Source of the DNA: an uncultured Gammaproteobacteria bacterium | Lineage (GTDB): Bacteria; Patescibacteriota; Microgenomatia; CAZETR01; Amesbacteraceae | Length of the DNA stretch: 64,000 nucleotides | Direction of reading: 5' to 3' | NCBI GenBank assembly: GCA_964366335.1 | Contig: CAYITQ010000001.1 | Coordinates: forward strand, 41,336-105,335 | Shown: positions 1 to 64,000 of the stretch, piece by piece | How positions within the stretch are numbered: the first letter of the stretch is position 1 | Layout: each line of letters opens with the position of its first letter | Notes under the pieces: model-generated | Told to the model about the DNA's origin: nothing | Databases searched by the model: none | Seen by the model: the letters and a program-made list of their open reading frames with translations, nothing else | Made by a program: the position numbers and the translations under genes

Positions 1-2
1 GG

Positions 3-860
3 CTCCTACTCAAATTTCTACTCAAGTTTCCATATTTAGTTATAGAAGGTTTGGGAATATGCTGGTTAATAAAGAAAGTAGATTTAAAAGCCAGAGATAA
101 ATTTATTCTGGGACTTGCCCTAAATGTACCCGTTTTGTTTTCGGCCTATATGATGGGTCAATTCGATGTCATTATTGCCATTTTGATTGCGGTCTCTGCA
201 ATAGCGTCACTGAAAAAGCCAACTATTTGGTCAGCTGTTCTTTTGGGAGTAGCGGCTGGTTTTAAGCCTTTTCCCTTATTATTGTTACCGCTTTTGGGTG
301 AAGGTATCAAAGATAAATTAAAATATGTTCTAATCGGTGTAGCTACATATATTCTAATAATTTTTCCCTATTTAGGATCTGCCGGTTTCAGACGGTATGC
401 CCTATTAGCCAGCCAAACAGATAAGATTGAATTTGCCAAGATTTTGGTTTCGGGATCTCAATATCTAGCTTTGTTCTGGGTTTTGTCGATTCTGTTGTGG
501 TGGTGGAACTGGTATGACCACAAGAGGCTGACCTTGGTGGAATGGTATTTGGCCGGACTGCTAGTCTTTTATTCTGTAACCCATTTTCACCCCCAATGGT
601 TTACTTGGGGCAGTTTACTCATCGTTTGGATTGGAGCTCACAAAAAAGAACTTCGTTTGCCACTACTTGTCTTGGTCTTGAGTTTTGTGGCTCTTTTAAT
701 GTTGTTTGAGCCATCTTTGAATTTCGGTCTTTTTGGGATCAAGTTTGATTTATTTGCGGCTATAAATAAACATTTTCCAGCTGATCAATTGGCCTCGATT
801 TTACGGTCCTTGTTTGCCGCTACCGGCATTGTTACTATATTGAGATTACGGAAATCATGA
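3..860 (+). CDS. GT-C/DUF2029-like polytopic membrane protein, 5'-truncated at the window edge
   Basis: The reading frame stays open upstream of the TTG at 51 to position 3, so the gene continues beyond the window. Multiple hydrophobic helices. GVAAGFKPFPLLLLPLL segment typical of GT87/DUF2029-like membrane glycosyltransferases. Confidence 0.5.
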   Translation, partial: LLLKFLLKFPYLVIEGLGICWLIKKVDLKARDKFILGLALNVPVLFSAYMMGQFDVIIAILIAVSAIASLKKPTIWSAVLLGVAAGFKPFPLLLLPLLGEGIKDKLKYVLIGVATYILIIFPYLGSAGFRRYALLASQTDKIEFAKILVSGSQYLALFWVLSILLWWWNWYDHKRLTLVEWYLAGLLVFYSVTHFHPQWFTWGSLLIVWIGAHKKELRLPLLVLVLSFVALLMLFEPSLNFGLFGIKFDLFAAINKHFPADQLASILRSLFAATGIVTILRLRKS

Positions 861-1654
861 TTACCTCTGTCGTTATTCCGGTTTATAACGGTAGAAAATA
901 TTTAGAGGATAATCTGCTATTTGTAAATAAACTCGGTGTCAATGAGATTGTGATAGTGGACGATGCGTCCACTGACGGATCCGCAGAATTTATCGCAAAA
1001 AACTATCCAAATATTAAATTAATAAAACACGATGCAAATAAGCGTTTTCCCATTTCAGTCAATGACGGATTCAAAAATGCCACAGGTGATATTGTGTTTT
1101 TGTTAAATCAGGACCTGAAGCCCCATAGAGATTTGGTAAAGAATGCTCTGAGACATTTTAAAGACGATTGTATATTTGCTGTCACATTCAATGAGGGTGA
1201 TCATTCATGGGCGGATGGCAAATGGATAAGCGGAATGCTCGAATTTACAAACGGAAAGCTGGATGATAAGTTACACGAATCTCTTTGGCCTTCGGGGGGG
1301 GGGAGTGCTATCCGCCGTGATGTCTGGAATAAACTTGGAGGCTTTGACCCGATATTTACCCCAGGTTATTTCGAAGATTTGGATTTGGGACTTAGAGCAT
1401 CAAAGGCGGGGTATAAAAATATCTGGGATCCAAGATGCACGGTAACACATTTGGTCTCGGGAACTTTTCCAAAAGTGTTCACTCCGAAGAAACTTCAATA
1501 TATCAAAGAGCGGAATTATCTGATAGCTGTCTGGAAGAATATTGATTTAAAACTCTGGCCAGCACATATATTTAGTTTAATTAAACGAATTATCCGTGGA
1601 CCTGGTTATTTAGTTCCTGTAGTATGGGCTTTATGGAAAAGATTAGCGTCATAA
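857..1654 (+). CDS. family 2 glycosyltransferase (GT2)
   Basis: N-terminal VVIPVYNGRKYLEDNL...IVIVDDASTDGS is the GT2 Rossmann/DXD signature. ATG overlaps the upstream stop (ATGA). Contains a G10 run at 1294-1303. Confidence 0.85.
   Translation: MITSVVIPVYNGRKYLEDNLLFVNKLGVNEIVIVDDASTDGSAEFIAKNYPNIKLIKHDANKRFPISVNDGFKNATGDIVFLLNQDLKPHRDLVKNALRHFKDDCIFAVTFNEGDHSWADGKWISGMLEFTNGKLDDKLHESLWPSGGGSAIRRDVWNKLGGFDPIFTPGYFEDLDLGLRASKAGYKNIWDPRCTVTHLVSGTFPKVFTPKKLQYIKERNYLIAVWKNIDLKLWPAHIFSLIKRIIRGPGYLVPVVWALWKRLAS
1294..1303 (+). repeat. G10 homopolymeric tract inside the GT2 coding sequence (currently in-frame, encodes GGG)
   Basis: tcGGGGGGGGGGagt read directly from the sequence. Highly atypical for a ~36% GC genome. 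Confidence 0.8.
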
Positions 1655-2424
1655 TAATAAATTGGAATGTGGGGGAGTCTTTTGCGCGCTGTATTAAATC
1701 TGTCTTGGACACCAAGTATCCAAACCTAGAATTAATTTTGATCGATAATAATTCCAATAAGCCTCCCAAGATACCTAAGGATCCGAGAGTTACATATATC
1801 CAAAATGAATCTAATCTTGGCTTTCCGGCAGCGGTAAACCAAGGATTAAAGTTATTTGTAGGGGATTATGTGTTGCTACTTAATCCAGACACCCGGATAC
1901 AAAATGATTTTTTTACCAAAGCAATTGAATCTATACAATTTAATAAAAAGATCGGCATCATGGGACCCAAGTTTGTAGATCCCGATGGCACAACCCAAGG
2001 ATCGGTCTACCGTGAACCTTCAATTATTCGTACTATCCAGGAATATTGGTTTGGAAAAACAAATCTGACTGAAAAATACACACTCAATACAAATAATTTG
2101 ACGGAAGTAGACGTTGTCATTGGCGCATGTATGTTTATGTCAAAGAAAATAGTGAAGAAAGTCGGATTATTCACTGACAAAGTTTTTATTTTTTATGAAG
2201 ATTTTGATTATTGCAGACGAATCCGCAAAGCCGGATATAAAGTAATCTTTAATCCGAATATCACTATTATTCATGAACATGGCCAAAGTACCAAACAAAA
2301 TCCCCTGGCAAATGAACTTTTAATGAAAGCCTCTTTGTGGTACAACGGAATGTTAAAGCACTATATTTTGTGGTTTGTTATATGGACTTCCCAGAAAGTA
2401 AATAAAATTCTACTCAAGTCGTGA
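1633..2424 (+). CDS. family 2 glycosyltransferase (GT2)
   Basis: ISVIIINWNVGESF...LILIDNNS motif. The ORF track starts at 1624; the ATG at 1633 (MEKISVII) is the more typical GT2 N-terminus. Overlaps the upstream gene. Confidence 0.8.
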   Translation: MEKISVIIINWNVGESFARCIKSVLDTKYPNLELILIDNNSNKPPKIPKDPRVTYIQNESNLGFPAAVNQGLKLFVGDYVLLLNPDTRIQNDFFTKAIESIQFNKKIGIMGPKFVDPDGTTQGSVYREPSIIRTIQEYWFGKTNLTEKYTLNTNNLTEVDVVIGACMFMSKKIVKKVGLFTDKVFIFYEDFDYCRRIRKAGYKVIFNPNITIIHEHGQSTKQNPLANELLMKASLWYNGMLKHYILWFVIWTSQKVNKILLKS

Positions 2425-2455
2425 CATTTTGTCACAACTTGAATTGTATACAATT
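2421..2455. repeat. two perfect palindromes at the 3' end of the GT2 gene
   Basis: GTGACA-TTT-TGTCAC (2421-2435, overlapping stop TGA 2422-2424) and AATTGTATACAATT (2442-2455). Confidence 0.6.
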
Positions 2456-2490
2456 TGTAAACAACTCAATTCAAAACTTTAAATGATTTT

Positions 2491-2588
2491 CCACCTTAAG
2501 GGCGAAAAACATGAGTCATCGACAAAGTGTCGACAACTGAGATCTGACAGATAATATCAAAACAGATCAAAAGGTTTGGCCGTTGAGT
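2491..2588 (+). repeat. intergenic repeat family, copy A
   Basis: CCACCTTAAGGGCGAAAAAC...TCGACAaagTGTCGA (palindrome 2519-2533)...AGATCT (2540-2545)...ATCAAAACAGATCAAAAGGTTTGGCCGTTGAG. Aligns with copies at 5111-5211 and 5584-5617. Confidence 0.6.
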
Positions 2589-2593
2589 GATTT

Positions 2594-3265
2594 TTATAAG
2601 ACATAATCTGATTTTACCTCGTAACTAAGATAGGGAGTTGAATCTTTCTTCAAAATACAAATATCAATTTCTGGCCATCGGTTTGGTAATTTTTGAATTT
2701 CCCCAACCGACTTCCAGCTAATCTGCTTATGTAATTTCATTCTCTCTTTTTGTTCATGACTAACATCTACTCTGTAAATTGTGAACGCGTCATCAAATAA
2801 TACTTCTCCATGTGATGTTTTAACGGTTTTTAAATGTAAGGATTGAAACTTAAAATCTTTTTCGTCAAGAATGATACCAGTATTGGATTCAAAAATACGA
2901 ATTAAAGCACTTTCAATTGATTCTCCAAACCTAGGTTTTCCACTGGGCAAATTATAAAAATTGGTTGTTTCTGTGGGATGTTCTTTTATTAAAAATTCAT
3001 CACCGTAGTTACATAGAAATCCGATGAAAAACGTTTTATATCCAGTGTCCTCTATGGTCGGCAAGTCATAATCAGTAATTACTTTAATCCCCGCAGCGGT
3101 TATTAGATATTTATCAGCCTCTTTTTTCATCAGACCTTTGCTAATTAACTGTTTAAGATGAAACACAACGTTATCATCAAAATCATAGTCGACTGTTAAA
3201 ACAGAGTATTTTTGCCTGTTCTGTATAAGCAATCTTTTTAGTAATACTTTTTGAATTTCGTGCAT
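2594..3265 (-). CDS. putative transcriptional regulator: N-terminal winged-helix DNA-binding domain fused to a degenerate Nudix-like domain (NrtR-like logic, reversed domain order)
   Basis: N-terminal ~65 aa has a wHTH-like pattern (LLKRLL...VVFHLKQLISKGLMKK...YLITAAGIKV). C-terminal GKPRFGESIESALIRIFESNTGI fits the Nudix box spacing Gx5Ex7R..xE..G, but the REUxEE glutamates are replaced (RIFESN). This suggests a ligand-sensing, non-catalytic Nudix. Confidence 0.5.
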   Translation of the reverse strand: MHEIQKVLLKRLLIQNRQKYSVLTVDYDFDDNVVFHLKQLISKGLMKKEADKYLITAAGIKVITDYDLPTIEDTGYKTFFIGFLCNYGDEFLIKEHPTETTNFYNLPSGKPRFGESIESALIRIFESNTGIILDEKDFKFQSLHLKTVKTSHGEVLFDDAFTIYRVDVSHEQKERMKLHKQISWKSVGEIQKLPNRWPEIDICILKKDSTPYLSYEVKSDYVL

Positions 3266-3374
3266 ATAAAAGTACTCTGATTATAGATGATTCTTGGTGT
3301 AGTTAACTACTCTAGAGAATACGACACTTAACTGATAACCTTCCTATAAATACTGAGGGGAGGTGATTTAATAT
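3266..3374. promoter_or_regulatory. divergent promoter/operator region between the regulator and VOC genes
   Basis: Perfect 12-bp palindrome GTAGTTAACTAC at 3299-3310. Minus-strand TATAAT (complement of 3280-3285) lies 14 nt from the regulator start codon. Plus-strand TATAAAT at 3345-3351 and a strong SD GGGGAGGTGA at 3357-3366 lie 8 nt before the ATG at 3375. Confidence 0.5.
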
Positions 3375-3743
3375 ATGTTCAATAAACTATTTGCAGTTTG
3401 CCTATTAGTAGCAGATTTCGAGCGTTCTCTGACTTTTTACAGGGATGCTGTTGGTTTGGAGGTAAATTCCACTGATGGCGAATTCGCAGATTTCAAATTG
3501 GAAGGAACCTCTCTGGCTATATTCAGCCGAAAAACAGCCATTGCAATGTTCCCAGCAAAGAATATGGGGAAAACTGGTGGCGCTGTATATGGATTTCAAG
3601 TTTCTAATGTAGCCAAAACTTGCGAAGCATTAAAAGTTAAGAATGTTGAAATCTTTGAAGGCCCAAAAACAACCACGTGGGGACAAACTGTGGCATACTT
3701 TAAGGACCCAGATGGTAATATATGGGAGGTCTCAGGAAAATAA
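3375..3743 (+). CDS. VOC family protein (glyoxalase/bleomycin-resistance/dioxygenase fold)
   Basis: 122 aa. Paired beta-alpha-beta-beta-beta module signature: FERSLTFYRDAVGLEV ... KDPDGNIWEV. Strong SD upstream. Confidence 0.75.
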   Translation: MFNKLFAVCLLVADFERSLTFYRDAVGLEVNSTDGEFADFKLEGTSLAIFSRKTAIAMFPAKNMGKTGGAVYGFQVSNVAKTCEALKVKNVEIFEGPKTTTWGQTVAYFKDPDGNIWEVSGK

Positions 3744-3744
3744 T

Positions 3745-4125
3745 ATGAATTATAAAGGTGTGATAATCGAAGAGAGTCTTGTAAGCAAGAAGTTGCTTAA
3801 ATTATGCCAAATAATTTCGACTCGAGTTGCCAACGATGACGATCCAAAAACCAATGCGGGTGAACCTAAATGGACTTTACATCAAGTGGAAGTAACAGAG
3901 CAAAATATCGGTGAAGTTGTTAGTCAATTAGGTAAAAATCTTAAACTTCCTAATTGGTGGGCAGATTTATCTTTAGAGGACGAAGTTTTTATAGTTTTCC
4001 ACAACAAAATATTTAAAGGTGGAAATTCTGATCTAGATTTTCGAAAGCATGTAATAAATTACGCCCGTTCCTTAAACCTACCAGATGGACAGATACCATT
4101 AGGTGGTTCTTATGAAGTTAACTAA
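3745..4125 (+). CDS. hypothetical protein
   Basis: ATG at 3745, 2 nt after the VOC stop, preceded by GGAGG. The longer ORF-track call (3643) would overlap the VOC gene. No recognisable motif. Confidence 0.5.
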   Translation: MNYKGVIIEESLVSKKLLKLCQIISTRVANDDDPKTNAGEPKWTLHQVEVTEQNIGEVVSQLGKNLKLPNWWADLSLEDEVFIVFHNKIFKGGNSDLDFRKHVINYARSLNLPDGQIPLGGSYEVN

Positions 4126-5080
4126 GATAAAAATTATTGAGTTGGTGCCATCGGCATCGTTTAATTTTGATGCTACTTTTCATAAACCAGATCACTTTAC
4201 GTCTGGTGATAATCTGTGGGAATCTGGAACGCGTTGGCAGACATGGATATGGAAAGAAAAGTGTCTTGGTATTCGGTTTAAAAATATCGGATCTACTTTA
4301 AATCCAAAAATTGAAATTAGTATTTATTCAGAAGAAAAACTGGACAATGCATTTATTAATGATTTTTTTGATGAAGTCAAATATAGATACAACCTGGAGC
4401 TAGATTTAACATCGTTTTATAAAGAATTTGAAAGCGATAAAATCCTTGGACCCATTATTAAAAAGTGGCAAGGGATGAAACCTGGACACCCCAGTTCCTT
4501 ATACGAATATCTCCTTATCGGAATCGTCCTACAAAATGCAACTGTTAGAAGATCTGTTCAAATGTTTAAGGCACTTCTTGAAAATTATGGAACCGAACTA
4601 GAATTTGATGGTAAAAAACTTTGGTGTTTCTTTAAGCCAGGTAGATTGCAAAAAATAACGGAGGAAGAATTAAGAGTATTAAAGCTTGGATACCGTGCCA
4701 AATCAATAAAGAGGATAGACGATTATTTCGCTCAAGGTTTAATGGATGAAATGGAACTTAGAAAAAAAGATAGAGAAACTCAAATGAATGAGTTATTAAA
4801 ACTATATGGCGTTGGACCAGCAACTGTGTGGTATCTGCTTTTTGATGTATTTCATCATTGGGATTTTTTTAACCATGTTTCTCCTTGGGAACAAAAGATT
4901 TATTCTAAAGTATTTTTTGATGTTGATCCCGAAAATCCTGTACCTGTTGCAAAAATTCTCAAACATTTTGATAGATTCGGGAAATATAAACAGCTTGCTG
5001 TGCACTATATCTGGGAAGATCTGTGGTGGAAAAGACAAAACGAGAGTATCCCTTGGTTGGAAAAACAAATCAGAATATAG
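4112..5080 (+). CDS. HhH-GPD superfamily DNA glycosylase (AlkA/Ogg-like)
   Basis: LYEYLLIGIVLQNATVRRSVQMFKALLENYG (HhH-GPD core helix) followed by the LLKLYGVGPATVWYLLFDVF helix-hairpin-helix and Gly/Pro loop with a following Asp, laid out as in AlkA. N-terminal mixed alpha/beta domain as in AlkA/OGG1. Confidence 0.7.
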   Translation: MKLTKIKIIELVPSASFNFDATFHKPDHFTSGDNLWESGTRWQTWIWKEKCLGIRFKNIGSTLNPKIEISIYSEEKLDNAFINDFFDEVKYRYNLELDLTSFYKEFESDKILGPIIKKWQGMKPGHPSSLYEYLLIGIVLQNATVRRSVQMFKALLENYGTELEFDGKKLWCFFKPGRLQKITEEELRVLKLGYRAKSIKRIDDYFAQGLMDEMELRKKDRETQMNELLKLYGVGPATVWYLLFDVFHHWDFFNHVSPWEQKIYSKVFFDVDPENPVPVAKILKHFDRFGKYKQLAVHYIWEDLWWKRQNESIPWLEKQIRI

Positions 5081-5110
5081 ATGTTTTCACCTCAGAAGTG
5101 GAAAGTATGA

Positions 5111-5211
5111 ACCGTCGACAAGATGTCGACAGTCCAGATCTAGTGAATACTATCAAAGTAGATCAAAAAGGTGTGGCCTTTGAATTTACGCTTCACCTGA
5201 AAGGTGGAAAC
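5111..5211 (+). repeat. intergenic repeat family, copy B
   Basis: CGTCGACAagaTGTCGACA (palindrome 5115-5129)...AGATCT (5136-5141)...ATCAAAGTAGATCAAAAAGGTGTGGCCTTTGAA...CACCTGAAAGGTGGAAAC. Same modules as copy A, partly reordered. Confidence 0.6.
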
Positions 5212-5220
5212 TGTTGAATT

Positions 5221-5249
5221 GTTCCATCCCCGAGGTGGAACTTTGGTTT
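5221..5249 (+). terminator. putative intrinsic terminator downstream of the glycosylase gene
   Basis: GTTCCA (5221-5226), 9-nt loop, TGGAAC (5236-5241), followed by TTTGGTTT. Confidence 0.45.
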
Positions 5250-5293
5250 ACAAATTAGACTATTAACTAAGTTAAGAATAAAATGGGTCACAC

Positions 5294-5578
5294 ATGGAAA
5301 TAAGGAGATTACCGTCTTCACTTTTAGAAGGAAAGTTCTTACATTGCCAGCCGGTCGAAGATGGTCCGATTATAGAGGCGCCGATTGTTTCGTCTGAAGA
5401 AGGATCAACGCCGGTATTTAATGTTGTAATCGTTTGCCCAGTGAGACGGCCTTCAAGTAATTGCGCATTGAGGATGGTAGCAGGGAGTCAAGACGTTAAA
5501 TGTCAATATTGGGAAGGTGATTCTTGTGGTCAATATCAAATAGTTGGACCAAAAATGGATAGAAAGTCAGAATATTGA
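5294..5578 (+). CDS. hypothetical small Cys-rich protein (94 aa). Coding status uncertain; could instead be a noncoding element.
   Basis: The only ORF of at least 60 aa in 5217-5623. Locally GC-richer than the surroundings. No SD. Preceded by a perfect palindrome TTAACTaAGTTAA (5263-5275). Bounded by repeat copies B and C. Confidence 0.25.
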   Translation: MEIRRLPSSLLEGKFLHCQPVEDGPIIEAPIVSSEEGSTPVFNVVIVCPVRRPSSNCALRMVAGSQDVKCQYWEGDSCGQYQIVGPKMDRKSEY

Positions 5579-5583
5579 ATGGT

Positions 5584-5617
5584 ATCAAAACAGATCAAAA
5601 GGGCGTGGCCTTTTGAG
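5584..5617 (+). repeat. intergenic repeat family, copy C (core only). Hairpin with bidirectional terminator character.
   Basis: ATCAAAACAGATCAAAAGGGCGTGGCCTTTTGAG. AAAAGG/CCTTTT stem with a 6-nt loop, A-run on the left and T-run on the right. Sits between convergent genes. Confidence 0.5.
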
Positions 5618-5623
5618 CCGGGA

Positions 5624-6487
5624 CTAAAATTCTCTGATCAGCTGGGGTAAGACTTGGATATAGGATTTGACCAGGTCCCATTTGCCCCAGACAGACCAGG
5701 CTGGGATGCGGATGGCACAGCCAAAGAGCAAGACGAGTTTTAACAAAAATTGTTCAAGAGGGGACTTATATTTTTTGAATAGATATAGATAACCTTTCAT
5801 TTCACCGATAAACATTCCCGCTTTAGTGCCAATGCTTTTGCCCTGGAGGTGAACACATTTTGCATCGGGATAATAGAAAATTCCGAAATTGTTTTTTGAC
5901 ATTCTATACATCCACTCGGTTTCCTCACCGTACATATAGAAATTCTCATCAAAACCACCAGTTTTTTCGTACACTATGCGCTTGAGCATTGTAAATGCCC
6001 CCATTACCCAATCTACCTTCTGGGTTTTTTGAAATCTGGATAAATCGCGGACATGGATAGAATCTATATACTTGCGAATGATTGGGAAGTTGTCCACAAA
6101 GACTTGAAACTGAAAAATTCTCCGCAGAGTCGGGAAATAACCCCAAGATGGTTGAATAGACAGGTCTTCATTGAGCAACTGACAACCCAGGACATCATAG
6201 TCCTGGGCATAACACTTGGCTAGAGTATCGGGATAGACATAGGCATCACTATTTAATAACAAAATCTTGTCACCTTTGGCAATTTTCATACCTTGATTGT
6301 TGTTGGCACCAAAACCCAATGGTTTTTTGTTATTGACGATTTTTACACCCGAAAAATTAAATTTGTCTTTTGGTGTGTTGTTCACCAGTATTATTTCCAG
6401 ATTGATATCTCGGGACTTGAGCACACACTCCACACATTTCTTGGTAATTTCAGGGGTATTGTGGTTTATAATGATTACAGATAGCAT
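5624..6487 (-). CDS. family 2 glycosyltransferase (GT2)
   Basis: MLSVIIINHNTPEITKKCVECVLKS...LVNNTP. The start codon abuts the divergent gene start (CATATG at 6485-6490). Confidence 0.85.
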   Translation of the reverse strand: MLSVIIINHNTPEITKKCVECVLKSRDINLEIILVNNTPKDKFNFSGVKIVNNKKPLGFGANNNQGMKIAKGDKILLLNSDAYVYPDTLAKCYAQDYDVLGCQLLNEDLSIQPSWGYFPTLRRIFQFQVFVDNFPIIRKYIDSIHVRDLSRFQKTQKVDWVMGAFTMLKRIVYEKTGGFDENFYMYGEETEWMYRMSKNNFGIFYYPDAKCVHLQGKSIGTKAGMFIGEMKGYLYLFKKYKSPLEQFLLKLVLLFGCAIRIPAWSVWGKWDLVKSYIQVLPQLIREF

Positions 6488-8041
6488 ATGTTAAGGAAAC
6501 TTGGTTTTATTTTAGCACTTGGGTTGGTCTTGAGGATAGGACTTTTGACCAAAGTTCCGTCTGAGCTGTTTGGAGACGAAGTTGATGTGGGTTATCAAGC
6601 GTATTCTTTATTGAAAACCGGCCAAGACATTTACCGCCAAACTCTGCCTTTTTATGTTCATTCCCTAGCTGAATGGCGGGCACCCCTTCTCATGTATGCC
6701 ACCGTCCCGACAATTGCAGTAGCCGGTCTCAATGAATACGGCGCCCGCCTGCCAGAAGTGATTTTTGGGGTTTTAGGCATAGCCATAATATTTTTATTGA
6801 CGAGGAAATATTCTGTGGCTCTAGCTTTGGCAATTATGCCCTGGCATATTCACTATTCTAGGGCTGCTTTTGAAGTTGTACTCATGCTTGATCTAATCAT
6901 GCTGGGAACACTCTTGTTTCTCAAAAAACGTTTTTTGTTAGGTTTTATATTTTTTGCCCTGAGTCTTTATACATATAGTACTGCCATGTTGTTTGTCCCG
7001 CTGTGGATAGGCTATTTACTTATCAAAGAAAAAGCTTTTCCAATCTTGCAGGGACTGGTTTTTGGATTGTTGATAACACCACTTATTTATTTTATTTTTT
7101 TGGGTCCTGCCCGCGACCGGTTTGGGATTCTGAGCCTGACAAACAACCGCGAAATAATTGACAAAGTCTTTACACTCAGAAAAGAATCTTCTTCTCCTTA
7201 CATAAAATTCTTTGTAAATAAATATTTCATGGTCGGGGGAGAATGGTTTATGAATTATTTACGGCCCTTCTCGTCCGAATTTTTGTTTGTCAGGGGAGAC
7301 CCTGTTATGCGCCATAGCATTCAAGCGATCGGACAATTATTACCCCTGATGGCACCATTTTTGTTAATTGGTCTCTATGTCTTGGCCAAGAAAAGACAAT
7401 GGCTGTGGCTTGTCTGGTTGGCTCTTGCTCCCATCCCAGCATCTCTGACTTCTGATGGTGGCTATCATGCCACCCGCCTGTTTCTAATGGTCCCGCCACT
7501 TGCTGTCGCCATCGGCACCGGTCTCTCTCAAATTAAAAACCGCCTGTTACTTGTCTCCTGTCTCCTGTTACTATCAGCCCAACTGGTTTGGGCCGGCTAC
7601 TATTACCTCAATCATTATTCCAAACAATCCTGGCGTTGGTGGCATGTGGGTTACAAAAATATTCTTACCCAAATCCCCGCTCTCAGTGAAAATTATTCCA
7701 GGATATTTATAAACAACACTTATGAGCCGGCCCTGATGCGGTTTTTGTTTTGGACCAAATATGATCCTGCTAAGTTTCATAAGAACTTTACGGATGACAA
7801 ACCCTTAGACAATATTGTTCCCGGATATGACGGCTTTAGTCTGGATGGTAAATATTTCTTTGGCGCTTTCAACGGAAAAGAAAAACTTTTTCTTCCGGGA
7901 AGTCTATATATGATATCCCAGCGCGATGATGTGGGGGGAGATTGGGATTGGCGGGAATCACCTCCTGATAACATAAATCTAATAGGCGCCAGTAGCAATC
8001 TGTACGGTCAAGCGGTATTTTATTTGGTATCCAAAAAATGA
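6488..8041 (+). CDS. GT-C fold membrane glycosyltransferase, PMT/ArnT-like (GT39/GT83-type)
   Basis: About 12 TM helices. Loop-1 GDEVDVGYQAYSLLKTGQD 'DE' motif characteristic of the PMT/ArnT family. C-terminal soluble domain. Confidence 0.8.
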   Translation: MLRKLGFILALGLVLRIGLLTKVPSELFGDEVDVGYQAYSLLKTGQDIYRQTLPFYVHSLAEWRAPLLMYATVPTIAVAGLNEYGARLPEVIFGVLGIAIIFLLTRKYSVALALAIMPWHIHYSRAAFEVVLMLDLIMLGTLLFLKKRFLLGFIFFALSLYTYSTAMLFVPLWIGYLLIKEKAFPILQGLVFGLLITPLIYFIFLGPARDRFGILSLTNNREIIDKVFTLRKESSSPYIKFFVNKYFMVGGEWFMNYLRPFSSEFLFVRGDPVMRHSIQAIGQLLPLMAPFLLIGLYVLAKKRQWLWLVWLALAPIPASLTSDGGYHATRLFLMVPPLAVAIGTGLSQIKNRLLLVSCLLLLSAQLVWAGYYYLNHYSKQSWRWWHVGYKNILTQIPALSENYSRIFINNTYEPALMRFLFWTKYDPAKFHKNFTDDKPLDNIVPGYDGFSLDGKYFFGAFNGKEKLFLPGSLYMISQRDDVGGDWDWRESPPDNINLIGASSNLYGQAVFYLVSKK

Positions 8042-9258
8042 TTCGTAAATTACTTATATTTTCGGTAGTGATTATATTATTTGTCTGGCGGATTTTTCTT
8101 TCGGTCAACGCCAAGCATGGCGACATGTACAATAATATTAGCTGGGGAAGGGTAGCCTACAAACAGGAAGGTCTGGCCGGATATTATGAATTACCCAAAG
8201 AGGTCTGGTCTCACAGCCGGCCCAACCAGCCACCTGGTAGCATTTGGCTTCATCTTGCATCAGAAAATATTTATTACTCAACTGATAAACTGATAAACTG
8301 GCTAAACGGTAAACTACCGGTGTTTCCCTCAACGCTGGTTTGGTTTTGGCAGGATCATGGTGAGGTTATCTCGATCAAAATATTTTCAATATTAGCTGAC
8401 TTTGCGATAGCCCTTTTATTGTATAAAGCCGGCGGAAAAGGATTGGCTTTGATTTACCTGGTTAGTCCACCCATGTGGTACAACTCAAGCTACTGGGGCC
8501 AGACGGATCCGATTGTAGCGGCCTTAGCACTCTGGTCAATATACTTTCTGATCAAGGGAAAACTAGCCAGATCCGGCATACTTCTCGGACTTTCTTTGAT
8601 TACCAAGGCTTCGTGGGCGCCACTAACACTCTTCTATTTAATTTATTTTTGTCAAAATTTTCCCAGAAAAGTCTATAATTTGGTATTTATACCAGTAACG
8701 GCTATTTTGACTGCTTGGCCGTTTCACCCACAAACAGATCTCGTTTTTTGGCTGTACGATTTGTTTGTGACCAGAATACTGCCGGGAGAAACTGCTTTAG
8801 CTACCGTGGGTGCTTTTAATCTACATCACATAATCTGGGGTCAGATGGTCAACCATTGGTTTTCGACTATTTTAGCCATGATTATCTTAATTCCCTTAAT
8901 TATATATATGGCCATTAATTTGTTTCGGAAATCCGACCCCTTGAGACTTATTTATTGGCTGGCTCTCTTATTTTGGGCTTTCTTTTTGTTTAATACCAAA
9001 ATGCACGAACGCTACCTTTATCCCATTTTTCCGTTATTATCTTTTTTATTGGTTTTGAAACCGACTATAAAATTATTGATAATATACGTGCTAATCTCGC
9101 TGGTATTTTTGTTTAATATGTACTACATGTGGTATGCGCCCAATATCCCATGGTTGATGTCGCTGTATACACCCGAAGTTCTAGATTTCGTGAGTTTGGT
9201 TAATATTATTTTGTTTATCGCCTTTTTTAAGCTAAAATCAAGTTATGTTCAAGACTAA
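8038..9258 (+). CDS. polytopic membrane protein, probable GT-C-like glycosyltransferase
   Basis: 406 aa, many TM helices. HGDMYNNISWG loop near the N-terminus. Translationally coupled (ATGA) to the upstream PMT-like gene. Confidence 0.45.
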   Translation: MIRKLLIFSVVIILFVWRIFLSVNAKHGDMYNNISWGRVAYKQEGLAGYYELPKEVWSHSRPNQPPGSIWLHLASENIYYSTDKLINWLNGKLPVFPSTLVWFWQDHGEVISIKIFSILADFAIALLLYKAGGKGLALIYLVSPPMWYNSSYWGQTDPIVAALALWSIYFLIKGKLARSGILLGLSLITKASWAPLTLFYLIYFCQNFPRKVYNLVFIPVTAILTAWPFHPQTDLVFWLYDLFVTRILPGETALATVGAFNLHHIIWGQMVNHWFSTILAMIILIPLIIYMAINLFRKSDPLRLIYWLALLFWAFFLFNTKMHERYLYPIFPLLSFLLVLKPTIKLLIIYVLISLVFLFNMYYMWYAPNIPWLMSLYTPEVLDFVSLVNIILFIAFFKLKSSYVQD

Positions 9259-10828
9259 CTGGATAGTGGTAGGATTTATGGTCTTGGGATTTGTGCTTCG
9301 AACAGTTTGGCTTGCTAAATATCCGGCTGGTTTCACCCCGGACGAGGCTGCCTTTGGCTACAATGCCTATTCAATCTTGCAAACAGGTAAGGATGAGTGG
9401 GGAACTCCTTGGTGGCAATTGTTTTCCTCAAATATGCGCTCTTTTGGCGATTACAAGCTTCCCCTCTATACTTTCTTGGCCATTCCTAGTATAAAACTGT
9501 TTGGTTTAAATGAATTTGCCACCAGACTTCCAAATGCGATTATTGGGACATTGGCCATAGGGGCGATATATTTATTGACAAAGAGATTGTCCGCTGCCGT
9601 AATTCTGACACTCTCGCCCTGGGCAATTAGTATGTCCCGGGGGGCATTTGAAGCCAATCTCGCCACCTTGTTTTTGCCTCTGGGAATATATTTATTTTTG
9701 AGAAACAAATATTGGCTCAGCGCAATTATTTTTGCTTTGAGCTTTTATTCATATCATTCAGCAAGACTCGTGACACCAATAATCATTCTCATTCTGGTTT
9801 TGTATAAAAAAGTGAATAAAGAAGTATTACTACCAAGTTTACTTTTGGGTATTTTGTTAATTCCGGGATTATTCTCGATGGTGTCTCGAGGTAGTGCCCG
9901 GACGGCCGATGTCAGTATCATCAGTCCGACTGGTGGTTGGAGTGCAGTAGCCGATCGGAGATTTGAAGCCATTGTTGTTGGACTTCCGGATTCTGTCAGC
10001 AGATTCTTTTCCAACAAACCAATTTATGTAGTATCTGCTTTTGTCAAAAATTATTTGTCATATTGGTCACCACAATTCTGGTTTACTAGTGGGGCTGGCG
10101 AAGCTACTTATGGCATGATTACCGGCCGCGGGACATTTTATTATGTTGAAATCATATTCTTGGCTGGATTTTTAATATTATTTATCCGAAACCCCAATAA
10201 AGAATATTTGTTTATCCTGTTACTGGCAGCTATCAGCTTTGTTCCATCAGCTTTATCCAAAGGTCCTGGATATGCTGCCAACCGTGCCGTCATCGCCCTG
10301 CCATTTTTAATTATGATGCTCTCTCTGGGATCAGAATTTATATTAAAGAAAAAATCCTTAATTATTCTAACTTCTATCTTCTACCTTCTATCTTCCGTAT
10401 ATTTTATAGAGGACTACCTCTACCATGCACCCAAAAATAGTGCTAGGTCAATGAATTATGGCTGGACGGATTTGATGCCGAGGCTAATGCCAATAGCCAG
10501 TAGATTTGAAGACGTCAGATTTAGCAGATCACTTTCCGAGCCACATATATTTCTGGCTTTTTATACCAAGGCCGATCCAAAAGTTTATCAGCAGTATTCT
10601 TCGGGGTGGCTGGAATTTGAAAAGAAGGGCCTGAAATTTCTGGATCAATATGATGGTTATTATTTGGAAAAATTCCGCTTTGGGGATTTGAAGTATGGAG
10701 AACAGGTAACTAAACCAACCTTATATATAGGTAGACCGGATGAATTTCCGGACGATACCGGTTACTATATCAAAACGTTTTATCCGGACGGAACGCCAGA
10801 CATGATGGTAGCAGAAAAACAACCATGA
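9245..10828 (+). CDS. GT-C fold membrane glycosyltransferase, PMT/ArnT-like
   Basis: FTPDEAAFGYNAYSILQTGKDEWG DE motif. Multi-TM core plus C-terminal domain. Paralog of 6488, 12351, 14518 and 16020. Confidence 0.8.
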   Translation: MFKTNWIVVGFMVLGFVLRTVWLAKYPAGFTPDEAAFGYNAYSILQTGKDEWGTPWWQLFSSNMRSFGDYKLPLYTFLAIPSIKLFGLNEFATRLPNAIIGTLAIGAIYLLTKRLSAAVILTLSPWAISMSRGAFEANLATLFLPLGIYLFLRNKYWLSAIIFALSFYSYHSARLVTPIIILILVLYKKVNKEVLLPSLLLGILLIPGLFSMVSRGSARTADVSIISPTGGWSAVADRRFEAIVVGLPDSVSRFFSNKPIYVVSAFVKNYLSYWSPQFWFTSGAGEATYGMITGRGTFYYVEIIFLAGFLILFIRNPNKEYLFILLLAAISFVPSALSKGPGYAANRAVIALPFLIMMLSLGSEFILKKKSLIILTSIFYLLSSVYFIEDYLYHAPKNSARSMNYGWTDLMPRLMPIASRFEDVRFSRSLSEPHIFLAFYTKADPKVYQQYSSGWLEFEKKGLKFLDQYDGYYLEKFRFGDLKYGEQVTKPTLYIGRPDEFPDDTGYYIKTFYPDGTPDMMVAEKQP

Positions 10829-12372
10829 ATAAATTTCTATTAGTTTTAGTCCTGCTTTTGATTCCTGCTTTTGGCTTGATGCTTAGACCTGGAGTTTATA
10901 CCATGCATGATTTTCATGTCTTCCGCCAGCAACAATTTGAAAAATGTTTGCAGATAACCAAAAACTTTCCGTGCCGATGGTCCGGCGATGCCGGATTAGG
11001 TTATGGAGAACCAGTCTTTAATTTTTATGGTCAATTCCCATATTGGATTGGAGAAGTATTCAGAATATCAGGATTGTCAATTTTGGATTCTGTCAAAGCC
11101 AATTTTATATTGACATTAATTGCATCGGCGGTGGCGATGTACTTTCTTGCCCGGAAATTTTGGTCAAATTCAGGAGCCTTAGTCTCTGCGGTATTCTATG
11201 CCTATGCACCTTATCGGGCTGTCGATATTTGGGTGCGGGGAGCACTCAATGAATCTCTGGCTTTTATCTTTTTTCCTTTGATACTTTTATTTATCAAAGA
11301 ATTTATATCTACAAACAAGAATAAATATTTATTTTGGCTAATATTATCACTGGCAGGACTGACACTGACACATAATTTGTCGCTTTTGGTTTTTGCTCCA
11401 TTTGCAATTATATGGAGTATATTTTGGTGGTGGAAGAGCAATAGATCTATTCATTTAATTTATGATTTGACTAGCGCAGGATTAGCAAGCGTTCTGTTAT
11501 CAGCCTTTTATTTATTGCCTGTCATATTTGAAAGTAGTTTAGTAACTCTAAATCAGACAACTTCCGGTTATTATGATTTTCATTTGCATTACGCGACTCT
11601 GCGACAATTATTTCTTTCCACTTTTTGGGGATTTGGCGGATCTACCTGGGGTCCCAATGATACCATGAGTTTTGCGGTCGGACATTTACATTGGATATTG
11701 GCAATAATATTAGTCGTGTTCGTGTTGATAAAAAAAAGAAACAAAGAAATATTATTTTTTATCTCTCTCGGTCTCTTTGCTATCTTTCTTACTCACGGTA
11801 AATCAGACTTTATCTGGAATCTGGTTAAACCCATGGCTTATATCCAGTTTCCCTGGCGGTTTTTGACTATGTCCACCTTATTTTTATCGCTGGCGATGGG
11901 AGCCGTTACAAAATTGATTCCAAAACCGATATGGATTGTTTTATTGGTGCTGGGAATAACATTTTATGCTGGGAATTTCCACTCGGATATCTGGAGAGAT
12001 ATTACAGACAGTCAGCAATTCAGTGGCCAATTATGGGATGAGCAGAGAAGCTCGGCCCTGTCAGACTTCTGGCCAAAATCGGCCAAGCTTCCAAATAATT
12101 TCGCTCCCAAATCACCTGAAATAATTCTGGAGACTGACAGCTATCAAAAAATCCGCTATCCGATTGTTTATTTTCCGGGTTGGACGGCACGAAGCAATAA
12201 ACAAAAATTATTTATTTATCCAAGTGGGGAATTAGGTTTGATTACTGTGAGGGCTCCGGTAAATTCAAATATAAAATTATCTTTTGAAGATTCGCCGGTC
12301 AGAAAAATCGGAAACATTGTCAGTCTGATTACCTTATTTGGATTAATGATTTGGATGTGGAAAAAATCTTAA
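10825..12372 (+). CDS. polytopic membrane protein (possible YfhO/GT-C-like)
   Basis: 515 aa. N-terminal TMHDFHVFRQ loop. About 12 TM helices. C-terminal soluble domain ending in a TM anchor. Confidence 0.45.
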   Translation: MNKFLLVLVLLLIPAFGLMLRPGVYTMHDFHVFRQQQFEKCLQITKNFPCRWSGDAGLGYGEPVFNFYGQFPYWIGEVFRISGLSILDSVKANFILTLIASAVAMYFLARKFWSNSGALVSAVFYAYAPYRAVDIWVRGALNESLAFIFFPLILLFIKEFISTNKNKYLFWLILSLAGLTLTHNLSLLVFAPFAIIWSIFWWWKSNRSIHLIYDLTSAGLASVLLSAFYLLPVIFESSLVTLNQTTSGYYDFHLHYATLRQLFLSTFWGFGGSTWGPNDTMSFAVGHLHWILAIILVVFVLIKKRNKEILFFISLGLFAIFLTHGKSDFIWNLVKPMAYIQFPWRFLTMSTLFLSLAMGAVTKLIPKPIWIVLLVLGITFYAGNFHSDIWRDITDSQQFSGQLWDEQRSSALSDFWPKSAKLPNNFAPKSPEIILETDSYQKIRYPIVYFPGWTARSNKQKLFIYPSGELGLITVRAPVNSNIKLSFEDSPVRKIGNIVSLITLFGLMIWMWKKS

Positions 12373-13841
12373 TAATAATTATTCTTGTGACCGGCATCGT
12401 TTGGAGATTGCCGTATTTTGCACCCTCTAGTTTCAATTGGGATGAAGTTTCTCTCGGATATAATTCTTATTCAATGTTGAAGTCTGGAGCGGATGAATGG
12501 GGTATAAAAATGCCAACAATATTTCGAGCTTATGGTGATTACAAGCTTCCGGTATATGTCTACATGACCACACTCTGGCCGCAATTCCCCCGCACTACAT
12601 CTATCATTGCAGGCGTACTGACAATGCTGATTTCCTATTTATTGGTCCGAAAAATATTTAATAAAGAAACTGCGCTTGTTACTTTGGCACTTGTCACTCT
12701 GTCACCCTGGACAGTCATGCTCTCTCGTTTGGCTCTCGAGGCAAACTTAGCCGTTTTATTTATTTCCTTGGGCATGCTCTGCTTGGTCTCCAAAAAACAC
12801 CTCTGGTCAATAATCTTTTTTGGCATCTCGGTTTGGACTTACAACAGTGCGCGAGTATTTACTCCTTTATTTTTAGCTTGTTATTTAATCATAAACAAAA
12901 ATTATAAAAAGTTTACTTCTATGAACTATATACTATTAATTATTTTCTTTTTGCCGATGATATATCAATTATTAAACTCCACAGGTCAAGCACGATACAG
13001 TAAATTGTCACTTATAGACGACGGAGCTATAGGCAAAATAAATAAATTACAAACAACTCAATGGGGAGGACGCATGGTTTACAACAAAGCCACTTATTTT
13101 GCAGCCGCTTTTGCCAAAAATTATGTATCATATTTATCACCCAGTTTTTTGTTTATCAAAGGTGGCGATCACTATCAATTCAGCGTCCAAAATTATGGTC
13201 TTTTGTATCTAATATGTCTGCCTTTTTATTATATTGGATTAACAAAAGTTTTTAATAATAAATTACTTTTATTGTGGCTCTTAATAGCTCCAATCGCAGG
13301 AAGTATTACCCGTGATAGTCCTCACACCCTTCGAGCCATCACAATGCTGCCATTGCCAATGATACTTACCGCTCTTGGTGTAGTATCTATATTAAAAAAA
13401 TATTATTTAGTAATATTGCCAATTATTATATTATCTTCGATAAACTATCAACTAGCTACTAACTCCTATCTCCTAAACTACTCATGGTCTTGGCAATATG
13501 GCTATAAAGAAGTAGTTCAATTAATCAAACAAGACTACGATAAATACGATCAGATTATTTTTACCAAAAAATATGGTGAACCGCATGAATTTGTAGCCTT
13601 TTATTGGCCCTGGGATCCGGCTGATTTTGCCAAAAGTAAATCCTGGGACTATCATGCCAATTGGTATTGGGTCAACGAACTGGATAAAATTAAATTTGTA
13701 AATGATTGGGAAATGAAATCATATGTATATAAACCCAAGACACTAATTATCGCCAGTCCGGAAAATATTCCCGCGGGATCCGAAATCAAGCGAATTAATT
13801 TCCTAGACGGCAAACCCGCTTTTATAATTAAAGAATTATGA
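12351..13841 (+). CDS. GT-C fold membrane glycosyltransferase, PMT/ArnT-like
   Basis: FNWDEVSLGYNSYSMLKSGADEWG DE motif. Start is TTG at 12351 (alternative GTG at 12357). Overlaps the upstream gene. Confidence 0.75.
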   Translation: MDVEKILIIIILVTGIVWRLPYFAPSSFNWDEVSLGYNSYSMLKSGADEWGIKMPTIFRAYGDYKLPVYVYMTTLWPQFPRTTSIIAGVLTMLISYLLVRKIFNKETALVTLALVTLSPWTVMLSRLALEANLAVLFISLGMLCLVSKKHLWSIIFFGISVWTYNSARVFTPLFLACYLIINKNYKKFTSMNYILLIIFFLPMIYQLLNSTGQARYSKLSLIDDGAIGKINKLQTTQWGGRMVYNKATYFAAAFAKNYVSYLSPSFLFIKGGDHYQFSVQNYGLLYLICLPFYYIGLTKVFNNKLLLLWLLIAPIAGSITRDSPHTLRAITMLPLPMILTALGVVSILKKYYLVILPIIILSSINYQLATNSYLLNYSWSWQYGYKEVVQLIKQDYDKYDQIIFTKKYGEPHEFVAFYWPWDPADFAKSKSWDYHANWYWVNELDKIKFVNDWEMKSYVYKPKTLIIASPENIPAGSEIKRINFLDGKPAFIIKEL

Positions 13842-14443
13842 TAGTATTTATTGATGAGTCTGGGATTCATAAGCAAATAGGTCATTCGAGTGCTTCGGTA
13901 GTTTACGTTTGGACTCAGGATTTGGATAAATTTGAAAAAGGAATTGAGAGTTTAAATCAAAAGTTGAAAATAAATTATTTTCATTGGACTGAAAGTAGTT
14001 GGGAATTAAAAGAAAAATTTTTAGTCGGTGTCAGAAAATTAGATTTTCTATTTAAAGTTATCGTTTTTGATAACCCCATTAAATATCAGCAAATAATCGA
14101 GGTGGTCTTTAAGCATTTATTGGTGGAAAATGTGGATAAAGTATTCATTGACGGCAAAAAACCCGAATGGTATGAACGGAAACTAAAAAAAGTTTTAAGG
14201 GATATGGGAAACTCGGTTAAAAAACTGAAGACGATAAGAAATGAGTCGGCACATCCAGGAATCCAATTGGCAGATGCAATTGCTGGTTTATATAGGTACC
14301 AAGCCGATAATCCAAATTCTAAAATTGCGTCGGAGTTAGTGAAGAAATTAAATAAAAATGAAGTAATGTCAAGTAGCTTTAATGCCGATAATTATTTTAC
14401 CAAGAAAAACCCCGACAAAAGCCGGGGTCAGCGTCCCGGATAG
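13838..14443 (+). CDS. DUF3800-like protein (predicted RNase-H-like fold, soluble)
   Basis: N-terminal MIVFIDESGI and C-terminal HPGIQLADAIAGLY motifs match the DUF3800 pattern (YIDESG ... QLADxxAG). No TM segments. ATGA-coupled to the upstream PMT gene. Confidence 0.5.
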   Translation: MIVFIDESGIHKQIGHSSASVVYVWTQDLDKFEKGIESLNQKLKINYFHWTESSWELKEKFLVGVRKLDFLFKVIVFDNPIKYQQIIEVVFKHLLVENVDKVFIDGKKPEWYERKLKKVLRDMGNSVKKLKTIRNESAHPGIQLADAIAGLYRYQADNPNSKIASELVKKLNKNEVMSSSFNADNYFTKKNPDKSRGQRPG

Positions 14444-14517
14444 TTCACCATTGGTGTACTTTTCCACACGGGAATTTGTCACCGGTAGCTAGTTATGAGA
14501 TTATTATACGATAACTT

Positions 14518-16023
14518 ATGAAAATGTCAAGATTAATGATACTAATTTTTATTGTTTCTCTTGGTCTTACACTTAGACTGTTTTACTTAGACTCGCGTCC
14601 GGTGGGTTTTACCTGGGATGAAGCGGCCTTGGGATACAACGCCTATTCATTACTAAAGACGGGAAAGGATGAATATGGGAAAATTTTGCCGGTGGTATTT
14701 AAATCCTTTGGCGATTACAAGCCCGGATTATATATATATCTTACTGTCCCGGCCATAAAAATATTTGGTCTGTCAGAATTCGCCACCCGATTACCATCAG
14801 CGATCTTTGGAACGTTATTAATTGTCGTTGTGTATTTATTGGTTTCGAAATTACTTAGCGCTCAGCACCTAGCCCTTAGCACGGCATTTCTTCTTGCGAT
14901 TAATCCCTGGTCCATTCACTTCTCCCGTGGTGCCTGGGAAGCCAACATAGCGCTATTTCTGACGACATTAGCTACATTATTGTTTATAAAAAAGCGCTAT
15001 ATATATTCAAGTTTATTTTTTGGATTAACGCTATTTACCTATCAGGGGGCCAAGATGTTTACCCCGCTCTTAGTTTTATCACTTTTGATAATTTATAAAC
15101 CAAATATTAAAAAACTGTTTTGGCCAGGAGTATTAGGATTACTTCTGTTATTACCAATCCTTTGGAATCTTGATTCACAATCCGGAAGGTTGAAGGTCTT
15201 TAGTATCTTTAATTATCAGGGAAATTTAGTCAGGGGAATTACCCAGCGTTACCTAAATCACCTTTCTCCGAAATATTTGTTTTTTACGGGAGACTGGTCA
15301 AATTTGCGTCAGAGTATTCCCTATTATGGCTACTTCCACCTGCCCGAAATTATCACCATCGCAATCGGTCTGATTGTTCTTCTAAGAACTAATAACCAAG
15401 TAACCAAGCTACTAATAACATGGCTATTAATTGTTATTTTACCTTCCGCCCTATCCCGTGATATTGTCTCTGGTGTCCGCTCTCTGCCTATGGTAATACC
15501 GTTAGTAATTATGTCCGGAATCGGACTTGCAAAATTATTTTATTATCACCGCCTTTTATACATTTATACATTTATACTTTTATCCTTATTTATTTTATTC
15601 TTGGATCTCTATTTTATCCATGCTCCCAATTTCGTAGCCCGTGACATGATGTATGGTTATAAACAAGCTCTTCAAATAATCAAACCGTACTTAGATAGGT
15701 ATGATAGGGTAATATTTACAGACAAACTTGGTCAGCCGTATATATATACTTTATTCTATTACACAATAGACCCAGGCAGTTATCAAAAACAAGCAAATTT
15801 AATATTAGATTCCCAGGGGGATGTAGGAAAAGTGGAAAAGTGGGGTAAGTTTTTGTATCAGCCACCCGATTGGCGATATCAGCGGGGTGACAACTCAACC
15901 ATATTTGTGGGTGATAATTACGAATTGCCCGATCAGGATATGAATCCGGTAAATTTAATTAAATTGGGTGAAGTTTACTATCCAAATGGCAAACACGCGC
16001 TTAGAATAGTGGCTCTAAAATGA
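14518..16023 (+). CDS. GT-C fold membrane glycosyltransferase, PMT/ArnT-like
   Basis: FTWDEAALGYNAYSLLKTGKDEYG DE motif. Contains a heptamer-repeat tract at 14854-14882. Confidence 0.8.
   Translation: MKMSRLMILIFIVSLGLTLRLFYLDSRPVGFTWDEAALGYNAYSLLKTGKDEYGKILPVVFKSFGDYKPGLYIYLTVPAIKIFGLSEFATRLPSAIFGTLLIVVVYLLVSKLLSAQHLALSTAFLLAINPWSIHFSRGAWEANIALFLTTLATLLFIKKRYIYSSLFFGLTLFTYQGAKMFTPLLVLSLLIIYKPNIKKLFWPGVLGLLLLLPILWNLDSQSGRLKVFSIFNYQGNLVRGITQRYLNHLSPKYLFFTGDWSNLRQSIPYYGYFHLPEIITIAIGLIVLLRTNNQVTKLLITWLLIVILPSALSRDIVSGVRSLPMVIPLVIMSGIGLAKLFYYHRLLYIYTFILLSLFILFLDLYFIHAPNFVARDMMYGYKQALQIIKPYLDRYDRVIFTDKLGQPYIYTLFYYTIDPGSYQKQANLILDSQGDVGKVEKWGKFLYQPPDWRYQRGDNSTIFVGDNYELPDQDMNPVNLIKLGEVYYPNGKHALRIVALK
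14854..14882 (+). repeat. degenerate heptanucleotide tandem tract (CTTAGCG CTCAGCA CCTAGCC CTTAGCA C) within the coding sequence
   Basis: 7-nt periodicity read directly from the sequence. Shares the core AGCACTTAGCCCTTAGCAC with tracts at 16351, 16513 and 17003. Confidence 0.55.
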
Positions 16024-17630
16024 AAAAATATATTCCATTATTTTTGATTTTAATTTTGGCTACAGTATTACGTGTCTGGAATATCTCTGGTAGCCCTTCG
16101 GGGCTCAATGCCGACGAAGCAGCTCTGGGCTACAACGCTTATTCTCTGATGTTGACTGGAAAAGATGAGCATGGCCATCCTTGGCCCGTTAATCTGGAAT
16201 CTTTTGGCGATTTCAAACCGGCTGGTTATGCCTATATATTAATTCCCTTTGTCAAAATCTTTGGTCTTACCGAATTCGCCGTCCGCCTCCCCTCGGTAAT
16301 ATTTGGGGTATTGGGAGTATTGGGAATTTATTTGTTAACCTACGAACTACTTAGCACTTGGCCCATAGCCCTTAGCACTGCTCTTATGCTCACAATTTCC
16401 CCTTGGCATTTACACTTTTCTAGAGGAGCTTGGGAAGTAAATGTCTCAACAACGTTTATAGTTTATGGTTTATGGTTCATAGTAAAATGGCTCAAAAGTC
16501 CAAAGTTTATATACTTAGCCCTTAGCACCTGGCACCTAGCACTGGCAATGTATTTCTATCAATCTTCCCGCGTCATCGTTCCACTATTGGGTCTAGGAAT
16601 ATTTATCATGTATTTCAAGAATTTTAAAACAAACCTCAAGCAAACAATAGTTTCTGGATTATTGTTGTTGGTATTATTATTACCTTTAATAATTTCGGTT
16701 ATAAGATCTGACGCTACATCCAGATTGAGCGGCGTAGGCTTATTAGCCGATTCGGGACCTACTGAGCGAGCCAAGGAACTTCGTATTCAGCATGGGGATC
16801 TCAAATCTATTCCTTCCAAGCTTTTGCACAATAGACCCGTACAATATGGTCTAAGATTTATTCAAAACTATCTCGATCATTTCGATGGTAATTTTCTGTT
16901 TGTAAACGGCGACGTCATCGAGCGTAGTAAGGTCCCGGAAATGGGTCTCTTTTATCTGACCGATTTTATTTTTCTAGCTCTTGGAATCGTTTATCTGCTT
17001 CGTACTCAGCACTTAGCCCCTAGCACTAATATAATCTGGCTCTGGCTTCTAATCGCACCAGTAGCTTCCGCCATGACATTCCAGACTCCTCACTCTCTCC
17101 GCGCCTTCAATATGGTAATTCCTATGACAATAATAATCTCTGTGGGAGTGTATCAAGTAATAAAATTTAAAAAACTATTTATCATTTTAATTGTTCCGTT
17201 ATATGTATATCAGCTTTCAGACTATTTGTATAAATATTACGTCCGTTATCCAAAAGAATATCCAGCCGCTTGGGAATATGGTTTTAAAGAACTGGTGGCC
17301 TATACAGAAAGTGTCAAAGACAAATATCCCAAAATCTGGGTGACAGACAAATATGACCAGCCCTATATATTGTTTCTATTTTATTCAAAATATGACCCAC
17401 GAAAGTTTCAGGGCAACCACACCCTTACATTTCGCGACAAATTCAATTTTTCTACTGTACGCGACTTCGATAAATATCATTTTGAATCCGCTCCTTGGGA
17501 CAAAGTCCGCAATCAGCATTCGGCATTGATAGTAGCTGCGCCAGAGGATATTCCAGATCTGGGAGTGGATGTGATAAAAACCATCAATTTCCCAAATGGC
17601 CTCCCGGCGTTTAAAATAGTATCAAATTGA
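16020..17630 (+). CDS. GT-C fold membrane glycosyltransferase, PMT/ArnT-like
   Basis: LNADEAALGYNAYSLMLTGKDEHG DE motif. ATGA-coupled. Contains three heptamer-repeat tracts. Confidence 0.8.
   Translation: MKKYIPLFLILILATVLRVWNISGSPSGLNADEAALGYNAYSLMLTGKDEHGHPWPVNLESFGDFKPAGYAYILIPFVKIFGLTEFAVRLPSVIFGVLGVLGIYLLTYELLSTWPIALSTALMLTISPWHLHFSRGAWEVNVSTTFIVYGLWFIVKWLKSPKFIYLALSTWHLALAMYFYQSSRVIVPLLGLGIFIMYFKNFKTNLKQTIVSGLLLLVLLLPLIISVIRSDATSRLSGVGLLADSGPTERAKELRIQHGDLKSIPSKLLHNRPVQYGLRFIQNYLDHFDGNFLFVNGDVIERSKVPEMGLFYLTDFIFLALGIVYLLRTQHLAPSTNIIWLWLLIAPVASAMTFQTPHSLRAFNMVIPMTIIISVGVYQVIKFKKLFIILIVPLYVYQLSDYLYKYYVRYPKEYPAAWEYGFKELVAYTESVKDKYPKIWVTDKYDQPYILFLFYSKYDPRKFQGNHTLTFRDKFNFSTVRDFDKYHFESAPWDKVRNQHSALIVAAPEDIPDLGVDVIKTINFPNGLPAFKIVSN
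16351..16379 (+). repeat. heptanucleotide tandem tract (ACTTAGC ACTTGGC CCATAGC CCTTAGC ACT)
   Basis: Same repeat family as 14854-14882, at the homologous position of the paralog. Confidence 0.55.
16513..16546 (+). repeat. heptanucleotide tandem tract (ACTTAGC CCTTAGC ACCTGGC ACCTAGC ACTGGC)
   Basis: Same family. Non-homologous position within the same gene. Confidence 0.55.
17003..17027 (+). repeat. heptanucleotide tandem tract (ACTCAGC ACTTAGC CCCTAGC ACT)
   Basis: Same family. Third tract in gene 16020-17630. Confidence 0.5.
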
Positions 17631-17631
17631 T

Positions 17632-18429
17632 ATGAAGAAAATCTTACTATCAGTAGTCCTCGCTACTTACAACGAAGAACGGAATATCGCCAGATGTCTG
17701 GATTCAGTTTGGGAGTTGGCAGATGAAATACTAATTGTAGACGGCAAGTCTACCGATGATACCGTCAAAATAGCCAAAAAATACAAGGCTAAGATTATTT
17801 TAGTTGACAATAATCCCACCCACTTTCATGCTCAGAAAAAAATCGCCATAGACAAAGCCTCTGGTGATTGGATCCTCCAGCTCGATGCTGATGAATGCTT
17901 GACCCCCGAGTTGGTCAATGAAATAAAGGGACACCTCCGAGGTGGCCGAATGGACTCCTCGGAGGTGAATGGGTATTGGTTGCCGAGAAAAAATTACTTT
18001 TTGGGACGGTTTTTGACCAAAGGTGGTCAATATCCCGATTACACCATGCGTCTGTATAGAAACGGCAAAGGTAATTTGCCGGCCCTCGATGTCCATGAGC
18101 AGGCAGTAATTGAGGGAGAAGTAGGGTATTTGATAAACCCCATGTTGCATTATGGCACTCCCGACTTTGAAAATTATCTCGTCCGCAACAATAAATATAC
18201 ATCTCTCATGGCTGAGCAATTTGCCGAGCAAAAAGTTCCCATTAATCTCCTTTACACTTTTATACATTTATTCTTTTATCCATTGCGCGAGTTTGTCTGG
18301 ATATATTTCAGACATCGTGGCTATGTAGACGGGTTTCCAGGCTTTGTCTTTGCCCTATTTTCCGGACTTCGCTTTGCTATTGCTTACATCAAATACTGGC
18401 AAGTTACTAAATATTCGGCACATGATTAA
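17632..18429 (+). CDS. family 2 glycosyltransferase (WaaE/KdtX-like subtype)
   Basis: LLSVVLATYNEERNIARCLDSV...ILIVDGKSTDDT. C-terminal YFRHRGYVDGFPGF amphipathic tail typical of the KdtX/WaaE-type GT2. Confidence 0.8.
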   Translation: MKKILLSVVLATYNEERNIARCLDSVWELADEILIVDGKSTDDTVKIAKKYKAKIILVDNNPTHFHAQKKIAIDKASGDWILQLDADECLTPELVNEIKGHLRGGRMDSSEVNGYWLPRKNYFLGRFLTKGGQYPDYTMRLYRNGKGNLPALDVHEQAVIEGEVGYLINPMLHYGTPDFENYLVRNNKYTSLMAEQFAEQKVPINLLYTFIHLFFYPLREFVWIYFRHRGYVDGFPGFVFALFSGLRFAIAYIKYWQVTKYSAHD

Positions 18430-19408
18430 AGTAGGCTTTATCACAAAATCCATGACCGATGACAATGCCCAGAGAGGAGTCGGTTTCTATGCCAAGCGTC
18501 TGCTCGAAAGGCTAAAGGCTCAAGGCTCAAGGCTCAATATTGAGATTTTAGAAGACAAATATAGTGAAGTGGATATAGTTCACTATCCATATTTTGATTT
18601 GTTCTACCACACTCTCCCCTTATTCCCAAAGACAAAAACAGTAGTCACGGTCCACGACGTCATACCTCTGGAATTTCCAAACGTATATAAGCAAGGTCTA
18701 AAAGCAAAGCTTAATTTGTACTTGCAAGGCCTGGCCTTGCAAACTGTTGGCACTGTTATTACCGATTCATTTTATTCACTCAAAAATATTCATAAATATT
18801 TAGGTGTCCCTCACGAAAAATTGAAATTAGTTTATCTGGCTGCGGATGAAATATTTAAACCAAAAAAAGTTACTAAAAAATATAATTTACCCAAAGATTT
18901 TGTATTGTATGTGGGGGATGTTAATTACAACAAAAATATTCCGGGACTGATCCAAGCCGCGAAGCTTGCAAATTTACCATTAGTCATGGTTGGTAAACAA
19001 GCAGCCGAAGTTGAATCAATGGATTTGAATCACCCAGAACTTGTCCATCTTTCTATGAACTATGAACTAATAACTAATTACCCGATACGGTTGGGATTTG
19101 TCCCAGATGAGGATTTGGTAGATATTTATAATTTGGCAAGCGTATATTGCCAGGCATCATTCTCAGAAGGCTTTGGTCTCAATCCTTTGGAGGCATTGGC
19201 CTGTGGGACACCTGTGGCATCAAGTAATCGTGGCTCTCTACCAGAAATATTGGGTGAAAATGCTGTCTATTTTGATCCCGATGACACTTCACAAATAGCT
19301 AGTGCCATATTGAAGGCCAAAAATAGTAAAATAGACTTCAAATCAAATTTGACTTGGGAAAAAACAGCAAAAGAAACGTTAATGATCTACAAATCACTAT
19401 GTCCATAA
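18422..19408 (+). CDS. family 4 glycosyltransferase (GT4, GT-B fold)
   Basis: C-terminal EGFGLNPLEALACGTPVASSNRGSLPEI (E-x7-E GT4 signature). ATG at 18422 overlaps the upstream stop. Confidence 0.8.
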   Translation: MIKVGFITKSMTDDNAQRGVGFYAKRLLERLKAQGSRLNIEILEDKYSEVDIVHYPYFDLFYHTLPLFPKTKTVVTVHDVIPLEFPNVYKQGLKAKLNLYLQGLALQTVGTVITDSFYSLKNIHKYLGVPHEKLKLVYLAADEIFKPKKVTKKYNLPKDFVLYVGDVNYNKNIPGLIQAAKLANLPLVMVGKQAAEVESMDLNHPELVHLSMNYELITNYPIRLGFVPDEDLVDIYNLASVYCQASFSEGFGLNPLEALACGTPVASSNRGSLPEILGENAVYFDPDDTSQIASAILKAKNSKIDFKSNLTWEKTAKETLMIYKSLCP

Positions 19409-20502
19409 AAACAATTTTTAAATATATTCTCACTTGGCAGATGGCCATAATTATTGTTTCCCGCTCAGCGGGATTATTTTTGCCTCTGCAGGAAACCTAT
19501 ATTGGTGGCGCCACCCAAGCCTATGTCGAAAACCCCCTGCTCTATTCCAGAGCCAATTTTGATGGTAATCATTATCTGACTATTGCCAGACGGGGTTATG
19601 GCTATGCCCAGCAAGCCTTCTTTCCGCTTTATCCAAACTTAATCCGTTATTTTTCCAAATACATGCTTCCGGTTACCTCGGGTGTGGCCATTAGCATTGT
19701 TAGCTTTTTTATCGCCATTATATTTTTGGTCAAACTGGTTAAACTAGACGATTCTGATCCAAATATTGCCAAGTGGACAATAATCAGTTTATTAACCTTT
19801 CCCACAAGCTTCTTTTTGGGCAGTGTTTATACCGAAGGCTTGTTTCTGATGCTGGTGGTTTTGAGTTTTTATTGTGCTAGGACTGGCCGCTGGTGGCTAG
19901 CCGGTATCTTTGGGGCATTCGCCAGCTATACCCGCTTTGTAGGTATATTTTTATTACCAGCTTTATTGTTTGAATGGTTTGAGACTTCAAAAAACAAGAA
20001 AAATTTAATACCAATATTATTAATCCCAATAGGTTTATTAATCTATATGCAGTTTTTGGACAAAACTACTGGAGATCCTTTTGCCTTCATTCATGTCCAA
20101 AAACTATTTGGCCAAGGCAGAAGTGAGAAGTTTATCTTGCTCTACCAAGTATTTTGGAGATATATCAAGATGGTTTTTACAGTAGATCTCAACAATCCTA
20201 TTTATCCCACGGTGGTTCTGGAATTTGTGACTGGTATTGCCTTCCTGTGGGCTTCAATAGCAGTCGCAATTAAGCAACGCCGTTCATATGCTGTCTTTGC
20301 CGTCCTTTCCTACCTTATACCCACTCTCACAGGCAATCTGGTGTCTCTGCCCCGCTATATCCTGACTGCATTTCCTTTTTTTATAGGTTATGGTAGATTT
20401 TTAACACAATATAAACATCTTCGTCTGATTATATTACCTGTCAGTGGACTACTGTTAGTTATTTATTTAGGGATGTTTATACGAGGTTATTGGGTTGCAT
20501 GA
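19399..20502 (+). CDS. polytopic membrane protein, PIG-V/GT76-like mannosyltransferase family (putative)
   Basis: ANFDGNHYLTIARRGY...FFPLYP loop-1 segment resembling PIG-V-type GT-C enzymes. About 8-10 TM helices. Confidence 0.45.
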   Translation: MSIKTIFKYILTWQMAIIIVSRSAGLFLPLQETYIGGATQAYVENPLLYSRANFDGNHYLTIARRGYGYAQQAFFPLYPNLIRYFSKYMLPVTSGVAISIVSFFIAIIFLVKLVKLDDSDPNIAKWTIISLLTFPTSFFLGSVYTEGLFLMLVVLSFYCARTGRWWLAGIFGAFASYTRFVGIFLLPALLFEWFETSKNKKNLIPILLIPIGLLIYMQFLDKTTGDPFAFIHVQKLFGQGRSEKFILLYQVFWRYIKMVFTVDLNNPIYPTVVLEFVTGIAFLWASIAVAIKQRRSYAVFAVLSYLIPTLTGNLVSLPRYILTAFPFFIGYGRFLTQYKHLRLIILPVSGLLLVIYLGMFIRGYWVA

Positions 20503-21779
20503 AAGAAAAGATAAAATCTGTTTGGACAAATCCAGCTCTACGTGGGACGTCAATATTTATGGTGGGTAACGTTGTGGTCAGTGGTTTGGCTTTTACCTAT
20601 CATTTCTTGTTAGCCAGATTATTGGGCCCACATGAATATGGTATTTTGGCCGCCTTATTTGGTTTGTTGTACTTTGTTCAAGTTCCTATAAATACTGTAG
20701 ATTTTTTGATTACAAAATTAATATCTAGTTTTGAAGCCGAAAAAATTGTTAGCCACACCCGAGGGTTGATAAGTTATTTAGTACAAAAGGTAGGTTTAGT
20801 ATCTTTACTGGTATTTCCAGTTTTATTATTACTATCTAAGTTTGTGCAAGATTTTCTCAAACTTCCGGAAATAGGTCCAGTGATTGCCATTTGGTTATTT
20901 ATCTATCTACTATTAATTATTACTGTCTTACGGGCGGTGCTTAAAGCATGGCTACGGTTTACTGACCTAGTCTTGAATCAAATCATTGAAATGGTTGCAA
21001 GACTTGGACTCTCAGTGGTTTTTATTTATTTTGTTTCAGCTTGGTATGGTTGGGGTTTAGTAGGAGTTATTCTGGCTTCGTTGCTAGTTTTATTTATAAG
21101 TTTGTTTCAGGTGCGCGAAATATTATCAGTACCAACAGATAAATTTGAACATCACAAATGGCCGATTAAATCTCTGGGGATCGGGGGATTAGTATTGTCA
21201 CTTGCTTATACTCTCATGTATTCAATTGACATTTTATTAGTCAAACATTTTTTTAGTGATTATTGGACCGGTATTTATGCAGTACTGGTTACAGCCGGTA
21301 AAGTGGTCTATTTTGCTCAATCGCCCTTGAGTACAGCAATGATCCCGGTGGTGGCTAGAAAATCCCAGCATCCGGCTCACGCCAGAAATGACCTATGGTT
21401 TTTACTTGGAATTTCAGGATTAATCGGGACGTCGATCGTGGGCTTGTATTTTGTTGCCTCGCAAGCATTAGTTATATCGGTGTTTTCGAGTAAGTTTATC
21501 GCGGCCGCCCCTTTGATGGCTTGGATGGGCCTGGCAATTTTTGGTTATGCCCTAGCCAATACCTGCGCCGGATTTTTATTGGCCTTAAATAAGACAAAGG
21601 CTGCCTGGATTTCATTGCTTGGATTGTTTGCCGAAGCAACCGGAATCTATTTATTTCATGCCAGTTTGACTCAGGTTGTATTATCTTTGGGAATTGTTTT
21701 TGGTATACTTGCCCTAGTTTTAATAATTTATAGCTTCTATGTCACGCGTCCAGCTATCAATAGTAGTCCCGGCTTATAA
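20499..21779 (+). CDS. Wzx-like oligosaccharide/polysaccharide flippase (MOP superfamily)
   Basis: 429 aa, 12-14 TM helices. N-terminal LRGTSIFMVGNVVVSGLAFTYHFLLARLLGPHEYG typical of Wzx/polysaccharide biosynthesis proteins. ATGA-coupled. Confidence 0.7.
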   Translation: MKEKIKSVWTNPALRGTSIFMVGNVVVSGLAFTYHFLLARLLGPHEYGILAALFGLLYFVQVPINTVDFLITKLISSFEAEKIVSHTRGLISYLVQKVGLVSLLVFPVLLLLSKFVQDFLKLPEIGPVIAIWLFIYLLLIITVLRAVLKAWLRFTDLVLNQIIEMVARLGLSVVFIYFVSAWYGWGLVGVILASLLVLFISLFQVREILSVPTDKFEHHKWPIKSLGIGGLVLSLAYTLMYSIDILLVKHFFSDYWTGIYAVLVTAGKVVYFAQSPLSTAMIPVVARKSQHPAHARNDLWFLLGISGLIGTSIVGLYFVASQALVISVFSSKFIAAAPLMAWMGLAIFGYALANTCAGFLLALNKTKAAWISLLGLFAEATGIYLFHASLTQVVLSLGIVFGILALVLIIYSFYVTRPAINSSPGL

Positions 21780-22479
21780 ACAGGAAAAACAGATTGTAAA
21801 AAATCTGCAAGATTTAGATGGGGTTCTGAAGGGAATGGGAGTGAGCTATGAGATTATTTGTGTCGTAGATGGATTTCTGGATAAGACCTTTGAAAAAGCC
21901 AAATCAATTGTTTCAAAAAATATTAAGGTCATAGGTTATCCCAACAATTCCGGTAAAGGATTTGCTGTTCGTTACGGAATGTCTCACGCCAGCGGCAGTA
22001 TAATTGGTTTCGTAGATTCTGGAGAGTTAGATTACGGTATGATCCCAATGATGTTGGAACACTTCAAATGGTATAAAGCGGATGTTATTATCGCCTCAAA
22101 ACGCCATCCAGTGTCTCAAGTTTATTATCCTTGGCAAAGAAAAATTTTATCATTTGGTTATCAGATGGGAGTAAAATTACTATTTGGATTAAATGTTCGT
22201 GATACTCAAGTGGGAATGAAATTATACAAAAAAGCACTCATAAAAGCAGTACTTCCCCGACTTTTAGTAAAGAAATTCGCTTTTGACATTGAAATTCTTG
22301 CCGTAGCCCACCATTTGGGCTTCACTAAAATATTTGAAGCCCCCGTTAAACTTTCTATGAAATTTTTACACACCTCTTCAATCTTTAATACAGGTTTCAT
22401 TAAAACTGCCTTTAATATGGCTTGGGACACTCTGGCCGTTTTTTACCGTTTGAAAATAATGCATTTTTATGATGCGTAA
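21739..22479 (+). CDS. family 2 glycosyltransferase (polyprenyl-phosphate sugar synthase-like, DPM1/GtrB type)
   Basis: LSIVVPAYKQEKQIVKNL...VDGFLDKT. Size and motifs fit the Dpm1/GtrB-like GT2 that make lipid-phosphate sugar donors for GT-C enzymes. Confidence 0.7.
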   Translation: MSRVQLSIVVPAYKQEKQIVKNLQDLDGVLKGMGVSYEIICVVDGFLDKTFEKAKSIVSKNIKVIGYPNNSGKGFAVRYGMSHASGSIIGFVDSGELDYGMIPMMLEHFKWYKADVIIASKRHPVSQVYYPWQRKILSFGYQMGVKLLFGLNVRDTQVGMKLYKKALIKAVLPRLLVKKFAFDIEILAVAHHLGFTKIFEAPVKLSMKFLHTSSIFNTGFIKTAFNMAWDTLAVFYRLKIMHFYDA

Positions 22480-24226
22480 TTTATTAGTAATCGCGATATC
22501 GTTTTTCATCTTTGTTCCTAGCGTATATGCCTCGGAAAGATTTATAAATATTGTCAATCCCGTCAGGGTATCCAAGTACAATCTAAACACCTCAGTCAGT
22601 ATCAATGCTCAATATGAAATAATAAATAAGTTTAATTTACCAGCAACATGGCTTCTCACCTTAGATGTTTTAGGTGACAAAAATGCAATTAATACTTTAA
22701 AAAATTTTGATAAAAATCAAGAATTAGGAATATTCTTAGAAATAAGTCAAGATTCAGCCGATAAATCTGGAATCGTTTACCATAATACTGGATCTTGGCA
22801 TTTTGCCAATGCGGTATTTTTATCAGGCTATACCCAAGAAGAAAGAATCAAGTTTATAGACACTGTGTTTGCAGAGTTCAAAGAGCAATTTGGTTATTAC
22901 CCTGTCTCTGTAGGGGCCTGGTGGGTGGATAGTTTTTCTCTGCAATACATGCACGATAAATATGGTGTCATTGCCAATTTATCCTGCGCTGATCAATATT
23001 CTACAGATAATTATCAGATTTGGGGGACTTATTGGTCCACCCCTTATTATCCGAGTATTATCCATGCCGGAATTCCTGCCCAGAGCCCGGAAAATAAAAT
23101 AGGAGTGGTTACTATGCAGTGGGCACCCCGTGATCCCCGCCGGGGCTATTACAGCAGTCTGTACAGTACCCAGGATTATTTTACGACCCCCAAACTTGAT
23201 ATCAATTATTTTTCTAATCTGATAGATGTATTTTCTCAGGTTACTGTGGGACTAGAGGGTGATTTTAGTCCCGATGTTTATCGCGGTGAATTTACCAACC
23301 AAATACAGGTTGTGGCTCAAAAAACCGCAACCAAAGTGACCATGGGAGACTTTGCCAAATGGTATAAAAATAAATTTCCCGATGTATCTCCTGAACAAAA
23401 AATTAATTTTGACGGTATGATCTGGTATCAGTCTCCATATTATAGATTGGGTATAGATGAGACGAATAAAAAAATTATTGACCTCAGAATTTATTCGTCA
23501 GAATATAGAGAGGCGTATTATCTCTGGCCAAATAGGGAAAAAGACTTGCGTATCAATATTCCGTCTTTAATTGATTCCGTTCAAGACCCTTTAGAAGTCT
23601 GGCAAATTACGGATGTAAATATCAAAACTATGCCTAAGTATTTTGAGTCTGAAAACAAACCTCCCGCAAGATTTTTTAAATCAGACTTTGTTTCGGTAAA
23701 AAAATCAGGCAATACTTGGCGGGTAGAGATTAACAACAACTTTAAAGACGGAGAGATATTTAGCGACTGGAGTCTGGAAACAAAACACTTACTTAAAGCA
23801 CCCAGAACGCTTATCAGAACGATGATCTCTTTAAACTGGAATAAATTCAAAAAAGAAAACTATTGGATTTCTCCGGAAGAAATTATCGGATTGGACAAAT
23901 TGAGACAATTGCCCGCAGGTAAAGTGCTGGTTTATGATTACGAATGTTTGCAATGTGAGTATTTCGGCAAATCCAAACCAGCTGTTTTTGCTAATTACAG
24001 AGATTATGTAGGTAAATATTCACAGAAAAAAATTGTCTACAACAGTGAGATAGTTGATTCCAGAGACAGAAATATTGTTAAAGACAAGCTAAAGTCTATG
24101 AGAATAGATTATATATATTTAACCAAATATGACCCCTCTGAATTTTTGAAACTTTCCCCTGGCGACTACGGCATCGAGAAAATATTTGAGAACGCCGTCG
24201 TTCAGATTTGGAAAGTAGTAAAATAG
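22469..24226 (+). CDS. exported hypothetical protein (N-terminal signal peptide)
   Basis: MMRNLLVIAISFFIFVPSVYASE signal-like N-terminus. 585 aa, no TM afterwards, Trp/Tyr-rich. Possibly a carbohydrate-active or carbohydrate-binding protein. Confidence 0.5.
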   Translation: MMRNLLVIAISFFIFVPSVYASERFINIVNPVRVSKYNLNTSVSINAQYEIINKFNLPATWLLTLDVLGDKNAINTLKNFDKNQELGIFLEISQDSADKSGIVYHNTGSWHFANAVFLSGYTQEERIKFIDTVFAEFKEQFGYYPVSVGAWWVDSFSLQYMHDKYGVIANLSCADQYSTDNYQIWGTYWSTPYYPSIIHAGIPAQSPENKIGVVTMQWAPRDPRRGYYSSLYSTQDYFTTPKLDINYFSNLIDVFSQVTVGLEGDFSPDVYRGEFTNQIQVVAQKTATKVTMGDFAKWYKNKFPDVSPEQKINFDGMIWYQSPYYRLGIDETNKKIIDLRIYSSEYREAYYLWPNREKDLRINIPSLIDSVQDPLEVWQITDVNIKTMPKYFESENKPPARFFKSDFVSVKKSGNTWRVEINNNFKDGEIFSDWSLETKHLLKAPRTLIRTMISLNWNKFKKENYWISPEEIIGLDKLRQLPAGKVLVYDYECLQCEYFGKSKPAVFANYRDYVGKYSQKKIVYNSEIVDSRDRNIVKDKLKSMRIDYIYLTKYDPSEFLKLSPGDYGIEKIFENAVVQIWKVVK

Positions 24227-24230
24227 CTTC

Positions 24231-25331
24231 ATGAATATCTTAATCTTGTCCTGGCGTGATCCCCGCAATCCCAAAAGCGGAGGAGCAGAAATGGTCATGT
24301 TGAAGTATGCCCTGCATTGGACGAAGTCCGGTCATAAAGTGTTTTGGTTGGGCAGCCGCTATGATAATCTATCTGTTATCGAGAATATAGGTGGATTAAA
24401 TATTCACCGTGTCGGACCGGAATTGCAATTTTATAATACTTGGACAATGCTTCTTACCTACCCTGTATTTTTGTTAAACAGTATTTGGATTGGTTGGGGA
24501 ATTGCCAGACATCAAAATATCAATTTAGTTATAGATGCTATTCATGGATTGCCATTATTTTCTCCGTTTTATGTCAAGTGCCGTAAGGTCCTCTGGGTAT
24601 GTGAGGTAGCTGGCACGATTTGGGACAAAATGTATCCTTTTCCAATCAACTGGATAGGAAAAGTTTTGGAAAAATTGGTGTATTTTATTTATCAGAACAG
24701 CGAAATCTGGGCTATTTCAGAAAGTACAAAGAACGATATCCTTAAGATTAATCCGAAATTGCATGTAAAAATTGTTCCTCTGGGAATAGATATAAAAAGA
24801 TTCTCTCCAATAAAAAAGTTCGGTTTCCCATCAGCTTTATTTGTAGCACGGTTGGTAAAAATGAAAGGAATTGAGTCAGCAATTAAAGCTGCCAGGGAAA
24901 TAAGAAAAAAATTCAATAATTTTGTTCTGTATGTTATCGGTGATGGCGATTCTGATTATATAAAGTCTCTAAACGCCCCATCGTGCGTAATATTCTTAGG
25001 TAGATTATCCGATAAAGATAGAAATAAATATTTATCAAGGTGTCATTTTTTGATTCATCCTTCATTTAAAGAAGGTTTTGGGTTGACAGTTTTGGAAGCT
25101 GCTGCCTCCGGCACTCCGACAATAGCCAGAAGGGGAAGCAGTATGGATGAACTGATAAATGACGGGAATGATGGGTTATTATTTGACAGTGATAAACAAA
25201 TTTCTAATCTCTACTTAAAATATTTTGATAATACTAAATATAAAGCACTAACAAGCAATGCTTTTAAGAGTAGCCATAAATACAATTGGATACAAATATT
25301 ATCTAATTCCCGAAAAATCACTCAAATATGA
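24231..25331 (+). CDS. family 4 glycosyltransferase (GT4)
   Basis: EGFGLTVLEAAASGTPTIARRGSSMDELI GT4 signature. N-terminal ...PRNPKSGGAEMV typical of a GT4 N-domain. Confidence 0.8.
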   Translation: MNILILSWRDPRNPKSGGAEMVMLKYALHWTKSGHKVFWLGSRYDNLSVIENIGGLNIHRVGPELQFYNTWTMLLTYPVFLLNSIWIGWGIARHQNINLVIDAIHGLPLFSPFYVKCRKVLWVCEVAGTIWDKMYPFPINWIGKVLEKLVYFIYQNSEIWAISESTKNDILKINPKLHVKIVPLGIDIKRFSPIKKFGFPSALFVARLVKMKGIESAIKAAREIRKKFNNFVLYVIGDGDSDYIKSLNAPSCVIFLGRLSDKDRNKYLSRCHFLIHPSFKEGFGLTVLEAAASGTPTIARRGSSMDELINDGNDGLLFDSDKQISNLYLKYFDNTKYKALTSNAFKSSHKYNWIQILSNSRKITQI

Positions 25332-26293
25332 AAAAATATCCAAAAATATCAATAATAATTGCTCTTTATAAGGAAACAGCCTATTTTTATGAGTCCGTTG
25401 CCCAATGTTTACAATTGGATTACTCTAATTTTGAAATTTTAATTGGTGTGGATAGGGGAGTGAAACTAAATTTTCGAGATCCTAGGATACGTGTTTTGGA
25501 AACTGGTTTGTTACGTACAGGGCCAGCCGAAAAAAGAGATATAGGAATTATTAGATCAAAGGCTGAATATATTGCTTTTTTAGATGACGACTCTTATCCC
25601 AGACGTGATTGGCTTAAAAAAACGATAAATATATTTGACAAACATCCCGAAATAGCTGCAGTGGGTGGTCCGGGTTTGACTCCACCAATGGATGGCTTTC
25701 GTCAGCAAATAACCGGGGCTATTTTGTCTACTTTTTGGGGGACGGGACCATATGCCTATCGATTTGTACAGAAGCCCAAACGCTTGGTAGACGATTATCC
25801 TGCCTATAATTTGATAGCCAGACGGAAAGACTTGGTATCTGTAGGAGGATTTGATAATAAATTCTATGGCGGTGAGGATACTGCGTTATGTATAAAATTG
25901 ATCAACGCAGGAAAAAAGATTCTTTACCATCCTGAAGTGGTCGTTTACCATCACCGCAGGCATTTTCCGGAAGGATACTTGGCTCAAGTCGGAAATGTCG
26001 GATTGCATCGTGGATATTTCGTAAAAAAATTCCCTTCGACATCATTACGACCTAGCTATTTTATGCCATTGTTTGGGATAGCAACGACTATATTTTTATT
26101 ATTATTTTCGGTAGTTTTTCCGCCACTGATATGGATAGGGGTATTTTTGTATATATTAGGTATTGTTGACGCAATGAAAGTGGCTAACTGGAAAGTTGCC
26201 ATGATTCTACCCCTTTGCATTTATTTGTCACATTTCAGTTATGCATACAATTTTACAAAAGGTCTTTTATTTACAAAATATCTAGAAAAATGA
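25328..26293 (+). CDS. family 2 glycosyltransferase with C-terminal TM helices
   Basis: ISIIIALYKETAYF...ILIGVD, DxD-like FLDDDS. Two C-terminal TM segments. ATGA-coupled. Confidence 0.75.
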   Translation: MKKYPKISIIIALYKETAYFYESVAQCLQLDYSNFEILIGVDRGVKLNFRDPRIRVLETGLLRTGPAEKRDIGIIRSKAEYIAFLDDDSYPRRDWLKKTINIFDKHPEIAAVGGPGLTPPMDGFRQQITGAILSTFWGTGPYAYRFVQKPKRLVDDYPAYNLIARRKDLVSVGGFDNKFYGGEDTALCIKLINAGKKILYHPEVVVYHHRRHFPEGYLAQVGNVGLHRGYFVKKFPSTSLRPSYFMPLFGIATTIFLLLFSVVFPPLIWIGVFLYILGIVDAMKVANWKVAMILPLCIYLSHFSYAYNFTKGLLFTKYLEK

Positions 26294-27243
26294 TTTGGCC
26301 AAAGATTTCAATAGTTATTCCAACCCTTAACGAAGAAGAGAATATCAGAAAATGTCTAGAATCAATTTTCTGTCAGGATTACCCGCGAGATAAACTAGAA
26401 GTTTTAGTAGTCGACGATGATTCAATTGATCAAACAATAAAAATTGTCAAAAAATATCCGATTCGAATTTTGAGAAATGGACATAAACACGGGGAGATTG
26501 GCAAGATGATCGGATTGAAAGCTGCTAAAGGCGAATATTTTATATATTTAGACGCTGACATTGAATTGCGAGGTAAAAATTGGTTAAAGAAAATAGTTAA
26601 ACCTTTGGTTGAAAATCCTAATATAATAGGTAGCTTTACAAAATACTATAGTAAAGTAAATACTTCACCTATAGAGAGATATTTAAACTTTGATCCATTA
26701 CAAAGAGATCAAATCTATCAATTTTTCTCTCCTTCGATTGAAGATACGATAAAATCAAAAAAAGGAGAATATTATATTTGTGAATATAAAATAGGTAACA
26801 TACCTCCAGCTGGTTTGTGTTTATTTAGAAGAAAAGAGTTGTTAGATATAGTTGAGAATTTTGAAATGTTTTTAGAACTGGATTTCTTGGTTTTATTAGT
26901 CAAAAATGGTTTTAATAAATTCGTTTTTGTACCAGAAGCAGGGCTTTATCATCATCATGTAACATCACTGTTTGAATTACTGCGCAAGCGTAAGTACAAC
27001 TTGACAAAAGTATATTTCTTACATGTCAAAAACAAACTTTATACATGGATTGACTGGAAGAATCCTCTTCATTTATTAAAGTTGGGGCTTTGGATAATTT
27101 ATGCAAATTTATTTTTTCCATCACTATTTACGGGTATATATAAATCAATCAAATATCGGGATTGGGTGGGTTTATATGAACCTGTCGTCAACCTTTTTGT
27201 AACAGACTTACTCATTATCTCATTTCTGATACATGATAAATAA
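26290..27243 (+). CDS. family 2 glycosyltransferase
   Basis: ISIVIPTLNEEENIRKCLESIFCQDYP...LVVDDDSIDQT. ATG at 26290 (MIWPKIS) overlaps the upstream stop. Confidence 0.8.
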   Translation: MIWPKISIVIPTLNEEENIRKCLESIFCQDYPRDKLEVLVVDDDSIDQTIKIVKKYPIRILRNGHKHGEIGKMIGLKAAKGEYFIYLDADIELRGKNWLKKIVKPLVENPNIIGSFTKYYSKVNTSPIERYLNFDPLQRDQIYQFFSPSIEDTIKSKKGEYYICEYKIGNIPPAGLCLFRRKELLDIVENFEMFLELDFLVLLVKNGFNKFVFVPEAGLYHHHVTSLFELLRKRKYNLTKVYFLHVKNKLYTWIDWKNPLHLLKLGLWIIYANLFFPSLFTGIYKSIKYRDWVGLYEPVVNLFVTDLLIISFLIHDK

Positions 27244-28765
27244 ACCAGTTATAATCCTGATTTTTTTAGTAGCGTTTTTCAAAACCACCCTTTTCTCATT
27301 TTATGGTTTCGGATTGGTGGACGAAGGAGAGAGCTTGCATAACGCCCAGAGGATATTGGAAGGGGATATACCGTATCGTGATTTTTTTGCCATATTTCCG
27401 CCTATGGACAATTATTATTTCGCTTTGATATTCAAACTATTTGGGGAATCAGTCCTTATACCCAGAATAATTTCCAGTATCATCTTTTCATTTACCCCTG
27501 TATTAATTTTTCTTATCTGTAAGAGATTCGCTCCGACAAAATTATCCACCATTCCAGCTATCTTAATTACATTTTCAGATGTTAATATTGAGCGTCTATA
27601 TATCTTTACTCCGATATTTTTAGGTGTATATCTGTATCTTCAGGCAGTTAATAGAAAAAAGAAGTGGCTTTTTGGCTGGTCAGGTTTTATGCTTGGATTG
27701 TCTAGTCTTATTCGATTGGATATTCCCGGAACATTCGGTGTGTCTGCGGTAATTGTACTGGCCGCTTATCTATTTCTAACCTCACATAAAAACTGGATAA
27801 AAAAATGGTTTATTTACTCGCTGTATATGGGAGTAGGTTTCGGATTACCCATTATGTTAATGATTGCATGGATGATTAATTTGGGTATTGTTGATACTTT
27901 TATAAATATGGCTTTGACTAGTGCTGTCACCATTACCCAGCTTCACCACTTACCCTTCCCATCTGTATTGAATTTAATTCCTTCCCGATTTGATTTAGCC
28001 GCCTTGGGTAGCACATTTACAGCCTATTACGGATATGCCATTCTGGCTACATATTTGGTTAGCACGCTCCTGGTTCTAAAAAAGATAACCGTCATAATCA
28101 AGAACAACATAGAAATTCCGGTCCTTATTCTTGCGGGAATACTCGCTCTGCCTTACATTTTTGGCCGGAGCGAGATGGGTCATCTGGTAAAAGGGGGAAC
28201 GCCATTTCTTATTTTGGGTGTATTTTTACTCAGAAATATTCAAAATTTAAAAATAAAAATAATTATATATGGATTACTTGCTGGTTTATTTTTTGCCACA
28301 ATATTTCAATCAATCTGGTGGATTCGTTTTAATGACCAAAAAATAAAAATAGCTAATCAAACCCTAAATATAAATTCTAAATACCCTACGAATTCGACCA
28401 AAGTTTCAGCAGAAAGTTTGAAAAGGTCAGTACTTTTTCTCCAAGAGAATTCTACTCTAACTGATCCGATATTAGCCTTACCATACATGGCAGGTCTCTA
28501 TTTTTTGGCTGATCGGACTAGTCCCACACAGTTTAATAATCTTTTGGCAGGGTTTATTACTACAGAAGAAGAACAACTAGAATTTGTTAGCAAAATCGAA
28601 GACAGCAACGTCAAAATCGTTATTTATGATCCTAACAATGGCCCCAAAATGAAGACGGCTAGAATGCAAGATTATAATCCACTGATTCACAAATACCTTA
28701 TAGAGAAATTTCAAATAGTTGAGCAAACTCCGGAAGGTTGGTTGTTCATGAAAAGAAAAATATGA
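27233..28765 (+). CDS. GT-C-like polytopic membrane protein with a DE-type loop motif
   Basis: 510 aa, many TM helices. N-terminal loop GLVDEGESLHNAQRILEG resembles the ArnT/PMT DE motif. Confidence 0.5.
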   Translation: MINKPVIILIFLVAFFKTTLFSFYGFGLVDEGESLHNAQRILEGDIPYRDFFAIFPPMDNYYFALIFKLFGESVLIPRIISSIIFSFTPVLIFLICKRFAPTKLSTIPAILITFSDVNIERLYIFTPIFLGVYLYLQAVNRKKKWLFGWSGFMLGLSSLIRLDIPGTFGVSAVIVLAAYLFLTSHKNWIKKWFIYSLYMGVGFGLPIMLMIAWMINLGIVDTFINMALTSAVTITQLHHLPFPSVLNLIPSRFDLAALGSTFTAYYGYAILATYLVSTLLVLKKITVIIKNNIEIPVLILAGILALPYIFGRSEMGHLVKGGTPFLILGVFLLRNIQNLKIKIIIYGLLAGLFFATIFQSIWWIRFNDQKIKIANQTLNINSKYPTNSTKVSAESLKRSVLFLQENSTLTDPILALPYMAGLYFLADRTSPTQFNNLLAGFITTEEEQLEFVSKIEDSNVKIVIYDPNNGPKMKTARMQDYNPLIHKYLIEKFQIVEQTPEGWLFMKRKI

Positions 28766-29388
28766 CCAAGATAAATTATATTTTGACCCGCGTTTGCTAT
28801 AAGACAGAAACTCCTGACGATTTAGATATCTTAGTTCATCCTGAAGATTTTGAAAGGTTTATTCTAAAACATCAGAAAATAGGATATAAGCGATTGTCGC
28901 ACGATCACGCTCTCGGTGGTAGAATCGCGGGGATGCAAGTAAATCTGGTAAAGCCCGGAAAGATAAAGATTGATTTGCATCAGGATTTTACTTGGCGTCG
29001 CACACAATATGTTGATTTAAATAAACTCTGGGAAAATTCTCAAAAAAACAGGCTCGACTCTACTTGGGATGCGTTTTTAATTATGATAAACGTAATTTTT
29101 GAAAAGACCTATTTTATGCCGGACGAATTTGAATTATTAATTTCTCAATGGCAAAAAATTAATAAATCTCCGGAATTTAGTCAACAAGCCATCAAATATG
29201 GTTGGAATAATACATTTATTAATTTCAAAAATTGGATGGAAAAATATCAACAAAAAACCAAATTCCCGTTGTTTTTACCTATCAGATTAGTACTAAGTTC
29301 TTATCTTGATAAATTTGATTTTGTGAGTTTGGCTTACTACCTTTTTTTCCGTATTAGATACGAGGTTAATAATAAATTACCTTATTAA
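28762..29388 (+). CDS. putative nucleotidyltransferase-fold protein (uncharacterised NTase family seen in polysaccharide loci)
   Basis: TPDDLDILVHPEDFERF resembles the hG[GS]...DhDhhV motif of pol-beta-like NTases. ATG at 28762 overlaps the upstream stop. Confidence 0.35.
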   Translation: MTKINYILTRVCYKTETPDDLDILVHPEDFERFILKHQKIGYKRLSHDHALGGRIAGMQVNLVKPGKIKIDLHQDFTWRRTQYVDLNKLWENSQKNRLDSTWDAFLIMINVIFEKTYFMPDEFELLISQWQKINKSPEFSQQAIKYGWNNTFINFKNWMEKYQQKTKFPLFLPIRLVLSSYLDKFDFVSLAYYLFFRIRYEVNNKLPY

Positions 29389-29393
29389 AAGAT

Positions 29394-30014
29394 ATGATTT
29401 TTAAAAGAGGGATTTTAATAACATTTACGGGGATTGATGGTGTCGGGAAAAGCACTCAAGTAAAACTTTTGTCCAATTATCTAATTAAGTGTGGTAACAA
29501 AGTTAATGTGGGAGAATCGATGTTTACATATTTCTTGCTTAAACCATTGATGGGACTTTTGAGATTAACAACAGGTAGTTTATCATCGGGCCCGGTTAAG
29601 CGTAACAAAAACCCATTTTTGAAATTATGGTTTATATTTGCTTTTATAGATATTTGGGCAGCATATATTTTCAAAATACGTCCAATTATCGTAAATAACG
29701 ATTTTGTCATTGCAGATAGGTTTTATACTGATATTTGGGCTAATCTTTTTTATTATGGTTATTGCCCGGCTTGGGCATTTAATTTCTTTGTAAAACTATT
29801 ACCTAAGTCCGATATACCTATAATGCTGTCAGCAGAGCCCAAAACTATTTTTAAACGCGAACAAGAATTTCCTCCAGATTATTATTATGAACAGCAAAAG
29901 ATATATCAAAGTTTAGCCAAACTTATCAAATTCCATATTATTGATGCAAATGGAGATAAGAATAGTGTATTTAAGAACGTTAAGAAAATTTTGACCCATT
30001 ATAATGTTTTTTAA
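29394..30014 (+). CDS. thymidylate-kinase-like P-loop kinase
   Basis: P-loop ITFTGIDGVGKST (GxDGxGKST of Tmk) and the DRY-like VIADRFYTD motif. Hydrophobic insert. Confidence 0.55.
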   Translation: MIFKRGILITFTGIDGVGKSTQVKLLSNYLIKCGNKVNVGESMFTYFLLKPLMGLLRLTTGSLSSGPVKRNKNPFLKLWFIFAFIDIWAAYIFKIRPIIVNNDFVIADRFYTDIWANLFYYGYCPAWAFNFFVKLLPKSDIPIMLSAEPKTIFKREQEFPPDYYYEQQKIYQSLAKLIKFHIIDANGDKNSVFKNVKKILTHYNVF

Positions 30015-30888
30015 CTATATTAAATTACTTCGGGTTAACCACTGGTTCAAAAATATTTTTATTATTCCCGGGGTATTCTTGGCAATAATGTCAAATAATA
30101 ACTTCGATATCTCGCCAAATCTATTTGTGAGTATAATTGGAGCATTTTTATTAACCTCAGTTATATCCTCCGTTAATTATATTGTAAACCAAATTGCAGA
30201 TGTAAAATTTGACGCAAAACACCCAGATAAAAAAAATAGGCCGATTCCTTCTGGAACAATTTCCATAGTAAGTGCAAGCTTAACCGCGATTTTTTTGTTA
30301 TTAATTAGTGGTGCGATTGCATACATATACTTTAGTGTTAATTTCTTCTCCACACTTTTGGTTCTATGGCTTGCCGGTATTGTATACAACATTAGGCCTA
30401 TTAGGCTTAAAGATATTCCTTACATAGATGTAATTTCAGAATCTTTTAACAATCCACTTAGGTTTCTGTTGGGATGGTTTGTTGTGGTGAAATCAGAGTA
30501 TCCGTCTCTAATGGTTATATTATTGACTTGGACATTTGGAGCCGTATTCATGACGGCAAAAAGATATGACGAACTAAGGTATTATGGAAAAAAACTGGTA
30601 CCATATAGGCATACCTTTAATACCTATTCCCTTAAAAGCCTTTTAGTTATGATGTATTTCTATGTTTCTTTATCGACGATCTTAGTATTATATTTGATTT
30701 TTAAATATAACAATTCTCTTTTAGTTGGAGTCCCATTTATGTTAATGTTTCTGTTGTGGATAGTGGAGAAAGCAAAATCGGGTGATGCCAGAACGAGAGA
30801 TGTAGAGGCATTTGTCTTTAATCATAAATTTGTTTTATATTTTATTTTGACCTTACTATTCTTTGGTTTTCTCTATTTCTACAATTAA
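30004..30888 (+). CDS. UbiA-family prenyltransferase (decaprenyl-phosphate phosphoribosyltransferase-like)
   Basis: 8-9 TM helices. NQIADVKFD (NxxxDxxxD) first Asp-rich motif and a second motif near ...MTAKRYDELRYYGKK. Confidence 0.7.
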   Translation: MFFNYIKLLRVNHWFKNIFIIPGVFLAIMSNNNFDISPNLFVSIIGAFLLTSVISSVNYIVNQIADVKFDAKHPDKKNRPIPSGTISIVSASLTAIFLLLISGAIAYIYFSVNFFSTLLVLWLAGIVYNIRPIRLKDIPYIDVISESFNNPLRFLLGWFVVVKSEYPSLMVILLTWTFGAVFMTAKRYDELRYYGKKLVPYRHTFNTYSLKSLLVMMYFYVSLSTILVLYLIFKYNNSLLVGVPFMLMFLLWIVEKAKSGDARTRDVEAFVFNHKFVLYFILTLLFFGFLYFYN

Positions 30889-30893
30889 GGGAT

Positions 30894-32435
30894 ATGAAAC
30901 GAAAAATTAAAATAGAATTTCATGTTCATACAAATTATTCATATGACAGTGCTACTTCATTTCAAGACTTAATTGATCGTTGTATTCAAAAAAGGATTGA
31001 TGTATTAGTAATCACAGATCATAATCAAATTGAAGGAGCATTACGGCTTCAGTCAATTGCTCCCTTCAGAGTAATAGTAGGTGAAGAGGTGCTGACTCAG
31101 GAGGGTGAGATTATTGGACTATTTCTAAAAAAACACATCGTTTCGGGATTTTCAATGACAGACACGATAAAGGAAATTAAACGACAGGGCGGAATTGTAT
31201 ATTTACCTCACCCTTTTGATACCACCTCACGGAAAACAGCAATTCATAAGAGCTCCTTGATTAAAAACATAAATGATATTGACATAATTGAAGTGTTTAA
31301 CGGTAGAACTATAAAACCTTGGGACAATCTGAGAGCTGAGAAGTTTGCTAATCAAATTAAGAAAATTAGATGTATTGGTAGCGATGCCCACACAAAATAT
31401 GAGATTGGCAGAAACTTTGTGATCATGGAAGACTTTGCTGGTACCGACGAGTTTTTGAGAAATCTCTCCCAGGCTACCATGCACAGAGCCTTGGTTATAC
31501 CTTGGGTTTTTTTACTAACAAAATATCACCGGTTTATCAAAAGAAGATTTCCACAAACAGAATCGACAATTCATATTTGCGATCTTTGTGGCAGTATTAG
31601 GTCTAAGCTGGTATACAAAAAGAGAGGGGTCGCGCAAAAAAGCTATTTTATTTCCGATAATTCTTATGGAGATCATTTACAAATAGTCCAATGTTTGGAC
31701 TGCAATTTGGTTTATTGTTCACCAAGAGTCGAGAATGAGAAACTGACAGAGCGGTACTCGGCTTTTAAAGACCCAAACTATGAACAGGAAAGACTGGCCC
31801 GGAAAAAAACACACTCGAGACTGTTTACAAAAATACAGGCTGAATATCCCAGGCCTGGTAAATTATTGGATGTCGGTTGCGCAACAGGGACATTTTTAGA
31901 AGTTGTTAAAACCAATGGTTGGACAGGGGTGGGGTTAGAACCTTCAGCTTGGGCTTCCCGGCTTGGTCGGAGTAAATATGGCTTAAATATTATTAAGGGT
32001 GCAATTGAGGCGGTAAAATTACCGGCCAATCAATTTGATGTGGTAACCTGCCTTGATGTTATTGAGCATGTTGCTTCGCCAAAGACATTATTAAAAACTA
32101 TCCATCGGGTTTTAAGAAAAGACGGGTTGTTGTGCCTTGTGACGCCAGATCTGGGTAGCCTAATGTCTCAATTATTGGGGGAGAACTGGTGGCATATCCG
32201 ACCGGATCATATCTATTATTTCACGAAAGAGACATTAAGGCTGTTGCTTGAAGCGCAGGGATTTAAGATAGAAAAGATTGACAAATATAGCTGGACATTT
32301 AGCCTAAATTACTGGATTTCGCGATTGCAAAATAAAGTCCCCGGATTGTATAAGATTCTGGGATTTTTTCGTAATAATCAGTTTTTGACCATAAACTTTT
32401 GGGACTCACTGGAAGTATATGCCCGTAAAGTGTAA
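30894..32435 (+). CDS. fusion protein: N-terminal PHP-domain phosphoesterase plus C-terminal class I SAM-dependent methyltransferase
   Basis: IEFHVHTNYSYDSATSFQDLI...VLVITDHN (PHP HxH...DH metal-binding motifs). Central CDLCGS/CLDCNL zinc-ribbon. C-terminal LLDVGCATGTFLE...FDVVTCLDVIEHV (MT motifs I and II). Confidence 0.75.
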   Translation: MKRKIKIEFHVHTNYSYDSATSFQDLIDRCIQKRIDVLVITDHNQIEGALRLQSIAPFRVIVGEEVLTQEGEIIGLFLKKHIVSGFSMTDTIKEIKRQGGIVYLPHPFDTTSRKTAIHKSSLIKNINDIDIIEVFNGRTIKPWDNLRAEKFANQIKKIRCIGSDAHTKYEIGRNFVIMEDFAGTDEFLRNLSQATMHRALVIPWVFLLTKYHRFIKRRFPQTESTIHICDLCGSIRSKLVYKKRGVAQKSYFISDNSYGDHLQIVQCLDCNLVYCSPRVENEKLTERYSAFKDPNYEQERLARKKTHSRLFTKIQAEYPRPGKLLDVGCATGTFLEVVKTNGWTGVGLEPSAWASRLGRSKYGLNIIKGAIEAVKLPANQFDVVTCLDVIEHVASPKTLLKTIHRVLRKDGLLCLVTPDLGSLMSQLLGENWWHIRPDHIYYFTKETLRLLLEAQGFKIEKIDKYSWTFSLNYWISRLQNKVPGLYKILGFFRNNQFLTINFWDSLEVYARKV

Positions 32436-32446
32436 AATACCTCGAA

Positions 32447-34114
32447 ATGCATAAATATCGCTTGGCACTTACGAGCTCAATATTGATTATTTTGGTTTCC
32501 TTAATTTCATTTTGGAAAATAAATCAGATTTTTTTCCAACAAGACGAATGGCTTGGGCTAGGTGGGGCAATTTATAGACAAGAAACCTTAGGGACACTAG
32601 GAAGTATTTTCCAAGTTTTTAATTTTCAAAATAGAAATGAGTCTACTCGTTTTTTACCAATAACTTCAATAGCAAATCACTTTCTTTACAATAATTTTAG
32701 ATTAAATACTGGTGCTTATGGATTATTATCCCTGACGATTGTCATAATCTGCGCACTTTTGATTAATAGCATCGTTTACAAATTGACAAACTCCCATTTG
32801 ATTTCCACGATCACCTCTCTTTTATGGATAACCAATAATTTAGCTTATCAAGCCATTACTTGGATCGGTACTATGGTGCCTTCATTGCTTACAGTGCTGT
32901 TTTTTCTCTTAGGTTTATATTTTTTACTGGTTTATAACAAAAAAAAGAAAAGTTATTTATATGTGGTATCTATCATTTGTGTTACGCTATCTTTATTTTC
33001 CAAAGAATCCAGTGTTTTTTATTTAATAACCTATTCAATGGTCATATGCTTTTTCTTTAAAGAGGGATTTAACAAATTTAAAAAAATAAAACTAGTTGTA
33101 TTACTTTTTATTCCATTATTTATAGGTTTAATCTTTCCAAGGTTACTTTTCTCCCTATATAACCAAAATAATTTTTCCCCGTCAGTAGCCTCTGCCAATA
33201 AAGTAGAGATCGTCTATAACTTTTTCTTAATTCCTGCTAAGAGTTTGTTCCATGTCTACTTTCCTCAAAAAAAGATTTATGAGCTAACATATTTAGCCAA
33301 CAACATTCATTATTCAGCTCAAACAAATGGTTTTGTGGTGGAGAGTATTATCACAGACGCACTATCTTTGTTAATTGCTTTTTATTTTATGCTAATAATT
33401 TTTATTGTTATTTTATTGACTAAAATCGAACATCGGAAAATTATCCTTTTTTCTTTAATATCTTTTTTTGCTTCAACTTTACCATTTGTAATTTTTAAAA
33501 ACGATGCAGCTGTTTTAGAAAACAGATTTTATATTTTTCTTGCACTTTGGGCAAGTTTACTTTTAAGCTCAATTATTTTTGCCCTTTTTTCCAGATTTGG
33601 AAAATTCAGAAACATATTAATGATATCGGTATTGGGACCGATTATTTTTTATTATGTTTCTGGCATACATAAATCTCTGGCCCAGGATATATTAGTGGGC
33701 AACTATAGAAAAGATATTATAAATACAGTTTCAGAGATTAAATCAGAGCTTAAGAAAAATAATGTATTTTATTTTTATACTAATAATAACGGTTTTTACG
33801 AGTTTCAATCCGGCTTTGGGCAGACATTGGCAGTTTTTCTCTACGACAGTGGTAAGATACCCAAAGGGGTTTTGATTGATAAAGACTACTGGGATCCATC
33901 CTTTGAAGGTTTAAAAAGTTTTAATCAAGGTAAATTTGGTTATTTTATGACTTATACTAGATTAGTTGAGGCGCTTAAAAATAATAAAGATATAAACTTA
34001 GACTCGGTTTATAGTTTTTATTGGGATCCTCAAAAGCATACAGTAAAGAATGTTTCTGATGATATTAGAGAGAAGTTAAAAAAAGACACTACAAATGAAA
34101 AAACTTCTCTCTAA
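32447..34114 (+). CDS. GT-C-like polytopic membrane protein with a DE motif
   Basis: 555 aa, more than 10 TM helices. N-terminal loop NQIFFQQDEWLGLGGAIY (DE motif). Confidence 0.5.
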   Translation: MHKYRLALTSSILIILVSLISFWKINQIFFQQDEWLGLGGAIYRQETLGTLGSIFQVFNFQNRNESTRFLPITSIANHFLYNNFRLNTGAYGLLSLTIVIICALLINSIVYKLTNSHLISTITSLLWITNNLAYQAITWIGTMVPSLLTVLFFLLGLYFLLVYNKKKKSYLYVVSIICVTLSLFSKESSVFYLITYSMVICFFFKEGFNKFKKIKLVVLLFIPLFIGLIFPRLLFSLYNQNNFSPSVASANKVEIVYNFFLIPAKSLFHVYFPQKKIYELTYLANNIHYSAQTNGFVVESIITDALSLLIAFYFMLIIFIVILLTKIEHRKIILFSLISFFASTLPFVIFKNDAAVLENRFYIFLALWASLLLSSIIFALFSRFGKFRNILMISVLGPIIFYYVSGIHKSLAQDILVGNYRKDIINTVSEIKSELKKNNVFYFYTNNNGFYEFQSGFGQTLAVFLYDSGKIPKGVLIDKDYWDPSFEGLKSFNQGKFGYFMTYTRLVEALKNNKDINLDSVYSFYWDPQKHTVKNVSDDIREKLKKDTTNEKTSL

Positions 34115-37100
34115 ATTCAATGTATACCACATCGAGATACTTTTTTTGTTAATCGTGGGTTTAATCCCACTCTTGTGGTACAAGGTTGGTTACATTGGTT
34201 TGGGTCACGATATGGGTTTCCCCCTCGCCCCAGTAGGTCATTTTTTAGACAGACTTTATACATGGACAGATAGACTTGGTCCGTTCGGTTCAAATGCTGT
34301 ACAAGTTCTTCCAGGTGTGTTTATACATGGATTAGAGGCTTTGCTGTCATCTATTGGATTTTCACTGCTAACGGTTCAAAAAATAACTTATATCTTTTGG
34401 TTTATTCTTCCTGGAATTACCATGTATACACTTCTTCGTTACCTCCATCCAAACAAGGAAGATTATCCGATCAGAGTATCAGGTAGCATGTTTTACATGA
34501 TGAATCATTACCTTCTTCAAGCCTGGACTATCGCGGAAAGAACCAAGTTTTCAATTGTCGCAGCTCTGCCAATAGTTGTACTTTTAATAATTAAAGTATT
34601 ACACAAAAAAGAGTCTCCTGTAAAAAACTCAATACTTTTTGCTTTAACTTTATTTTTTCTAAATGGCGGGGAGGGCATTCCGCTATTAATTAGCTTATTT
34701 GTAGCGGTTATAACGACAATTATAACATACTTCTTTTTGTCGAACGAGAATTTTTGGCCTAAGGCAAAAAGGCTACTTATTTTTTCTTTTTTAGCTGCCT
34801 TATTCTGGATATTGTTAAGCGGCTACTGGCTTTATCCTTACTTTAAGTCTTATAGCCAAGCATTTGGACAAAGATCGGATGTAGCAGGGGGAACCGCGGG
34901 AGCTATTTCTTGGAGCCAGGGAATAAGCGCAAACACTAGTTGGATAAACCTGTTTAGGCTGAGGGGAATACCGGATTGGTATGCCAGTCCCGATCATCCA
35001 TACGCAAATGAGTTTTTCAAAAATCCACTATTATTGTTTTTAAACATTCTTTTTCCGGCAATAGCTTTAATTAGTCTTTTAAGTCCCAATAAAATAAAAA
35101 TTTACTTTTTAGGCTTGTTACTGATCTCAATTCCGCTTTCTGCAGGAAGTCATCCTCCCTTGGGAATACTTTACGATTACTTGCTGGTTAATGTGCCGGG
35201 TTTTATTATGTTTCGCTCTGGTTTTTTTAAATTTGGAATGATTATTTGGTTTGCCTATGCTTATTTGATCGCCGTAGGAGTCAAAGACACAATAGTCCGG
35301 TTAAAACAAATCCCCTTGGTTTTGCTTGGTGGATTTATAGTTTCACTTTTTATATATAATTATCCCTTTTTGTCAGGAGTTTTTTTCGATTATTCTAAAG
35401 GAAAATCTACAATGGTAAAGGTACCTGATTATATCTTTGAAGCGAAAAAAGAGCTTGATAGTAATAAATTTTCGACTAGAACTTTGTATTTACCAAATGC
35501 AGACATAAGGACTGAATATATAGAGTACGATTGGGACTATTTTAGTCTAAGTGAACTCACAGATATTATGGGGAGGAAGTCTTCAATAAGAAACGGTGTC
35601 TTAGCAAGACCCAACGAGAGAGATTTAATGGTTGGCGTCTTGTCAGAATACATTAAATTCGGAAACTCCAATTTAGTTAAACTTATAGGTGCTGACAGAG
35701 CCGTAGTGCAAAATGACTTTATTTCACCAGATTATGAAGGCAATCCTTTAAGCGGGATAAAAGAATCATTTAAGAAATCCAAGGATTTTACTTTTAAGAA
35801 TAGTTTAGGAAAATGGGATTTTTATGACTACAACAAGGATATTCTTCCTCAAATTTACTCTCCATCGACTGTTACATTTATTTCGTCTGATCAAAAAGAA
35901 TTAAGCTTAGTCGCAAATATGCCGGGGGCTTTAGATAGCAACGCTTTTTTGTGGTCTGACTCTCCGGAAGACAGCAATAAGAAAGAAATTTTCTCTAAGC
36001 TTATTATCCAAGCCCGATGTGCCGATTGTCCTCCTGTAGATAACTATCAAATATACTTCGCCACATCAAAGGTGTTAATACCCGGTACCGTTTTTTATCC
36101 GCTTGGTAAATTTGTAACTGACGCGAGAACACTCCTTGCTGGTAATCCAATTACTAGACTAGATATTAATTTGTCTACCTCTACAACTTTAATTTCTGAT
36201 CTGGGTTCCCTTCAAGCCAAAAGTGATGAAAAAGGGATAAAGGTAGCAACGGGAGATCTGGCTAAAAACTTAGAAGAAATAAAAAATAACTTAGAAGACA
36301 TTTCTGATCCGAAAATTAAAAAAGAGGTTCTCAAAAAAGTGCGTTTTTTCTTGTCGTTTTTTGTTTCTTATGAGACTCAGTGGGCAGTTGCTGCCCAGCC
36401 GGGACCGATAAAGTCAGACTTGGAAAGTCTTGAGACTGAATTGAGAAAGTCAGTGGCTGAAATTGAAGGAGAGACAGGATACCCCAAAGTAGAAAAGGAT
36501 GCTTTATTATATAAATACAGCCTTGACATTTCCCAAGCGGGTGATTACGATCTCTATCTCTACAATCCATCTTCCTTAAGCGATGGAATAACATTGAATG
36601 TTAATAACCGTATTTTTAGAGCACGAAAGCTTAATTCAAATTGGTACAAAATTACCAAAGTGCCTTTGGGGAATACTCCGACATTAATAGAGATTACAAA
36701 AACTCAAGCTTCTGAAACAAGACCAGTAATTTTTGTTGAGCTAGAGACGGGTGCTCCTGATTTAGGCTCACCGAATATTGAGTTTGTGGCCTTAAACCAA
36801 ACCAAGTATTTAGTGCAAGCAAAAGGAAGTGAACATTTTTTGTTGGGTTTTAACTCGCGTTTTGATCCAAATTGGAGTCTAAGAGAGATAAGTTCAAAAC
36901 TGGCAAATAAATATTTTGTGGGAGACAAAAGAATTTTCTTAAAGGGGAAAGTTATTGAATATGAAAGAGGCGATAAACATGTAATTACAGATTTAGTGTT
37001 TCCAAAGAGCAAATATAAACTAACACCATCGTTTCAGCTTAATGGCTTTTCAAATGGTTGGCTAGTAGATTCTAACGATGCTAATAGCGAAAAAACTTTT

Positions 37101-37211
37101 CTTTTAGAATATAATAACCAAAATGATTATTACAAAGCTCTCGCAGTGAGTCTTGCTACTCTCATTTTTATCTTAGGAATGTTAATATACTTAAATAATG
37201 AAACTACCTAA
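34095..37211 (+). CDS. giant GT-C-type membrane protein (YfhO/AftD-like): multi-TM N-domain plus large extracytoplasmic C-domain plus C-terminal TM anchor
   Basis: 1038 aa. N-terminal GHDMGFPLAP loop. About 13 TM helices in the first ~450 aa. C-terminal IEFVALNQTKYL...FNSRFDPNWS...VIEYERGDKH domain shared with 37198 and 49832. Final TM helix. Confidence 0.6.
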   Translation: MKKLLSKFNVYHIEILFLLIVGLIPLLWYKVGYIGLGHDMGFPLAPVGHFLDRLYTWTDRLGPFGSNAVQVLPGVFIHGLEALLSSIGFSLLTVQKITYIFWFILPGITMYTLLRYLHPNKEDYPIRVSGSMFYMMNHYLLQAWTIAERTKFSIVAALPIVVLLIIKVLHKKESPVKNSILFALTLFFLNGGEGIPLLISLFVAVITTIITYFFLSNENFWPKAKRLLIFSFLAALFWILLSGYWLYPYFKSYSQAFGQRSDVAGGTAGAISWSQGISANTSWINLFRLRGIPDWYASPDHPYANEFFKNPLLLFLNILFPAIALISLLSPNKIKIYFLGLLLISIPLSAGSHPPLGILYDYLLVNVPGFIMFRSGFFKFGMIIWFAYAYLIAVGVKDTIVRLKQIPLVLLGGFIVSLFIYNYPFLSGVFFDYSKGKSTMVKVPDYIFEAKKELDSNKFSTRTLYLPNADIRTEYIEYDWDYFSLSELTDIMGRKSSIRNGVLARPNERDLMVGVLSEYIKFGNSNLVKLIGADRAVVQNDFISPDYEGNPLSGIKESFKKSKDFTFKNSLGKWDFYDYNKDILPQIYSPSTVTFISSDQKELSLVANMPGALDSNAFLWSDSPEDSNKKEIFSKLIIQARCADCPPVDNYQIYFATSKVLIPGTVFYPLGKFVTDARTLLAGNPITRLDINLSTSTTLISDLGSLQAKSDEKGIKVATGDLAKNLEEIKNNLEDISDPKIKKEVLKKVRFFLSFFVSYETQWAVAAQPGPIKSDLESLETELRKSVAEIEGETGYPKVEKDALLYKYSLDISQAGDYDLYLYNPSSLSDGITLNVNNRIFRARKLNSNWYKITKVPLGNTPTLIEITKTQASETRPVIFVELETGAPDLGSPNIEFVALNQTKYLVQAKGSEHFLLGFNSRFDPNWSLREISSKLANKYFVGDKRIFLKGKVIEYERGDKHVITDLVFPKSKYKLTPSFQLNGFSNGWLVDSNDANSEKTFLLEYNNQNDYYKALAVSLATLIFILGMLIYLNNETT

Positions 37212-40200
37212 ATTCAATCGATACTGGTTGGAAATAATATTTATCCTTCTCGTGGGACTAGTGCCACTTTTGTGGTTTAAGGAGGGATATTTAGCTGCCG
37301 GCCATGATATGAGCTATCCATTAGCACCTATAGATTTTTGGCTTGATAGGTTATTTGTTTGGACAGATAGGATAGGAAGTTTTGGTTCAAATCAGACTGA
37401 TGCAATCCCTGGTATTTTTATACACGGACTGCAGGCACTTTTTTATTATGTTACAGGTTCATTACAACTAGCCCAAAAACTTGATTTTATTTTTTGGTTT
37501 GCCCTCCCGGGAATAACAATGTATATTTTACTTCGATCTCTCCACTCCAAAAAAGAAGAGTACATTATAAGAATATCGGGTTCTTTGTTCTATATGTTGA
37601 ACCACTATTTACTCCAAGGATGGATTATTGCTGAGATGTCAAAGTTTTCTATAGTTGCCGCCATTCCACTGATAGTACTTTTTACCGTGAATGTAATGTA
37701 TAAAGAGATGTCTATTATTAAGAACGCACTCCTTGTTGGATTTACTCTTTTTTTTCTCAATGGCGGAGCCGGAATTCCTTTGTGGGGTGGTTTGGCCATA
37801 GTCTGGATAACTACCATTGTGGTGTTGTTTATATTAAATCCTCGGCTTATATGGCACAAACTGCGCCGGGGACTGGTCTTTATTTTTCTTTCCACTCTTT
37901 TTATTGGTGTCCTCAACTGGTATTGGATTTATCCTTATGTGCAGTCCTTTAGCCAGAACTATACCACCAGAGTGGCATCCAGTGGTGGTAACGAAGGGGC
38001 AATTAGATGGAGTCAGGAAATAAGTAAAAACGCCAGTTTTGATAATTTAATCAAATTACAAAGTATTCCCGATTGGTACGACAACCCCGAACATCCTTAT
38101 GCTAATAATTTTTTTAACAACGACTTCTTAATCTTTCTAAGTGTGGTGATCCCCCTGGTTAGCTTTGTGGGTCTCTGGAGCAAGAAGAATGAACAAAGAC
38201 ACCAATTGGTGTATAAAGTGCTGGCTCTGGGAATTATCATAGTGGCCTTACCTTTTGTAGCGGGGAGTCATTTACCTACCGGTGTAGTCTACGACTTTCT
38301 GCTTAAGAATCTTCCCGGGTTTTCCATATTCCGTACTCCATTTTATAAATTTGCCATGGTTTTGTGGTTTGCCTATTCTTATTTATTTGGTGTCGGTCTA
38401 AAAAACATTATTGACACTATTAAAGTTCGTCAATTTTTTACCATCGGAATTTTTGGTGTTTCCCTAATAATGCTTGGTATCTATAATTATCCATTCTTTA
38501 CGGGGTCTTTTTTCAACTGGTCAAAAAAATACTCAACCATGGTCAAAGTACCTAGTTATATTTTCTCCGCGAAAGACCAGATAGACAGTAACAAATTCTC
38601 CACCCACACTCTTATTTTACCACAGCTTGACCCTAGAACTAAGTACGAGACTAATGATTGGAAATATTTTAGTCTCTCCACCATTCCCAGCATACTTACC
38701 CGCCGGCCGGTAGTAATCAATGATGCCACTCTTATAAATTGGGAAGACGTTTTGGTCAGTGCTGTGTATACTCAATTGCAAAAGAAAGGTGACTCTCAGC
38801 TGTTAGATTATACTGGCGTGGACACGGCAATTTGGAGAAATGACTTTTCTAGCCGTGATGACACACAGTATTCTATTAAAGCAAATAGAACCATCCTTGA
38901 TAACAATAAAAAGTTTACATTCCGAAAAAGAATTGGTCAATGGGATTTTTATGATATAGCCAGCGAAAACTTAAAGCCCTTAATATATTTTCCACAATCC
39001 GTTGTCTATATCAAATCCGAACCCGCATACCTGGCTTATATTGCCGATATTCCTAGTCTGGATTCTCTGGGTGATGCCTTTGCTTTGGCTGATCCGGTAA
39101 ACCCCATGGATATTATTAAGAACAAGATTTCACAATATGTGGTTCAGGCTTCGTGTATTAATTGTGATCTGAAAAAAACCGAAAGTGTGTCCATTATAAG
39201 TTCAAAGCCTCCCAGGATTATGCCGGGCGGCAAGTTGTATTGGCTTATTAGACTTAGGGAAAAGAATGTGAGAAAAAAGATTGTTGAGGTGCCAAAGTTG
39301 ATAGACTTTGATTTAGGTATCATGGCCAAAAATGCCGCAGCCTTGAAAGTGTTAATTGTAAACAAAAGCAAAGATAAAGCAGTTGAAAGCATAATAAATG
39401 ACTGGTATGCCCGTTTGGACAAAATCAAGTCAAACTATCTTTCAATTCAAGATCAAAGTTTAAAACAAGAAAAATCAAAAGATATTTATCGTTATTTGTG
39501 GTCTTTCGTTCTCGGTAGTCAGGAGTGGAAACATCTTGCAGAAAGCCCATCAACAGTCGAAAAACTGTCAGCTTTTGAAAATGATACCCGTTTGTATATT
39601 AACGAGTTGGGTTTGAAACCTGCTACGCTCCCGCCTTCTTTTGTCGAAAAAATGGTCTACAAAGTGACTATTCCTGTAGAGGGAAATTACCAAATCAGCC
39701 TCTATTCGGATCTTTTGACAAAAAGTAGCGTTGTCATTCTGGATGATAATCCAATCGGCATTAGTCGGTATTCCCCGGTCCGTAAATGGTTTCAGAGTGA
39801 GTTTATAAAACTTAGTGCGGGGGAACATACTCTTTCTTTGTCGAAATCCACGAAAAAACCTGAAGTCTATAATAATGTAGAATTGGAAGCTCCGTCTGCT
39901 AAATTAGTATGTTCTGACATTGATCTGGGTAATGTTGATCCAGAAAACACCTACACAATCCGATTCAATTATAGCAGCATTTCGGATCGGCCGCTTAATT
40001 TTCAAGCTCTTGAAAAGAGTGAGACCGCAACTGAATGGACTGTCAATAAAGTTTATCCAAATGTAAAGGAGTTATCAAAATCATATCAGGTCGATTTCAA
40101 ATATGAACCGGGAGCGCTTGCTGGGACCCTGTCTTTACGGTTCTGTATGGATGGATATTATTTATCACCAACATATGCCAAAGTCGAAGACTTGTCCATG

Positions 40201-40719
40201 GAAGAAGTCTCACCTGAACCGTTAGTGTTTATCACGTCTACGAAGAAGACTATTGCTCAGGATGCCCCCCCAATAGAGTTTGTGGCTCTAAATCAAACTA
40301 AGTATTTGATTAATTTGTCTAAAAACTCTAATGATTTTATCCTAAATTTTAACTCCCGCTTTGACCAGCAATGGAGAATTAGGGAAGTGGATACAATGAC
40401 AGCCAATAAGTTTTTTACCGGAGAAACTAAGGCCTACTTGAGTGGAAAAGTGATTGAATACGAAAGACAGGATAAGCATATTTTCACAGATAACCTTTTT
40501 CCCAGATTAACCAGATCGGAGTATGTTCCTCAATTTACTCTTAATGTTTTTAGTAATGCTTGGTTCTTAGAAGGAAATACTGACTCTGGTCCCAAGACCT
40601 ATCTTTTGGAATATATTTATCAAAATACTCTCTATAAAACAAGCATATTCAGTGGGGTAGCATTTGTATTATTGTTGGTCCTTTACTTTTGGATTAATAA
40701 ACATGAGAAATTTAATTAA
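37198..40719 (+). CDS. giant GT-C-type membrane protein, tandem paralog of 34095-37211
   Basis: 1173 aa. N-terminal ~120 aa about 60% identical to the upstream paralog (GHDMSYPLAP). Conserved C-terminal IEFVALNQTKYL...FNSRFDQQW...VIEYERQDKH. ATGA-coupled. Confidence 0.6.
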   Translation: MKLPKFNRYWLEIIFILLVGLVPLLWFKEGYLAAGHDMSYPLAPIDFWLDRLFVWTDRIGSFGSNQTDAIPGIFIHGLQALFYYVTGSLQLAQKLDFIFWFALPGITMYILLRSLHSKKEEYIIRISGSLFYMLNHYLLQGWIIAEMSKFSIVAAIPLIVLFTVNVMYKEMSIIKNALLVGFTLFFLNGGAGIPLWGGLAIVWITTIVVLFILNPRLIWHKLRRGLVFIFLSTLFIGVLNWYWIYPYVQSFSQNYTTRVASSGGNEGAIRWSQEISKNASFDNLIKLQSIPDWYDNPEHPYANNFFNNDFLIFLSVVIPLVSFVGLWSKKNEQRHQLVYKVLALGIIIVALPFVAGSHLPTGVVYDFLLKNLPGFSIFRTPFYKFAMVLWFAYSYLFGVGLKNIIDTIKVRQFFTIGIFGVSLIMLGIYNYPFFTGSFFNWSKKYSTMVKVPSYIFSAKDQIDSNKFSTHTLILPQLDPRTKYETNDWKYFSLSTIPSILTRRPVVINDATLINWEDVLVSAVYTQLQKKGDSQLLDYTGVDTAIWRNDFSSRDDTQYSIKANRTILDNNKKFTFRKRIGQWDFYDIASENLKPLIYFPQSVVYIKSEPAYLAYIADIPSLDSLGDAFALADPVNPMDIIKNKISQYVVQASCINCDLKKTESVSIISSKPPRIMPGGKLYWLIRLREKNVRKKIVEVPKLIDFDLGIMAKNAAALKVLIVNKSKDKAVESIINDWYARLDKIKSNYLSIQDQSLKQEKSKDIYRYLWSFVLGSQEWKHLAESPSTVEKLSAFENDTRLYINELGLKPATLPPSFVEKMVYKVTIPVEGNYQISLYSDLLTKSSVVILDDNPIGISRYSPVRKWFQSEFIKLSAGEHTLSLSKSTKKPEVYNNVELEAPSAKLVCSDIDLGNVDPENTYTIRFNYSSISDRPLNFQALEKSETATEWTVNKVYPNVKELSKSYQVDFKYEPGALAGTLSLRFCMDGYYLSPTYAKVEDLSMEEVSPEPLVFITSTKKTIAQDAPPIEFVALNQTKYLINLSKNSNDFILNFNSRFDQQWRIREVDTMTANKFFTGETKAYLSGKVIEYERQDKHIFTDNLFPRLTRSEYVPQFTLNVFSNAWFLEGNTDSGPKTYLLEYIYQNTLYKTSIFSGVAFVLLLVLYFWINKHEKFN

Positions 40720-41017
40720 AATCGCAATCAATTTGATAGCTAACGCTCCAAAACTTTCTTTGCTTATAATTTTTTATATTGCACTCAGAGACATTGCAAT
40801 TTTTATTCCTTATCTTAATTTATTTATCCAGGGTTTGGAAAATAGGCTCGCGATAGTGTGGCTATTGGCTTTAATCATATATAGATTTTCTCAAAACTCT
40901 ATCGTGGCTTGGATTCTAATTTTCTTGTTTTTGAGTATGTTTGGAATTCGCGTCGGTTTGATAATTTATACTTCCTCAATACTAATGTTCTTTAAGCATT
41001 TAAGGAGAATGAGATGA
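40706..41017 (+). CDS. small hypothetical membrane protein (~104 aa)
   Basis: ATG at 40706 inside the tail of the upstream gene, in a different frame. Three hydrophobic helices. Fills the gap and is coupled (ATGA) to the downstream GT2. Confidence 0.35.
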   Translation, partial: RNLIKIAINLIANAPKLSLLIIFYIALRDIAIFIPYLNLFIQGLENRLAIVWLLALIIYRFSQNSIVAWILIFLFLSMFGIRVGLIIYTSSILMFFKHLRRMR

Positions 41018-42750
41018 AAGATTTAATTTCAATAATTATTCCCACCAAAAATGCTGCAGGACATCTTAAGAATTTATTGCCTTCACTTGTTGGTCAAACT
41101 TATAAAGATTTTGAAGTAATCATAAATGATGACAAGGCTACGAGTGACGATACGAAAAGTTTATTAAAAAAGTTTGAAAACAAGATCAAAATTAAGTATG
41201 TCCATGAAAATGTCAGTATGGCGCAGGGAAGAAAAAGTGGCGCAAAACACACCGGCGGAAAATATCAGCTCCATCTTGATGCCGATATGTCTTTATCACC
41301 AAGGGTTTTAAAATTCTGTCTCAAAGAAATTCACAAAGGATATGATGCGTTAGTAATTCCTGAAATTTCATACGGAAAAGGATATTGGACTAAAGTAAAA
41401 GCTTTTGAAAGAAGCCTCTATGTGGGAGACAGCACAAGGGAATCAGCACGGTTTATTAAAAGTGCTGTTTATGAAAGTATCGGAGGACATAATCCCAAAA
41501 TGGTTTTGTCGGAAGATAAAGACTTAGACTTAAGAGTCCGAAAAGCCGGTTTTAGGGTGGGTAGAATCAACGAACCTATTTATCATAATGAAGGAAATTT
41601 AAGTCTAAAAAAGGATCTACAAAAAAAGTTTTTTTACGGCCAGACGGCTCATGTGTTTATAGCTGAAAACCCAAAACACGCCTTCAATCAGGCTAATTTA
41701 ATTTTCAGAGCTGCGTATTTTAGACATTGGAAGAAATTGTTAACTCATCCTGACTTATCACTGGGCATGTTTTTAATGAAAATACTGGAAACACTTGCCG
41801 CTCTTTGGGGTTTAATAACCACTATTCAAGTAATATTTACAAATAAGACTCTTGAAAATCTTAAGGATTATGAACCCATGAAGGAAAGTAGGGTGGAAAA
41901 AGGCTTAATATCAGTTATTGTTCCAGCCTTAAACGCATGTAAACATTTAGAAATACTATTAGTTTCGCTTGAAAAACAAACATACAAAAATTTTGAAGTT
42001 GTAATTAATGATGATAAAAAAACTACAGACGATACAAAAGAAGTATTAAAAAAATTTAGCAAAAAACTAAAAATTAAATACTTTCAGGAGAATATCAGTA
42101 TGGCACAAGGAAGAAGATCCGCTTCCATATCGGCTAAAGGTGAATACCTGTTTCATTTAGATGCTGATATGAAACTAGCTCCTCGAGTATTAGAGCATTG
42201 TTTTAAGAAAACAAGAGATTTTGACGCTCTTGTCATCCCTGAAGTCTCATATGGGGAGGGCTTTTGGGCGAAAGTAAAAATTTTTGAAAGAAGTATGTAT
42301 ATTGGTGACGATACGATAGAATCGGCCCGTTTTTTCAAGACCTCTGTTTACAGATCAGTTGGAGGGCATAATGAAAAAATGGTGCTTTCTGAAGATAAGG
42401 ACTTGGATTTAAGGGTAAGGAAGTCAGGCTTTAATGTTGGTCGAATAAGTAAACCAATATATCACAATGAAGGAAATTTTAGCATCCTTAATTCTATTAA
42501 GAAAAAGTTTTTTTACGGAAGGACTGCAAGTGTACTTATGCTGGCAAACCCGGCCTTTGCCTTAAAATATGGAAACATAGTTTTTAGACCGGCATTTTTT
42601 AGAAATTGGAGAAAACTTCTGTCCCACCCTATTTTAGCAAGTGGTGTTTTTTTAATGAAATCTCTTCAAACAATTGCGGGTCTTTTGGGGATGTTTACTT
42701 CCAAGGTCCCCTTTCTTAAAGAAGATATTAAAGTTGGTATATGGAAATGA
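41014..42750 (+). CDS. two-module family 2 glycosyltransferase (internal tandem duplication)
   Basis: Residues ~1-290 and ~296-578 are clear paralogs (ISIIIPTKNAAGHLKNLLPSLVGQTYKDFEVIINDDKATSDDTK vs ISVIVPALNACKHLEILLVSLEKQTYKNFEVVINDDKKTTDDTK, ...SEDKDLDLRVRK.GF.VGRI..PIYHNEG in both). Confidence 0.8.
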   Translation: MKDLISIIIPTKNAAGHLKNLLPSLVGQTYKDFEVIINDDKATSDDTKSLLKKFENKIKIKYVHENVSMAQGRKSGAKHTGGKYQLHLDADMSLSPRVLKFCLKEIHKGYDALVIPEISYGKGYWTKVKAFERSLYVGDSTRESARFIKSAVYESIGGHNPKMVLSEDKDLDLRVRKAGFRVGRINEPIYHNEGNLSLKKDLQKKFFYGQTAHVFIAENPKHAFNQANLIFRAAYFRHWKKLLTHPDLSLGMFLMKILETLAALWGLITTIQVIFTNKTLENLKDYEPMKESRVEKGLISVIVPALNACKHLEILLVSLEKQTYKNFEVVINDDKKTTDDTKEVLKKFSKKLKIKYFQENISMAQGRRSASISAKGEYLFHLDADMKLAPRVLEHCFKKTRDFDALVIPEVSYGEGFWAKVKIFERSMYIGDDTIESARFFKTSVYRSVGGHNEKMVLSEDKDLDLRVRKSGFNVGRISKPIYHNEGNFSILNSIKKKFFYGRTASVLMLANPAFALKYGNIVFRPAFFRNWRKLLSHPILASGVFLMKSLQTIAGLLGMFTSKVPFLKEDIKVGIWK

Positions 42751-43760
42751 CTTATCCTAAAGTTTCAATAATTGTCGTAAATTTTAACCAAAAGCAGTTT
42801 ACTTTAAATTGTTTGAAGTCACTGGGGAAAATAACCTATCCCAATTACGAGGTGATTGTTGTCGATAATAATTCTCAAGATGGATCCGTAGGGGCAATTA
42901 CAAAAATGTTTCCAAAAGTCAGGCAAGTTTTGAACAAAAGCAATTCCGGTTATGTGGGTGGAAATAATGCCGGTATCAGACAGGCAAAAGGAAAATATTT
43001 ATTGATTTTAAATAATGATACCTTAGTAACTCCTGGTTTTATTGAACCATTGGTGGCAGATCTCGAAAAGGATCACAGTTTGGGAATAGTTCAAAGTAAG
43101 ATATTTATCATGGATAATCCAAAACAACTGGATAATGTAGCATCTTATTTGACGAATATAGGTTTCTTGTTTCATATAGGATATTTGAATAAAGATAAAC
43201 CAGAATATCAAAAATATCAAGAAATATTCGCTGCTAAAGGAGCTTGTATGATGGTCAGAAAAGCGGTTTTTAAATTAGGTGCTTTTGATGAGGAATATTG
43301 GTGTTATTTTGAGGAGTCGGATCTTTGTTGGCGGGCTTGGGTCATGGGGTATCATGTTGCCTTTGAACCCAGGTCAATAATTTACCACAAAATGGGAGCA
43401 ACCAGCGCAACCATGAGAAGTGCGTTCATTCATTATCACTCGTTCAAAAACAGAATAAGAACGATTATCAAGAATGCATCTTTGACAACTTTACTCTGGA
43501 TACTTCCTGTTCATATTACAACTTGTGTAGTATTGTCAGCTTATTTTTTCTTATCAGGACAGACTGGTGGATCAAAAGCGATACTTAAAGCAATTTGGTG
43601 GAATATATTAACCATTGGTGATACATTAGAAAAACGAAGTATTATTCAAAAAAGACGCAAGCTGGATGATAATGAGATTTTTGACAAGGTTATGAAAAAT
43701 CCGCCATTATCATTTTATTTACATCATCTTTCGTTAGTTAGAGAAAATTTAACAAAATGA
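42741..43760 (+). CDS. family 2 glycosyltransferase
   Basis: VSIIVVNFNQKQFTLNCLKSL...VIVVDNNSQDGS. C-terminal TM helix. Confidence 0.8.
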   Translation: MEMTYPKVSIIVVNFNQKQFTLNCLKSLGKITYPNYEVIVVDNNSQDGSVGAITKMFPKVRQVLNKSNSGYVGGNNAGIRQAKGKYLLILNNDTLVTPGFIEPLVADLEKDHSLGIVQSKIFIMDNPKQLDNVASYLTNIGFLFHIGYLNKDKPEYQKYQEIFAAKGACMMVRKAVFKLGAFDEEYWCYFEESDLCWRAWVMGYHVAFEPRSIIYHKMGATSATMRSAFIHYHSFKNRIRTIIKNASLTTLLWILPVHITTCVVLSAYFFLSGQTGGSKAILKAIWWNILTIGDTLEKRSIIQKRRKLDDNEIFDKVMKNPPLSFYLHHLSLVRENLTK

Positions 43761-44404
43761 CCGGAAGACTTGAAGCCTGCATCAGGCTTGCTCGAAAAGT
43801 TGGTATTAAGAATAAGGTAATATTAGATATAGGTTGCTCGTTTGGTTGGTTTTGTAAGATTGCTGTAGAGGCGAAAGCAAAACAAGTCTTTGGAATAGAA
43901 CCTGATGGAAAAAAAATCCAACTCGCTAAAAAGACAGCCCCGTCAGCAATAATAAAAGTTGGAATTGCTGAAAAATTAGATTTTCCTAAAAATAAATTTG
44001 ATTTCGTGACTCTTTTTGATGTCATCGAACATGTTCCCAAAAATACTGAACCTAAAGTCTTTGCTGAAATTAATAGAGTTTTAAAATCCGGCGGATATTT
44101 ACTTATTTCTACTCCTTTTCAAAATTTCCTATCCAATATTGTTGATCCAGCCTGGTATTTTGGGCACCGCCATTATTCTGAAAACCAACTGTCAGAAATG
44201 CTGAAAAAAACCGGGTTTAAAGTGAAGAGCGTAGTGACACATGGCGGAATTTGGGAAATTATAGGGATGTGGGTGCTGTATATTTCAAAATGGCTTTTAA
44301 GAATAAAAATGCCTTTTGAAAACTGGTTTGATTCAAAGAGAAAAAAAGAGTTTAAGAGTAGAGGCCTTACTCACATTATGCTGATTGCTCAGAAAACTAC
44401 TTAA
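43757..44404 (+). CDS. class I SAM-dependent methyltransferase
   Basis: ILDIGCSFGWF (motif I) and FDFVTLFDVIEHV (motif II/III). Confidence 0.8.
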   Translation: MTGRLEACIRLARKVGIKNKVILDIGCSFGWFCKIAVEAKAKQVFGIEPDGKKIQLAKKTAPSAIIKVGIAEKLDFPKNKFDFVTLFDVIEHVPKNTEPKVFAEINRVLKSGGYLLISTPFQNFLSNIVDPAWYFGHRHYSENQLSEMLKKTGFKVKSVVTHGGIWEIIGMWVLYISKWLLRIKMPFENWFDSKRKKEFKSRGLTHIMLIAQKTT

Positions 44405-45412
44405 TTATTTTTCCCAACCATTAGGTCGGTTAGTGTACCAACACATCAAGGCTTTGACAGAATCTTCTATACTCCTTTCAGGCCTCCACCCTAGGAGTTT
44501 TTTTGCCTTGTGGTTTGAAGCCGTTATTTTGGCATCCTCTCCCAACCGAGAAACACCTTTATTAATTTTTAATTTGGATCCGGTAATATTTTGTACTATC
44601 TTGACTATTTCTAGAACAGAACTACCCTTATTTGTACCTAGATTGATAATTTGATTTCCTTTCCCTTCCAATAATAATTCCAGGGCTTTTAAATGAGCTA
44701 TGTTTAAGTCCACCACATTCACATAATCACGTATGGGCGTGTTATCTTGAGTATTAACGTGAGAACAAGTCAAGAAAAAAGGTTCCAACCCCATTGCTCC
44801 ACGGACGGAATTTTGCATCATATGAATAGATGGTTTTTTAGAATCACCAAAGTCACCATTATCACTGGCTCCACAAACATTAAAGTATCTCAAAATCATA
44901 TAATTAATACCCAGTGACTTGCTGAACCATTGGACAATTTGTTCAGACATTAATTTAGATTGACCATATGGATTACTGGGAACAGTGGGGTGATTTTCGT
45001 CAATGGGTACCCGCGTAGCCTTATCATAAACTGTACATGACGAAGAAAACACTATGTTTTTAATTTTAAACTTAACCATCTGGTTTAACAGATTGTTAGT
45101 TCCGGCAGTATTGACAGAAAAATATTTATATGGACTGAGCATTGATTCACTTACAGAGCAAACTCCAGCATAATGTATAACTGCTTTAATATTCTGCTCT
45201 TTATTAAACACATCAGAAAGATCTTCACGAATGTCCCGGGCATAAAAACGGATTTTTTTACTACCGTACCGCTTCATAAGTAACTCAAGAGGCTGACGAT
45301 AACCAGAAGAAAAATCGTCTACTACTACCAATTCGTACCCACCATCCAATAATTGTTTACAAGCATTTGAACCAATATATCCTCCACCTCCGGTAACTAA
45401 AATTTTTATCAT
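44405..45412 (-). CDS. galE: NAD-dependent epimerase/dehydratase, UDP-hexose 4-epimerase (GalE)-like
   Basis: ILVTGGGGYIGSNACKQLL Rossmann motif. Catalytic YGQSK (YxxxK). 335 aa extended-SDR length. The stop abuts the convergent methyltransferase stop with 0 nt spacing. Confidence 0.8.
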   Translation of the reverse strand: MIKILVTGGGGYIGSNACKQLLDGGYELVVVDDFSSGYRQPLELLMKRYGSKKIRFYARDIREDLSDVFNKEQNIKAVIHYAGVCSVSESMLSPYKYFSVNTAGTNNLLNQMVKFKIKNIVFSSSCTVYDKATRVPIDENHPTVPSNPYGQSKLMSEQIVQWFSKSLGINYMILRYFNVCGASDNGDFGDSKKPSIHMMQNSVRGAMGLEPFFLTCSHVNTQDNTPIRDYVNVVDLNIAHLKALELLLEGKGNQIINLGTNKGSSVLEIVKIVQNITGSKLKINKGVSRLGEDAKITASNHKAKKLLGWRPERSIEDSVKALMCWYTNRPNGWEK

Positions 45413-46086
45413 ATAGAATTTGCAATTTTTTTAACTGCAAGTAAACCTATAGAATATTTTGGGTTTCTCTTAGTATACAAATGATGAGTTATTTCTACTA
45501 AGATTCCCCAAACCAAGGCCCAAAAAAGTTTTGGTTTCCACCTTAGCTCCGCTTCGTCAGTCCTTAGTATATTACAAAATTTAGTGCCATATATACCTTC
45601 TACACAGTAGCCTCTGTTTATAAAATCCTCAATAGTCCATCCTGAAAGATGCGCCTGGAGCTTGTTGTCTTTATTGTATTGGGGGATAAAGCCATTTGGT
45701 GTGACTAAAATTACTTTTTTTCGTGCTGCCCTTTCCATATCATCAAGTAGTTTATATCCATCATCTTTTTCCAGATGTTCTATCACGTCCAGTGCCACAA
45801 CCGCATCAAATGATTTTTTCTTTACCAAAAAATTCAGCTTTTTTATATCACCTAGTATATAAGCGTTATGGATTTTACGTTTTTTACTCTCTTCAATCGA
45901 AGGCTTATAAGCATCTACACCAACAGTAGTATATTTTTTTTCCAATAAACCAATTGGCGAATCATTCCCGCAACCAACATCTAAGATTGTCTTGCAATCT
46001 TCCAAGTGTTTTTCGACTTCTAATACGAAAGTTGCCAAAACAAAACGGGGAAAAGTTTTTTTAAATATCCTAATAAATCTTTTCAT
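45409..46086 (-). CDS. class I SAM-dependent methyltransferase
   Basis: ILDVGCGNDSPIG ... FDAVVALDVIEHLEKDD. Confidence 0.75.
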   Translation of the reverse strand: MKRFIRIFKKTFPRFVLATFVLEVEKHLEDCKTILDVGCGNDSPIGLLEKKYTTVGVDAYKPSIEESKKRKIHNAYILGDIKKLNFLVKKKSFDAVVALDVIEHLEKDDGYKLLDDMERAARKKVILVTPNGFIPQYNKDNKLQAHLSGWTIEDFINRGYCVEGIYGTKFCNILRTDEAELRWKPKLFWALVWGILVEITHHLYTKRNPKYSIGLLAVKKIANSI

Positions 46087-46102
46087 AAGGAATATGGATT
46101 AA

Positions 46103-47050
46103 TCATTTTTTGATTCCTCGTAGGATCACGATGTCTCCGACTTTTAATTTATCCAATATCCACTCTATCGGATATAAAATAACAAAAAGCAAAGTATACT
46201 TATTAGTATCCATTTTTTTCTTAAATATTTCATTTAGAGTGTAAATAATACTTCTACCCAAACCGTCACTTGAACAATATACCATAGACAGATGTGAAAA
46301 GCCTTCAGTTTTAACGATCATTGATAGCGTATTAGGCGAAAAAACAAAAAGATGTCTCGGTATATCCAGATTATACCAAAACTTGCCAAACAGTTTACTT
46401 ACCGCACTATCGATATTTGGGGTTCCTAATATGACTTCACCTCCCGGCTTCAGCTTCTGGTAAATGAGTTGTAAACAAGCTCGAGGATTAGGTATATGTT
46501 CGATTACATGATACAACCGAATACAGTCAAAATAATTGTTCGGAAAGTTCGATATCTTTTCATACCCACCCAACTTAACGCTCACGAGCCCTCTTTCCCT
46601 GGCTACTTTTACAGCGTTTTTGTCAATTTCAAGTCCATACACGTCCCAGTCTAACTTTTTCAGAAGTGCTAGGGTTGTACCCGAACCACATCCTACATCA
46701 AGGATTTTTGCGGATATACTTTTTGGTTTTTTGGGTATTGCAGGAACTCCCTGGACAAGAACAGAAAAAATCCTACTTAAAATTGTTGGTTCGTAATAAT
46801 GTCTTATGAGGTACGAACGGAATTTACTTATAAGTCCACTGAGCCCCTTAATCGACATTTTGTAAGAATAATATTGTTGGCGTGGATAGTGTTTTCTTAA
46901 TACTTCTTGTGATGGTTGTGGATCCAAAAAAACCAGACCGCACCCGTGACATCTTTTGACATCAAAAAATGCCGGAATGTCAAACATTCTGTCCCTTGTC
47001 TTAAAAAGGAGGGAAAATATTTTTTCTTTACAGACAATACAACTTGACAT
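46103..47050 (-). CDS. class I SAM-dependent methyltransferase with an N-terminal Cys4 zinc-ribbon
   Basis: CIVCKEK...CHGCGLVF followed by ILDVGCGSGTTLALL ... FDCIRLYHVIEHIPNP. Confidence 0.75.
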   Translation of the reverse strand: MSSCIVCKEKIFSLLFKTRDRMFDIPAFFDVKRCHGCGLVFLDPQPSQEVLRKHYPRQQYYSYKMSIKGLSGLISKFRSYLIRHYYEPTILSRIFSVLVQGVPAIPKKPKSISAKILDVGCGSGTTLALLKKLDWDVYGLEIDKNAVKVARERGLVSVKLGGYEKISNFPNNYFDCIRLYHVIEHIPNPRACLQLIYQKLKPGGEVILGTPNIDSAVSKLFGKFWYNLDIPRHLFVFSPNTLSMIVKTEGFSHLSMVYCSSDGLGRSIIYTLNEIFKKKMDTNKYTLLFVILYPIEWILDKLKVGDIVILRGIKK

Positions 47051-47051
47051 C

Positions 47052-47822
47052 TTAATTATTTTTTCTAATTATCATTATAAAGCCCTTGGAGAAATTCCAA
47101 AAAAATGGATGGAGACGAATAAGCTTTAATCCCAGTTTTTTTATAAGAGTGAAGCCTAGTTGGTTTTTACCACAACCAATATAGGCACTATTTTTGTCAA
47201 ATGGCAGAATAAATTCATATTGACAATCGTATTGATCAAAAAAGGTCTTCATGCCTCCATATCCCCGTGAATAGGAGCAATCTTCATATGATTTTTTTCC
47301 TTTTGTTAATTCTAAATATTTATTTGCAATTGGTAATGGTAGCCACGACAAGAACGGCAAACCATAATGTTGTTCAAAGAGCCAATATTTATTCGGAGCA
47401 GTCAGATAAATAATCCCGTTCTTATTGAGAAGGGAAAATATGCGGTCAAAACCCTGTTTTGGGGTAGACATATGTTCAAATACTGTAAAATGAGTGACGA
47501 GATCAAATTTAGTTTTTGATTTAAAATCTTCAATTTTGGAATGGAAAAACTTTAGATTTTTCGACTCGCCCTTTTTTTGAACAGCTGTTTTGTAAGCATC
47601 TTCAAAGGGTTCTACCCCTGTTACATTCCAAAAAAATTTTGCCATTTCTGTTGAATATTCTCCATGTCCGGAACCCACATCCAATACAGATACAGACTTT
47701 GGGGGTTTATTTAAATAGCGTTTACTGGCCTCTAGCACCTCTTTGACTGCTCCTTTTACAATCTCTCCTTCTCCCCCCCACGGATTTGGGGGTAGCCCAT
47801 AACGATCTGTATGATTAGCCAT
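47052..47822 (-). CDS. class I SAM-dependent methyltransferase
   Basis: VLDVGSGHGEYSTEMAKFF ... FDLVTHFTVFEHMSTP. First gene of a minus-strand methyltransferase x3 plus GalE string. Confidence 0.75.
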   Translation of the reverse strand: MANHTDRYGLPPNPWGGEGEIVKGAVKEVLEASKRYLNKPPKSVSVLDVGSGHGEYSTEMAKFFWNVTGVEPFEDAYKTAVQKKGESKNLKFFHSKIEDFKSKTKFDLVTHFTVFEHMSTPKQGFDRIFSLLNKNGIIYLTAPNKYWLFEQHYGLPFLSWLPLPIANKYLELTKGKKSYEDCSYSRGYGGMKTFFDQYDCQYEFILPFDKNSAYIGCGKNQLGFTLIKKLGLKLIRLHPFFWNFSKGFIMIIRKNN

Positions 47823-47862
47823 CGCGTTATTTTCACATAAAATCGTGGTAGAATCAACAGCA

Positions 47863-48579
47863 ATGGCTAGGCCTAAACTGACGATTTTCTTTCCTTATCT
47901 CAACGATTGGGGAACAGTAGGAAGTATGGTCTTATTGGCGTCTGCTACAGCCAAGAAAATTACCGACAACTTTGAAATATTGGTAGTTGATGACGGAAGC
48001 GATATTTCATCAGCAAAGGCCTTAGATCAAATTAAACCCCTAGTACCGCAATTGAGGGTGATTCGTCACTCGAGGAATACCGGATATGGGGGAGCTTTAC
48101 GTGCGGGTTTCACGCATGCTCGTGGTGAATTAATTTTCTATACTGATTGTGACGCCCAATATGACGTCAGGGAATTGCTATCTTTATATCGTGCCTATAA
48201 ATCCGGAATCGGAATGGTCAACGGTTATAAGCTAGAAAGACATGATCCTTGGTACCGGATAGTTTTGGGATTGGTTTATCAGCATTTAGTGAAAGTTGCT
48301 TTTAGATTACCAATCATTGACACCGATTGTGATTTTAGATTGATTGAAAAAAAAGTGTTTGACAAAGTAAGATTATTTGAAACAACGGGAACAATTTGTG
48401 TTGAACTCGTCAAAAAAATTAGCCATTTCGGTTTTAAGATTGTTGAGGTACCTGTAAATCATTATGATCGCCCGAGTGGCTTTAGTCAGTTTTTCAATCT
48501 TCACAGACTGTATAATACTTTTGTAAACTTAGGAAAGTTATGGTGGAAATTAAACGTATTGCAGGATTATTTGCACTGA
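47863..48579 (+). CDS. family 2 glycosyltransferase (DPM1/GtrB-like)
   Basis: LTIFFPYLNDWGTVGS...ILVVDDGSDISSAK...DCDAQYD. ATG at 47863 (the ORF track starts at a GTG at 47845). TGgTAGAAT extended -10-like element at 47846-47854. Confidence 0.65.
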   Translation: MARPKLTIFFPYLNDWGTVGSMVLLASATAKKITDNFEILVVDDGSDISSAKALDQIKPLVPQLRVIRHSRNTGYGGALRAGFTHARGELIFYTDCDAQYDVRELLSLYRAYKSGIGMVNGYKLERHDPWYRIVLGLVYQHLVKVAFRLPIIDTDCDFRLIEKKVFDKVRLFETTGTICVELVKKISHFGFKIVEVPVNHYDRPSGFSQFFNLHRLYNTFVNLGKLWWKLNVLQDYLH

Positions 48580-49835
48580 TTATCGGGGTGGGTTTGCTGT
48601 TGCGACAAATATCTTTCTTTCCTTATCCCGAGATGCTTACTGAAACTTATTTTTTGTCCAAGGGGATGCTGCCCTATGTTCAAATAAACGATCAGCATTT
48701 CCCGGGTTTGTCTTTATTACCTGTCAATTTGAGAACATTGGGGTTTGATAATATAGAGAAATTGCGGTGGTTACATTTGGGTCTGATTGGATTTACAACT
48801 CTAATATTATATAAATTGATAGGGAAATTACGTTGGATTGTTCTTTTTCTAGTCTTTTTTCTGCTTTGGGAGGGGAACACTCTATGGGTAGATTCTTTTG
48901 TGACGCCTCTGGTTTTATTGGTATTTTATGGGTTATGGTCAAAAGGGTCATTTAAATCCGTACAAAATATATTTTTAACAGGAACTTTATTGGGTATAGT
49001 GTTGGTATTTAAACAACATGCTCTTATAATTTGTGTGGCAGTCGCAGTCTGGGTTTTGGATCAAAAAGTTTCCTGGAAGTATTGGCTGGGTTTTGTGATC
49101 GGTGGAATATTGCCGATGAGTCTTGTAGGAATATATTATTATCAATTGGGAGTATGGCCAGATTTTTGGTTTTGGACAGTGGTTCACAATTTGACTGGTT
49201 ACACATCTTTGGAAGGAAGAATTCCAGGATTGGGGGAATTGGCAAGGTTTTCGCTCTTAGCAGTCCCCGCTGCTTTTGGGCTGCAAGGGTCGGCTGGTTT
49301 GTTTATTCTGGCTAGTCTAATATATTTAATTCCGCGCTTTGGTCTGATTCATGCTCAAATAGCCCTACCGTTATTAATTTTTTTACTAAGTTTTAAACCT
49401 CGGCTCTATTGGCCAATAATGGGATTAGCATTGTTGTTAATGGCTCGTATCTTTGCCAAAGAAATTCCAGGAAAAGTCCTTTTTTATGATCAATCGGCAA
49501 TGCTTACAGTAGAGTATGTCGAGGAAAGGGTTGACAAATCCCGCCCTATTTATGTCTATGGAGTAAATGACAATATTTATCATCTAACTAATACTCTCCC
49601 CCCCAATAGATTCTGGATAGAACTTCTGCGAGGAAATATAATCCCTGGCGTCGAAGAACGGTTGATACAAACTCTAAAAATAGATCCGCCACAATTTGTA
49701 TTGGTAGATAGACAAGCGAGTATTGATGGAAAAAAAGTGTCAGAATTTACGCCACAAATATGGCGATATTTACAAATGAACTTTATTTTTAAAGAAAAGT
49801 TATCTAATGATGTCGAAGTTTGGTATCCGATATGA
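48540..49835 (+). CDS. polytopic membrane protein (possible GT-C-like)
   Basis: 431 aa, about 11 TM helices. C-terminal soluble ~100 aa. Confidence 0.45.
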   Translation: MVEIKRIAGLFALIIGVGLLLRQISFFPYPEMLTETYFLSKGMLPYVQINDQHFPGLSLLPVNLRTLGFDNIEKLRWLHLGLIGFTTLILYKLIGKLRWIVLFLVFFLLWEGNTLWVDSFVTPLVLLVFYGLWSKGSFKSVQNIFLTGTLLGIVLVFKQHALIICVAVAVWVLDQKVSWKYWLGFVIGGILPMSLVGIYYYQLGVWPDFWFWTVVHNLTGYTSLEGRIPGLGELARFSLLAVPAAFGLQGSAGLFILASLIYLIPRFGLIHAQIALPLLIFLLSFKPRLYWPIMGLALLLMARIFAKEIPGKVLFYDQSAMLTVEYVEERVDKSRPIYVYGVNDNIYHLTNTLPPNRFWIELLRGNIIPGVEERLIQTLKIDPPQFVLVDRQASIDGKKVSEFTPQIWRYLQMNFIFKEKLSNDVEVWYPI

Positions 49836-52618
49836 AAGTTAAATTAATTTGGTTTGGAATAATGGCACCTATTTTGACATTTGGAGCAATATTGCTGGCC
49901 ACCGGGCACAGTGGTCGTGCAGATCAAATATTTAATATTTCAATGTCGGTCATATTAATAACAATAATCCTACGCTTGTTTAGCCAAACAAAGTTAGATA
50001 ATATTTCTATCGAAAAACAAAACGTTCTAATTTGGCCCTTGTTAGCTGTAGTGTTTTTGATCGTGTTCAAATCTTTTTTCTTTTCATCTTTTGCTAATTT
50101 GGGTAATGATTCCAATTTTGTTTCTCCTTCGCTTCTTAAAAATATGTCAATTATGCCGCAGACCTGGGAATCGGAGCTCGGAGGAGTGGACTTGGGTCAC
50201 AATCAGGTGGTTAATATGTGGATGCAACCGCTCTGGATTTTTATTTCGGGTTTAGCCAGGCTTGGAGTGATATACCCGCTATTGGTTAAAGGGTTAATGA
50301 CAATTCAAATATTGATTGGATCTTTTGGTATATATCATTTGTTCAAAAAACTAAATATGGCCAGTTGGACTATACCCATAGGGGTAATATTTTATTTTCT
50401 CAATACCTATTATTTAGTTAATGTCGATGGAGGGTTGATATTTCTTTCTTTTGCGTACGCGTGCTTTCCTGGAAGTCTATATTTATTCATAAAACTTATT
50501 GAAAATAATACATTTAAAAATTGGTTGCTTTTTAGCTTTTGGGTAGTTATGGTATCTTTTTTTGATATTCGAAGTACAGTTTTAACATATGTGACAACTT
50601 TTATTTGGATAATTATTGTAAAGAAGTATCGTGGTCTACTTTTGCTTTTGGGGGTAGGATTGTTTTTAATTACAAGTCACTTTTATTGGTTGTTGCCAGC
50701 GTTAAAGACGGGCGTATCGTTGCCAACATCTTATGTATCCAATAATAGTGTTGAGCAATTTAGCTTCTTTTCTTCTGGTCACCTGTTGTTTGTGTCTCAA
50801 CCCCATTGGTATTCCAATGTTTTTGGAGACATTCAAATTCCCAGGTGGTACTTTGTGGGCATTCCTTTGTTGATTGTACTGGCTTTGGGGTTTGCAAAAG
50901 TGACTCAAAAATATAAATTGTTCATATGTTTGACGATCATTGGGCTGTTTTTGATGAAAGGTGGTCAACTTTATCTCTGGTTATACAAATATTTACCAGG
51001 ATTTGTATTCTTTCGTGATCCATCTAAATTTAGTCCGCTATTGACTTTGGGTTATGCCGGTCTGATATGTATGGCACTCGATATTTTGGGAAAAAGATTA
51101 CCCAAATTTAAAAACCTACTTTTACTCAGCGCAGGCGTCTATTTTTTCGCCATGGTTAGTCCTGTTTATACAAATCGTACTACTGGGGCGTTTGTACGCT
51201 CACCCTCAGAGGTTGATTACGAAAAGTTCTCTCAAACGATCAAACAAAAAGACTTTTCTAGGGTACTTTGGTTGCCTACCAAACCTCCGCAGGCAGTTGT
51301 GGATTTGTCACCAGTCTGGACTGAGGCAGGATGGTTATTGGCAAAAAGACCTTTTCTTTCAGCTATCGATGGGACTTATGAACTATATAATTTTGTACGG
51401 GCCTCCGAATCAGCGAGCTTATTTGATGTGACGGGCATTAAATATCTCTTGTATCCGCAGTCAGACCAGCGTAAACACATCCTCAAACCGGATGAGAAAG
51501 AATATTATCAATGGCAATATGATTGGTTTAAATCACAAAACTGGTTAAAGGACATTTCACCATTTGAAGGTTTGGGGGCTTTTGAGGTGGCAACAGTGTC
51601 AGGAAAGTTTTACCAGCCAAAAGACTGGTTATGGGTTGTCGGTCCCGATGACACATATTCACAACTATCCAAATTATTCAACTTCAGATTGGCTGATATA
51701 GGAGTCACCCATCTTAACAATTTTACTCCTAATTTAACAAAATCGGATGGATATCTATTCTTTAATAAAGTTGGTTTTTTGGATTTAGTAATGACCCAGG
51801 TAGAGAAAAAGAATCTAATCGGTCTTTATCCTTTTGTGTCTCCAACAGCCGACGGTAGGAAAGAATGGTGGGGAAGAGATTTAGGCAATTTTCTCTTCGT
51901 GAAAAATTATCTCAGAGATCACTATGAAGTAAATAACAATGACTATGACTTAGAAATGGGTTATGTAATAGCCGAGGGAGAGAAAACTTTACAAATAAAT
52001 CACAATTTTTCGAAAGGACATATATTTGCTAGGATACTTCAGAGTCGAGCGGGAGGTAATTTAGAATTTGTTCTTAATAATAAACAGACGACATTTACCA
52101 CTATTTCAGATAATGAGGTGTTGGTGTGGAAGGACCTCGGGGTATATCCGGAAATAACAAAAATTGAAATAAAAAGCATAGGATTAATAAATATGATCAA
52201 TGCTCTGGCAATTATTCCAGAATCAGAATATGAGCAATTGATAACAAGTGCCAAATCAGTTGTATCTACATCAAAAGTCATCACAGACCTAAAAAGTCTG
52301 TCAGGGACTATTTTCAACTCACCTGAAATACCTTATTCTAAGATTAGCCAAACGGAATATCGAATCGAAGTTCAAAATGCACCAACATGGGTTGTGTTTT
52401 CGGAGTCATACGATCCCAAATGGCAAATAAATGCGCCTAAAAGTTCTCCAATACCGGCTTATGATATGTTGAATGCATTTTGGGTCGAAAAACCAGGCTC
52501 GTACCGTATATTCTATACTCCGCAAATATGGGTCAAGCGGGGTCTGGGAATAACAGCTGGAATATTTTTGCTATCAGCGTTTGTTTTATTGTGGAGGTAT
52601 AAAAATGGAAAAATCTGA
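49832..52618 (+). CDS. giant YfhO/AftD-like GT-C-type membrane protein (third member)
   Basis: About 930 aa. Multi-TM N-domain. C-terminal domain with FSESYDPKWQ (compare FNSRFDPNWS / FNSRFDQQW in 34095/37198). Final TM anchor. Confidence 0.55.
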   Translation: MKVKLIWFGIMAPILTFGAILLATGHSGRADQIFNISMSVILITIILRLFSQTKLDNISIEKQNVLIWPLLAVVFLIVFKSFFFSSFANLGNDSNFVSPSLLKNMSIMPQTWESELGGVDLGHNQVVNMWMQPLWIFISGLARLGVIYPLLVKGLMTIQILIGSFGIYHLFKKLNMASWTIPIGVIFYFLNTYYLVNVDGGLIFLSFAYACFPGSLYLFIKLIENNTFKNWLLFSFWVVMVSFFDIRSTVLTYVTTFIWIIIVKKYRGLLLLLGVGLFLITSHFYWLLPALKTGVSLPTSYVSNNSVEQFSFFSSGHLLFVSQPHWYSNVFGDIQIPRWYFVGIPLLIVLALGFAKVTQKYKLFICLTIIGLFLMKGGQLYLWLYKYLPGFVFFRDPSKFSPLLTLGYAGLICMALDILGKRLPKFKNLLLLSAGVYFFAMVSPVYTNRTTGAFVRSPSEVDYEKFSQTIKQKDFSRVLWLPTKPPQAVVDLSPVWTEAGWLLAKRPFLSAIDGTYELYNFVRASESASLFDVTGIKYLLYPQSDQRKHILKPDEKEYYQWQYDWFKSQNWLKDISPFEGLGAFEVATVSGKFYQPKDWLWVVGPDDTYSQLSKLFNFRLADIGVTHLNNFTPNLTKSDGYLFFNKVGFLDLVMTQVEKKNLIGLYPFVSPTADGRKEWWGRDLGNFLFVKNYLRDHYEVNNNDYDLEMGYVIAEGEKTLQINHNFSKGHIFARILQSRAGGNLEFVLNNKQTTFTTISDNEVLVWKDLGVYPEITKIEIKSIGLINMINALAIIPESEYEQLITSAKSVVSTSKVITDLKSLSGTIFNSPEIPYSKISQTEYRIEVQNAPTWVVFSESYDPKWQINAPKSSPIPAYDMLNAFWVEKPGSYRIFYTPQIWVKRGLGITAGIFLLSAFVLLWRYKNGKI

Positions 52619-53324
52619 ATATCCCCGAATATTTGTGAGTGAAGGAACCCATTTTTGGTATCGGGTAAACCGTGAGTTTAGCTTGGATCTTATTGATAAA
52701 TATTGTCACTTACCAGCCAAGAGTCAAATCTTGGATGCCGGGTGTGGTGCAGGGGGAACAACTATGGCTTTGAAAAAATATGGTCATGTTACCGGCATAG
52801 ACGCACATTCCTTAGCCATTAAATTTTCCAGAAAATATCCGATTGACCGTTTAATTAAAGCAGATGTAAACAAACTACCTTTTTCAAAGGAAAGTTTTGA
52901 TCTAGTGACTAGTTTTGATGTTTTGTATCATAAAAATGTAAACCCAACAAAAGCGTTGGAAGAGGCGTACAGAGTTCTAAAGAAAAATGGTTGGATCTTG
53001 ATTCGTGTACCAGCATTTAAATTCTTGCGCGGAGGTCATGATACTGTGGTACAGACAGGTAGGAGATTCACGGCAACCCAGTTAGCCAACTTAGTGAAAA
53101 GCCAAGATTTCAAAATTGATTACATATCGTATTTTAATTTGACCTTATTTTTTCCCAGTTTGTTTTGGAGAAACTTAAAATCGTCACAAAGCTCCGATGT
53201 TCGACCGCTCTGGTCACCTTTAAACTGGTTATTATATATAATGTTAAAAACAGAAGCTATACTGGCTAAAGTTATAAAACTTCCATTTGGAACCTCAGTT
53301 TATTGTTTGGCTCAAAAGGTATGA
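52605..53324 (+). CDS. class I SAM-dependent methyltransferase
   Basis: ILDAGCGAGGTTMAL ... FDLVTSFDVLYH. ATG at 52605. Confidence 0.75.
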   Translation: MEKSEYPRIFVSEGTHFWYRVNREFSLDLIDKYCHLPAKSQILDAGCGAGGTTMALKKYGHVTGIDAHSLAIKFSRKYPIDRLIKADVNKLPFSKESFDLVTSFDVLYHKNVNPTKALEEAYRVLKKNGWILIRVPAFKFLRGGHDTVVQTGRRFTATQLANLVKSQDFKIDYISYFNLTLFFPSLFWRNLKSSQSSDVRPLWSPLNWLLYIMLKTEAILAKVIKLPFGTSVYCLAQKV

Positions 53325-54151
53325 AAATATCTGTCCAGATGATAGTTAAAAACGAAGAGAGGTGGATCTGGTATTCACTAATGTCGGTTATTGATTATGT
53401 GGATGAAATTATGGTCTGGGATACTGGTTCGACAGATAATACTGTGAATATTATTAAATCTATAGCCAATCCCAAAATAAAATTCAAGCGGGTAAATCAA
53501 AAGAGCGCTTCTGAATTTACTATGTTTAGAAATAAAATGTTAAACGAGACAAAAGCGGATTGGCTGATGATTCTGGATGGTGATGAAATTTGGCCGCAAC
53601 AATCCATCAATAAAACTGCAAAATTTATTAAAAGTAATAAAATTCAAAACTTGGAATATTTAATCCATCCTTATTACGATCTATTGGGAGATGTTTATCA
53701 CTATCAGGAACCCGGCGGGGGAAAATATCACATAGACAAGTATTCAGGCCATATCACTATCAGATTTTTTAATTTATCTCTTCTATCCGGGCTTCATTTT
53801 GGCAAGCCCCATGGTCAGCAGGGAGTCTTTGATCAAAATCAAACGCTTGTCCAAGACCGCGTACCCCGTAAATATAAATTCATGGATGATTGTGCTTATT
53901 TGCACGCTACCCATTTACACAGGTCGCCCAATGACACCAACGTCATAAAACGCAATTTTAAATTTAAATACGAAATGGGCCTAAGATTTTCTGAAAACTT
54001 TGCATATCCTGTGTCTTTTTATCTGCCCCATTCACCGGAAATTGTTTCCGTCTGGAAACCGGCAGATCTTTCTTATTGGCTCAAGGCTTCCTGGCAGACT
54101 CCCCTCAAATGGCTACGCCGTAAAATTTTTGCTTCGCCTTCAGGCTATTGA
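53321..54151 (+). CDS. GT2-like glycosyltransferase (KNEE-motif subtype)
   Basis: ISVQMIVKNEERWIWYSLMSV...IMVWDTGSTDNT...LDGDEIW (DxD). Confidence 0.6.
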   Translation: MKISVQMIVKNEERWIWYSLMSVIDYVDEIMVWDTGSTDNTVNIIKSIANPKIKFKRVNQKSASEFTMFRNKMLNETKADWLMILDGDEIWPQQSINKTAKFIKSNKIQNLEYLIHPYYDLLGDVYHYQEPGGGKYHIDKYSGHITIRFFNLSLLSGLHFGKPHGQQGVFDQNQTLVQDRVPRKYKFMDDCAYLHATHLHRSPNDTNVIKRNFKFKYEMGLRFSENFAYPVSFYLPHSPEIVSVWKPADLSYWLKASWQTPLKWLRRKIFASPSGY

Positions 54152-55914
54152 AAATACTTTTTCCACCACAATTCCAACATCAGCAATTTCCAAAGTTGGG
54201 GCCCAAAATCATTTTTTTCACTGTGTTTGTCCAACATTTCTGCAATCTGATCTTTTGGATAAATATTGTTGATATGGGATTTTTTGTCCAATAAAATGGA
54301 TCTGGCATATGAATTTAATTCTTGGGAAAACCATTTGGCCAGGGGAATACTAAAGCCCATTTTTGGCCGGTGCAGGATTTCTTTGGGAAGTATATCTTCC
54401 AGCGATTTTTTGAAAATGTATTTTGCTTGCCCATTTTTTACCTTTAAATTAAAGGGAATTTGGGCAGCCAACTCCACCATTTTGTGATCCAAAAGCGGTG
54501 ACCGGCATTCGAGAGCCACTTTCATACTGGCCAAATCTACTTTGGTTAGTAAATCATCCGGCAAATAATATTTAAAATCAACAGACAGGATTTTGTCTCT
54601 GATATCTGTGGCTTTTGCATTTTGATAGGCGTTTCTGTAAATATCTTTTGGATCTGCAAAATTAAAATGAGTTTTATATTCAAAATATTTTTCCAATACG
54701 CCAGGGTGAAGACTTTTTAAATATTTGCCCATAGGGAAATATTTTGCCAACGGAGATAATAAATAGTCTCGCTGAAGCTTGAGATGATGCGAATAGCCAG
54801 TAAAGTTTTCGTCTCCGCCATCTCCATTTAAAATAACCGTTACATACTGTCTGGCCAGCCTGCTGACTAGGTAAGTAACTAAGGCACTGCTGTCGCCATA
54901 CGGCTCTTCAAATTGTTCGGCCAGCTGGGGCAAAATATCCACCGACCCGGGTTTTACCTGTAAAATCGTGTGTTGGGTATGAAAGATATTTGCAACTATT
55001 TGGGCATATTCGGATTCGTCATATTGGCTTTCAGAAAAACCGATGGTAAAAGTCTTAACCGGTTTGGCAGACAGTTTTGCCATCGTGGCCACGATACTAC
55101 TGGAGTCGACTCCACCCGATAAAAACGCGCCGACGGGCACGTCTGAAATCATCCGCAATTTGGTGGATTCTTCCAAAGTTTGTAATATTTTTGTTTTCCA
55201 CTCTTGTTCTGATAGCTCAAGTTTTTTAGTAAAATCGATTTCCCAGTAACAATGTTTATTTAAAGTTTTGTGTTTTAGGTCTAAGGTCAAATAGTGTCCG
55301 GGTTCCAATTTGTAGATATTTTTAAAACCCGTTTGCGGAGCAGGGACATAACCATAGGCCAAATAGGTTTCCAGGACAGCGGTATCCGGCTCCGCTTTTA
55401 TTTCCGGCAAGGCCAGCAAGGCTTTAAGTTCTGACGCGAAAGCAAAAATTTCCGGGCTGAAAAAGTACTTGAGCGGTTTTTTACCCACCCGGTCGCGGGC
55501 CAGGAAAACTGTTTGTTTTTGCATATCGTAGATCGCAAAGGCAAACATGCCCCGCAAATGTTCTACACATTTGACTCCCCATTTATCATATAAAGCCAGA
55601 ATTACCTCTGTATCGGACTCAGATCTAAATTTATAACCGTATTTTTCCAATTTTTTCCGTTCTTCTCCAAAGTTATAGATCTCACCATTAAAGGTGATCC
55701 AGCATTTGTTTAGATAATTCATGGGCTGATGCCCTGCCGCTGATAAGTCAATAATTGCCAAGCGGCGGTGAACCAATCCCACTTTTTTGTCCGGGGAAAT
55801 GTATATTCCCCGGTCATCTGGGCCGCGGTGGGTGATTTTATCTGACATTAAAGCCAAATCTCTTTGATCAATTTCTCCAGATTTAAGATAAACTTTACCA
55901 GCAATTCCACACAT
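54145..55914 (-). CDS. asnB: asparagine synthase (glutamine-hydrolysing) family amidotransferase
   Basis: N-terminal MCGIAG (Ntn Cys2). RLAIIDLS. SGGVDSS PP-loop. 589 aa. Overlaps the convergent plus-strand gene by 7 nt. TATAAT 11 nt upstream of the start on the minus strand. Confidence 0.9.
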   Translation of the reverse strand: MCGIAGKVYLKSGEIDQRDLALMSDKITHRGPDDRGIYISPDKKVGLVHRRLAIIDLSAAGHQPMNYLNKCWITFNGEIYNFGEERKKLEKYGYKFRSESDTEVILALYDKWGVKCVEHLRGMFAFAIYDMQKQTVFLARDRVGKKPLKYFFSPEIFAFASELKALLALPEIKAEPDTAVLETYLAYGYVPAPQTGFKNIYKLEPGHYLTLDLKHKTLNKHCYWEIDFTKKLELSEQEWKTKILQTLEESTKLRMISDVPVGAFLSGGVDSSSIVATMAKLSAKPVKTFTIGFSESQYDESEYAQIVANIFHTQHTILQVKPGSVDILPQLAEQFEEPYGDSSALVTYLVSRLARQYVTVILNGDGGDENFTGYSHHLKLQRDYLLSPLAKYFPMGKYLKSLHPGVLEKYFEYKTHFNFADPKDIYRNAYQNAKATDIRDKILSVDFKYYLPDDLLTKVDLASMKVALECRSPLLDHKMVELAAQIPFNLKVKNGQAKYIFKKSLEDILPKEILHRPKMGFSIPLAKWFSQELNSYARSILLDKKSHINNIYPKDQIAEMLDKHSEKNDFGPQLWKLLMLELWWKKYFQ

Positions 55915-55958
55915 ATTTATTGATTATTATATACTTAAAAGTGAGTTCCTGTGAATGA

Positions 55959-56654
55959 TTAGTTTATCGAATATTTAAATAAGCACCAGAGAGTAATCAG
56001 GCCGTCTTTCCAAGTAATTTTTTTACCTTCAGCGTAGCTCCGGCCAGAATAGCCTATTCCCACTTCATAAATCCGAGAGCCCATTTTGGCTACCTTGATA
56101 CTAAATTCCGGTTCAAAACCAAATCTAGATTCTTTCAAATACAGTTTCTTGGCTACTTCTTTAGTAAAAACCTTGTAGCAAGTTTCCATATCTGTCAGAT
56201 TTAGATTAGTGAGAATATTGGCAATAAGTGTCAAAAACTGGTTTCCTAACATATGCCAGAAATAAAGGACCCGATGAGCACCGTTGCCCATAAATCTTGA
56301 ACCATATACTACATCTGCTTTATTATCTAGGATTGGCTTGATTAATCTAACATATTCTGTTGGGTCATATTCCAAATCTGCGTCCTGAATGACAAAAATG
56401 TTCCCCTTAGCTATTTTCAGTCCGTCTCTGATCGCTGCTCCCTTCCCCTCATTTATTGTCTTATTGATGACACGGATACGATCAGATTTAACGGATTTGA
56501 TTTTTATTAATGTCTTATCGGAGGAGCCATCATTTACAACGATTATTTCTTTGCCTGAAATGCCTGTCTTTGCTTGTAATACCCGTTGGATTGCCTGCCG
56601 GACAGTCCTTTCCTCGTTGTAGGCTGGTATAATAACGGTTAGTGAATATTTCAT
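55959..56654 (-). CDS. family 2 glycosyltransferase (DPM1/GtrB-like)
   Basis: LTVIIPAYNEERTVRQAIQRV...IIVVNDGSSDKT...QDADLEYDP. Confidence 0.8.
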   Translation of the reverse strand: MKYSLTVIIPAYNEERTVRQAIQRVLQAKTGISGKEIIVVNDGSSDKTLIKIKSVKSDRIRVINKTINEGKGAAIRDGLKIAKGNIFVIQDADLEYDPTEYVRLIKPILDNKADVVYGSRFMGNGAHRVLYFWHMLGNQFLTLIANILTNLNLTDMETCYKVFTKEVAKKLYLKESRFGFEPEFSIKVAKMGSRIYEVGIGYSGRSYAEGKKITWKDGLITLWCLFKYSIN

Positions 56655-57529
56655 TTTTGTGCGAGAATTATAACAAAATATCCAGAGGAGCGGAGACTTT
56701 CGTGGGTGAACTATCCAAAAAACTAATTTCCCTAGGTCACGAAGTCACGATATACAAGAATATATTTGGTGGAATAAATAAAAACACTAACGTTCTGATT
56801 TCAACCAATGGCCGCCTCGATGCAATATTAGCTAGGTTCTGGTGCATGTTCCACGGTAAGAAACTTATTATTCCCGGCCAGTCCGGTTTTGGCTGGGATG
56901 ACAAACTAAATCTCTGGGTGTTTCCTGATGTCTTTGTAGGCTTAACTCAATATCAATGTGATTGGGCTCACAAAATAAATCCCTATGTAAAGGTGGTAAA
57001 AATTCCAAATGGTGTGGATCTGGATAAATTTAATCCAAAAAATAAACCTCTAAAAATTGATAAACCTAAACCAGTTATTTTATGCGTTGGGGCGGTTAAG
57101 ACTTCAAAAATCGGAGAAATTTCCAAAAGACAGAAATTATTAATAAGTGCTACAAAGACTATCACAGCTTCTGTGTTATTGGTAGGAATTGGTGGAGATG
57201 TGGAATATAAACATGACGAGATGCCAAGTGTCTATACTGCGTGTGATTTGTTTTCGTATCCTACGTCAGAAAGAGAATCATTCGGTATTGCCATGCTGGA
57301 AGCCATGGCTTCGGGACTGCCGGTCGTAACTACAAACGATCCAATCCGACGTGAGATAGTAGGGGATGCAGGACTGTTTGTAGATCCTACTGATACGGCA
57401 AAATATACACAAGCCTTAGATAGAGCCTTGTTAATTAAATGGGGTGACAAACCCCGGTTACAAGCCGAAAAGTTCTCATGGGATAAAATAGCAAAGCTTT
57501 ATGAAGATATCTGTAACAATAATATCTAG
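56642..57529 (+). CDS. family 4 glycosyltransferase (GT4)
   Basis: ESFGIAMLEAMASGLPVVTTNDPIRREIV GT4 signature. GTG start at 56642 overlaps the first codons of the divergent GT2 (start CAT 56652-56654). The true start may be a little downstream. Confidence 0.65.
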   Translation: MNISFLCENYNKISRGAETFVGELSKKLISLGHEVTIYKNIFGGINKNTNVLISTNGRLDAILARFWCMFHGKKLIIPGQSGFGWDDKLNLWVFPDVFVGLTQYQCDWAHKINPYVKVVKIPNGVDLDKFNPKNKPLKIDKPKPVILCVGAVKTSKIGEISKRQKLLISATKTITASVLLVGIGGDVEYKHDEMPSVYTACDLFSYPTSERESFGIAMLEAMASGLPVVTTNDPIRREIVGDAGLFVDPTDTAKYTQALDRALLIKWGDKPRLQAEKFSWDKIAKLYEDICNNNI

Positions 57530-58148
57530 AGATAAAAATAAAATATTGCCACAATGTTTTGCGACGGCCGGACAAGTGTCTGATGATGTGGTTATCGTTG
57601 ATAATACAGATCATAAATTTGTAAATTATTCGGATCAAAAAAATTATGCAGCTGCTCTTTGTAAACATGATTGGATACTATCTCTGGATGATGATGAGTG
57701 GCTGTCTCCCGAACTTATCGATGAACTACAAACTATAAACGATGAACAATATACTGCCTATAAAATCCCAAGACTTAATTATATTTTTGGCAAAGCCATT
57801 TATCATACCAATTGGGGACCCGATGTGGATAGACATGTCTGGTTATACGACAGAAAAAGTTGTGAGTGGGTGGGTAGTGTGCATGAAGAAATTAAAACAA
57901 AAAGGAAGATTGGTCGACTCAAGGGTTTCAAGATTCACCAAAACTATACAACAGTTGAACAGTTTATGAATAAATTAAATGACTACACATCACGCGAGAC
58001 AACAGCCGTCAATCCTGCTTTTGATTTTATTCGCCGGTATATTTGGCACAGAGGATTTCTGGATGGTTGGCATGGATTGTTTTTGAGTTATTTGATGATG
58101 ATCTATCATATTGTGGTATGGGTAAAGAAAAAGTCCTCATCGTCTTAA
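57501..58148 (+). CDS. short GT2-like glycosyltransferase (KdtX/WaaE-like C-terminus)
   Basis: MKISVTIISRDK...VVIVDNTD...LDDDE. C-terminal RRYIWHRGFLDGWHGLFLSY parallels the tail of 17632-18429. Confidence 0.6.
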   Translation: MKISVTIISRDKNKILPQCFATAGQVSDDVVIVDNTDHKFVNYSDQKNYAAALCKHDWILSLDDDEWLSPELIDELQTINDEQYTAYKIPRLNYIFGKAIYHTNWGPDVDRHVWLYDRKSCEWVGSVHEEIKTKRKIGRLKGFKIHQNYTTVEQFMNKLNDYTSRETTAVNPAFDFIRRYIWHRGFLDGWHGLFLSYLMMIYHIVVWVKKKSSSS

Positions 58149-59416
58149 TTTTAATATTGGGACTAGGGTTAAGACTCGTAAACTTAAACCAGAGTTTGTG
58201 GCTAGATGAAGCGGCACAAGCTGTAATGTCTGAAAAGAGTGTAGATGAAATATGGTCTGCACGTCAAGCTGATTTTCACCCACCCTTATTTTATATCCTG
58301 GCTCATTATTGGATACAGGTCAATCGTTTGGAAATATGGTTACGATTATTACCAGTAATGTTTGGGGTAATTTCGATCGGATTAATATATTTATTAGCCG
58401 GAAGAAATAAGTTTGGACTACTCTCTGCATTTTTTCTGGCCATCAATCCCTATCACATTTATTATTCACAAGAATTTAGGAGTTACTCTATGCTCGCGAT
58501 GCTTGGTTTGCTTTCCATGCTTTTTCTGAAACAGAAAAAATATATATTTATGGCGGTCACCAATACCTTGATTTTGTACACTCATTATTCAGGTATGTTT
58601 CTGATTTTAGCTCAAATACTTATTCGCCCTATTACTATTCCCTATTTACTAGTGCCTATTGCCTTATATTCACCTTGGATTCTCAAGTTTGCGGAGCAAC
58701 TCCGGAGCGGAGTAAATATAGATAGCTATTTACCTGGCTGGAGAAATGTCCTGACTCTCTCTCCCGCCAAAGCTATTCCGGAAATAATATTCAAATTTAT
58801 GGCCGGACGGATTAACTTGATGCCTAAATGGATATATGCCATATATATAATTTTTGTATTGGGGGTAACGTCCGCTGGAATATTCCTGAATAGATTGGAA
58901 AGAAAGTTTTTGTGGGTGTGGTTAGGAATACCTATATTGGTTAGTTTTATTTTATCTTTTTGGATTCCTCAAACCCAGCCATTTAGATTACTGTATTGTT
59001 TGCCGGCTCTGATTATGATAATGGCAGGTGCAGCCACCAAATTTCCCAAAACTTTTATCACGCTGATGGTATATATCAGCGTTGTAGGTAATGTATTGTA
59101 TTTCACAAGACCTAGGTTACAGCGTGAGCAGTGGAGACAGGCGATTGATTTTATGCGTATGCAAAATGTTACAGTCGTAGTCAAGTTTTTTGATAAATTT
59201 GCCCCATTTTACTGGTATGATCCCAATTTAAAAGTAGTGACAAGTGACAAAGTAACAAGCGACATGAAGAAGTTTTGGTATATGGAATATCTTACTGGTC
59301 TTACTGACCCTGCCAAATTGACGCAGAAGAAGTTGGAAGCTGGAGGTTGGAAAATAACAGATACTAAAAACTTTGAGGGAGTTGGGTTAATATATAAATA
59401 TGAAAGTCGGAATTGA
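58118..59416 (+). CDS. GT-C fold membrane glycosyltransferase, PMT/ArnT-like (sixth copy)
   Basis: ATG at 58118 (MGKEKVLIVLIL...). LWLDEAAQAVMSEKSVDE DE motif. About 11 TM helices. Confidence 0.7.
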   Translation: MGKEKVLIVLILILGLGLRLVNLNQSLWLDEAAQAVMSEKSVDEIWSARQADFHPPLFYILAHYWIQVNRLEIWLRLLPVMFGVISIGLIYLLAGRNKFGLLSAFFLAINPYHIYYSQEFRSYSMLAMLGLLSMLFLKQKKYIFMAVTNTLILYTHYSGMFLILAQILIRPITIPYLLVPIALYSPWILKFAEQLRSGVNIDSYLPGWRNVLTLSPAKAIPEIIFKFMAGRINLMPKWIYAIYIIFVLGVTSAGIFLNRLERKFLWVWLGIPILVSFILSFWIPQTQPFRLLYCLPALIMIMAGAATKFPKTFITLMVYISVVGNVLYFTRPRLQREQWRQAIDFMRMQNVTVVVKFFDKFAPFYWYDPNLKVVTSDKVTSDMKKFWYMEYLTGLTDPAKLTQKKLEAGGWKITDTKNFEGVGLIYKYESRN

Positions 59417-60335
59417 TATATCATCAATAATTTATGGCACTGGAGTGTCTAATTATACCCAGGAGTTGATTAATAATCTGCAACCATTGGTTGATCTAAA
59501 AACATTTAAATTTTCCAGATATCCACTCATGGCCATGGAATTTTTGTGGAACTGGCTACACATTGTGGACGTAGAGACTTTTACGGGTCCAATCGATATC
59601 TATCATTCGTCAGATTGGATTCAGGGGCCAAGTAATGCTAAAAAAGTGACGACCATTCATGATCTGACTCCTTTTATATATCCAGCTGAGCTGGATCCAA
59701 AAATTGTGGAGGTGCATACTGCCAAGATGAAGTGGGCAGTCAAAGAGTGCGACGCATTTATATGTGTCTCTCAGAATACTGCATCTGATTTGAGAAGACT
59801 ATTTAATATACATCCCGATAAGATTCATGTGATTTATGAAGCCATGTCCACTAGACACAAATTAAGTAAACAAATAACCAAATATTCAAATTACATAATG
59901 GCGGTAGGAGCACGCCAACCTCGCAAAAAGATTGAACACCTGAAGAAAGCCTGTGAAATCGCAGGACTTAAATTGATAGTTGTTGGTGAAGGAAGTGATC
60001 TGGGTTATATCTCAGACCAAGATTATGTCAATTATTTGGCTGGCGCCTCAGCTTTTGTTTATCCTTCTCTTTATGAAGGTTTTGGTCTGCCTATATTAGA
60101 GGCTTTTTATCATAAGACTCCTGTTGCTTGTTCAAATACTTCTTCGTTGCCTGAGGTTGCCGGGGACGCTGCAATATATTTTGATCCGTATAATATTGAG
60201 CAAATGGCCAAAGCCATCACAGAGGCTATTAAAAACAGACAAAAACTAGTTGAGTTGGGGACTAAGCAATTAGCCAAATTCAGCTGGGACAAATGCGCAA
60301 AAGAAACACTTGAAGTTTATAAATCATTAATATGA
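59400..60335 (+). CDS. family 4 glycosyltransferase (GT4)
   Basis: EGFGLPILEAFYHKTPVACSNTSSLPEVAG. ATGA-coupled. Confidence 0.8.
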   Translation: MKVGIDISSIIYGTGVSNYTQELINNLQPLVDLKTFKFSRYPLMAMEFLWNWLHIVDVETFTGPIDIYHSSDWIQGPSNAKKVTTIHDLTPFIYPAELDPKIVEVHTAKMKWAVKECDAFICVSQNTASDLRRLFNIHPDKIHVIYEAMSTRHKLSKQITKYSNYIMAVGARQPRKKIEHLKKACEIAGLKLIVVGEGSDLGYISDQDYVNYLAGASAFVYPSLYEGFGLPILEAFYHKTPVACSNTSSLPEVAGDAAIYFDPYNIEQMAKAITEAIKNRQKLVELGTKQLAKFSWDKCAKETLEVYKSLI

Positions 60336-60946
60336 AATTAAATATTCCATTTATCCAAAACCGGGGGTTTGAGTGCGGACAGACTTGTGTTGCCATGATG
60401 ATTAAATATTATTATCCAGATTTCGAGTCGGATTTCGATGAATTTAATAAAATTGTTGGTCACCAAAAAGGAATGTATACATTTTTATCACAAGAGGTAG
60501 TTTTGCTTGACCATTTTGGATTGAAGGCAATATGTTTCTCCAAAAAAGACTATTTTATTAATGAAGAAGAATTTAGGGTGAATTGGGGAGAGAAGAATTG
60601 GGAAGAACAAAAGAGATATATTGATTTGGAAAATCATGAAAAGTTCAGATCAAAAATGATTGAATTGGGACTTTTTGAAAAAAAAGATCATACGGTTCAA
60701 CAACTATTGGAATACACCGAAAAAGGATTTCTTGTTCAGGTGTGTATTGACTGGAATACACTAGTAGATAAAACGGGGCCATATCAAGGACATTTTGTGG
60801 TAATTTCTGGTATTGAAGGTGAAGATGTTTTGATTCATGATCCGGACGATGTCCCATATGTAAGATATGCGAGAAATAAACTTGAAAAAGCTTTTAAACA
60901 CCCTGTAATCGATGATGATGTTATAGTAGTATTTGGAAAAAAGTAA
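60332..60946 (+). CDS. peptidase C39-like (papain-fold Cys peptidase) domain protein, standalone
   Basis: IQNRGFECGQTCVAMMIKYYY fits the C39 Q-x5-CG-x2-A-x2-M motif (catalytic Cys). Downstream QGHFVVISG...IHDPDD provides the His and Asp. No transporter domain. Confidence 0.5.
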   Translation: MKLNIPFIQNRGFECGQTCVAMMIKYYYPDFESDFDEFNKIVGHQKGMYTFLSQEVVLLDHFGLKAICFSKKDYFINEEEFRVNWGEKNWEEQKRYIDLENHEKFRSKMIELGLFEKKDHTVQQLLEYTEKGFLVQVCIDWNTLVDKTGPYQGHFVVISGIEGEDVLIHDPDDVPYVRYARNKLEKAFKHPVIDDDVIVVFGKK

Positions 60947-60947
60947 T

Positions 60948-61754
60948 ATGTTGTCTGATGCTACAAAGATTGCATTATTTAAAGGAAAAGAGATTAGAAA
61001 ACTGATCTATAAAAATGAGTGGTGGTTTGTTATAGAAGATGTAGTTTTGGCACTTATTGATTCTACTGATTCCAAACAATATATCCAACGAATGAAATTA
61101 CGCGATATGGAATTGGCAAAAGGGTGGGTACAAATTGTACATACCCTTTCTATAAAAACTGCCGGTGGAAATCAACAAATGAATTGTGCTAATACTGAAG
61201 GAATATTTCGTATCATTCAATCAATCCCCTCATCAAAAGCAGAACCATTAAAAAGATGGTTGGCAAAAGTTGGATATGAGAGAATTCAAGAAATAGAGGA
61301 TCCTGAATTGGCCACAAAGCGTACACGAGTATTGTATAAATTAAAGGGATACCGTGGTGATTGGATAGAAAAAAGAATGCGAGGCATAGCAATTCGCGGA
61401 GAACTAACTGACGAGTGGAAGAATAGAGGAGTAAAGCAACAGAGAGAGTATGAGATATTAACAGCAGAGATTTCCAAAGCCACATTTGGAGTAACGCCCA
61501 GTGAATACAAGAAATTAAAGGGACTCAAGAGACAAAACTTACGAGATCATATGGATGATTTTGAATTGATCTTTACAATGCTTGGAGAAAGATCAACAAC
61601 AGAAATTCATCGCACAGAAAATTCCCAGGGCATGAATAAACTCGCAAGAGATGCTAAAGTTGGTGGTGATATTGCAGGGGGAGCTAGGAAAAAGTTGGAA
61701 AAGCGTCTCAAGCGGTCGATTGTTAGTAAAAATAATTATAAAAAATTAGTATGA
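60948..61754 (+). CDS. Bro-N domain protein (DinD / phage antirepressor-like)
   Basis: N-terminal ALFKGKEIRKLIYKNEWWFVIEDVVLAL matches the Bro-N pattern (ir...dge.wF.a.Dva.aLg). About 270 aa with a Lys/Arg-rich C-terminal domain as in DinD-like proteins. ATG at 60948 (the ORF track starts at a TTG at 60933). Confidence 0.5.
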   Translation: MLSDATKIALFKGKEIRKLIYKNEWWFVIEDVVLALIDSTDSKQYIQRMKLRDMELAKGWVQIVHTLSIKTAGGNQQMNCANTEGIFRIIQSIPSSKAEPLKRWLAKVGYERIQEIEDPELATKRTRVLYKLKGYRGDWIEKRMRGIAIRGELTDEWKNRGVKQQREYEILTAEISKATFGVTPSEYKKLKGLKRQNLRDHMDDFELIFTMLGERSTTEIHRTENSQGMNKLARDAKVGGDIAGGARKKLEKRLKRSIVSKNNYKKLV

Positions 61755-62842
61755 TTATCGGAATTGATGCCAATGAAGCCAATCTGACCCAGAATAGAGT
61801 GGGGATAAATGAGTATGCCTACAATTTGCTCTGGGCCCTCTCTCAATTAAAAACTAAGCACCAGTTTGTAATTTATCTTAAAAATCCACCCCAGAAAGAC
61901 TTGCCGGATTTGAATTACAGAGTAATTCCCTTTTTTAAATTGTGGACTCAGACACGTCTCCCCTTAGATCTTTATATCCATAATCCTAGACCAGACGTAT
62001 TTTTCAGCATGACCCACTATGCCCCGAGATTTGCTCCCATGCCGACAGTTGTCTCGATAATGGACCTGGGCTTTTTGTCCACTCCTGATCAATTTACTGC
62101 AAAGGATTTTAATCAATTGAAGAGTTGGACCACTTACTCTATAAAAAATGCCAGCAAAGTCATGGCCATATCAGATTACACCCGTGATGCAATAATCAAA
62201 ATTTATAATAAAAACCCAACTGATGTAATTACTGCTCATTTGGCGTGTAATCCGGCGATAGACGGACCAGTTCACAATAAATCAGTCTTGAAAAAATATG
62301 GTATCTCCAAACCCTATTTTATTTTTGTAGGAAGCTTAAAACCCAGTAAAAATGTAGAGGGGCTAGTCAAAGCCTTTGCCAAACTGGATGAAAATTATAA
62401 TTTAGTAATTGTTGGCAAAAAAGCCTGGCTCTACGCCGGAATATTTGGCCTGGTTAGAAGTTTGAAGTTAGACGAAAGAGTTGTATTTACCGGTTTTGTA
62501 GAAGAATGGGAAAAACAAGTCTTATTGTCTGAAAGTATGGCTTTTGTCCTACCGTCTTTTGTAGAAGGCTTTGGAATTCCCATTTTAGAGGCCATGGTTT
62601 GTCAGACACCTGTGGTGGTCTCAGCCGTGGCCAGTCTGCCCGAAGTAGCAAGTACTGCCGGTATCTATGTACAGCCAGATGACATAGATAGTATTACCGC
62701 CGGAATGCAAAAAGCAGTCACCGACCGCGAAAAATTTGTAAAGTTAGGTCTAGAAAGAGTAAAATCATTCAGTTGGGCCAAATGCGCCCAGGAAACCTTG
62801 GCTGTACTTGAATTATGCTATACGAACAAAACATCAAAATAA
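61751..62842 (+). CDS. family 4 glycosyltransferase (GT4)
   Basis: EGFGIPILEAMVCQTPVVVSAVASLPEVAS. ATGA-coupled. Confidence 0.8.
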   Translation: MIIGIDANEANLTQNRVGINEYAYNLLWALSQLKTKHQFVIYLKNPPQKDLPDLNYRVIPFFKLWTQTRLPLDLYIHNPRPDVFFSMTHYAPRFAPMPTVVSIMDLGFLSTPDQFTAKDFNQLKSWTTYSIKNASKVMAISDYTRDAIIKIYNKNPTDVITAHLACNPAIDGPVHNKSVLKKYGISKPYFIFVGSLKPSKNVEGLVKAFAKLDENYNLVIVGKKAWLYAGIFGLVRSLKLDERVVFTGFVEEWEKQVLLSESMAFVLPSFVEGFGIPILEAMVCQTPVVVSAVASLPEVASTAGIYVQPDDIDSITAGMQKAVTDREKFVKLGLERVKSFSWAKCAQETLAVLELCYTNKTSK

Positions 62843-63456
62843 ACTCAAAAGGAATAGGATTTACCACTAAGGATGGGAAGCCGTTGAATGTAGCTAGTGC
62901 TTTGGGAAAAGCGTGCAGGAGAGTCTTGAATTGGTACTGGGATTTTGAGCTAATGATATTACATTTCGTTTCAGAGCATTGCCCGATTGGACCGGTTCGT
63001 TACGCTTTATTTACCTTATCCGGCTTAAAAATGGGACAAGGATCGACTCTACATATGGGGGTTAGGTTTTTTGATCCCAAGGGTATAAATATTGGCGAAG
63101 ATACAATTGTGGGCTTTGGGACATTTTTGGATGGTAGAAAAGAAATCAAAATCGGAAATCATGTGGATATTGCCTCGGAAGTGATGATATACAATTCGGA
63201 ACATGATTTGGATTCAGAGGAATTTACCGCCCGGGAGGAAGCCGTTGTTATAGGTGACTATGTCTTTATCGGTCCTAGAGCCATTATTATGCCCGGAGTA
63301 AAGATAGGTAAGGGAGCAGTGATTGCGGGTGGAGCGGTAGTAACTAAGGATGTGGATGAGTTTATAGTAGTGGGTGGGATACCAGCTAAAGTAATAGGGG
63401 AGCGGAAAAACAAAAATCCTAAATATCATTTGGGCCGGGCCCGCCTGTTTCAATGA
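62815..63456 (+). CDS. hexapeptide-repeat (left-handed beta-helix) sugar O-acetyltransferase
   Basis: Tandem [LIV]G-x4 hexapeptides: IGEDTIVGFGTF...IGNHVDIASEV...IGDYVFIGPRAIIMPGVKIGKGAVIAGGAVV. Confidence 0.8.
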   Translation: MLYEQNIKINSKGIGFTTKDGKPLNVASALGKACRRVLNWYWDFELMILHFVSEHCPIGPVRYALFTLSGLKMGQGSTLHMGVRFFDPKGINIGEDTIVGFGTFLDGRKEIKIGNHVDIASEVMIYNSEHDLDSEEFTAREEAVVIGDYVFIGPRAIIMPGVKIGKGAVIAGGAVVTKDVDEFIVVGGIPAKVIGERKNKNPKYHLGRARLFQ

Positions 63457-63938
63457 AAATATTTCTGGCCATTATCTGGTTCTTTTGCGCCGCTTACCTT
63501 CTCTATCCTGATAGTAGCTTTCCCCATGATTTACCAAATTCACTAAAGTCTTTTGAGCCGGCAGATACCGAATCACTCAACCGGAAGGCATATTTTACCA
63601 ATATGACCCGTGAGCAAATCATGGATTTTTATAAACGCAATTTTGTAGGTATCTTGAGTTACAGACTAAATTATCCTCCGGAAGAGGCTCAATCTTTGAT
63701 TCGTGATCAAACCCAAAGCAGTTTTTTGGAAGAAATCGTCCATTTTGGCAAGCAGTCTCTGTTTATTAATGGCTTTGTTCCCATCAAACCCACGGAACAG
63801 ATAAATATAAATGGTGTCCATTACACCACCAAAGTTACTGTCCGGTATGTTCCGTCTGAATATATCATCCGTCTGACCACTCTTTTACTTTTGTCACTTG
63901 TTACTTTGTCACTGGTAAAAGCTTATGGAAAAATATAA
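63453..63938 (+). CDS. hypothetical bitopic membrane protein
   Basis: N-terminal TM/signal (IFLAIIWFFCAAYLLY) and C-terminal TM (LTTLLLLSLVTLSLV). ATGA-coupled. Confidence 0.45.
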   Translation: MKIFLAIIWFFCAAYLLYPDSSFPHDLPNSLKSFEPADTESLNRKAYFTNMTREQIMDFYKRNFVGILSYRLNYPPEEAQSLIRDQTQSSFLEEIVHFGKQSLFINGFVPIKPTEQININGVHYTTKVTVRYVPSEYIIRLTTLLLLSLVTLSLVKAYGKI

Positions 63939-64000
63939 ATGGTGGCTGTTATTACTGGTGTTGTTTGTAGTCCCCTTGTATCCCAAGTTTCCTCTTTTGG
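63939..64000 (+). CDS. 5' end of a further gene (hydrophobic N-terminus), truncated by the window end
   Basis: ATG immediately after the upstream stop. MVAVITGVVCSPLVS... Confidence 0.3.
   Translation, partial: MVAVITGVVCSPLVSQVSSF

Follow-up and report, generated by a model that had tools for sequence, protein, structure and literature searches.

Poly-G and poly-C tracts in the open reading frames of glycosyltransferases are known from Neisseria (lgtA, lgtC and lgtG) and Helicobacter pylori (futA and futB), where they encode runs of glycine or proline and where frameshifts toggle a glycan epitope. These tracts vary in length among isolates, and the organisms are host-associated pathogens under immune selection. 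In Campylobacter jejuni, which has no MutS/MutL, there are 11-29 such tracts per genome; their length is documented to vary, and their switching rates have been measured. The rates for G8-G11 tracts in C. jejuni are 1e-4 to 4e-3 per division, with a modal tract length of 9-10 and few runs of G6-G8. Of the tracts, 80% lie within open reading frames as polyG of the coding strand, and conservation of the tracts between strains is poor (PMC3401435).

Also outside these systems, homopolymers in prokaryotic coding regions are indel hot spots that can cause reversible gene inactivation (Orsi et al. 2010, PMC2831843; PMC3315296). The general enrichment of homopolymers concerns poly(A) and poly(T) of up to 7 bases, located near the 5' ends of genes (PMC2831843, PMC3315296). 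As a rule, the most mutable repeats are kept out of mid-protein coding sequence, and tracts that have been selected for phase variation are enriched near the N-termini (Lin and Kussell 2012, PMC3315296).

CPR bacteria constitute a large share of groundwater communities. Because they are uncultivated, next to nothing is known of their cell-surface biology or of how they interact with phage and attach to hosts. Among the MAGs from the same Hainich wells, Patescibacteria dominate, with a relative abundance of 59% (PMC12960796). Among CPR phyla, Gracilibacteria and Absconditabacteria have MutS/MutL, and Saccharibacteria lack them (PMC8406219). The first-pass annotation of the DNA studied here remarked that phase-variable glycosylation is not generally described for this kind of organism, and our literature search agrees, as it returned no paper connecting homopolymer phase variation with CPR/Patescibacteria.

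Here, we describe a run of ten G's (G10) inside a glycosyltransferase gene of a Microgenomates (CPR) bacterium from Hainich groundwater. The stretch of DNA analysed, referred to as the window, is 64 kb long and is a glycosylation island of this bacterium. The tract is similar to those in the polyG/C glycan genes of C. jejuni (cj1139c/wlaN and the capsule and LOS transferases) in that it belongs to the G9-G10 class and lies on the coding strand within a glycosyltransferase open reading frame. The low-GC genome, the scarcity of intermediate runs, the truncation caused by a change of +/-1 and the absence of the tract from the orthologous site in relatives are also shared. However, here a single tract is found in 64 kb, only one length has been observed, and the tract falls into a conserved loop of the catalytic domain. 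In contrast to the organisms with the Neisseria and H. pylori switches, the present one is an uncultivated groundwater CPR bacterium. Compared with generic prokaryotic homopolymers, the tract differs by being a long poly-G located mid-protein, while the property of being an indel hot spot is the same.

A G10 tract in a GT2 glycosyltransferase gene

The tract, its gene and the two adjacent genes are located in the window as follows.

1-860, + strand: 3' portion of the membrane GT-C-like gene that lies upstream (396 aa where a contig holds it in full), with a weak GT87 match
857-1654, + strand: tract-bearing GT2 family glycosyltransferase gene, 265 aa, GT-A fold, in the ON frame (Pfam, AF2 and Foldseek)
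1294-1303, + strand: G10 homopolymer, GGGGGGGGGG, on the coding strand, with the 5' flank ...TGGCCTTC and the 3' flank AGTGCTATC...
1624-2424, + strand: downstream GT2 gene, 266 aa when started at 1624, or 263 aa when started at 1633

The tract had initially been placed in frame within the GT2 gene at 857-1654, and this is borne out by the sequence and by the frame of the open reading frame. Its codons are TCG GGG GGG GGG, encoding S146, G147, G148 and G149, i.e., the run takes in the last base of the Ser146 codon (TCG) and the complete codons of Gly147, Gly148 and Gly149. Six of the ten G's are dictated by the three glycine codons. As glycine codons fix two of every three bases of the tract, only four synonymous changes are needed to obtain G10.

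The gene overlaps, which suggest translational coupling, are real. The stop codon of the upstream gene overlaps the start of the tract-bearing gene as ATGA at 857-860, and the downstream GT2 gene has its start (1624 or 1633) within the final 22-31 nt of the tract-bearing gene. This arrangement is kept in orthologous loci.

The GC content of the 64-kb window is 37.0%. For G runs of at least 10, an iid model predicts 0.004 occurrences in the window and a first-order Markov model 0.06. For a codon-based null, the synonymous codons of the 55 open reading frames of the window were resampled with the codon usage of the window in 3000 trials. GGG is the rarest glycine codon in this usage (14% of Gly) and TCG is among the rarest serine codons (10.6% of Ser), giving a site-specific probability of G10 of 0.106*0.14^3 = 2.9e-4. 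In the resampling, any G/C run of at least 10 appeared in 0.3% of the trials, compared with 3.5% for runs of at least 9 and 24% for runs of at least 8. G10 is far longer than the amino-acid sequence and the codon usage predict (P=0.003 per window).

The shorter runs match the codon null. There are 4 G runs of at least 6 nt where 3.8 are expected, 2 of at least 7 nt where 0.98 are expected, and 2 C runs of at least 7 nt where 0.57 are expected. G10 is therefore a lone outlier and not the tip of a general enrichment. The spectrum of G runs on the + strand comprises 26 G5, two G6, none of G7-G9 and one G10. It had been noted before that the window holds no second G/C tract longer than 7, and this is correct: the next in length are three 7-nt runs (at 40265, 47773 and 49598) and two G6. 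As G10 is the sole long tract (at least 8 nt) within the 64 kb, the signature of multiple contingency loci is missing. Neither is any G/C run of at least 8 found across the 297 kb of other low-GC loci that were compared.

Among the 7-nt runs, the G7 at 47773-47779 (TGG GGG GGA) lies on the coding strand of a methyltransferase gene on the - strand (47052-47822), 44-50 nt into the gene and thus near its 5' end. It is probably due to chance, because it is within the codon-shuffled expectation. The two C7 runs (40265-40271 and 49598-49604) are inside large open reading frames without Pfam matches and are compatible with the same expectation.

The tract-bearing enzyme

The 265-aa product matches the Pfam family Glycos_transf_2 (PF00535, E=3.2e-22, 79.7 bits with a cut-off of 23.3), with further matches to PF13641 and PF13632. 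It has 232 homologues at E<=1e-10, and the few that are named include Woesebacteria and Amesbacteria MAGs. One close homologue (P0009, 77% identity) is labelled as a Bacteroidetes MAG by its source. A protein identical to the product was found in the cluster listing (P0122), and a partial product of identical sequence carries the label 'Patescibacteria group bacterium'.

The AF2 model, based on 41 homologues, has a pLDDT of 92.7 and a pTM of 0.90. When this fold is searched with Foldseek against the PDB, the top matches are GT-A enzymes, among them the catalytic domain of ppGalNAc-T2 (TMq 0.71-0.76) and the mannosyltransferase PcManGT, both with probability 1.00. The sequence identity to solved structures is 16-20%. 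No characterised close homologue was found, as the best PDB sequence matches have E ~1e-8 and cover the N-terminal half alone.

Two conserved segments, one on each side of the tract, are used below.

1106-1114, + strand: codons of N84-Q85-D86, upstream of the tract and retained in OFF alleles; N84 and D86 are invariant
1361-1384, + strand: codons of PGYFEDLD (P169-D176), downstream of the tract; P169, Y171, E173, D174 and D176 are invariant

Across the 41 aligned homologues, D36, N84, D86, E173, D174 and D176 are invariant. We infer that D36, D86, E173, D174 and D176 are the acidic residues that bind the metal and the nucleotide-sugar and take part in catalysis. In the GT-A fold, N84-Q85-D86 presumably takes the DxD-type position. 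S146 and G147 likewise show no variation in the alignment, G148 is present in at least 90% of the sequences, and residue 149 is mostly S and in a few sequences G. The alignment contains no indels around S146-G149, and in the AF2 model these residues form a loop leading into the strand 149-153.

The orthologous site in related lineages

The codons of the motif were read in 13 orthologue lineages with 57-80% amino-acid identity. They include TCT GGG GGC AGT, TCC GGA GGT AGT, TCG GGC GGC GGA, TCT GGA GGG GGA and TCC GGC GGC AGC. A long tract is absent from the orthologous site in all 13 lineages, where the longest G run is 5, and the tract is therefore specific to one species. The proposal that it acts in phase variation is weakened by this check, as the relatives carry an ordinary mix of GGx codons. 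However, the absence from orthologues weighs weakly against phase variation, because the tracts of C. jejuni are poorly conserved between strains as well. The SGGG variant of the motif is also found in two orthologues (P0016 and P0018).

It is quite possible, if short of probable, that G10 is an incidental fragile site, formed by chance or drift from four synonymous G-ending codons, neutral or slightly deleterious, and with no switching that is put to use. The reading frame would then be held by purifying selection, with dislocation-type homogenisation of a formerly interrupted G run as a possible contributor to its origin. A synonymous change would eventually interrupt the tract, as in all relatives. 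The orthologues do hold partial runs (TCT GGG GGC, TCT GGA GGG GGA and TCG GGC GGC GGA), and G10 is two or three transitions away from such sequences. An incidental origin also agrees with a tract that is species-specific, that has a single length in all contigs (see below), that is without companion tracts and that is located mid-gene in a conserved loop. The expectation of ~0.003 per 64 kb can be scaled to an estimated ~0.05 per 1-Mb genome, and some cases are therefore expected among thousands of CPR genomes.

On the other hand, P=0.003 within the window speaks against chance, as does the usage of GGG and TCG, which is at or near the bottom for glycine and serine, respectively. That the tract has persisted through 0.7% of strain divergence (contig L001, below) is also mildly surprising, because mutable repeats mid-protein are generally avoided (PMC3315296). 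Further, G10 is hypermutable regardless of how it originated.

Search for length variants

A G9 product (195 aa) would show as 148 identical residues, i.e., at ~56% coverage and ~99% identity, and none is present among the matches in 5.8 billion protein clusters. Nor is a G11 product (154 aa) found in the 90% identity cluster, which consists of P0001, P0121 and P0122 alone. The G11 product is equally missing from the former set, and the G9 product from the latter. A scan of genome contigs for the motifs PGY[FY]EDLD and DDAS gave, among the matches listed, distant GT2s with at most 39% identity. When metagenome contigs were scanned for the exact flanks of the tract with any 6-14 nt between them, 0 matches were obtained; a near-identical strain is therefore absent from the scanned metagenome contigs.

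Several shorter homologues were considered as possible variants and rejected. P0105 (197 aa) is probably not a frameshift of the tract, as its DNA switches to unrelated sequence at a duplicated 11-nt segment, TTCCGGAGGCA. The locus (470-520 of L185, a 976-nt contig from another species, GCA_040960175.1) departs from the gene right after SGGSAAFRR, and the switch at this segment is probably an assembly chimera or a rearrangement, unrelated to the homopolymer. The shortened homologues P0100 and P0101, and a set of homologues of 242-243 aa, are not tract variants either: they differ at the N-terminus and not in the tract region.

Predicted effect of a change in tract length

The length of the tract was edited in silico and the products were translated. 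Two stop codons are reached in the shifted frames.

1318-1320, + strand: stop of the G11/G8 frame, with products of 154 aa (G11) and 153 aa (G8)
1443-1445, + strand: stop of the G9/G12 frame, with products of 195 or 196 aa that carry an aberrant tail of ~47 residues, in the frame of the open reading frame 1263-1445

G9 thus gives a product of 195 aa, ending at 1443-1445, and G11 one of 154 aa, ending at 1318-1320, in agreement with the earlier statement that a slippage of +/-1 would truncate the enzyme. G7 and G13 keep the reading frame. The PGYFEDLD segment is lost from both the G9 and the G11 product, and judged from their sequences both are almost certainly enzymatically dead. The two stops fall 180-310 nt ahead of the start of the downstream GT2 gene, and such an early stop could weaken the translational coupling to it.

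The shifted frames could also be entered during gene expression. In that case, stutter of the RNA polymerase or re-pairing of tRNA-Gly would yield a fixed truncated fraction from an unchanged gene, as programmed or tolerated recoding. Judging from the codons, a tRNA decoding GGG would re-pair perfectly in either shifted frame, and both of these frames terminate soon after the tract. However, no shifted-frame product is conserved, the orthologues are without the run, and it is the zero-frame product that is conserved, which makes slippage by the polymerase or the ribosome a very improbable explanation of the tract.

Reproducibility of the tract

Contigs of the same species were recovered by an exact-protein look-up. 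All originate from well H43, in groundwater of the Hainich Critical Zone.

L001: assembly ERZ1292635, 0.2 µm fraction; G10; differs from the window at 9 positions
L098 and L096: assembly ERZ1292632; L098 spans the tract (G10), L096 begins at window position 1321
L099: assembly ERZ1292626; G10
L097: Logan assembly of ERR3858116; G10

The tract is exactly G10 at the consensus level in 5/5 spanning sequences, i.e., the window, L001, L097, L098 and L099. No length variant is seen among these five consensus sequences, which come from one well at 4-5x coverage; minor length variants would therefore escape view, as minor alleles are hidden by the consensus.

In ERZ1292632 the gene is split. L098 ends at window position 1307, 4 nt past the tract, and L096 resumes at 1321. 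The GenBank entry MEK7163787.1, a 'partial' GT2 protein of 150 aa with the C-terminus ...WPSGGGS, is a product of this break. With contigs of ~4.6 kb, the chance of a break within ~30 nt of the tract is estimated at ~0.7%. As a coincidence thus has an estimated chance below 1%, the break can be ascribed to the tract itself. Heterogeneity in read length accounts for the break just as well as the ordinary difficulty of sequencing poly-G at 4-5x does.

An assembly or polishing artefact was raised as an alternative when the tract was first noted. Such an artefact, or one of sequencing, would mean that the true run is interrupted or shorter and was altered by two-colour poly-G or a polishing error. 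Although poly-G is a known problem sequence on short-read platforms and ERZ1292632 breaks right after the tract, this is extremely improbable and all but ruled out. Four contigs from four other read sets, assembled in three cases by ENA entries and in one by Logan, agree with the window on exactly G10, and the strain behind L001 does so despite its 9 SNPs. Moreover, the length preserves the frame, the SGGG motif is shared with P0016 and P0018, and coding is normal on both sides.

L001 (1286 nt) shows one further difference. Its first 22 nt (nt 1-22) do not match the window, while the other 1264 nt are 99.3% identical to it. The mismatch is either a chimera at the contig end or a strain-level structural difference in the upstream GT-C gene.

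A candidate phase-variation switch

G10 is a legitimate candidate for a switch, mechanistically plausible and undemonstrated. Of the original proposal of a slipped-strand phase-variation switch, the molecular part stands: the tract is real, it lies on the coding strand, it is unexpected from codon usage, it is in a glycan enzyme, and a change of +/-1 truncates that enzyme. The comparative observations speak against it: the homologues carry ordinary codons, the window holds no companion tracts, and a single length is seen in the five consensus sequences. The location also argues against a switch, since the tract is mid-gene (codon 146 of 265) in a conserved loop with invariant S146 and G147 and no indels.

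We suggest that a switch at this site could work in the following way. G10 is a genuine and species-specific homopolymer, presumably of recent origin, in a working GT-A glycosyltransferase. It formed because each of the four synonymous positions over the conserved Ser-Gly-Gly-Gly loop is, by chance, a G, and the groundwater population that was sampled has the gene in the ON frame. Then, (i) as the run of ten G's is a strong hot spot for strand slippage at replication, G9 and G11 cells would arise, and revert, at rates orders of magnitude above those of ordinary mutants; (ii) the G9 and G11 alleles would produce a dead enzyme, and translation would end before the overlapping downstream GT2 gene; and (iii) the outcome would be a reversible and stochastic loss of one or two steps in the building of the surface glycan. 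As the island contains many transferases, the loss of one of them would remodel the glycan and not abolish it.

The steps of this model are not equally probable. That measurable ON/OFF heterogeneity exists at the G10 site is somewhat more probable than the opposite. In this organism, slippage may be frequent enough to matter biologically, and the resulting heterogeneity could be used, e.g., against phage or in host attachment. It appears unlikely, however, that G10 is a selected contingency locus. Similarly, it is doubtful that groundwater Microgenomates (CPR/Patescibacteria) use a poly-G slipped-strand contingency switch by which the surface glycan of a giant island is stochastically remodelled.

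If such a switch exists, the contingency-locus strategy, known mainly from host-adapted pathogens, would also be found in free-living or episymbiotic ultra-small bacteria, and no homopolymer phase-variable locus would have been described in CPR before it. It would provide ultra-small, probably episymbiotic cells with population heterogeneity against phage or in host attachment, and it would be a concrete marker that can be followed in existing metagenomic time series. If G10 instead arose by chance as a fragile site, it is no more than an ordinary curiosity. Even so, it would illustrate that poly-G tracts break low-coverage assemblies and give rise to 'partial' calls such as MEK7163787.1.

Gene content of the glycosylation island

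The island in the window contains ~13 GT2 genes, several GT1/GT4 genes and ~8 GT-C genes with matches to PMT_2, GT87 or PIG-V, seven of the latter standing in tandem at 6488-17630. It also encodes a Polysacc_synt flippase, a UbiA prenyltransferase, many SAM methyltransferases, an epimerase/dehydratase and an asparagine synthase.

Around the tract, a promoter scan of positions 1-3400 gave nothing above the shuffled expectation, and no terminator was found between the coupled genes. Two strong terminator-like hairpins, with 15 and 11 pairs, are located at 2412-2444 and at 2514-2538 (- strand). Both are in the convergent gap between the downstream GT2 gene, which ends at 2424, and a NUDIX-like gene on the - strand (2594-3265), and they are consistent with the end of an operon. 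In an orthologous locus with 80% identity (L082), the coupled GT2 pair is followed by a gene with a KilA-N domain (4621-5325). In the window the pair is followed by the NUDIX-like gene on the opposite strand, and the synteny with L082 stops immediately behind the GT2 pair.

Further downstream, at 6488-17630, seven consecutive large open reading frames (406-536 aa) lie on one strand, with a small DUF3800 open reading frame among them. Five of these weakly match PMT_2, GT87 or PTPS_related/DUF6541, while 6488-8041 is without a match. This region looks like a tandem array of GT-C glycosyltransferase paralogues.

Five other large open reading frames of the island have no Pfam match at E<=1e-4. Three of these, at 34095-37211, 37198-40719 and 49820-52618, encode proteins of 1038, 1173 and 932 aa, and two, at 22469-24226 and 32447-34114, encode proteins of 585 and 555 aa. 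Finally, in the open reading frame at 30894-32435 an N-terminal PHP phosphoesterase domain is fused to a SAM-dependent methyltransferase domain, a combination that is unusual for a glycan cluster.

Follow-up and report, generated by a model that had tools for sequence, protein, structure and literature searches.

A variable hotspot between two glycosyltransferase genes of Candidatus Amesbacteria and a probable REP-type repeat family

In the 64-kb stretch of DNA analyzed here (the window), a ~3.2-kb islet of stress and DNA-repair genes, together with three related repeats (A, B, and C), lies between the convergent glycosyltransferase genes GT2a and GT2b (Table 1). We propose, with a probability of roughly 70%, that this interval is a hotspot of gene gain and gene loss in Candidatus Amesbacteria, which here holds a mosaic, and that the repeats are REP-type copies spread by a Y1 transposase. 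The locus would then represent an ordinary variable hotspot, and the repeats a new REP-type family in CPR bacteria. The segment is not an assembly artifact, since it is identical in six independent Hainich groundwater metagenome assemblies. GC content is slightly low in the islet (0.356 vs 0.371 in the rest of the window) and 0.418 in the 94-amino-acid open reading frame ORF94. A sequence-only reading had described the islet as bracketed by repeats, which was confirmed, as the repeats are related beyond chance and confined to the islet. It had assigned everything else in the window to glycan biosynthesis, which is nearly right, the exception being positions 13838-14496, where a DUF3800 gene and its associated Rfam RNA motif lie.

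Table 1. Features of the GT2a-GT2b interval and its flanks (window coordinates)
Positions	Strand	Feature	Basis or details
1624-2424	+	GT2 glycosyltransferase GT2a, left conserved hotspot flank	Pfam Glycos_transf_2, E 4e-23
2412-2444	-	Terminator-like hairpin, 15-bp stem, overlapping GT2a stop codon	Terminator scan
2445-2484		Palindrome-rich spacer containing ACAATTTGTAAACA	Sequence reading
2485-2590	+	Repeat A, composite	Hairpin unit 2487-2510; palindrome TCGACAAAGTGTCGA 2519-2533; degenerate REP-like core 2555-2584, kernel AAAGGTTTGGCCGTT
2594-3265	-	Winged-helix and Nudix-like protein with degenerate Nudix box (GKPRFGE-x7-RIFES)	Pfam
3266-3374		Divergent promoter region with operator-like palindrome TAGTTAACTA at 3300-3309	Comparison with relatives
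3375-3743	+	VOC/glyoxalase-bleomycin-resistance family protein	Pfam PF00903, E 3.6e-17 (strong)
3745-4125	+	126-aa hypothetical gene	blastn breakpoints
4112-5080	+	HhH-GPD DNA glycosylase, Ogg/AlkA type	TIGR00588, E 8e-14; PDB 4ejy, 4e-11; PDB 3f10
5082-5187	+	Repeat B, composite	Hairpin unit 5084-5105; palindrome 5115-5129; REP-like core 5151-5185, kernel AAAGGTGTGGCCTTT 5167-5181
5192-5241	+	Two palindromic units, second dispersed family	TTCACCTGAAAGGTGGAAAC 5192-5211; GTTCCATCCCCGAGGTGGAAC 5221-5241
5294-5578	+	94-aa orphan gene (ORF94), small conserved family	Homologues
5557-5619	+	Repeat C	REP-like core 5582-5619, kernel AAGGGCGTGGCCTTT 5599-5613
5624-6487	-	GT2 glycosyltransferase GT2b, right conserved hotspot flank	Pfam

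A variable site between two conserved genes

Relatives differ in what they carry between the two glycosyltransferase genes. L045, from an Amesbacteria MAG of close synteny, matches the window in gene order to the left and right of the islet position and lacks the islet: GT2a and GT2b overlap there by ~17 nt, leaving no intergenic DNA. Other cargo occupies the site in two further relatives. L046 has one canonical core copy of the repeat family along with a 121-aa gene and a KilA-N fragment. In L047, the site holds hairpin units and a duplicated 3' fragment of GT2b as well as genes for a DUF4440 protein and an aspartic-protease-like protein. In L041 and L026, at 74-80% nucleotide identity, copies of the repeats are still found where A and C lie in the window. 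The flanks are conserved, with syntenic orthologues of GT2a in L045-L047 and orthologues of GT2b at 73-84% identity in conserved synteny. Together with the occurrence of a three-gene part of the islet in other genomic contexts (see below), these sites bear out the sequence-only reading insofar as it saw an accessory insertion between convergent GT2 genes. Traces of turnover may also be present in the window itself. The spacer at 2445-2484 is probably left over from a lost KilA-N gene, because its counterpart in L041 lies just 3' of an intact KilA-N gene. Given its orientation, the hairpin that precedes the spacer is predicted to terminate transcripts of the minus-strand regulator gene.

Relatedness of the repeats

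Repeats A and B are 69% identical over ~106 nt, with a local alignment score of 42 against a null mean of 10.4 (sd, 1.9; maximum, 21; 1000 dinucleotide shuffles). Their 5' parts without the core still score 22 (null maximum, 18), and the scores for B/C and A/C are 30 and 23 (null maxima, 18 and 15, respectively). A search of the window for the core motif ATCAAARYAGATCAAAAGG that tolerated up to 3 mismatches hit only 2556, 5152, and 5584, all on the plus strand, against 0.23 hits expected from shuffles; 3 hits were reached in none of 100 shuffles. The palindrome TCGACA-N3-TGTCGA has just two occurrences, at 2519 and 5115, and the 64-kb window holds no further copy of any of the three repeats. 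Degeneration has gone furthest in repeat A, with 3 mismatches in the kernel. The stem of A, GATCTG (2541-2546)/CAGATC (2563-2568), reads as a compensated version of that in B, GATCTA (5137-5142)/TAGATC (5159-5164).

All three repeats adjoin gene ends: A finishes 4 nt short of the winged-helix/Nudix-like gene's stop codon, B starts 2 nt past that of the glycosylase gene, and the core of C lies 4 nt past the ORF94 stop codon and 4 nt from that of GT2b, so placed that it looks like a bidirectional terminator. The positions given in the sequence-only reading held, except that C extends left to ~5557, and therefore overlaps the last 8 codons of ORF94, and that two more hairpin units come after B. 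Relatives of these units adjoin core copies at four other loci (L044, L039, L041, and L047), and B and the units at 5192-5211 and 5221-5241 together form a BIME-like mosaic. A, B, and C share one arm type and orientation, so that no two of them bracket cargo as a left-end/right-end pair. One indel has used the repeats as breakpoints: L026 carries a B/C hybrid copy and lacks the ORF94 unit, which extends from core B to core C. Several copies in the same orientation would generally be expected to serve as deletion or insertion breakpoints in this manner.

A dispersed palindromic element at stop codons

The core is a dispersed palindromic element of 40 nt, (T)ATCAAA-NN-AGATCAAAAAGGC-GTG-GCCTTTYRARGCTA, in which a 6-7-bp stem (AAAAGGC/GCCTTTT) with a GTG loop forms an imperfect palindrome whose arms begin with TAG and finish with CTA. 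Pattern scans recovered it at ~20 distinct, unrelated loci of Microgenomates-type genomes, next to tuf/fusA, alaS, proS, dnaE, and other genes. These scans required exact matches, so that invariance inside the pattern arises by construction and the family is under-sampled; conservation does, in addition, reach 8-9 nt past the pattern on each side. Of the 31 copies listed, including a few from duplicate loci, 20 are no more than 20 nt away from a stop codon, and 2 are within that distance of a start codon. The stop codon is contained within the element in 12 of the 31, the element itself often supplying the TAG stop, and both orientations are present. The scan of species-representative genomes recovered one exact-pattern match per locus, and copy number per genome looks low. 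No filled and empty site for a single core copy was found among the loci compared, and insertion was not directly observed. From their sequences, the three repeats appear to be copies of this lineage-wide REP-type element, joined in A and B to other small hairpin units. Copies would settle at stop codons, causing little damage there and being able to provide the stop codon itself, and would probably end or stabilize transcripts in both directions.

In related genomes, the core hairpin flanks IS200/RAYT-like Y1 transposase genes (PF01797) on both sides. The genes at L019 (7659-8348), L024/L034, and L035 match PF01797 (E values of 9e-13 and 6e-10) with readable HUH and Tyr motifs, and in each the stop codon lies inside the downstream core copy. 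The hairpin is also embedded in frame inside Y1 transposase genes. Different hairpins accompany a transposase paralogue and three more distant homologues (L052-L054), in each case one that matches the gene's own flanks. The enzyme would act in trans, recognizing the hairpin as single-stranded DNA, and copies may have been mobilized and spread in this way. Within the window, neither a Y1 transposase gene nor any recombinase was found, in agreement with the sequence-only reading. That reading had set a REP-like element at gene ends against mobile cargo, and the former is largely what was found, with the qualifications that the element is associated with a transposase and that two copies bound the ORF94 indel. 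Its description of the repeats as MITE-like came close to the mark.

Alternatively, the repeats could be immobile structures encoded by the host, either bidirectional intrinsic terminators or 3'-untranslated-region stabilizers, which resemble one another through selection for an optimal hairpin. This would fit their location at stop codons and between convergent genes, the terminator-like calls at 5616-5595 and 2538-2514 on the minus strand, and the folding of the composite elements well below shuffled controls (z = -3.0 to -5.3); terminator and stabilizer roles are also assigned to REPs (PMC3733652). We nonetheless consider it improbable. Some 40 nt, loop and unpaired arms included, are near-identical at nonhomologous loci of different genera. 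The stem, with 3 G-C pairs, is weak, divergent promoter regions harbor some of the copies (L014, L044, and L012), and the hairpin flanks Y1 transposase genes, sits inside them, and co-varies with them.

A portable three-gene module

The genes for the regulator, the VOC protein, and the glycosylase recur in three unrelated genomic contexts. Window positions 2594-5080, without 3735-4138, align to L048/L049, L050, and L051 at 75-87% nucleotide identity; homology ends at both stop codons, and the neighboring genes are unrelated. The winged-helix/Nudix-like gene is kept together with the module in L048-L051, and the promoter region with its operator-like palindrome is conserved in the intergenic sequences of all other module copies (L048, L050, and L051). 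The gene calls of the sequence-only reading hold overall, those of the VOC protein and the glycosylase being well supported. The winged-helix/Nudix assignment is weak (Pfam NUDIX, 21.6 bits vs a cutoff of 21.1), as are the matches to HTH_45 and to NCBIfam and PDB entries. The catalytic glutamates are absent from the sequence as read, and the protein is probably a ligand-sensing regulator of the module. The glycosylase belongs to a family that is very widespread in Microgenomates (2365 homologues), and its gene is absent from the syntenic locus of L026. Taken together, the trio may constitute a portable, self-regulated damage-response module, with a winged-helix/degenerate-Nudix regulator divergent from a VOC protein and an Ogg/AlkA-type glycosylase.

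Two small genes complete the islet, and a family search gave no match for either. The 126-aa gene is an insertion within the operon, window positions 3735-4138 standing in place of ~32 nt in the module of other genomes according to blastn breakpoints, and it is present in L026. ORF94 is a real gene, given that it has 17 homologues (12 with E values of 1e-10 or below), of which one, in L055, lies in an unrelated context. The islet would thus be a mosaic of the three-gene module, the 126-aa gene inserted in its operon, and the 94-aa orphan gene; the order of events in its assembly is one that we infer. The module may have arrived by recombination at a resident repeat copy, by exchange via the GT2 flanks, or through a since-lost integrase.

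A further possibility, close to that of host-encoded structures in its low likelihood, is that A and B are attL/attR-type scars of a module integrated by a since-lost large serine recombinase. A and B, in direct orientation, closely abut the two module ends, and in L048 and L050 a large serine recombinase gene (Resolvase, Recombinase, and Zn_ribbon_recom domains) directly follows the module. The module ends in L048, L050, and L051, however, have no core copy, and the core shared by A and B is lineage-wide, dispersed, and associated with a different enzyme. No recombinase lies in the window, and any integration must be old, since relatives at 74-80% identity still have copies where A and C lie. 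The attC-like element and the remains of site-specific integration proposed in the sequence-only reading are not upheld.

Comparison with known systems

A small-RNA interpretation, in which A and B are structured RNA genes with their own promoter (TCGACA-16-TAATAT/TACTAT) and the core hairpin as terminator, is less likely again. Promoter-like hexamers do occur at the same place in A and B, and both the compensated stem and the low folding z-scores are compatible with structured RNA. Conversely, the predicted transcript would be just ~30 nt, the 11 promoter-like sequences in the region equal the shuffle expectation of 11.0, and no Rfam match was obtained even at E values of up to 10. Conservation of the 5' modules does not extend to other members of the family, and the kernel lacks covariation within the family.

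Least probable, and already largely refuted, is the reading as an integron-type array of cassettes, each a gene with an attC-like 3' repeat: small promoter-less genes followed by hairpin-forming repeats in one orientation (the module with B, then ORF94 with C), a unit present or absent exactly between two cores, and direct copies flanking small genes at L012, L021, and L014 do recall integron cassettes and CALIN arrays, but the family consensus lacks the R''/R' core sites (RYYYAAC/GTTRRRY), conservation across genera is at the level of sequence, and not of structure as in attC sites, copies stand singly beside housekeeping genes across the genome in both orientations, and neither the window nor any locus examined has an integron integrase, the associated enzyme being a Y1 HUH transposase.

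The preferred reading, a REP-type family, has closer counterparts. REPs supply TAG stop codons, lie downstream of open reading frames and between convergent ones, occur inside open reading frames, and flank RAYT genes (PMC3733652). The REP/BIME and RAYT (TnpA-REP) "REPtrons" of E. coli, Pseudomonas, and Stenotrophomonas share with the present family a short imperfect extragenic palindrome that lies mostly just 3' of open reading frames and between convergent ones, an end TAG that is often the stop codon, occasional internal copies, mosaics with other small motifs, a PF01797 Y1 gene flanked by the same palindrome, and a separate palindrome for each transposase paralogue. Here, in contrast, the host belongs to the CPR bacteria and has a very small genome, copy number appears low compared with the tens to hundreds of classical REPs, the tag is CTAG/ATAG instead of GTAG/CGTC, and the stem is A/T rich. 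The transposase, of ~229 aa, scores 38-42 bits with the NCBIfam RAYT model (cutoff, 80), two paralogues occur on one 10-kb locus, and the gene ends in its downstream copy while holding its own hairpin in frame.

The IS200/IS605 elements and their nonautonomous derivatives (PATEs) likewise have a Y1 HUH transposase and no long terminal inverted repeats. The hairpin kernel is identical 5' and 3' of the gene on one strand, with a GTG loop in both, and many transposase homologues lie on very short contigs, as multicopy elements would give. Solo copies here differ in resembling the right end only, and no left-end/right-end pair around cargo was seen. As for the site itself, the minimal mobile elements of Neisseria, which have Correia/DUS repeats, are variable cassettes set between flanking genes that are conserved. 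The GT2a-GT2b interval is similar in that one position between conserved genes holds nothing or varying cargo from one strain to another, with small repeats present, although the repeats in the islet are of another kind.

Gain and loss of genes at the islet

Five genes lie between the convergent family-2 glycosyltransferase genes GT2a and GT2b (see the table), in a segment from the Hainich groundwater metagenome that recurs identically in six independent contigs and whose closest named relatives are Candidatus Amesbacteria. The sequence-only reading had taken this islet for accessory DNA, and the junctions read in fetched loci that encode orthologues of the right-hand GT2 gene confirm it. In an Amesbacteria MAG (L045), gene order is the same on both sides and the GT2 genes, whose adjacency in syntenic relatives had been proposed as a check, even overlap, by ~17 nt, without an islet; because of this overlap we regard L045 as an empty site. 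Other cargo occupies the same place in two further loci, namely a 121-aa gene, a 40-aa KilA-N remnant, and one canonical repeat core in L046, and a DUF4440 protein, an aspartic-protease-like protein, hairpin units of a second kind, and a duplicated 3'-end piece of the right-hand GT2 gene in L047. The site is a hotspot, and the islet is ordinary genome plasticity. The duplicated piece in L047, which lies within the variable region, suggests an insertion that rebuilt the end of the GT2 gene.

Two short Hainich contigs with 74-80% nucleotide identity carry parts of the islet. L041 shares the regulator, the first part of the VOC gene, and a repeat at the A position; to the left of that repeat lies an intact KilA-N gene. 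In L026, the 126-aa gene is followed directly by one repeat and then by the GT2 gene; the glycosylase gene, the left part of B, and the 94-aa gene are missing. This sole repeat resembles B on its left side and C on its right, and such a hybrid identifies the 400-nt unit from core B to core C as an indel with breakpoints in both cores. No pair of filled and empty sites was found for a single repeat copy. Fragments of the KilA-N gene that is intact in L041 persist in L046 and L047, and the window retains only its downstream spacer; an apparent upstream hairpin in L046 was rejected, being a fragment of KilA-N coding sequence.

The Nudix box of the first islet gene product (GKPRFGE-x7-RIFES) is missing the usual catalytic glutamates, from which we infer a sensor-regulator. 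ORF94, the 94-aa gene, is considered genuine on account of its homologues, one of which (L055) has no repeats nearby, indicating that ORF94 does not travel with the repeat element. Base composition gave no diagnostic sign of foreign origin for the islet, no tRNA or tmRNA gene that could have served as an integration target lies within the window, and a search of viral contigs returned no relatives of the glycosylase.

Features of the window and of loci fetched from other genomes and metagenomes (L numbers; window coordinates unless a locus is named)
Feature	Location	Strand	Remarks
GT2a gene	1624-2424	+	
Islet segment	2425-5623		
KilA-N downstream spacer	2445-2484		
Repeat A	2485-2590		
Terminator scan flag	2538-2514	-	
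Module limit, outer stop codon	2590-2604		
Winged-helix + Nudix-like protein	2594-3265	-	weak match, 21.6 bits vs cutoff 21.1
Palindrome TAGTTAACTA	3300-3309		around 4590 in L048, L050, L051
VOC/glyoxalase protein	3375-3743	+	E 4e-17
126-aa protein	3745-4125	+	no family match
HhH-GPD glycosylase, Ogg/AlkA type	4112-5080	+	TIGR00588 E 8e-14; PDB 4ejy 4e-11
Module limit, outer stop codon	5080-5086		
Repeat B	5082-5187		
Terminator scan flag	5221-5241	+	
94-aa protein (ORF94)	5294-5578	+	17 homologues in a 1.8-billion-protein library, 12 at E<=1e-10
Repeat C	5557-5619		left limit ~5557
Terminator scan flag	5616-5595	-	
GT2b gene	5624-6487	-	
DUF3800 region	13838-14496		
DUF3800 protein gene	13838-14443	+	
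Rfam DUF3800-II RNA motif	14426-14496	-	60.5 bits
Two very large ORFs in glycan cluster	34095-40719		1038 and 1173 aa
KilA-N gene, intact	L041, first ~750 nt (window orientation)	reverse	
KilA-N fragment	L046 9419-9541		
KilA-N fragment	L047 ~9400-9460		
Duplicated GT2 3'-end fragment	L047 9830-9897		
Serine recombinase gene	L048 6053-7375		
Serine recombinase gene	L050 6038-7378		
Y1 transposase gene with core flanks	L019 7659-8348		
In-frame hairpin	L019 8144-8167		
In-frame hairpin	L034 within 8537-9226		same gene as L024 8921-8942
Transposase gene with in-frame hairpin	L019 6-680		
In-frame hairpin, distant members	L052, L053, L054		gene 1501-~2190 in each
Hairpin doublet	L008 1288-1344		
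Hairpin doublet	L013 4753-4810		
Promoter-like ACGCACGTGCG block	L014 ~5690-5880		
Promoter-like ACGCACGTGCG block	L039 ~2170-2215		
Promoter-like ACGCACGTGCG block	L047 ~9570-9610		

A portable three-gene module

Close homologues of the glycosylase (86-89% amino acid identity) occur in L048/L049, L050, and L051, each time with counterparts of the window's regulator and VOC genes (75-87% identical in nucleotides) and with unrelated neighbors. Homology ends at the two outer stop codons. The module is portable, and its divergent promoter region between the regulator and VOC genes is conserved throughout the copies together with the palindrome TAGTTAACTA, a likely operator. The 126-aa gene, missing from these other copies, was hence inserted into the operon later. 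None of their ends carries the repeat core, so that the proposal that the repeats are scars of integration finds no support. Directly 3' of the glycosylase gene, L048 and L050, which represent different genomic contexts, both have a large serine recombinase gene with Resolvase, Recombinase, and Zn_ribbon_recom domains; this recombinase may carry the module, or it may merely insert beside it, at its 3' end.

Repeats A, B, and C belong to a dispersed hairpin family

Allowing up to 3 mismatches, a 19-nt core motif matches the window three times, always at the islet and on the plus strand (0.23 matches expected from shuffles), and both occurrences of the palindrome TCGACA-N3-TGTCGA in the window are there as well. 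The earlier description of three related repeats around the islet thus holds. A and B are 69% identical across ~106 nt, with an alignment score of 42 (shuffles: mean, 10.4; maximum, 21), and their likeness survives removal of the core. C is a shorter copy that begins within the end of ORF94, beyond the limit previously assigned to it, and two further hairpin units lie 3' of B. Compared with shuffled sequences, the composite elements all fold more stably, whichever strand is taken (z, -3.0 to -5.3). An intrinsic terminator consists of a G+C-rich stem followed by a T run; a terminator scan flagged three places at the repeats or near them, and the core stem, as a candidate, has only 3 G-C pairs and a T run that is part of the stem. 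Rfam searches at the gathering threshold and at E<=10 gave no match at the repeats. The CRISPR-like look of GTTTTCACC..GGAAAG was dismissed for want of regular spacing and of Rfam support.

The core is also dispersed in other genomes, where a search for the repeat motifs had been recommended. Exact core-derived patterns, scanned once against species-representative genomes and once against metagenome contigs, yielded ~20 distinct loci in all, whose likeness extends far beyond the search pattern: its two unspecified bases are CG in nearly all copies, and 8-9 nt are conserved outside it on each side. The family consensus is (G)TATCAAA(C/A)(T/C)AGATCAAAAAGGC-GTG-GCCTTT(T/C)(G/A)A(G/A)GCTA. A profile search of the fetched DNA added weaker copies clustered near the first ones, some of a more symmetrical form, TAGCYTTGAAAGGC-GTG-GCCTTTYRARGCTA; a scan of viral contigs returned 0 matches. 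The loci are mutually unrelated, with copies in both orientations beside tuf and fusA, alaS, proS, dnaE, gatB, and assorted small accessory genes. A stop codon is no more than 20 nt away from 20 of the 31 listed copies (which include a few duplicate loci), and a start codon is equally close to 2; 12 copies contain the stop codon, as their terminal TAG or CTA. In 25 copies, the kernel AAAGGC-GTG-GCCTTT is predicted to form 6 pairs, and TAG...CTA extends the arms; RNAalifold on these 25 copies found the kernel invariant, with no covariation within this subfamily. A second palindromic unit, (T/C)CCACC-N-GGTGG(A/G), often adjoins the core.

Since the core can be read as IK-x-DQKGVAF, we considered whether it might be the C terminus of a decayed gene. 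This was rejected, as upstream genes end in other frames (e.g., in L019) and the three codon positions are equally conserved; the KGVAF-like reading arises because the transposase gene described below has an in-frame hairpin. As a side observation, in two Collierbacteria genomes (L008 and L013) a Nudix-like coding sequence (...IKPDQKGQAFPGKAWP...) contains an in-frame doublet of a related hairpin, AAAGGCCAGGCCTTT .. AAAGGCCTGGCC, resembling insertions of REPs or of Rickettsia palindromic elements within genes. A conserved promoter-like block with an internal palindrome, TTGACA..ACGCACGTGCG..TAAAAT, recurs in the vicinity of core copies and 5' of an AAA_14/DUF4143 ATPase gene; it may be another portable unit.

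A Y1 transposase with its own hairpin in frame

A 229-aa gene whose stop codon is overlapped by the core occurs in three distinct loci (L019, L035, and L024/L029/L034). Its product matches Pfam Y1_Tnp (IS200-like, PF01797; E 9e-13 and 6e-10; 48.9 bits against a cutoff of 23) and has readable HUH (NHFHLLV) and tyrosine (RYIHQNP) motifs. The NCBIfam RAYT model NF047646 scores it below threshold (38-42 bits against a cutoff of 80), and a PDB sequence search gave no match. On both sides of the gene, L019, L034, and L035 have the same kernel with the same loop. In CPR bacteria, this is a large transposase family (6325 homologues at E<=1e-10), and many of its members come from very short contigs. 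L019 has two paralogues, the second of which, like three more distant members (L052, L053, and L054), is flanked by a different palindrome. No Y1 transposase gene lies inside the window.

The most interesting by-product of the analysis is that each such transposase gene includes an in-frame copy of its hairpin, a few codons 3' of that for the catalytic tyrosine (motif YIHxNP). The copy in L019, AAAGGCGTGGCCTTT, codes for KGVAF; with its loop flipped to CAC, the L034 copy yields KGHAF. The L019 paralogue and L052-L054 have an internal sequence that matches the flanking hairpin of the respective gene, its center sometimes inverted. At this place, 36 of the 37 homologues read have [K/Q]-G-x-[A/P/T/S]-[F/L] at the protein level, and 8 genes show the hairpin at the DNA level. 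The paired residues are specified by reverse-complement codons (AAA/TTT, CAA/TTG, GGC/GCC, GGG/CCC, GGT/ACC, and GGA/TCC), and the internal kernel covaries with the flanks across paralogues. The in-frame hairpin itself is well supported by these counts. We found no description of it in the literature searched; it is a testable oddity that could bear on the coevolution of REP families and their enzymes.

Classification of the repeats and possible routes of spread

A published survey places REPs downstream of ORFs and between convergent ORFs, with ends that supply TAG stop codons, some copies within ORFs, and others flanking transposase genes (PMC3733652); the family of the window shares these habits. 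Like REPs, for which the criterion is 20-40 nt, the core is a short, imperfect palindrome capable of forming a hairpin. Y1 transposase genes lie between the same palindromes in L019, L034, and L035 and between hairpins of their own in L052-L054, a pattern described for REP-associated transposases. On the strength of these habits and the transposase link, the repeats are filed as REP/BIME-type; they are such a family in an unusual host, with differences in tag, apparent copy number, and transposase score. The foot tetranucleotide GTAG or CGTC of REPs is replaced by CTAG/ATAG (consensus, A(C/A)(T/C)AG then ATC, with TAG kept and C or A before it). Copy number is apparently low, whereas REPs occur in many copies per genome; the 64-kb window has 3 copies, and the MAG with the empty site has a copy elsewhere (L009). 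The transposase falls below the curated RAYT cutoff and, with two paralogues on L019, is not single copy.

Among other element classes, IS200/IS605 elements likewise pair a Y1 transposase with a subterminal hairpin at either end, both on one strand; their insertion point lies 3' of a fixed tetra- or pentanucleotide, the ends are precise, and the target is not duplicated. The sequence-only suggestion of a MITE-like element came near the truth. MITEs have terminal inverted repeats and a target-site duplication and usually span 70-300 bp; here the arms are mutually inverted at 11 of 14 positions (by eye, on the consensus), and the core is only ~40 nt. Another of the sequence-only suggestions, an attC-like site, finds no support: the R''/L''...L'/R' layout is absent, RYYYAAC and GTTRRRY core sites are missing from the family consensus on either strand (a GTTGAGT end occurs in copy A and not in B or C), and no integron integrase or attI was found in the window ORFs examined or the called genes of the fetched loci.

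Copies probably spread when a Y1 transposase acts in trans on the single-stranded hairpin, and probably persist at gene ends because they are harmless there and may stop transcription in both directions. Like-oriented copies would then provide the breakpoints at which the intervening DNA is lost or gained. Arrival of the module between A and B fits a circular intermediate recombining with a resident repeat copy, although it may also have come by exchange through the conserved GT2 flanks or through an integrase since lost. A cargo-shuffling role for the hairpins is speculation. In its full form, it would make them parts of Y1-driven shuffling of small gene units in CPR genomes, with segments bounded by like-oriented hairpins (the ORF94 unit, perhaps the damage response module) excised and reinserted in trans, and with the transposase keeping its in-frame recognition hairpin for self-regulation or as the seed of new hairpin families; we consider this improbable.

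For annotation of the window, the islet is a real accessory insertion, and its repeats should be labeled as REP-type elements rather than cassette recombination sites. More widely, the results point to a REP/Y1-transposase system in ultrasmall CPR genomes, of which the literature searched held no description, and the hotspot and its repeats mark sites of small-gene gain and loss in these streamlined genomes. Elsewhere in the window, the glycan gene cluster includes two very large ORFs with no Pfam match at E<=0.001. A second nonglycan insertion in this cluster consists of a gene for a DUF3800 protein and, on the opposite strand, a DUF3800-II RNA motif.

Follow-up and report, generated by a model that had tools for sequence, protein, structure and literature searches.

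The window analysed here, a 64,000-nt stretch of DNA, carries on its minus strand a regulator gene, REG, that is read divergently from a plus-strand group of genes headed by a VOC superfamily gene, and the short region between the two holds an inverted repeat flanked by candidate promoter elements. The features of the locus are as follows.

2594–3265, minus strand: REG, regulator gene of 223 aa, winged helix-turn-helix (wHTH) plus degenerate Nudix domain (ORF, homologues, orthologue alignment and AF2 model)
3068–3265, minus strand: N-terminal wHTH domain, residues 1 to about 66
2612–3040, minus strand: C-terminal Nudix-fold domain, residues about 76–218, proposed ligand-sensing domain
2873–2941, minus strand: degenerate Nudix box, G109-x5-E115-x7-R123-I-F-E-S-N128-T-G-I (read from the translation)
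3280–3285, minus strand: candidate −10 TATAAT of REG's own promoter (sequence and long-leader loci)
3295–3314, no strand assigned: operator, 20-bp inverted repeat, family consensus TAGWGTAGT-NN-ACTACWCTA (conservation across loci)
3299–3310: perfect 12-bp core of the operator, GTAGTTAACTAC
3313–3318, plus strand: candidate −35 TAGAGA (family TAGAAn) of the VOC promoter (conserved block tTCTAGa by the core)
3336–3341, plus strand: candidate −10 TAACCT (pattern TAnnnT) of the VOC promoter (position-locked across loci)
3359–3366, plus strand: Shine-Dalgarno sequence GGAGGTGA of the VOC gene (sequence)
3375–3743, plus strand: VOC (glyoxalase/bleomycin-resistance) superfamily protein, 122 aa, divergent candidate target gene (Pfam, neighbourhood)
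3745–4125, plus strand: 126-aa ORF, facultative operon member (gene call)
4103–5080, plus strand: Ogg1-like HhH-GPD protein, frequent third operon member (TIGR00588, PDB profiles)

A winged helix joined to a degenerate Nudix domain

The start codon of REG is backed by the orthologue alignment, in which all orthologues open with MH.IQK, and at least 150 homologues were found, each about 223 aa long. The AF2 model (pLDDT 88.3) gives the N-terminal domain a wHTH DNA-binding fold of MarR-like type, with a putative recognition helix at residues 33–42 (N32..H36-L-K-Q-L40) and a wing formed by strands 46–55, and the region C-terminal of the wing has the alpha/beta/alpha fold of the Nudix superfamily. 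Among Pfam models, NUDIX barely exceeds its cutoff on residues 84–194 (21.6 bits vs 21.1), the winged-helix model HTH_45 matches residues 36–66 weakly, and DUF7347 gives a second weak match beside it; HTH_27 matches one of the 43 members of the wHTH–Nudix superfamily. The preliminary description had proposed a wHTH-like N-terminal segment followed by a Nudix domain, and neither outcome that would have spoken against it, a non-Nudix fold in the C-terminal half or the absence of a DNA-binding fold in the N-terminal one, was found. We regard the folds of both domains as established. Members of the family appear in databases only as ‘hypothetical protein’ or ‘ADP-ribose pyrophosphatase YjhB (NUDIX family)’.

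The translation also bears out the earlier observation of a Nudix box with correct G-x5-E-x7-R spacing and replaced REUxEE glutamates. The full remnant reads G109-KPRFG-E115-SIESALI-R123-I-F-E-S-N128-T-G-I, with I, S and N in place of the glutamates, and thus departs from the box of active hydrolases, GX5EX7REUXEEXGU with its three Glu in REUXEE. The full Glu triad occurs in 0 of 118 close homologues, where positions 2 and 6 are never Glu and position 5 is Glu in 32, and all three are kept in 18 distant wHTH–Nudix representatives. Loss of the catalytic triad extends across the whole REG family, and it is from these missing glutamates that we infer the label ‘catalytically degenerate’. A degenerate box alone does not imply inactivity; the best structural match, GDP-mannose mannosyl hydrolase, is an active enzyme despite its non-canonical box. 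REG could accordingly be a bifunctional enzyme–regulator like BirA or NadR, in which non-canonical residues hydrolyse a nucleotide-type substrate and turnover is coupled to DNA binding; invariant His, Asp and Glu residues outside the box (H144, D158, D159 and E199 in the orthologue alignment) could form another active site, and more remote proteins of this architecture, whose boxes are canonical, may be active enzymes. We nevertheless find this quite improbable, given that not one of the 118 close homologues has a complete triad and that perturbed Nudix signatures in NrtR regulators correlate with no measurable activity (PMC2330246).

A conserved candidate operator between two predicted divergent promoters

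The perfect 12-bp palindrome GTAGTTAACTAC is present in the divergent intergenic region as first described, and forms the core of the 20-bp repeat, which is centred at 3304/3305 and has half-site centres about one helical turn apart. Within the window alone such a palindrome is at chance level (27 perfect 12-bp palindromes vs 22.4 ± 5.4 in shuffles), and it is highly significant only via its conservation across loci. The 20-bp repeat lies directly upstream of nearly every REG orthologue, down to 39% protein identity, and was found upstream of REG in all 26 genome loci that have upstream sequence. Of the 27 family loci for which upstream sequence exists, 22 have its GTAG-N4-CTAC element without a mismatch, and the other 214 kb of the family loci contain no further copy. 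In search form the operator pattern is TAGWGTAGTNNACTACWCTA; a metagenome search with the 20-mer pattern returned 39 matches, 23 of which abut a REG start and 16 of which represent a few unrelated sequence families, compared with a few tens of chance matches by a rough estimate that assumes a collection of about 5e11 bases. The 64-kb window holds no further operator copy, so that 3295–3314 is a single site, and the sole other match to GTAGTNNACTAC at ≤1 mismatch (38284) is within chance expectation. With the palindrome conserved at 26 genome loci and 23 metagenome loci, all three parts of the central reading of the preliminary description, a DNA-binding wHTH, a Nudix domain and a palindromic operator candidate conserved in orthologous loci, have held. 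The distant superfamily members L025 and L029 (22–27% identity) have no similar palindrome and have other neighbours, from which it follows that the operator and its regulon are specific to the degenerate-box subfamily.

On the minus strand, the candidate −10 TATAAT at 3280–3285 sits 13 nt downstream of the palindrome, and a perfect TATAAT follows the operator core by 11–21 nt in 9 of 12 long-leader loci, a geometry that fits the earlier suggestion that the palindrome overlaps the −35 of REG's own predicted promoter and that puts the centre of the operator near −31.5. On the plus strand, the candidate VOC −35 shares 2 nt with the outer operator arm and is followed 17 nt downstream by the position-locked −10. 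Measured from the core, the start of the TAnnnT pattern of this −10 is 25 nt away in most loci (19/25 from genomes, 16/19 from metagenomes) and 24–26 nt away in every one (25/25 and 19/19), giving a spacing of 25 ± 1 nt in 44/44 loci; at unrelated matches to the operator motif, TAnnnT stands at 25 nt in 0 of 9. The operator is centred at about −43.5 relative to the predicted VOC start. In L006, L009 and L022 the VOC ATG follows the −10 by 5–6 nt, which implies a leaderless mRNA, and the VOC Shine-Dalgarno sequence is also found in L001–L005, L007 and L024. We consider it established that the operator is conserved and unique and keeps a fixed geometry relative to the promoter. A conserved dyad that accompanies the REG gene and lies in its promoter region is what an autoregulated one-component transcription factor would be expected to show.

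A second palindrome, TTAACTAAGTTAA at 5263–5275, had been pointed out upstream of an ORF at 5294–5578. It exists, yet a role as a second operator is rejected: the number of palindromes in the window that have 6-nt arms around a 1-nt gap is at chance level (23 vs 22.5 ± 4.9 in shuffles), this one lacks the GTAG/CTAC half-sites and is missing from all 71 related loci compared, and no similarity to the region around it was detected in L001, the closest relative. When the ORF was considered as a possible RNA gene, every Rfam family scored below its gathering threshold there; the ORF has no Pfam match either.

Partner genes and the likely mode of regulation

The VOC gene adjoins REG in 23 of 26 loci and the Ogg1-like gene is present in 11 of 26, while no neighbour beyond these two is common to more than five loci. 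The partnership is maintained in otherwise non-syntenic contexts, and its conservation is firm. The VOC protein matches the Pfam models Glyoxalase (3.6e-17) and Ble-like_N (2e-9), and its nearest solved relatives include lactoylglutathione lyases and a mitomycin-binding protein; aligned with E. coli GloA, it lacks three of the four metal ligands of glyoxalase I. The Ogg1-like protein scores 51 bits against TIGR00588 (ogg), under the cutoff of that model, and matches the PDB profiles of 4ejy (deposited as a 3-methyladenine DNA glycosylase; 1e-16) and 3f10 (8-oxoguanine DNA glycosylase; 1.6e-12). Its canonical catalytic Lys and Asp are replaced (GVGPK by GVGPA and VDTW by VSPW), and both replacements are invariant in nine orthologues. 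The 126-aa ORF has no match in Pfam or PDB profile searches, and homologues of it belong to the module in L006, L013, L046, L047, L053 and L060, in L013 directly divergent from REG. By canonical criteria both the VOC and the Ogg1-like partner look non-catalytic; with the one short of its metal ligands and the other of its Lys/Asp dyad, the two are oddities worth study in themselves.

We infer that the site is bound by REG itself, that REG dimerises and what sign its regulation has. For the first of these points another reading has to be weighed, namely that a different factor recognises the palindrome or that it simply belongs to a conserved bidirectional promoter, with REG serving a non-regulatory function such as lesion or nucleotide-pool surveillance together with the Ogg1-like protein. 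The partner genes do hint at DNA-damage biology. We think this very unlikely, as the site accompanies REG at about 49 loci whose surroundings are otherwise unrelated and occurs nowhere else in their flanks, its dyad with half-sites about one helical turn apart fits a dimeric wHTH protein, and its overlap with REG's own promoter is the usual signature of autoregulation.

The reading we favour, and hold to be probable, is that REG is a ligand-released one-component auto-repressor of the local VOC operon with the degenerate Nudix domain as its sensor. A REG dimer would set two MarR-like winged helices on the 20-bp repeat between the divergent promoters, where the operator appears to abut and overlap the −35 of the VOC-operon promoter and to overlap the REG core promoter, covering the −35 and spacer here and the −10 and start site in loci where it abuts the ATG. 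Since the operator overlaps both divergent promoters, bound REG most likely represses its own gene as well as the operon of VOC, 126-aa ORF and Ogg1-like genes. The Nudix-fold domain, which has lost the metal-binding glutamates and retains invariant basic, acidic and aromatic residues, would act as the ligand sensor, and ligand binding would free REG from DNA and induce the operon; both the binding and the release logic are drawn by analogy with NrtR and AraR.

The sign on the VOC side could also be activation, because a centre at about −43.5 is also the classic position of a class II activator. REG might then repress its own promoter but activate the VOC promoter from this class II-like position, in either the liganded or the unliganded state. 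The candidate −35 TAGAAn matches TTGACA at only 3–4 of 6 positions, and weak −35 matches are common at activator-dependent promoters; however, as a promoter consensus for Patescibacteria is not established, the quality of this −35 is not assessable. The candidate −35 and the outer palindrome arm moreover have bases in common, a point in favour of competition with sigma factor, and divergent wHTH regulators of MarR type are usually repressors, so that we regard activation as possible but rather unlikely and retain repression of both sides as the preferred account.

Relation to known regulators and the nature of the ligand

REG would be a bacterial gene switch of a type not described before, from ultra-small groundwater bacteria. 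To our knowledge, regulators of Patescibacteria (the candidate phyla radiation) are almost uncharacterised, and the organisms are uncultured. A literature search for regulators with an N-terminal wHTH and a Nudix domain, thin on subscription journals, found only papers on NrtR and AraR. In NrtR regulators such as that of Shewanella oneidensis (PDB 3gz5), a Nudix domain with a perturbed signature senses ADP-ribose, and the ligand relieves DNA binding (PMC2330246); REG is proposed to work likewise, with a dead Nudix domain as sensor. The domain order of NrtR, with the Nudix domain N-terminal and the characteristic wHTH C-terminal, is opposite to that of REG, as the preliminary description had correctly stated (PMC2330246). 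The REG wHTH is MarR/HTH_45-like, unlike the C-terminal domain type of NrtR, the operator sequences are unrelated, and the NrtR regulon is NAD metabolism whereas that predicted for REG is the VOC and Ogg1-like proteins. Bacteroides thetaiotaomicron AraR (BtAraR, PDB 5bs6), an arabinose regulator of the NrtR family, shares the domain order of NrtR and regulates genes for sugar utilisation (PMC4666351), and REG is linked to neither NAD metabolism nor sugar utilisation. We therefore reject NrtR membership on domain order and regulon, and, with the different wHTH type, the unrelated operator and a family seen so far, in the sequences available, only in Patescibacteria, consider REG an independent fusion.

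Comparable differences set REG apart from other known proteins. MarR-family repressors (E. coli MarR, 5h3r; HpaR, 7el2) are recognised by a sequence model that found no match to REG in the Pfam search of the window protein, and where they have N- and C-terminal helices for dimerisation and ligand binding, REG has a complete Nudix-fold domain instead. MutT/MTH1-type hydrolases (E. coli MutT, human MTH1/NUDT1, NUDT15 and NUDT18) are the closest Nudix sequences to REG and among its closest structures, from which REG differs in having lost the catalytic glutamates and gained a DNA-binding domain. BirA, NadR, the ROK-family repressors and PutA follow the same principle, in which a DNA-binding protein takes over an enzyme fold as its sensor, with other folds and, in several cases, retained catalysis (discussed in PMC2330246).

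These relationships bear on the ligand. The preliminary description had raised an NrtR-type logic, and we give very little credence to REG being a sensor of ADP-ribose or NAD metabolites with its domains simply swapped: gene context lends this no support, there being no NAD-metabolism gene among the conserved neighbours (VOC and Ogg1-like only), the nearest Nudix sequences are of MutT, NUDT18 and NUDT15 type and not ADP-ribose pyrophosphatases, and an N-terminal MarR-like wHTH argues for a separate fusion. Of the candidate ligands, the most suggestive is a purine nucleotide or base in damaged or oxidised form, a lead based on the Ogg1-like partner and on a weak alignment with the base pocket of MTH1 (compared at N33, F72, W117 and D119/D120), where invariant REG residues N105, F157 and W197-P-E199 align with N33, F72 and W117-P-D119. 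The alignment is weak both by hhalign against MTH1 (probability 8.5%, E 0.004) and by hmmsearch with the subfamily profile, in which the WPE segment has a domain score of −2.4 bits. The main alternative is a small genotoxic compound to which the VOC protein binds. We tentatively put forward, as a possibility with the balance against it, that REG is a nucleotide-pool or DNA-damage sensor whose dead MTH1-like pocket binds a purine nucleotide or base that is oxidised or alkylated, for instance 8-oxo-(d)GTP or 2-OH-dATP, and thereby de-represses the VOC and Ogg1-like operon, which would then serve to handle damage, with the VOC protein as a binder. If so, a pseudo-enzyme would provide a direct transcriptional read-out of damaged nucleotides in minimal-genome bacteria, a new kind of damage-sensing switch.

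Whatever the ligand, the comparison with NrtR suggests that dead Nudix domains were made into sensors on two or more separate occasions, in arrangements that have opposite domain order and differ in their DNA-binding module, and the members of the wider wHTH–Nudix superfamily that have a canonical catalytic box offer a natural series for the change from enzyme to sensor. The protein, the 20-bp operator, the two promoters and the target genes make up a complete and testable regulatory unit that lends itself to reconstitution, either in vitro or in E. coli. The REG family is present in complete genomes, among them CP129477.1 and OZ246402.1.

The REG protein and its Nudix domain

Features of the REG module, in window coordinates
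2594-3265, minus strand: REG, the regulator gene
3280-3285, minus strand: TATAAT, candidate REG -10 box
3295-3314: 20-bp inverted repeat, the candidate operator
3299-3310: GTAGTTAACTAC, its 12-bp palindromic core
3375-3743, plus strand: VOC gene, divergent from REG
3745-4125, plus strand: 126-aa ORF
4103-5080, plus strand: Ogg1-like HhH-GPD gene

REG encodes a 223-aa protein whose Nudix-box region (G109-KPRFG-E115-SIESALI-R123-I-F-E-S-N128-T-G-I) keeps the G-x5-E-x7-R spacing intact and has Ile, Ser and Asn in place of the REUxEE glutamates. Sequence models match it weakly: Pfam NUDIX scores residues 84-194 at 21.6 bits, barely over the gathering score of 21.1, the winged-helix model HTH_45 covers residues 36-66, and comparison with NCBIfam and PDB sequences returned weak MutT-type matches and nothing else. 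More than 150 homologues, nearly all of 222-226 aa and none with an informative name, are found in a large protein database. The degenerate box is family-wide, reading GKPxFGE-x7-R-T-F-x-x-N in an alignment of 30 sequences down to 51% identity, in which N105, H144-L-K-T147, F157-D-D159, F161 and W197-P-E199 are invariant. Box positions 2 and 6 carry Glu in none of the 118 full-length close homologues, and position 5 does so in only 32. Searching 1.84 billion cluster representatives exhaustively, we found 142 clusters sharing the length and architecture of REG, the distant ones (20-30% identity) carrying canonical boxes such as RELHEETG, with all three glutamates kept in 18 representatives. Their Pfam NUDIX matches reach 7e-18, winged-helix models recognise 35-36 of 43 members, and two residues are invariant throughout the superfamily, H36 of the putative recognition helix and Y53 of the wing. 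Since close homologues lack the Glu triad and distant clusters of the same architecture retain it, REG is, on sequence grounds, a member of a degenerate-box branch within a wider wHTH-Nudix superfamily.

An AlphaFold2 model built from the family alignment (mean pLDDT 88.3, pTM 0.66) has two domains, with a linker of lower confidence between them at about residues 65-78. The N-terminal topology is H-H-H-strand-strand-H, and a Foldseek search of the PDB matched the C-terminal half to Nudix enzymes, with GDP-mannose mannosyl hydrolase at 3e-7 and further matches to B. halodurans MutT, YmfB, MTH1 and the NrtR Nudix domain. The wHTH and Nudix folds proposed in the preliminary description are thus borne out, the model and matches arguing against both a non-Nudix C-terminal fold and the lack of a DNA-binding fold. 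It is possible that the Nudix domain is still catalytic despite the family-wide loss of the triad, as GDP-mannose mannosyl hydrolase, its best structural match, is an active enzyme even though its own Nudix box is altered.

As a non-enzymatic sensor, REG would functionally resemble NrtR and AraR, but it lacks the features that define NrtR, differing in domain order and regulon, and is a fusion independent of it. Its DNA-binding domain is similar in fold to MarR but comes without the MarR helical dimerisation/ligand domain, and REG does not match the MarR sequence model. Full-text searches that covered subscription journals incompletely gave no description of a regulator with an N-terminal wHTH and a Nudix domain, and we regard REG and its homologues as a second family of 'dead Nudix' regulators, of convergent origin and known to date from Patescibacteria only.

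The palindrome and its promoter geometry

The 12-bp palindrome GTAGTTAACTAC lies inside the 109-bp gap between REG and the divergent gene at 3375. It is unremarkable within the AT-rich window alone, which contains 27 perfect 12-bp palindromes against 22.4 ± 5.4 in shuffles, and its significance comes from cross-locus comparison. We fetched 24 loci from species-representative genomes, together with loci of more distant REG members; the named hosts of the 24 are Woese-, Shapiro-, Roizman-, Dojka- and Doudnabacteria, Saccharibacteria and 'Patescibacteria group', although several MAG titles read Gamma- or Alphaproteobacteria instead. The same element occurs just upstream of the start codon in every family locus with upstream sequence (25 genome or contig loci plus the window, REG identity down to 39%). 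Of the 27 family loci for which upstream sequence exists, 22 have an exact GTAG-N4-CTAC and four of the other five a variant with one mismatch; the motif has no copy in the other 214 kb of these loci. Anchored alignment extends the symmetric conservation past the core to a 20-bp inverted repeat, TAGWGTAGT-NN-ACTACWCTA, whose half-site centres are about one helical turn apart; it is the sole such site within the 64-kb window. Loci L025 and L029, from members at 22-27% identity with canonical boxes, have no such site. A scan of a metagenome collection for TCTAGWGTAGTNNACTACAC returned 39 stretches, 23 of them immediately adjoining a REG homologue's start (21 also with the VOC gene) and the remaining 16 falling into a few unrelated sequence families; a rough estimate for an 18-base pattern, assuming a collection of ~5e11 bases, predicts a few tens of matches by chance. 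The reading of REG as a wHTH regulator with a degenerate Nudix domain and a conserved palindromic operator is supported and much strengthened.

The promoter geometry of the operator is also fixed. In 12 loci, the window among them, it lies 28-49 nt before the REG ATG, and in nine of these a perfect TATAAT follows 11-21 nt past the core. From the TATAAT position, the operator centre falls near -31.5, covering the -35 and spacer, in agreement with the overlap with REG's own predicted -35 noted initially. In the other 14 loci ('class B') the operator ends 3-10 nt before the REG ATG, no Shine-Dalgarno sequence precedes REG, and TAAACT or TACACT often occupies the operator's central and right-hand part, at a spacing that would suit a leaderless REG transcript. 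On the VOC side, TAnnnT starts exactly 25 nt past the core in 19 of 25 genome loci and 16 of 19 independent metagenome loci (at 24-26 nt in 25/25 and 19/19), compared with 0 of 9 unrelated motif matches. In L006, L009 and L022 only 5-6 nt separate this hexamer from the VOC start codon, an independent sign that TAnnnT is the -10 box of a leaderless mRNA; in other loci, including the window, the VOC leader contains GGAGGTGA. A conserved TAGAAn, sharing two bases with the operator outer arm, lies 17 nt upstream of the candidate VOC -10, and by these positions the operator spans roughly -53 to -34 on the VOC side and sits between two predicted divergent promoters. The apparently leaderless module genes (VOC in those three loci, REG in the 14 class B loci) hint at frequent leaderless translation in these Patescibacteria.

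Partner genes, proposed mechanism and candidate ligands

Clustering of all ORFs in 26 loci identified only two conserved REG neighbours, the divergent VOC gene (23/26) and the Ogg1-like gene downstream of it (11/26), with no other neighbour common to more than five loci. In Pfam, the Glyoxalase (3.6e-17) and Ble-like_N (2e-9) models recognise the VOC protein, and among its closest relatives of known structure are lactoylglutathione lyases, Streptomyces glyoxalase/bleomycin-resistance proteins and a mitomycin-binding protein. Aligned with E. coli GloA, it lacks three of the four metal ligands, and equivalents of H5, E56 and H74 are missing from all 22 aligned orthologues; it may act by binding or sequestering, as the VOC proteins for bleomycin and mitomycin do, and not as a glyoxalase. 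The Ogg1-like protein is homologous to a chain deposited as 3-methyladenine DNA glycosylase (4ejy, 1e-16) and 8-oxoguanine DNA glycosylase (3f10, 1.6e-12). Its catalytic Lys is replaced by Ala240 (GVGPA for GVGPK) and the catalytic Asp of V-D-x-W by Ser260 (VSPW), both invariantly in nine orthologues (window, L001, L003, L004, L007, L008, L009, L020 and L026), and it would be either a lesion binder without catalytic activity or a glycosylase whose active site has moved. The 126-aa ORF is a conserved but optional part of the operon, present in at least seven loci, and in L013 stands in place of VOC as divergent partner; neither Pfam nor PDB sequences gave a match to it, and its invariant residues include Y3, G5, I8-E-E-S-L12, W43-T44, H46, W71, A73-D74 and F85.

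In the best-supported reading, REG would bind the operator as a dimeric auto-repressor that blocks both divergent promoters, and a putative ligand in its Nudix-fold domain would free it from DNA. Release by a ligand is proposed by analogy to NrtR proteins, which have perturbed signatures and no activity, and whose DNA binding is relieved by ADP-ribose (PMC2330246). The two folds, the loss of the Glu triad throughout the family, the conservation, uniqueness and constant promoter geometry of the operator and the association with the partner genes are observed; operator binding by REG, dimer formation, the direction of regulation and a ligand with its identity are inferred. For REG, profile comparisons with human MTH1 align the invariant N105, F157 and W197-P-E199 with N33, F72 and W117-P-D119, weakly (hhalign probability 8.5%), with N105 offset from the Nudix-box Gly just as N33 is. 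In MTH1, oxidised purines are recognised by a pocket made of these residues. The alignment and the Ogg1-like partner together suggest a damaged purine nucleotide or base as the REG ligand; an equally reasonable candidate would be a small genotoxic molecule that the VOC protein handles.

Repeats and other loci

The second palindrome (5263-5275), initially noted upstream of ORF 5294-5578, is rejected as a second operator: such palindromes occur at chance frequency, it is found in none of the related loci and it lacks the half-site sequence. The ORF itself (plus strand, 94 aa) is of uncertain coding status, lying in a locally GC-richer stretch (0.39-0.46) of a low-GC (~30-45%) genome from the 0.1-µm filter fraction of Hainich groundwater metagenomes; it has no Pfam or Rfam match, and its region no similarity in the closest relative. 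A direct repeat of ~85 nt, roughly 75% identical, flanks the four-gene module, with one copy just 3' of REG (2500-2590), one just 3' of the Ogg1-like gene (5095-5185) and a third, partial copy 400 nt further on (5583-5609). The core of the copy 3' of REG also occurs in L063, a relative at 77% identity, and the module is found in non-syntenic contexts across genomes; the repeat could be a common terminator element, or it could testify to mobility of the module as a cassette.

L019 and L024 are paralogous REG-operator-VOC modules ~6.5 kb apart on contig CAZVJU010000003.1 that differ in operator centres and flanks (AGAGTAGTAAACTACACT vs GGGTAGTCGGCTACACC), which could reflect natural divergence of operator and regulator after duplication. 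In the unrelated metagenome contigs L043, L054 and L062 (GC 0.28-0.31), which have no detectable REG homologue, tandem copies of TTTCTAGTCTAGTTGACTACACT, a dyad resembling the REG operator, lie ~45-60 nt apart; they may be iteron-like or an operator array of another wHTH protein. Only one Rfam family reaches beyond its gathering score in the window, DUF3800-II RNA (RF02961) at 14426-14496 on the minus strand (60.5 bits, E 5.7e-10).
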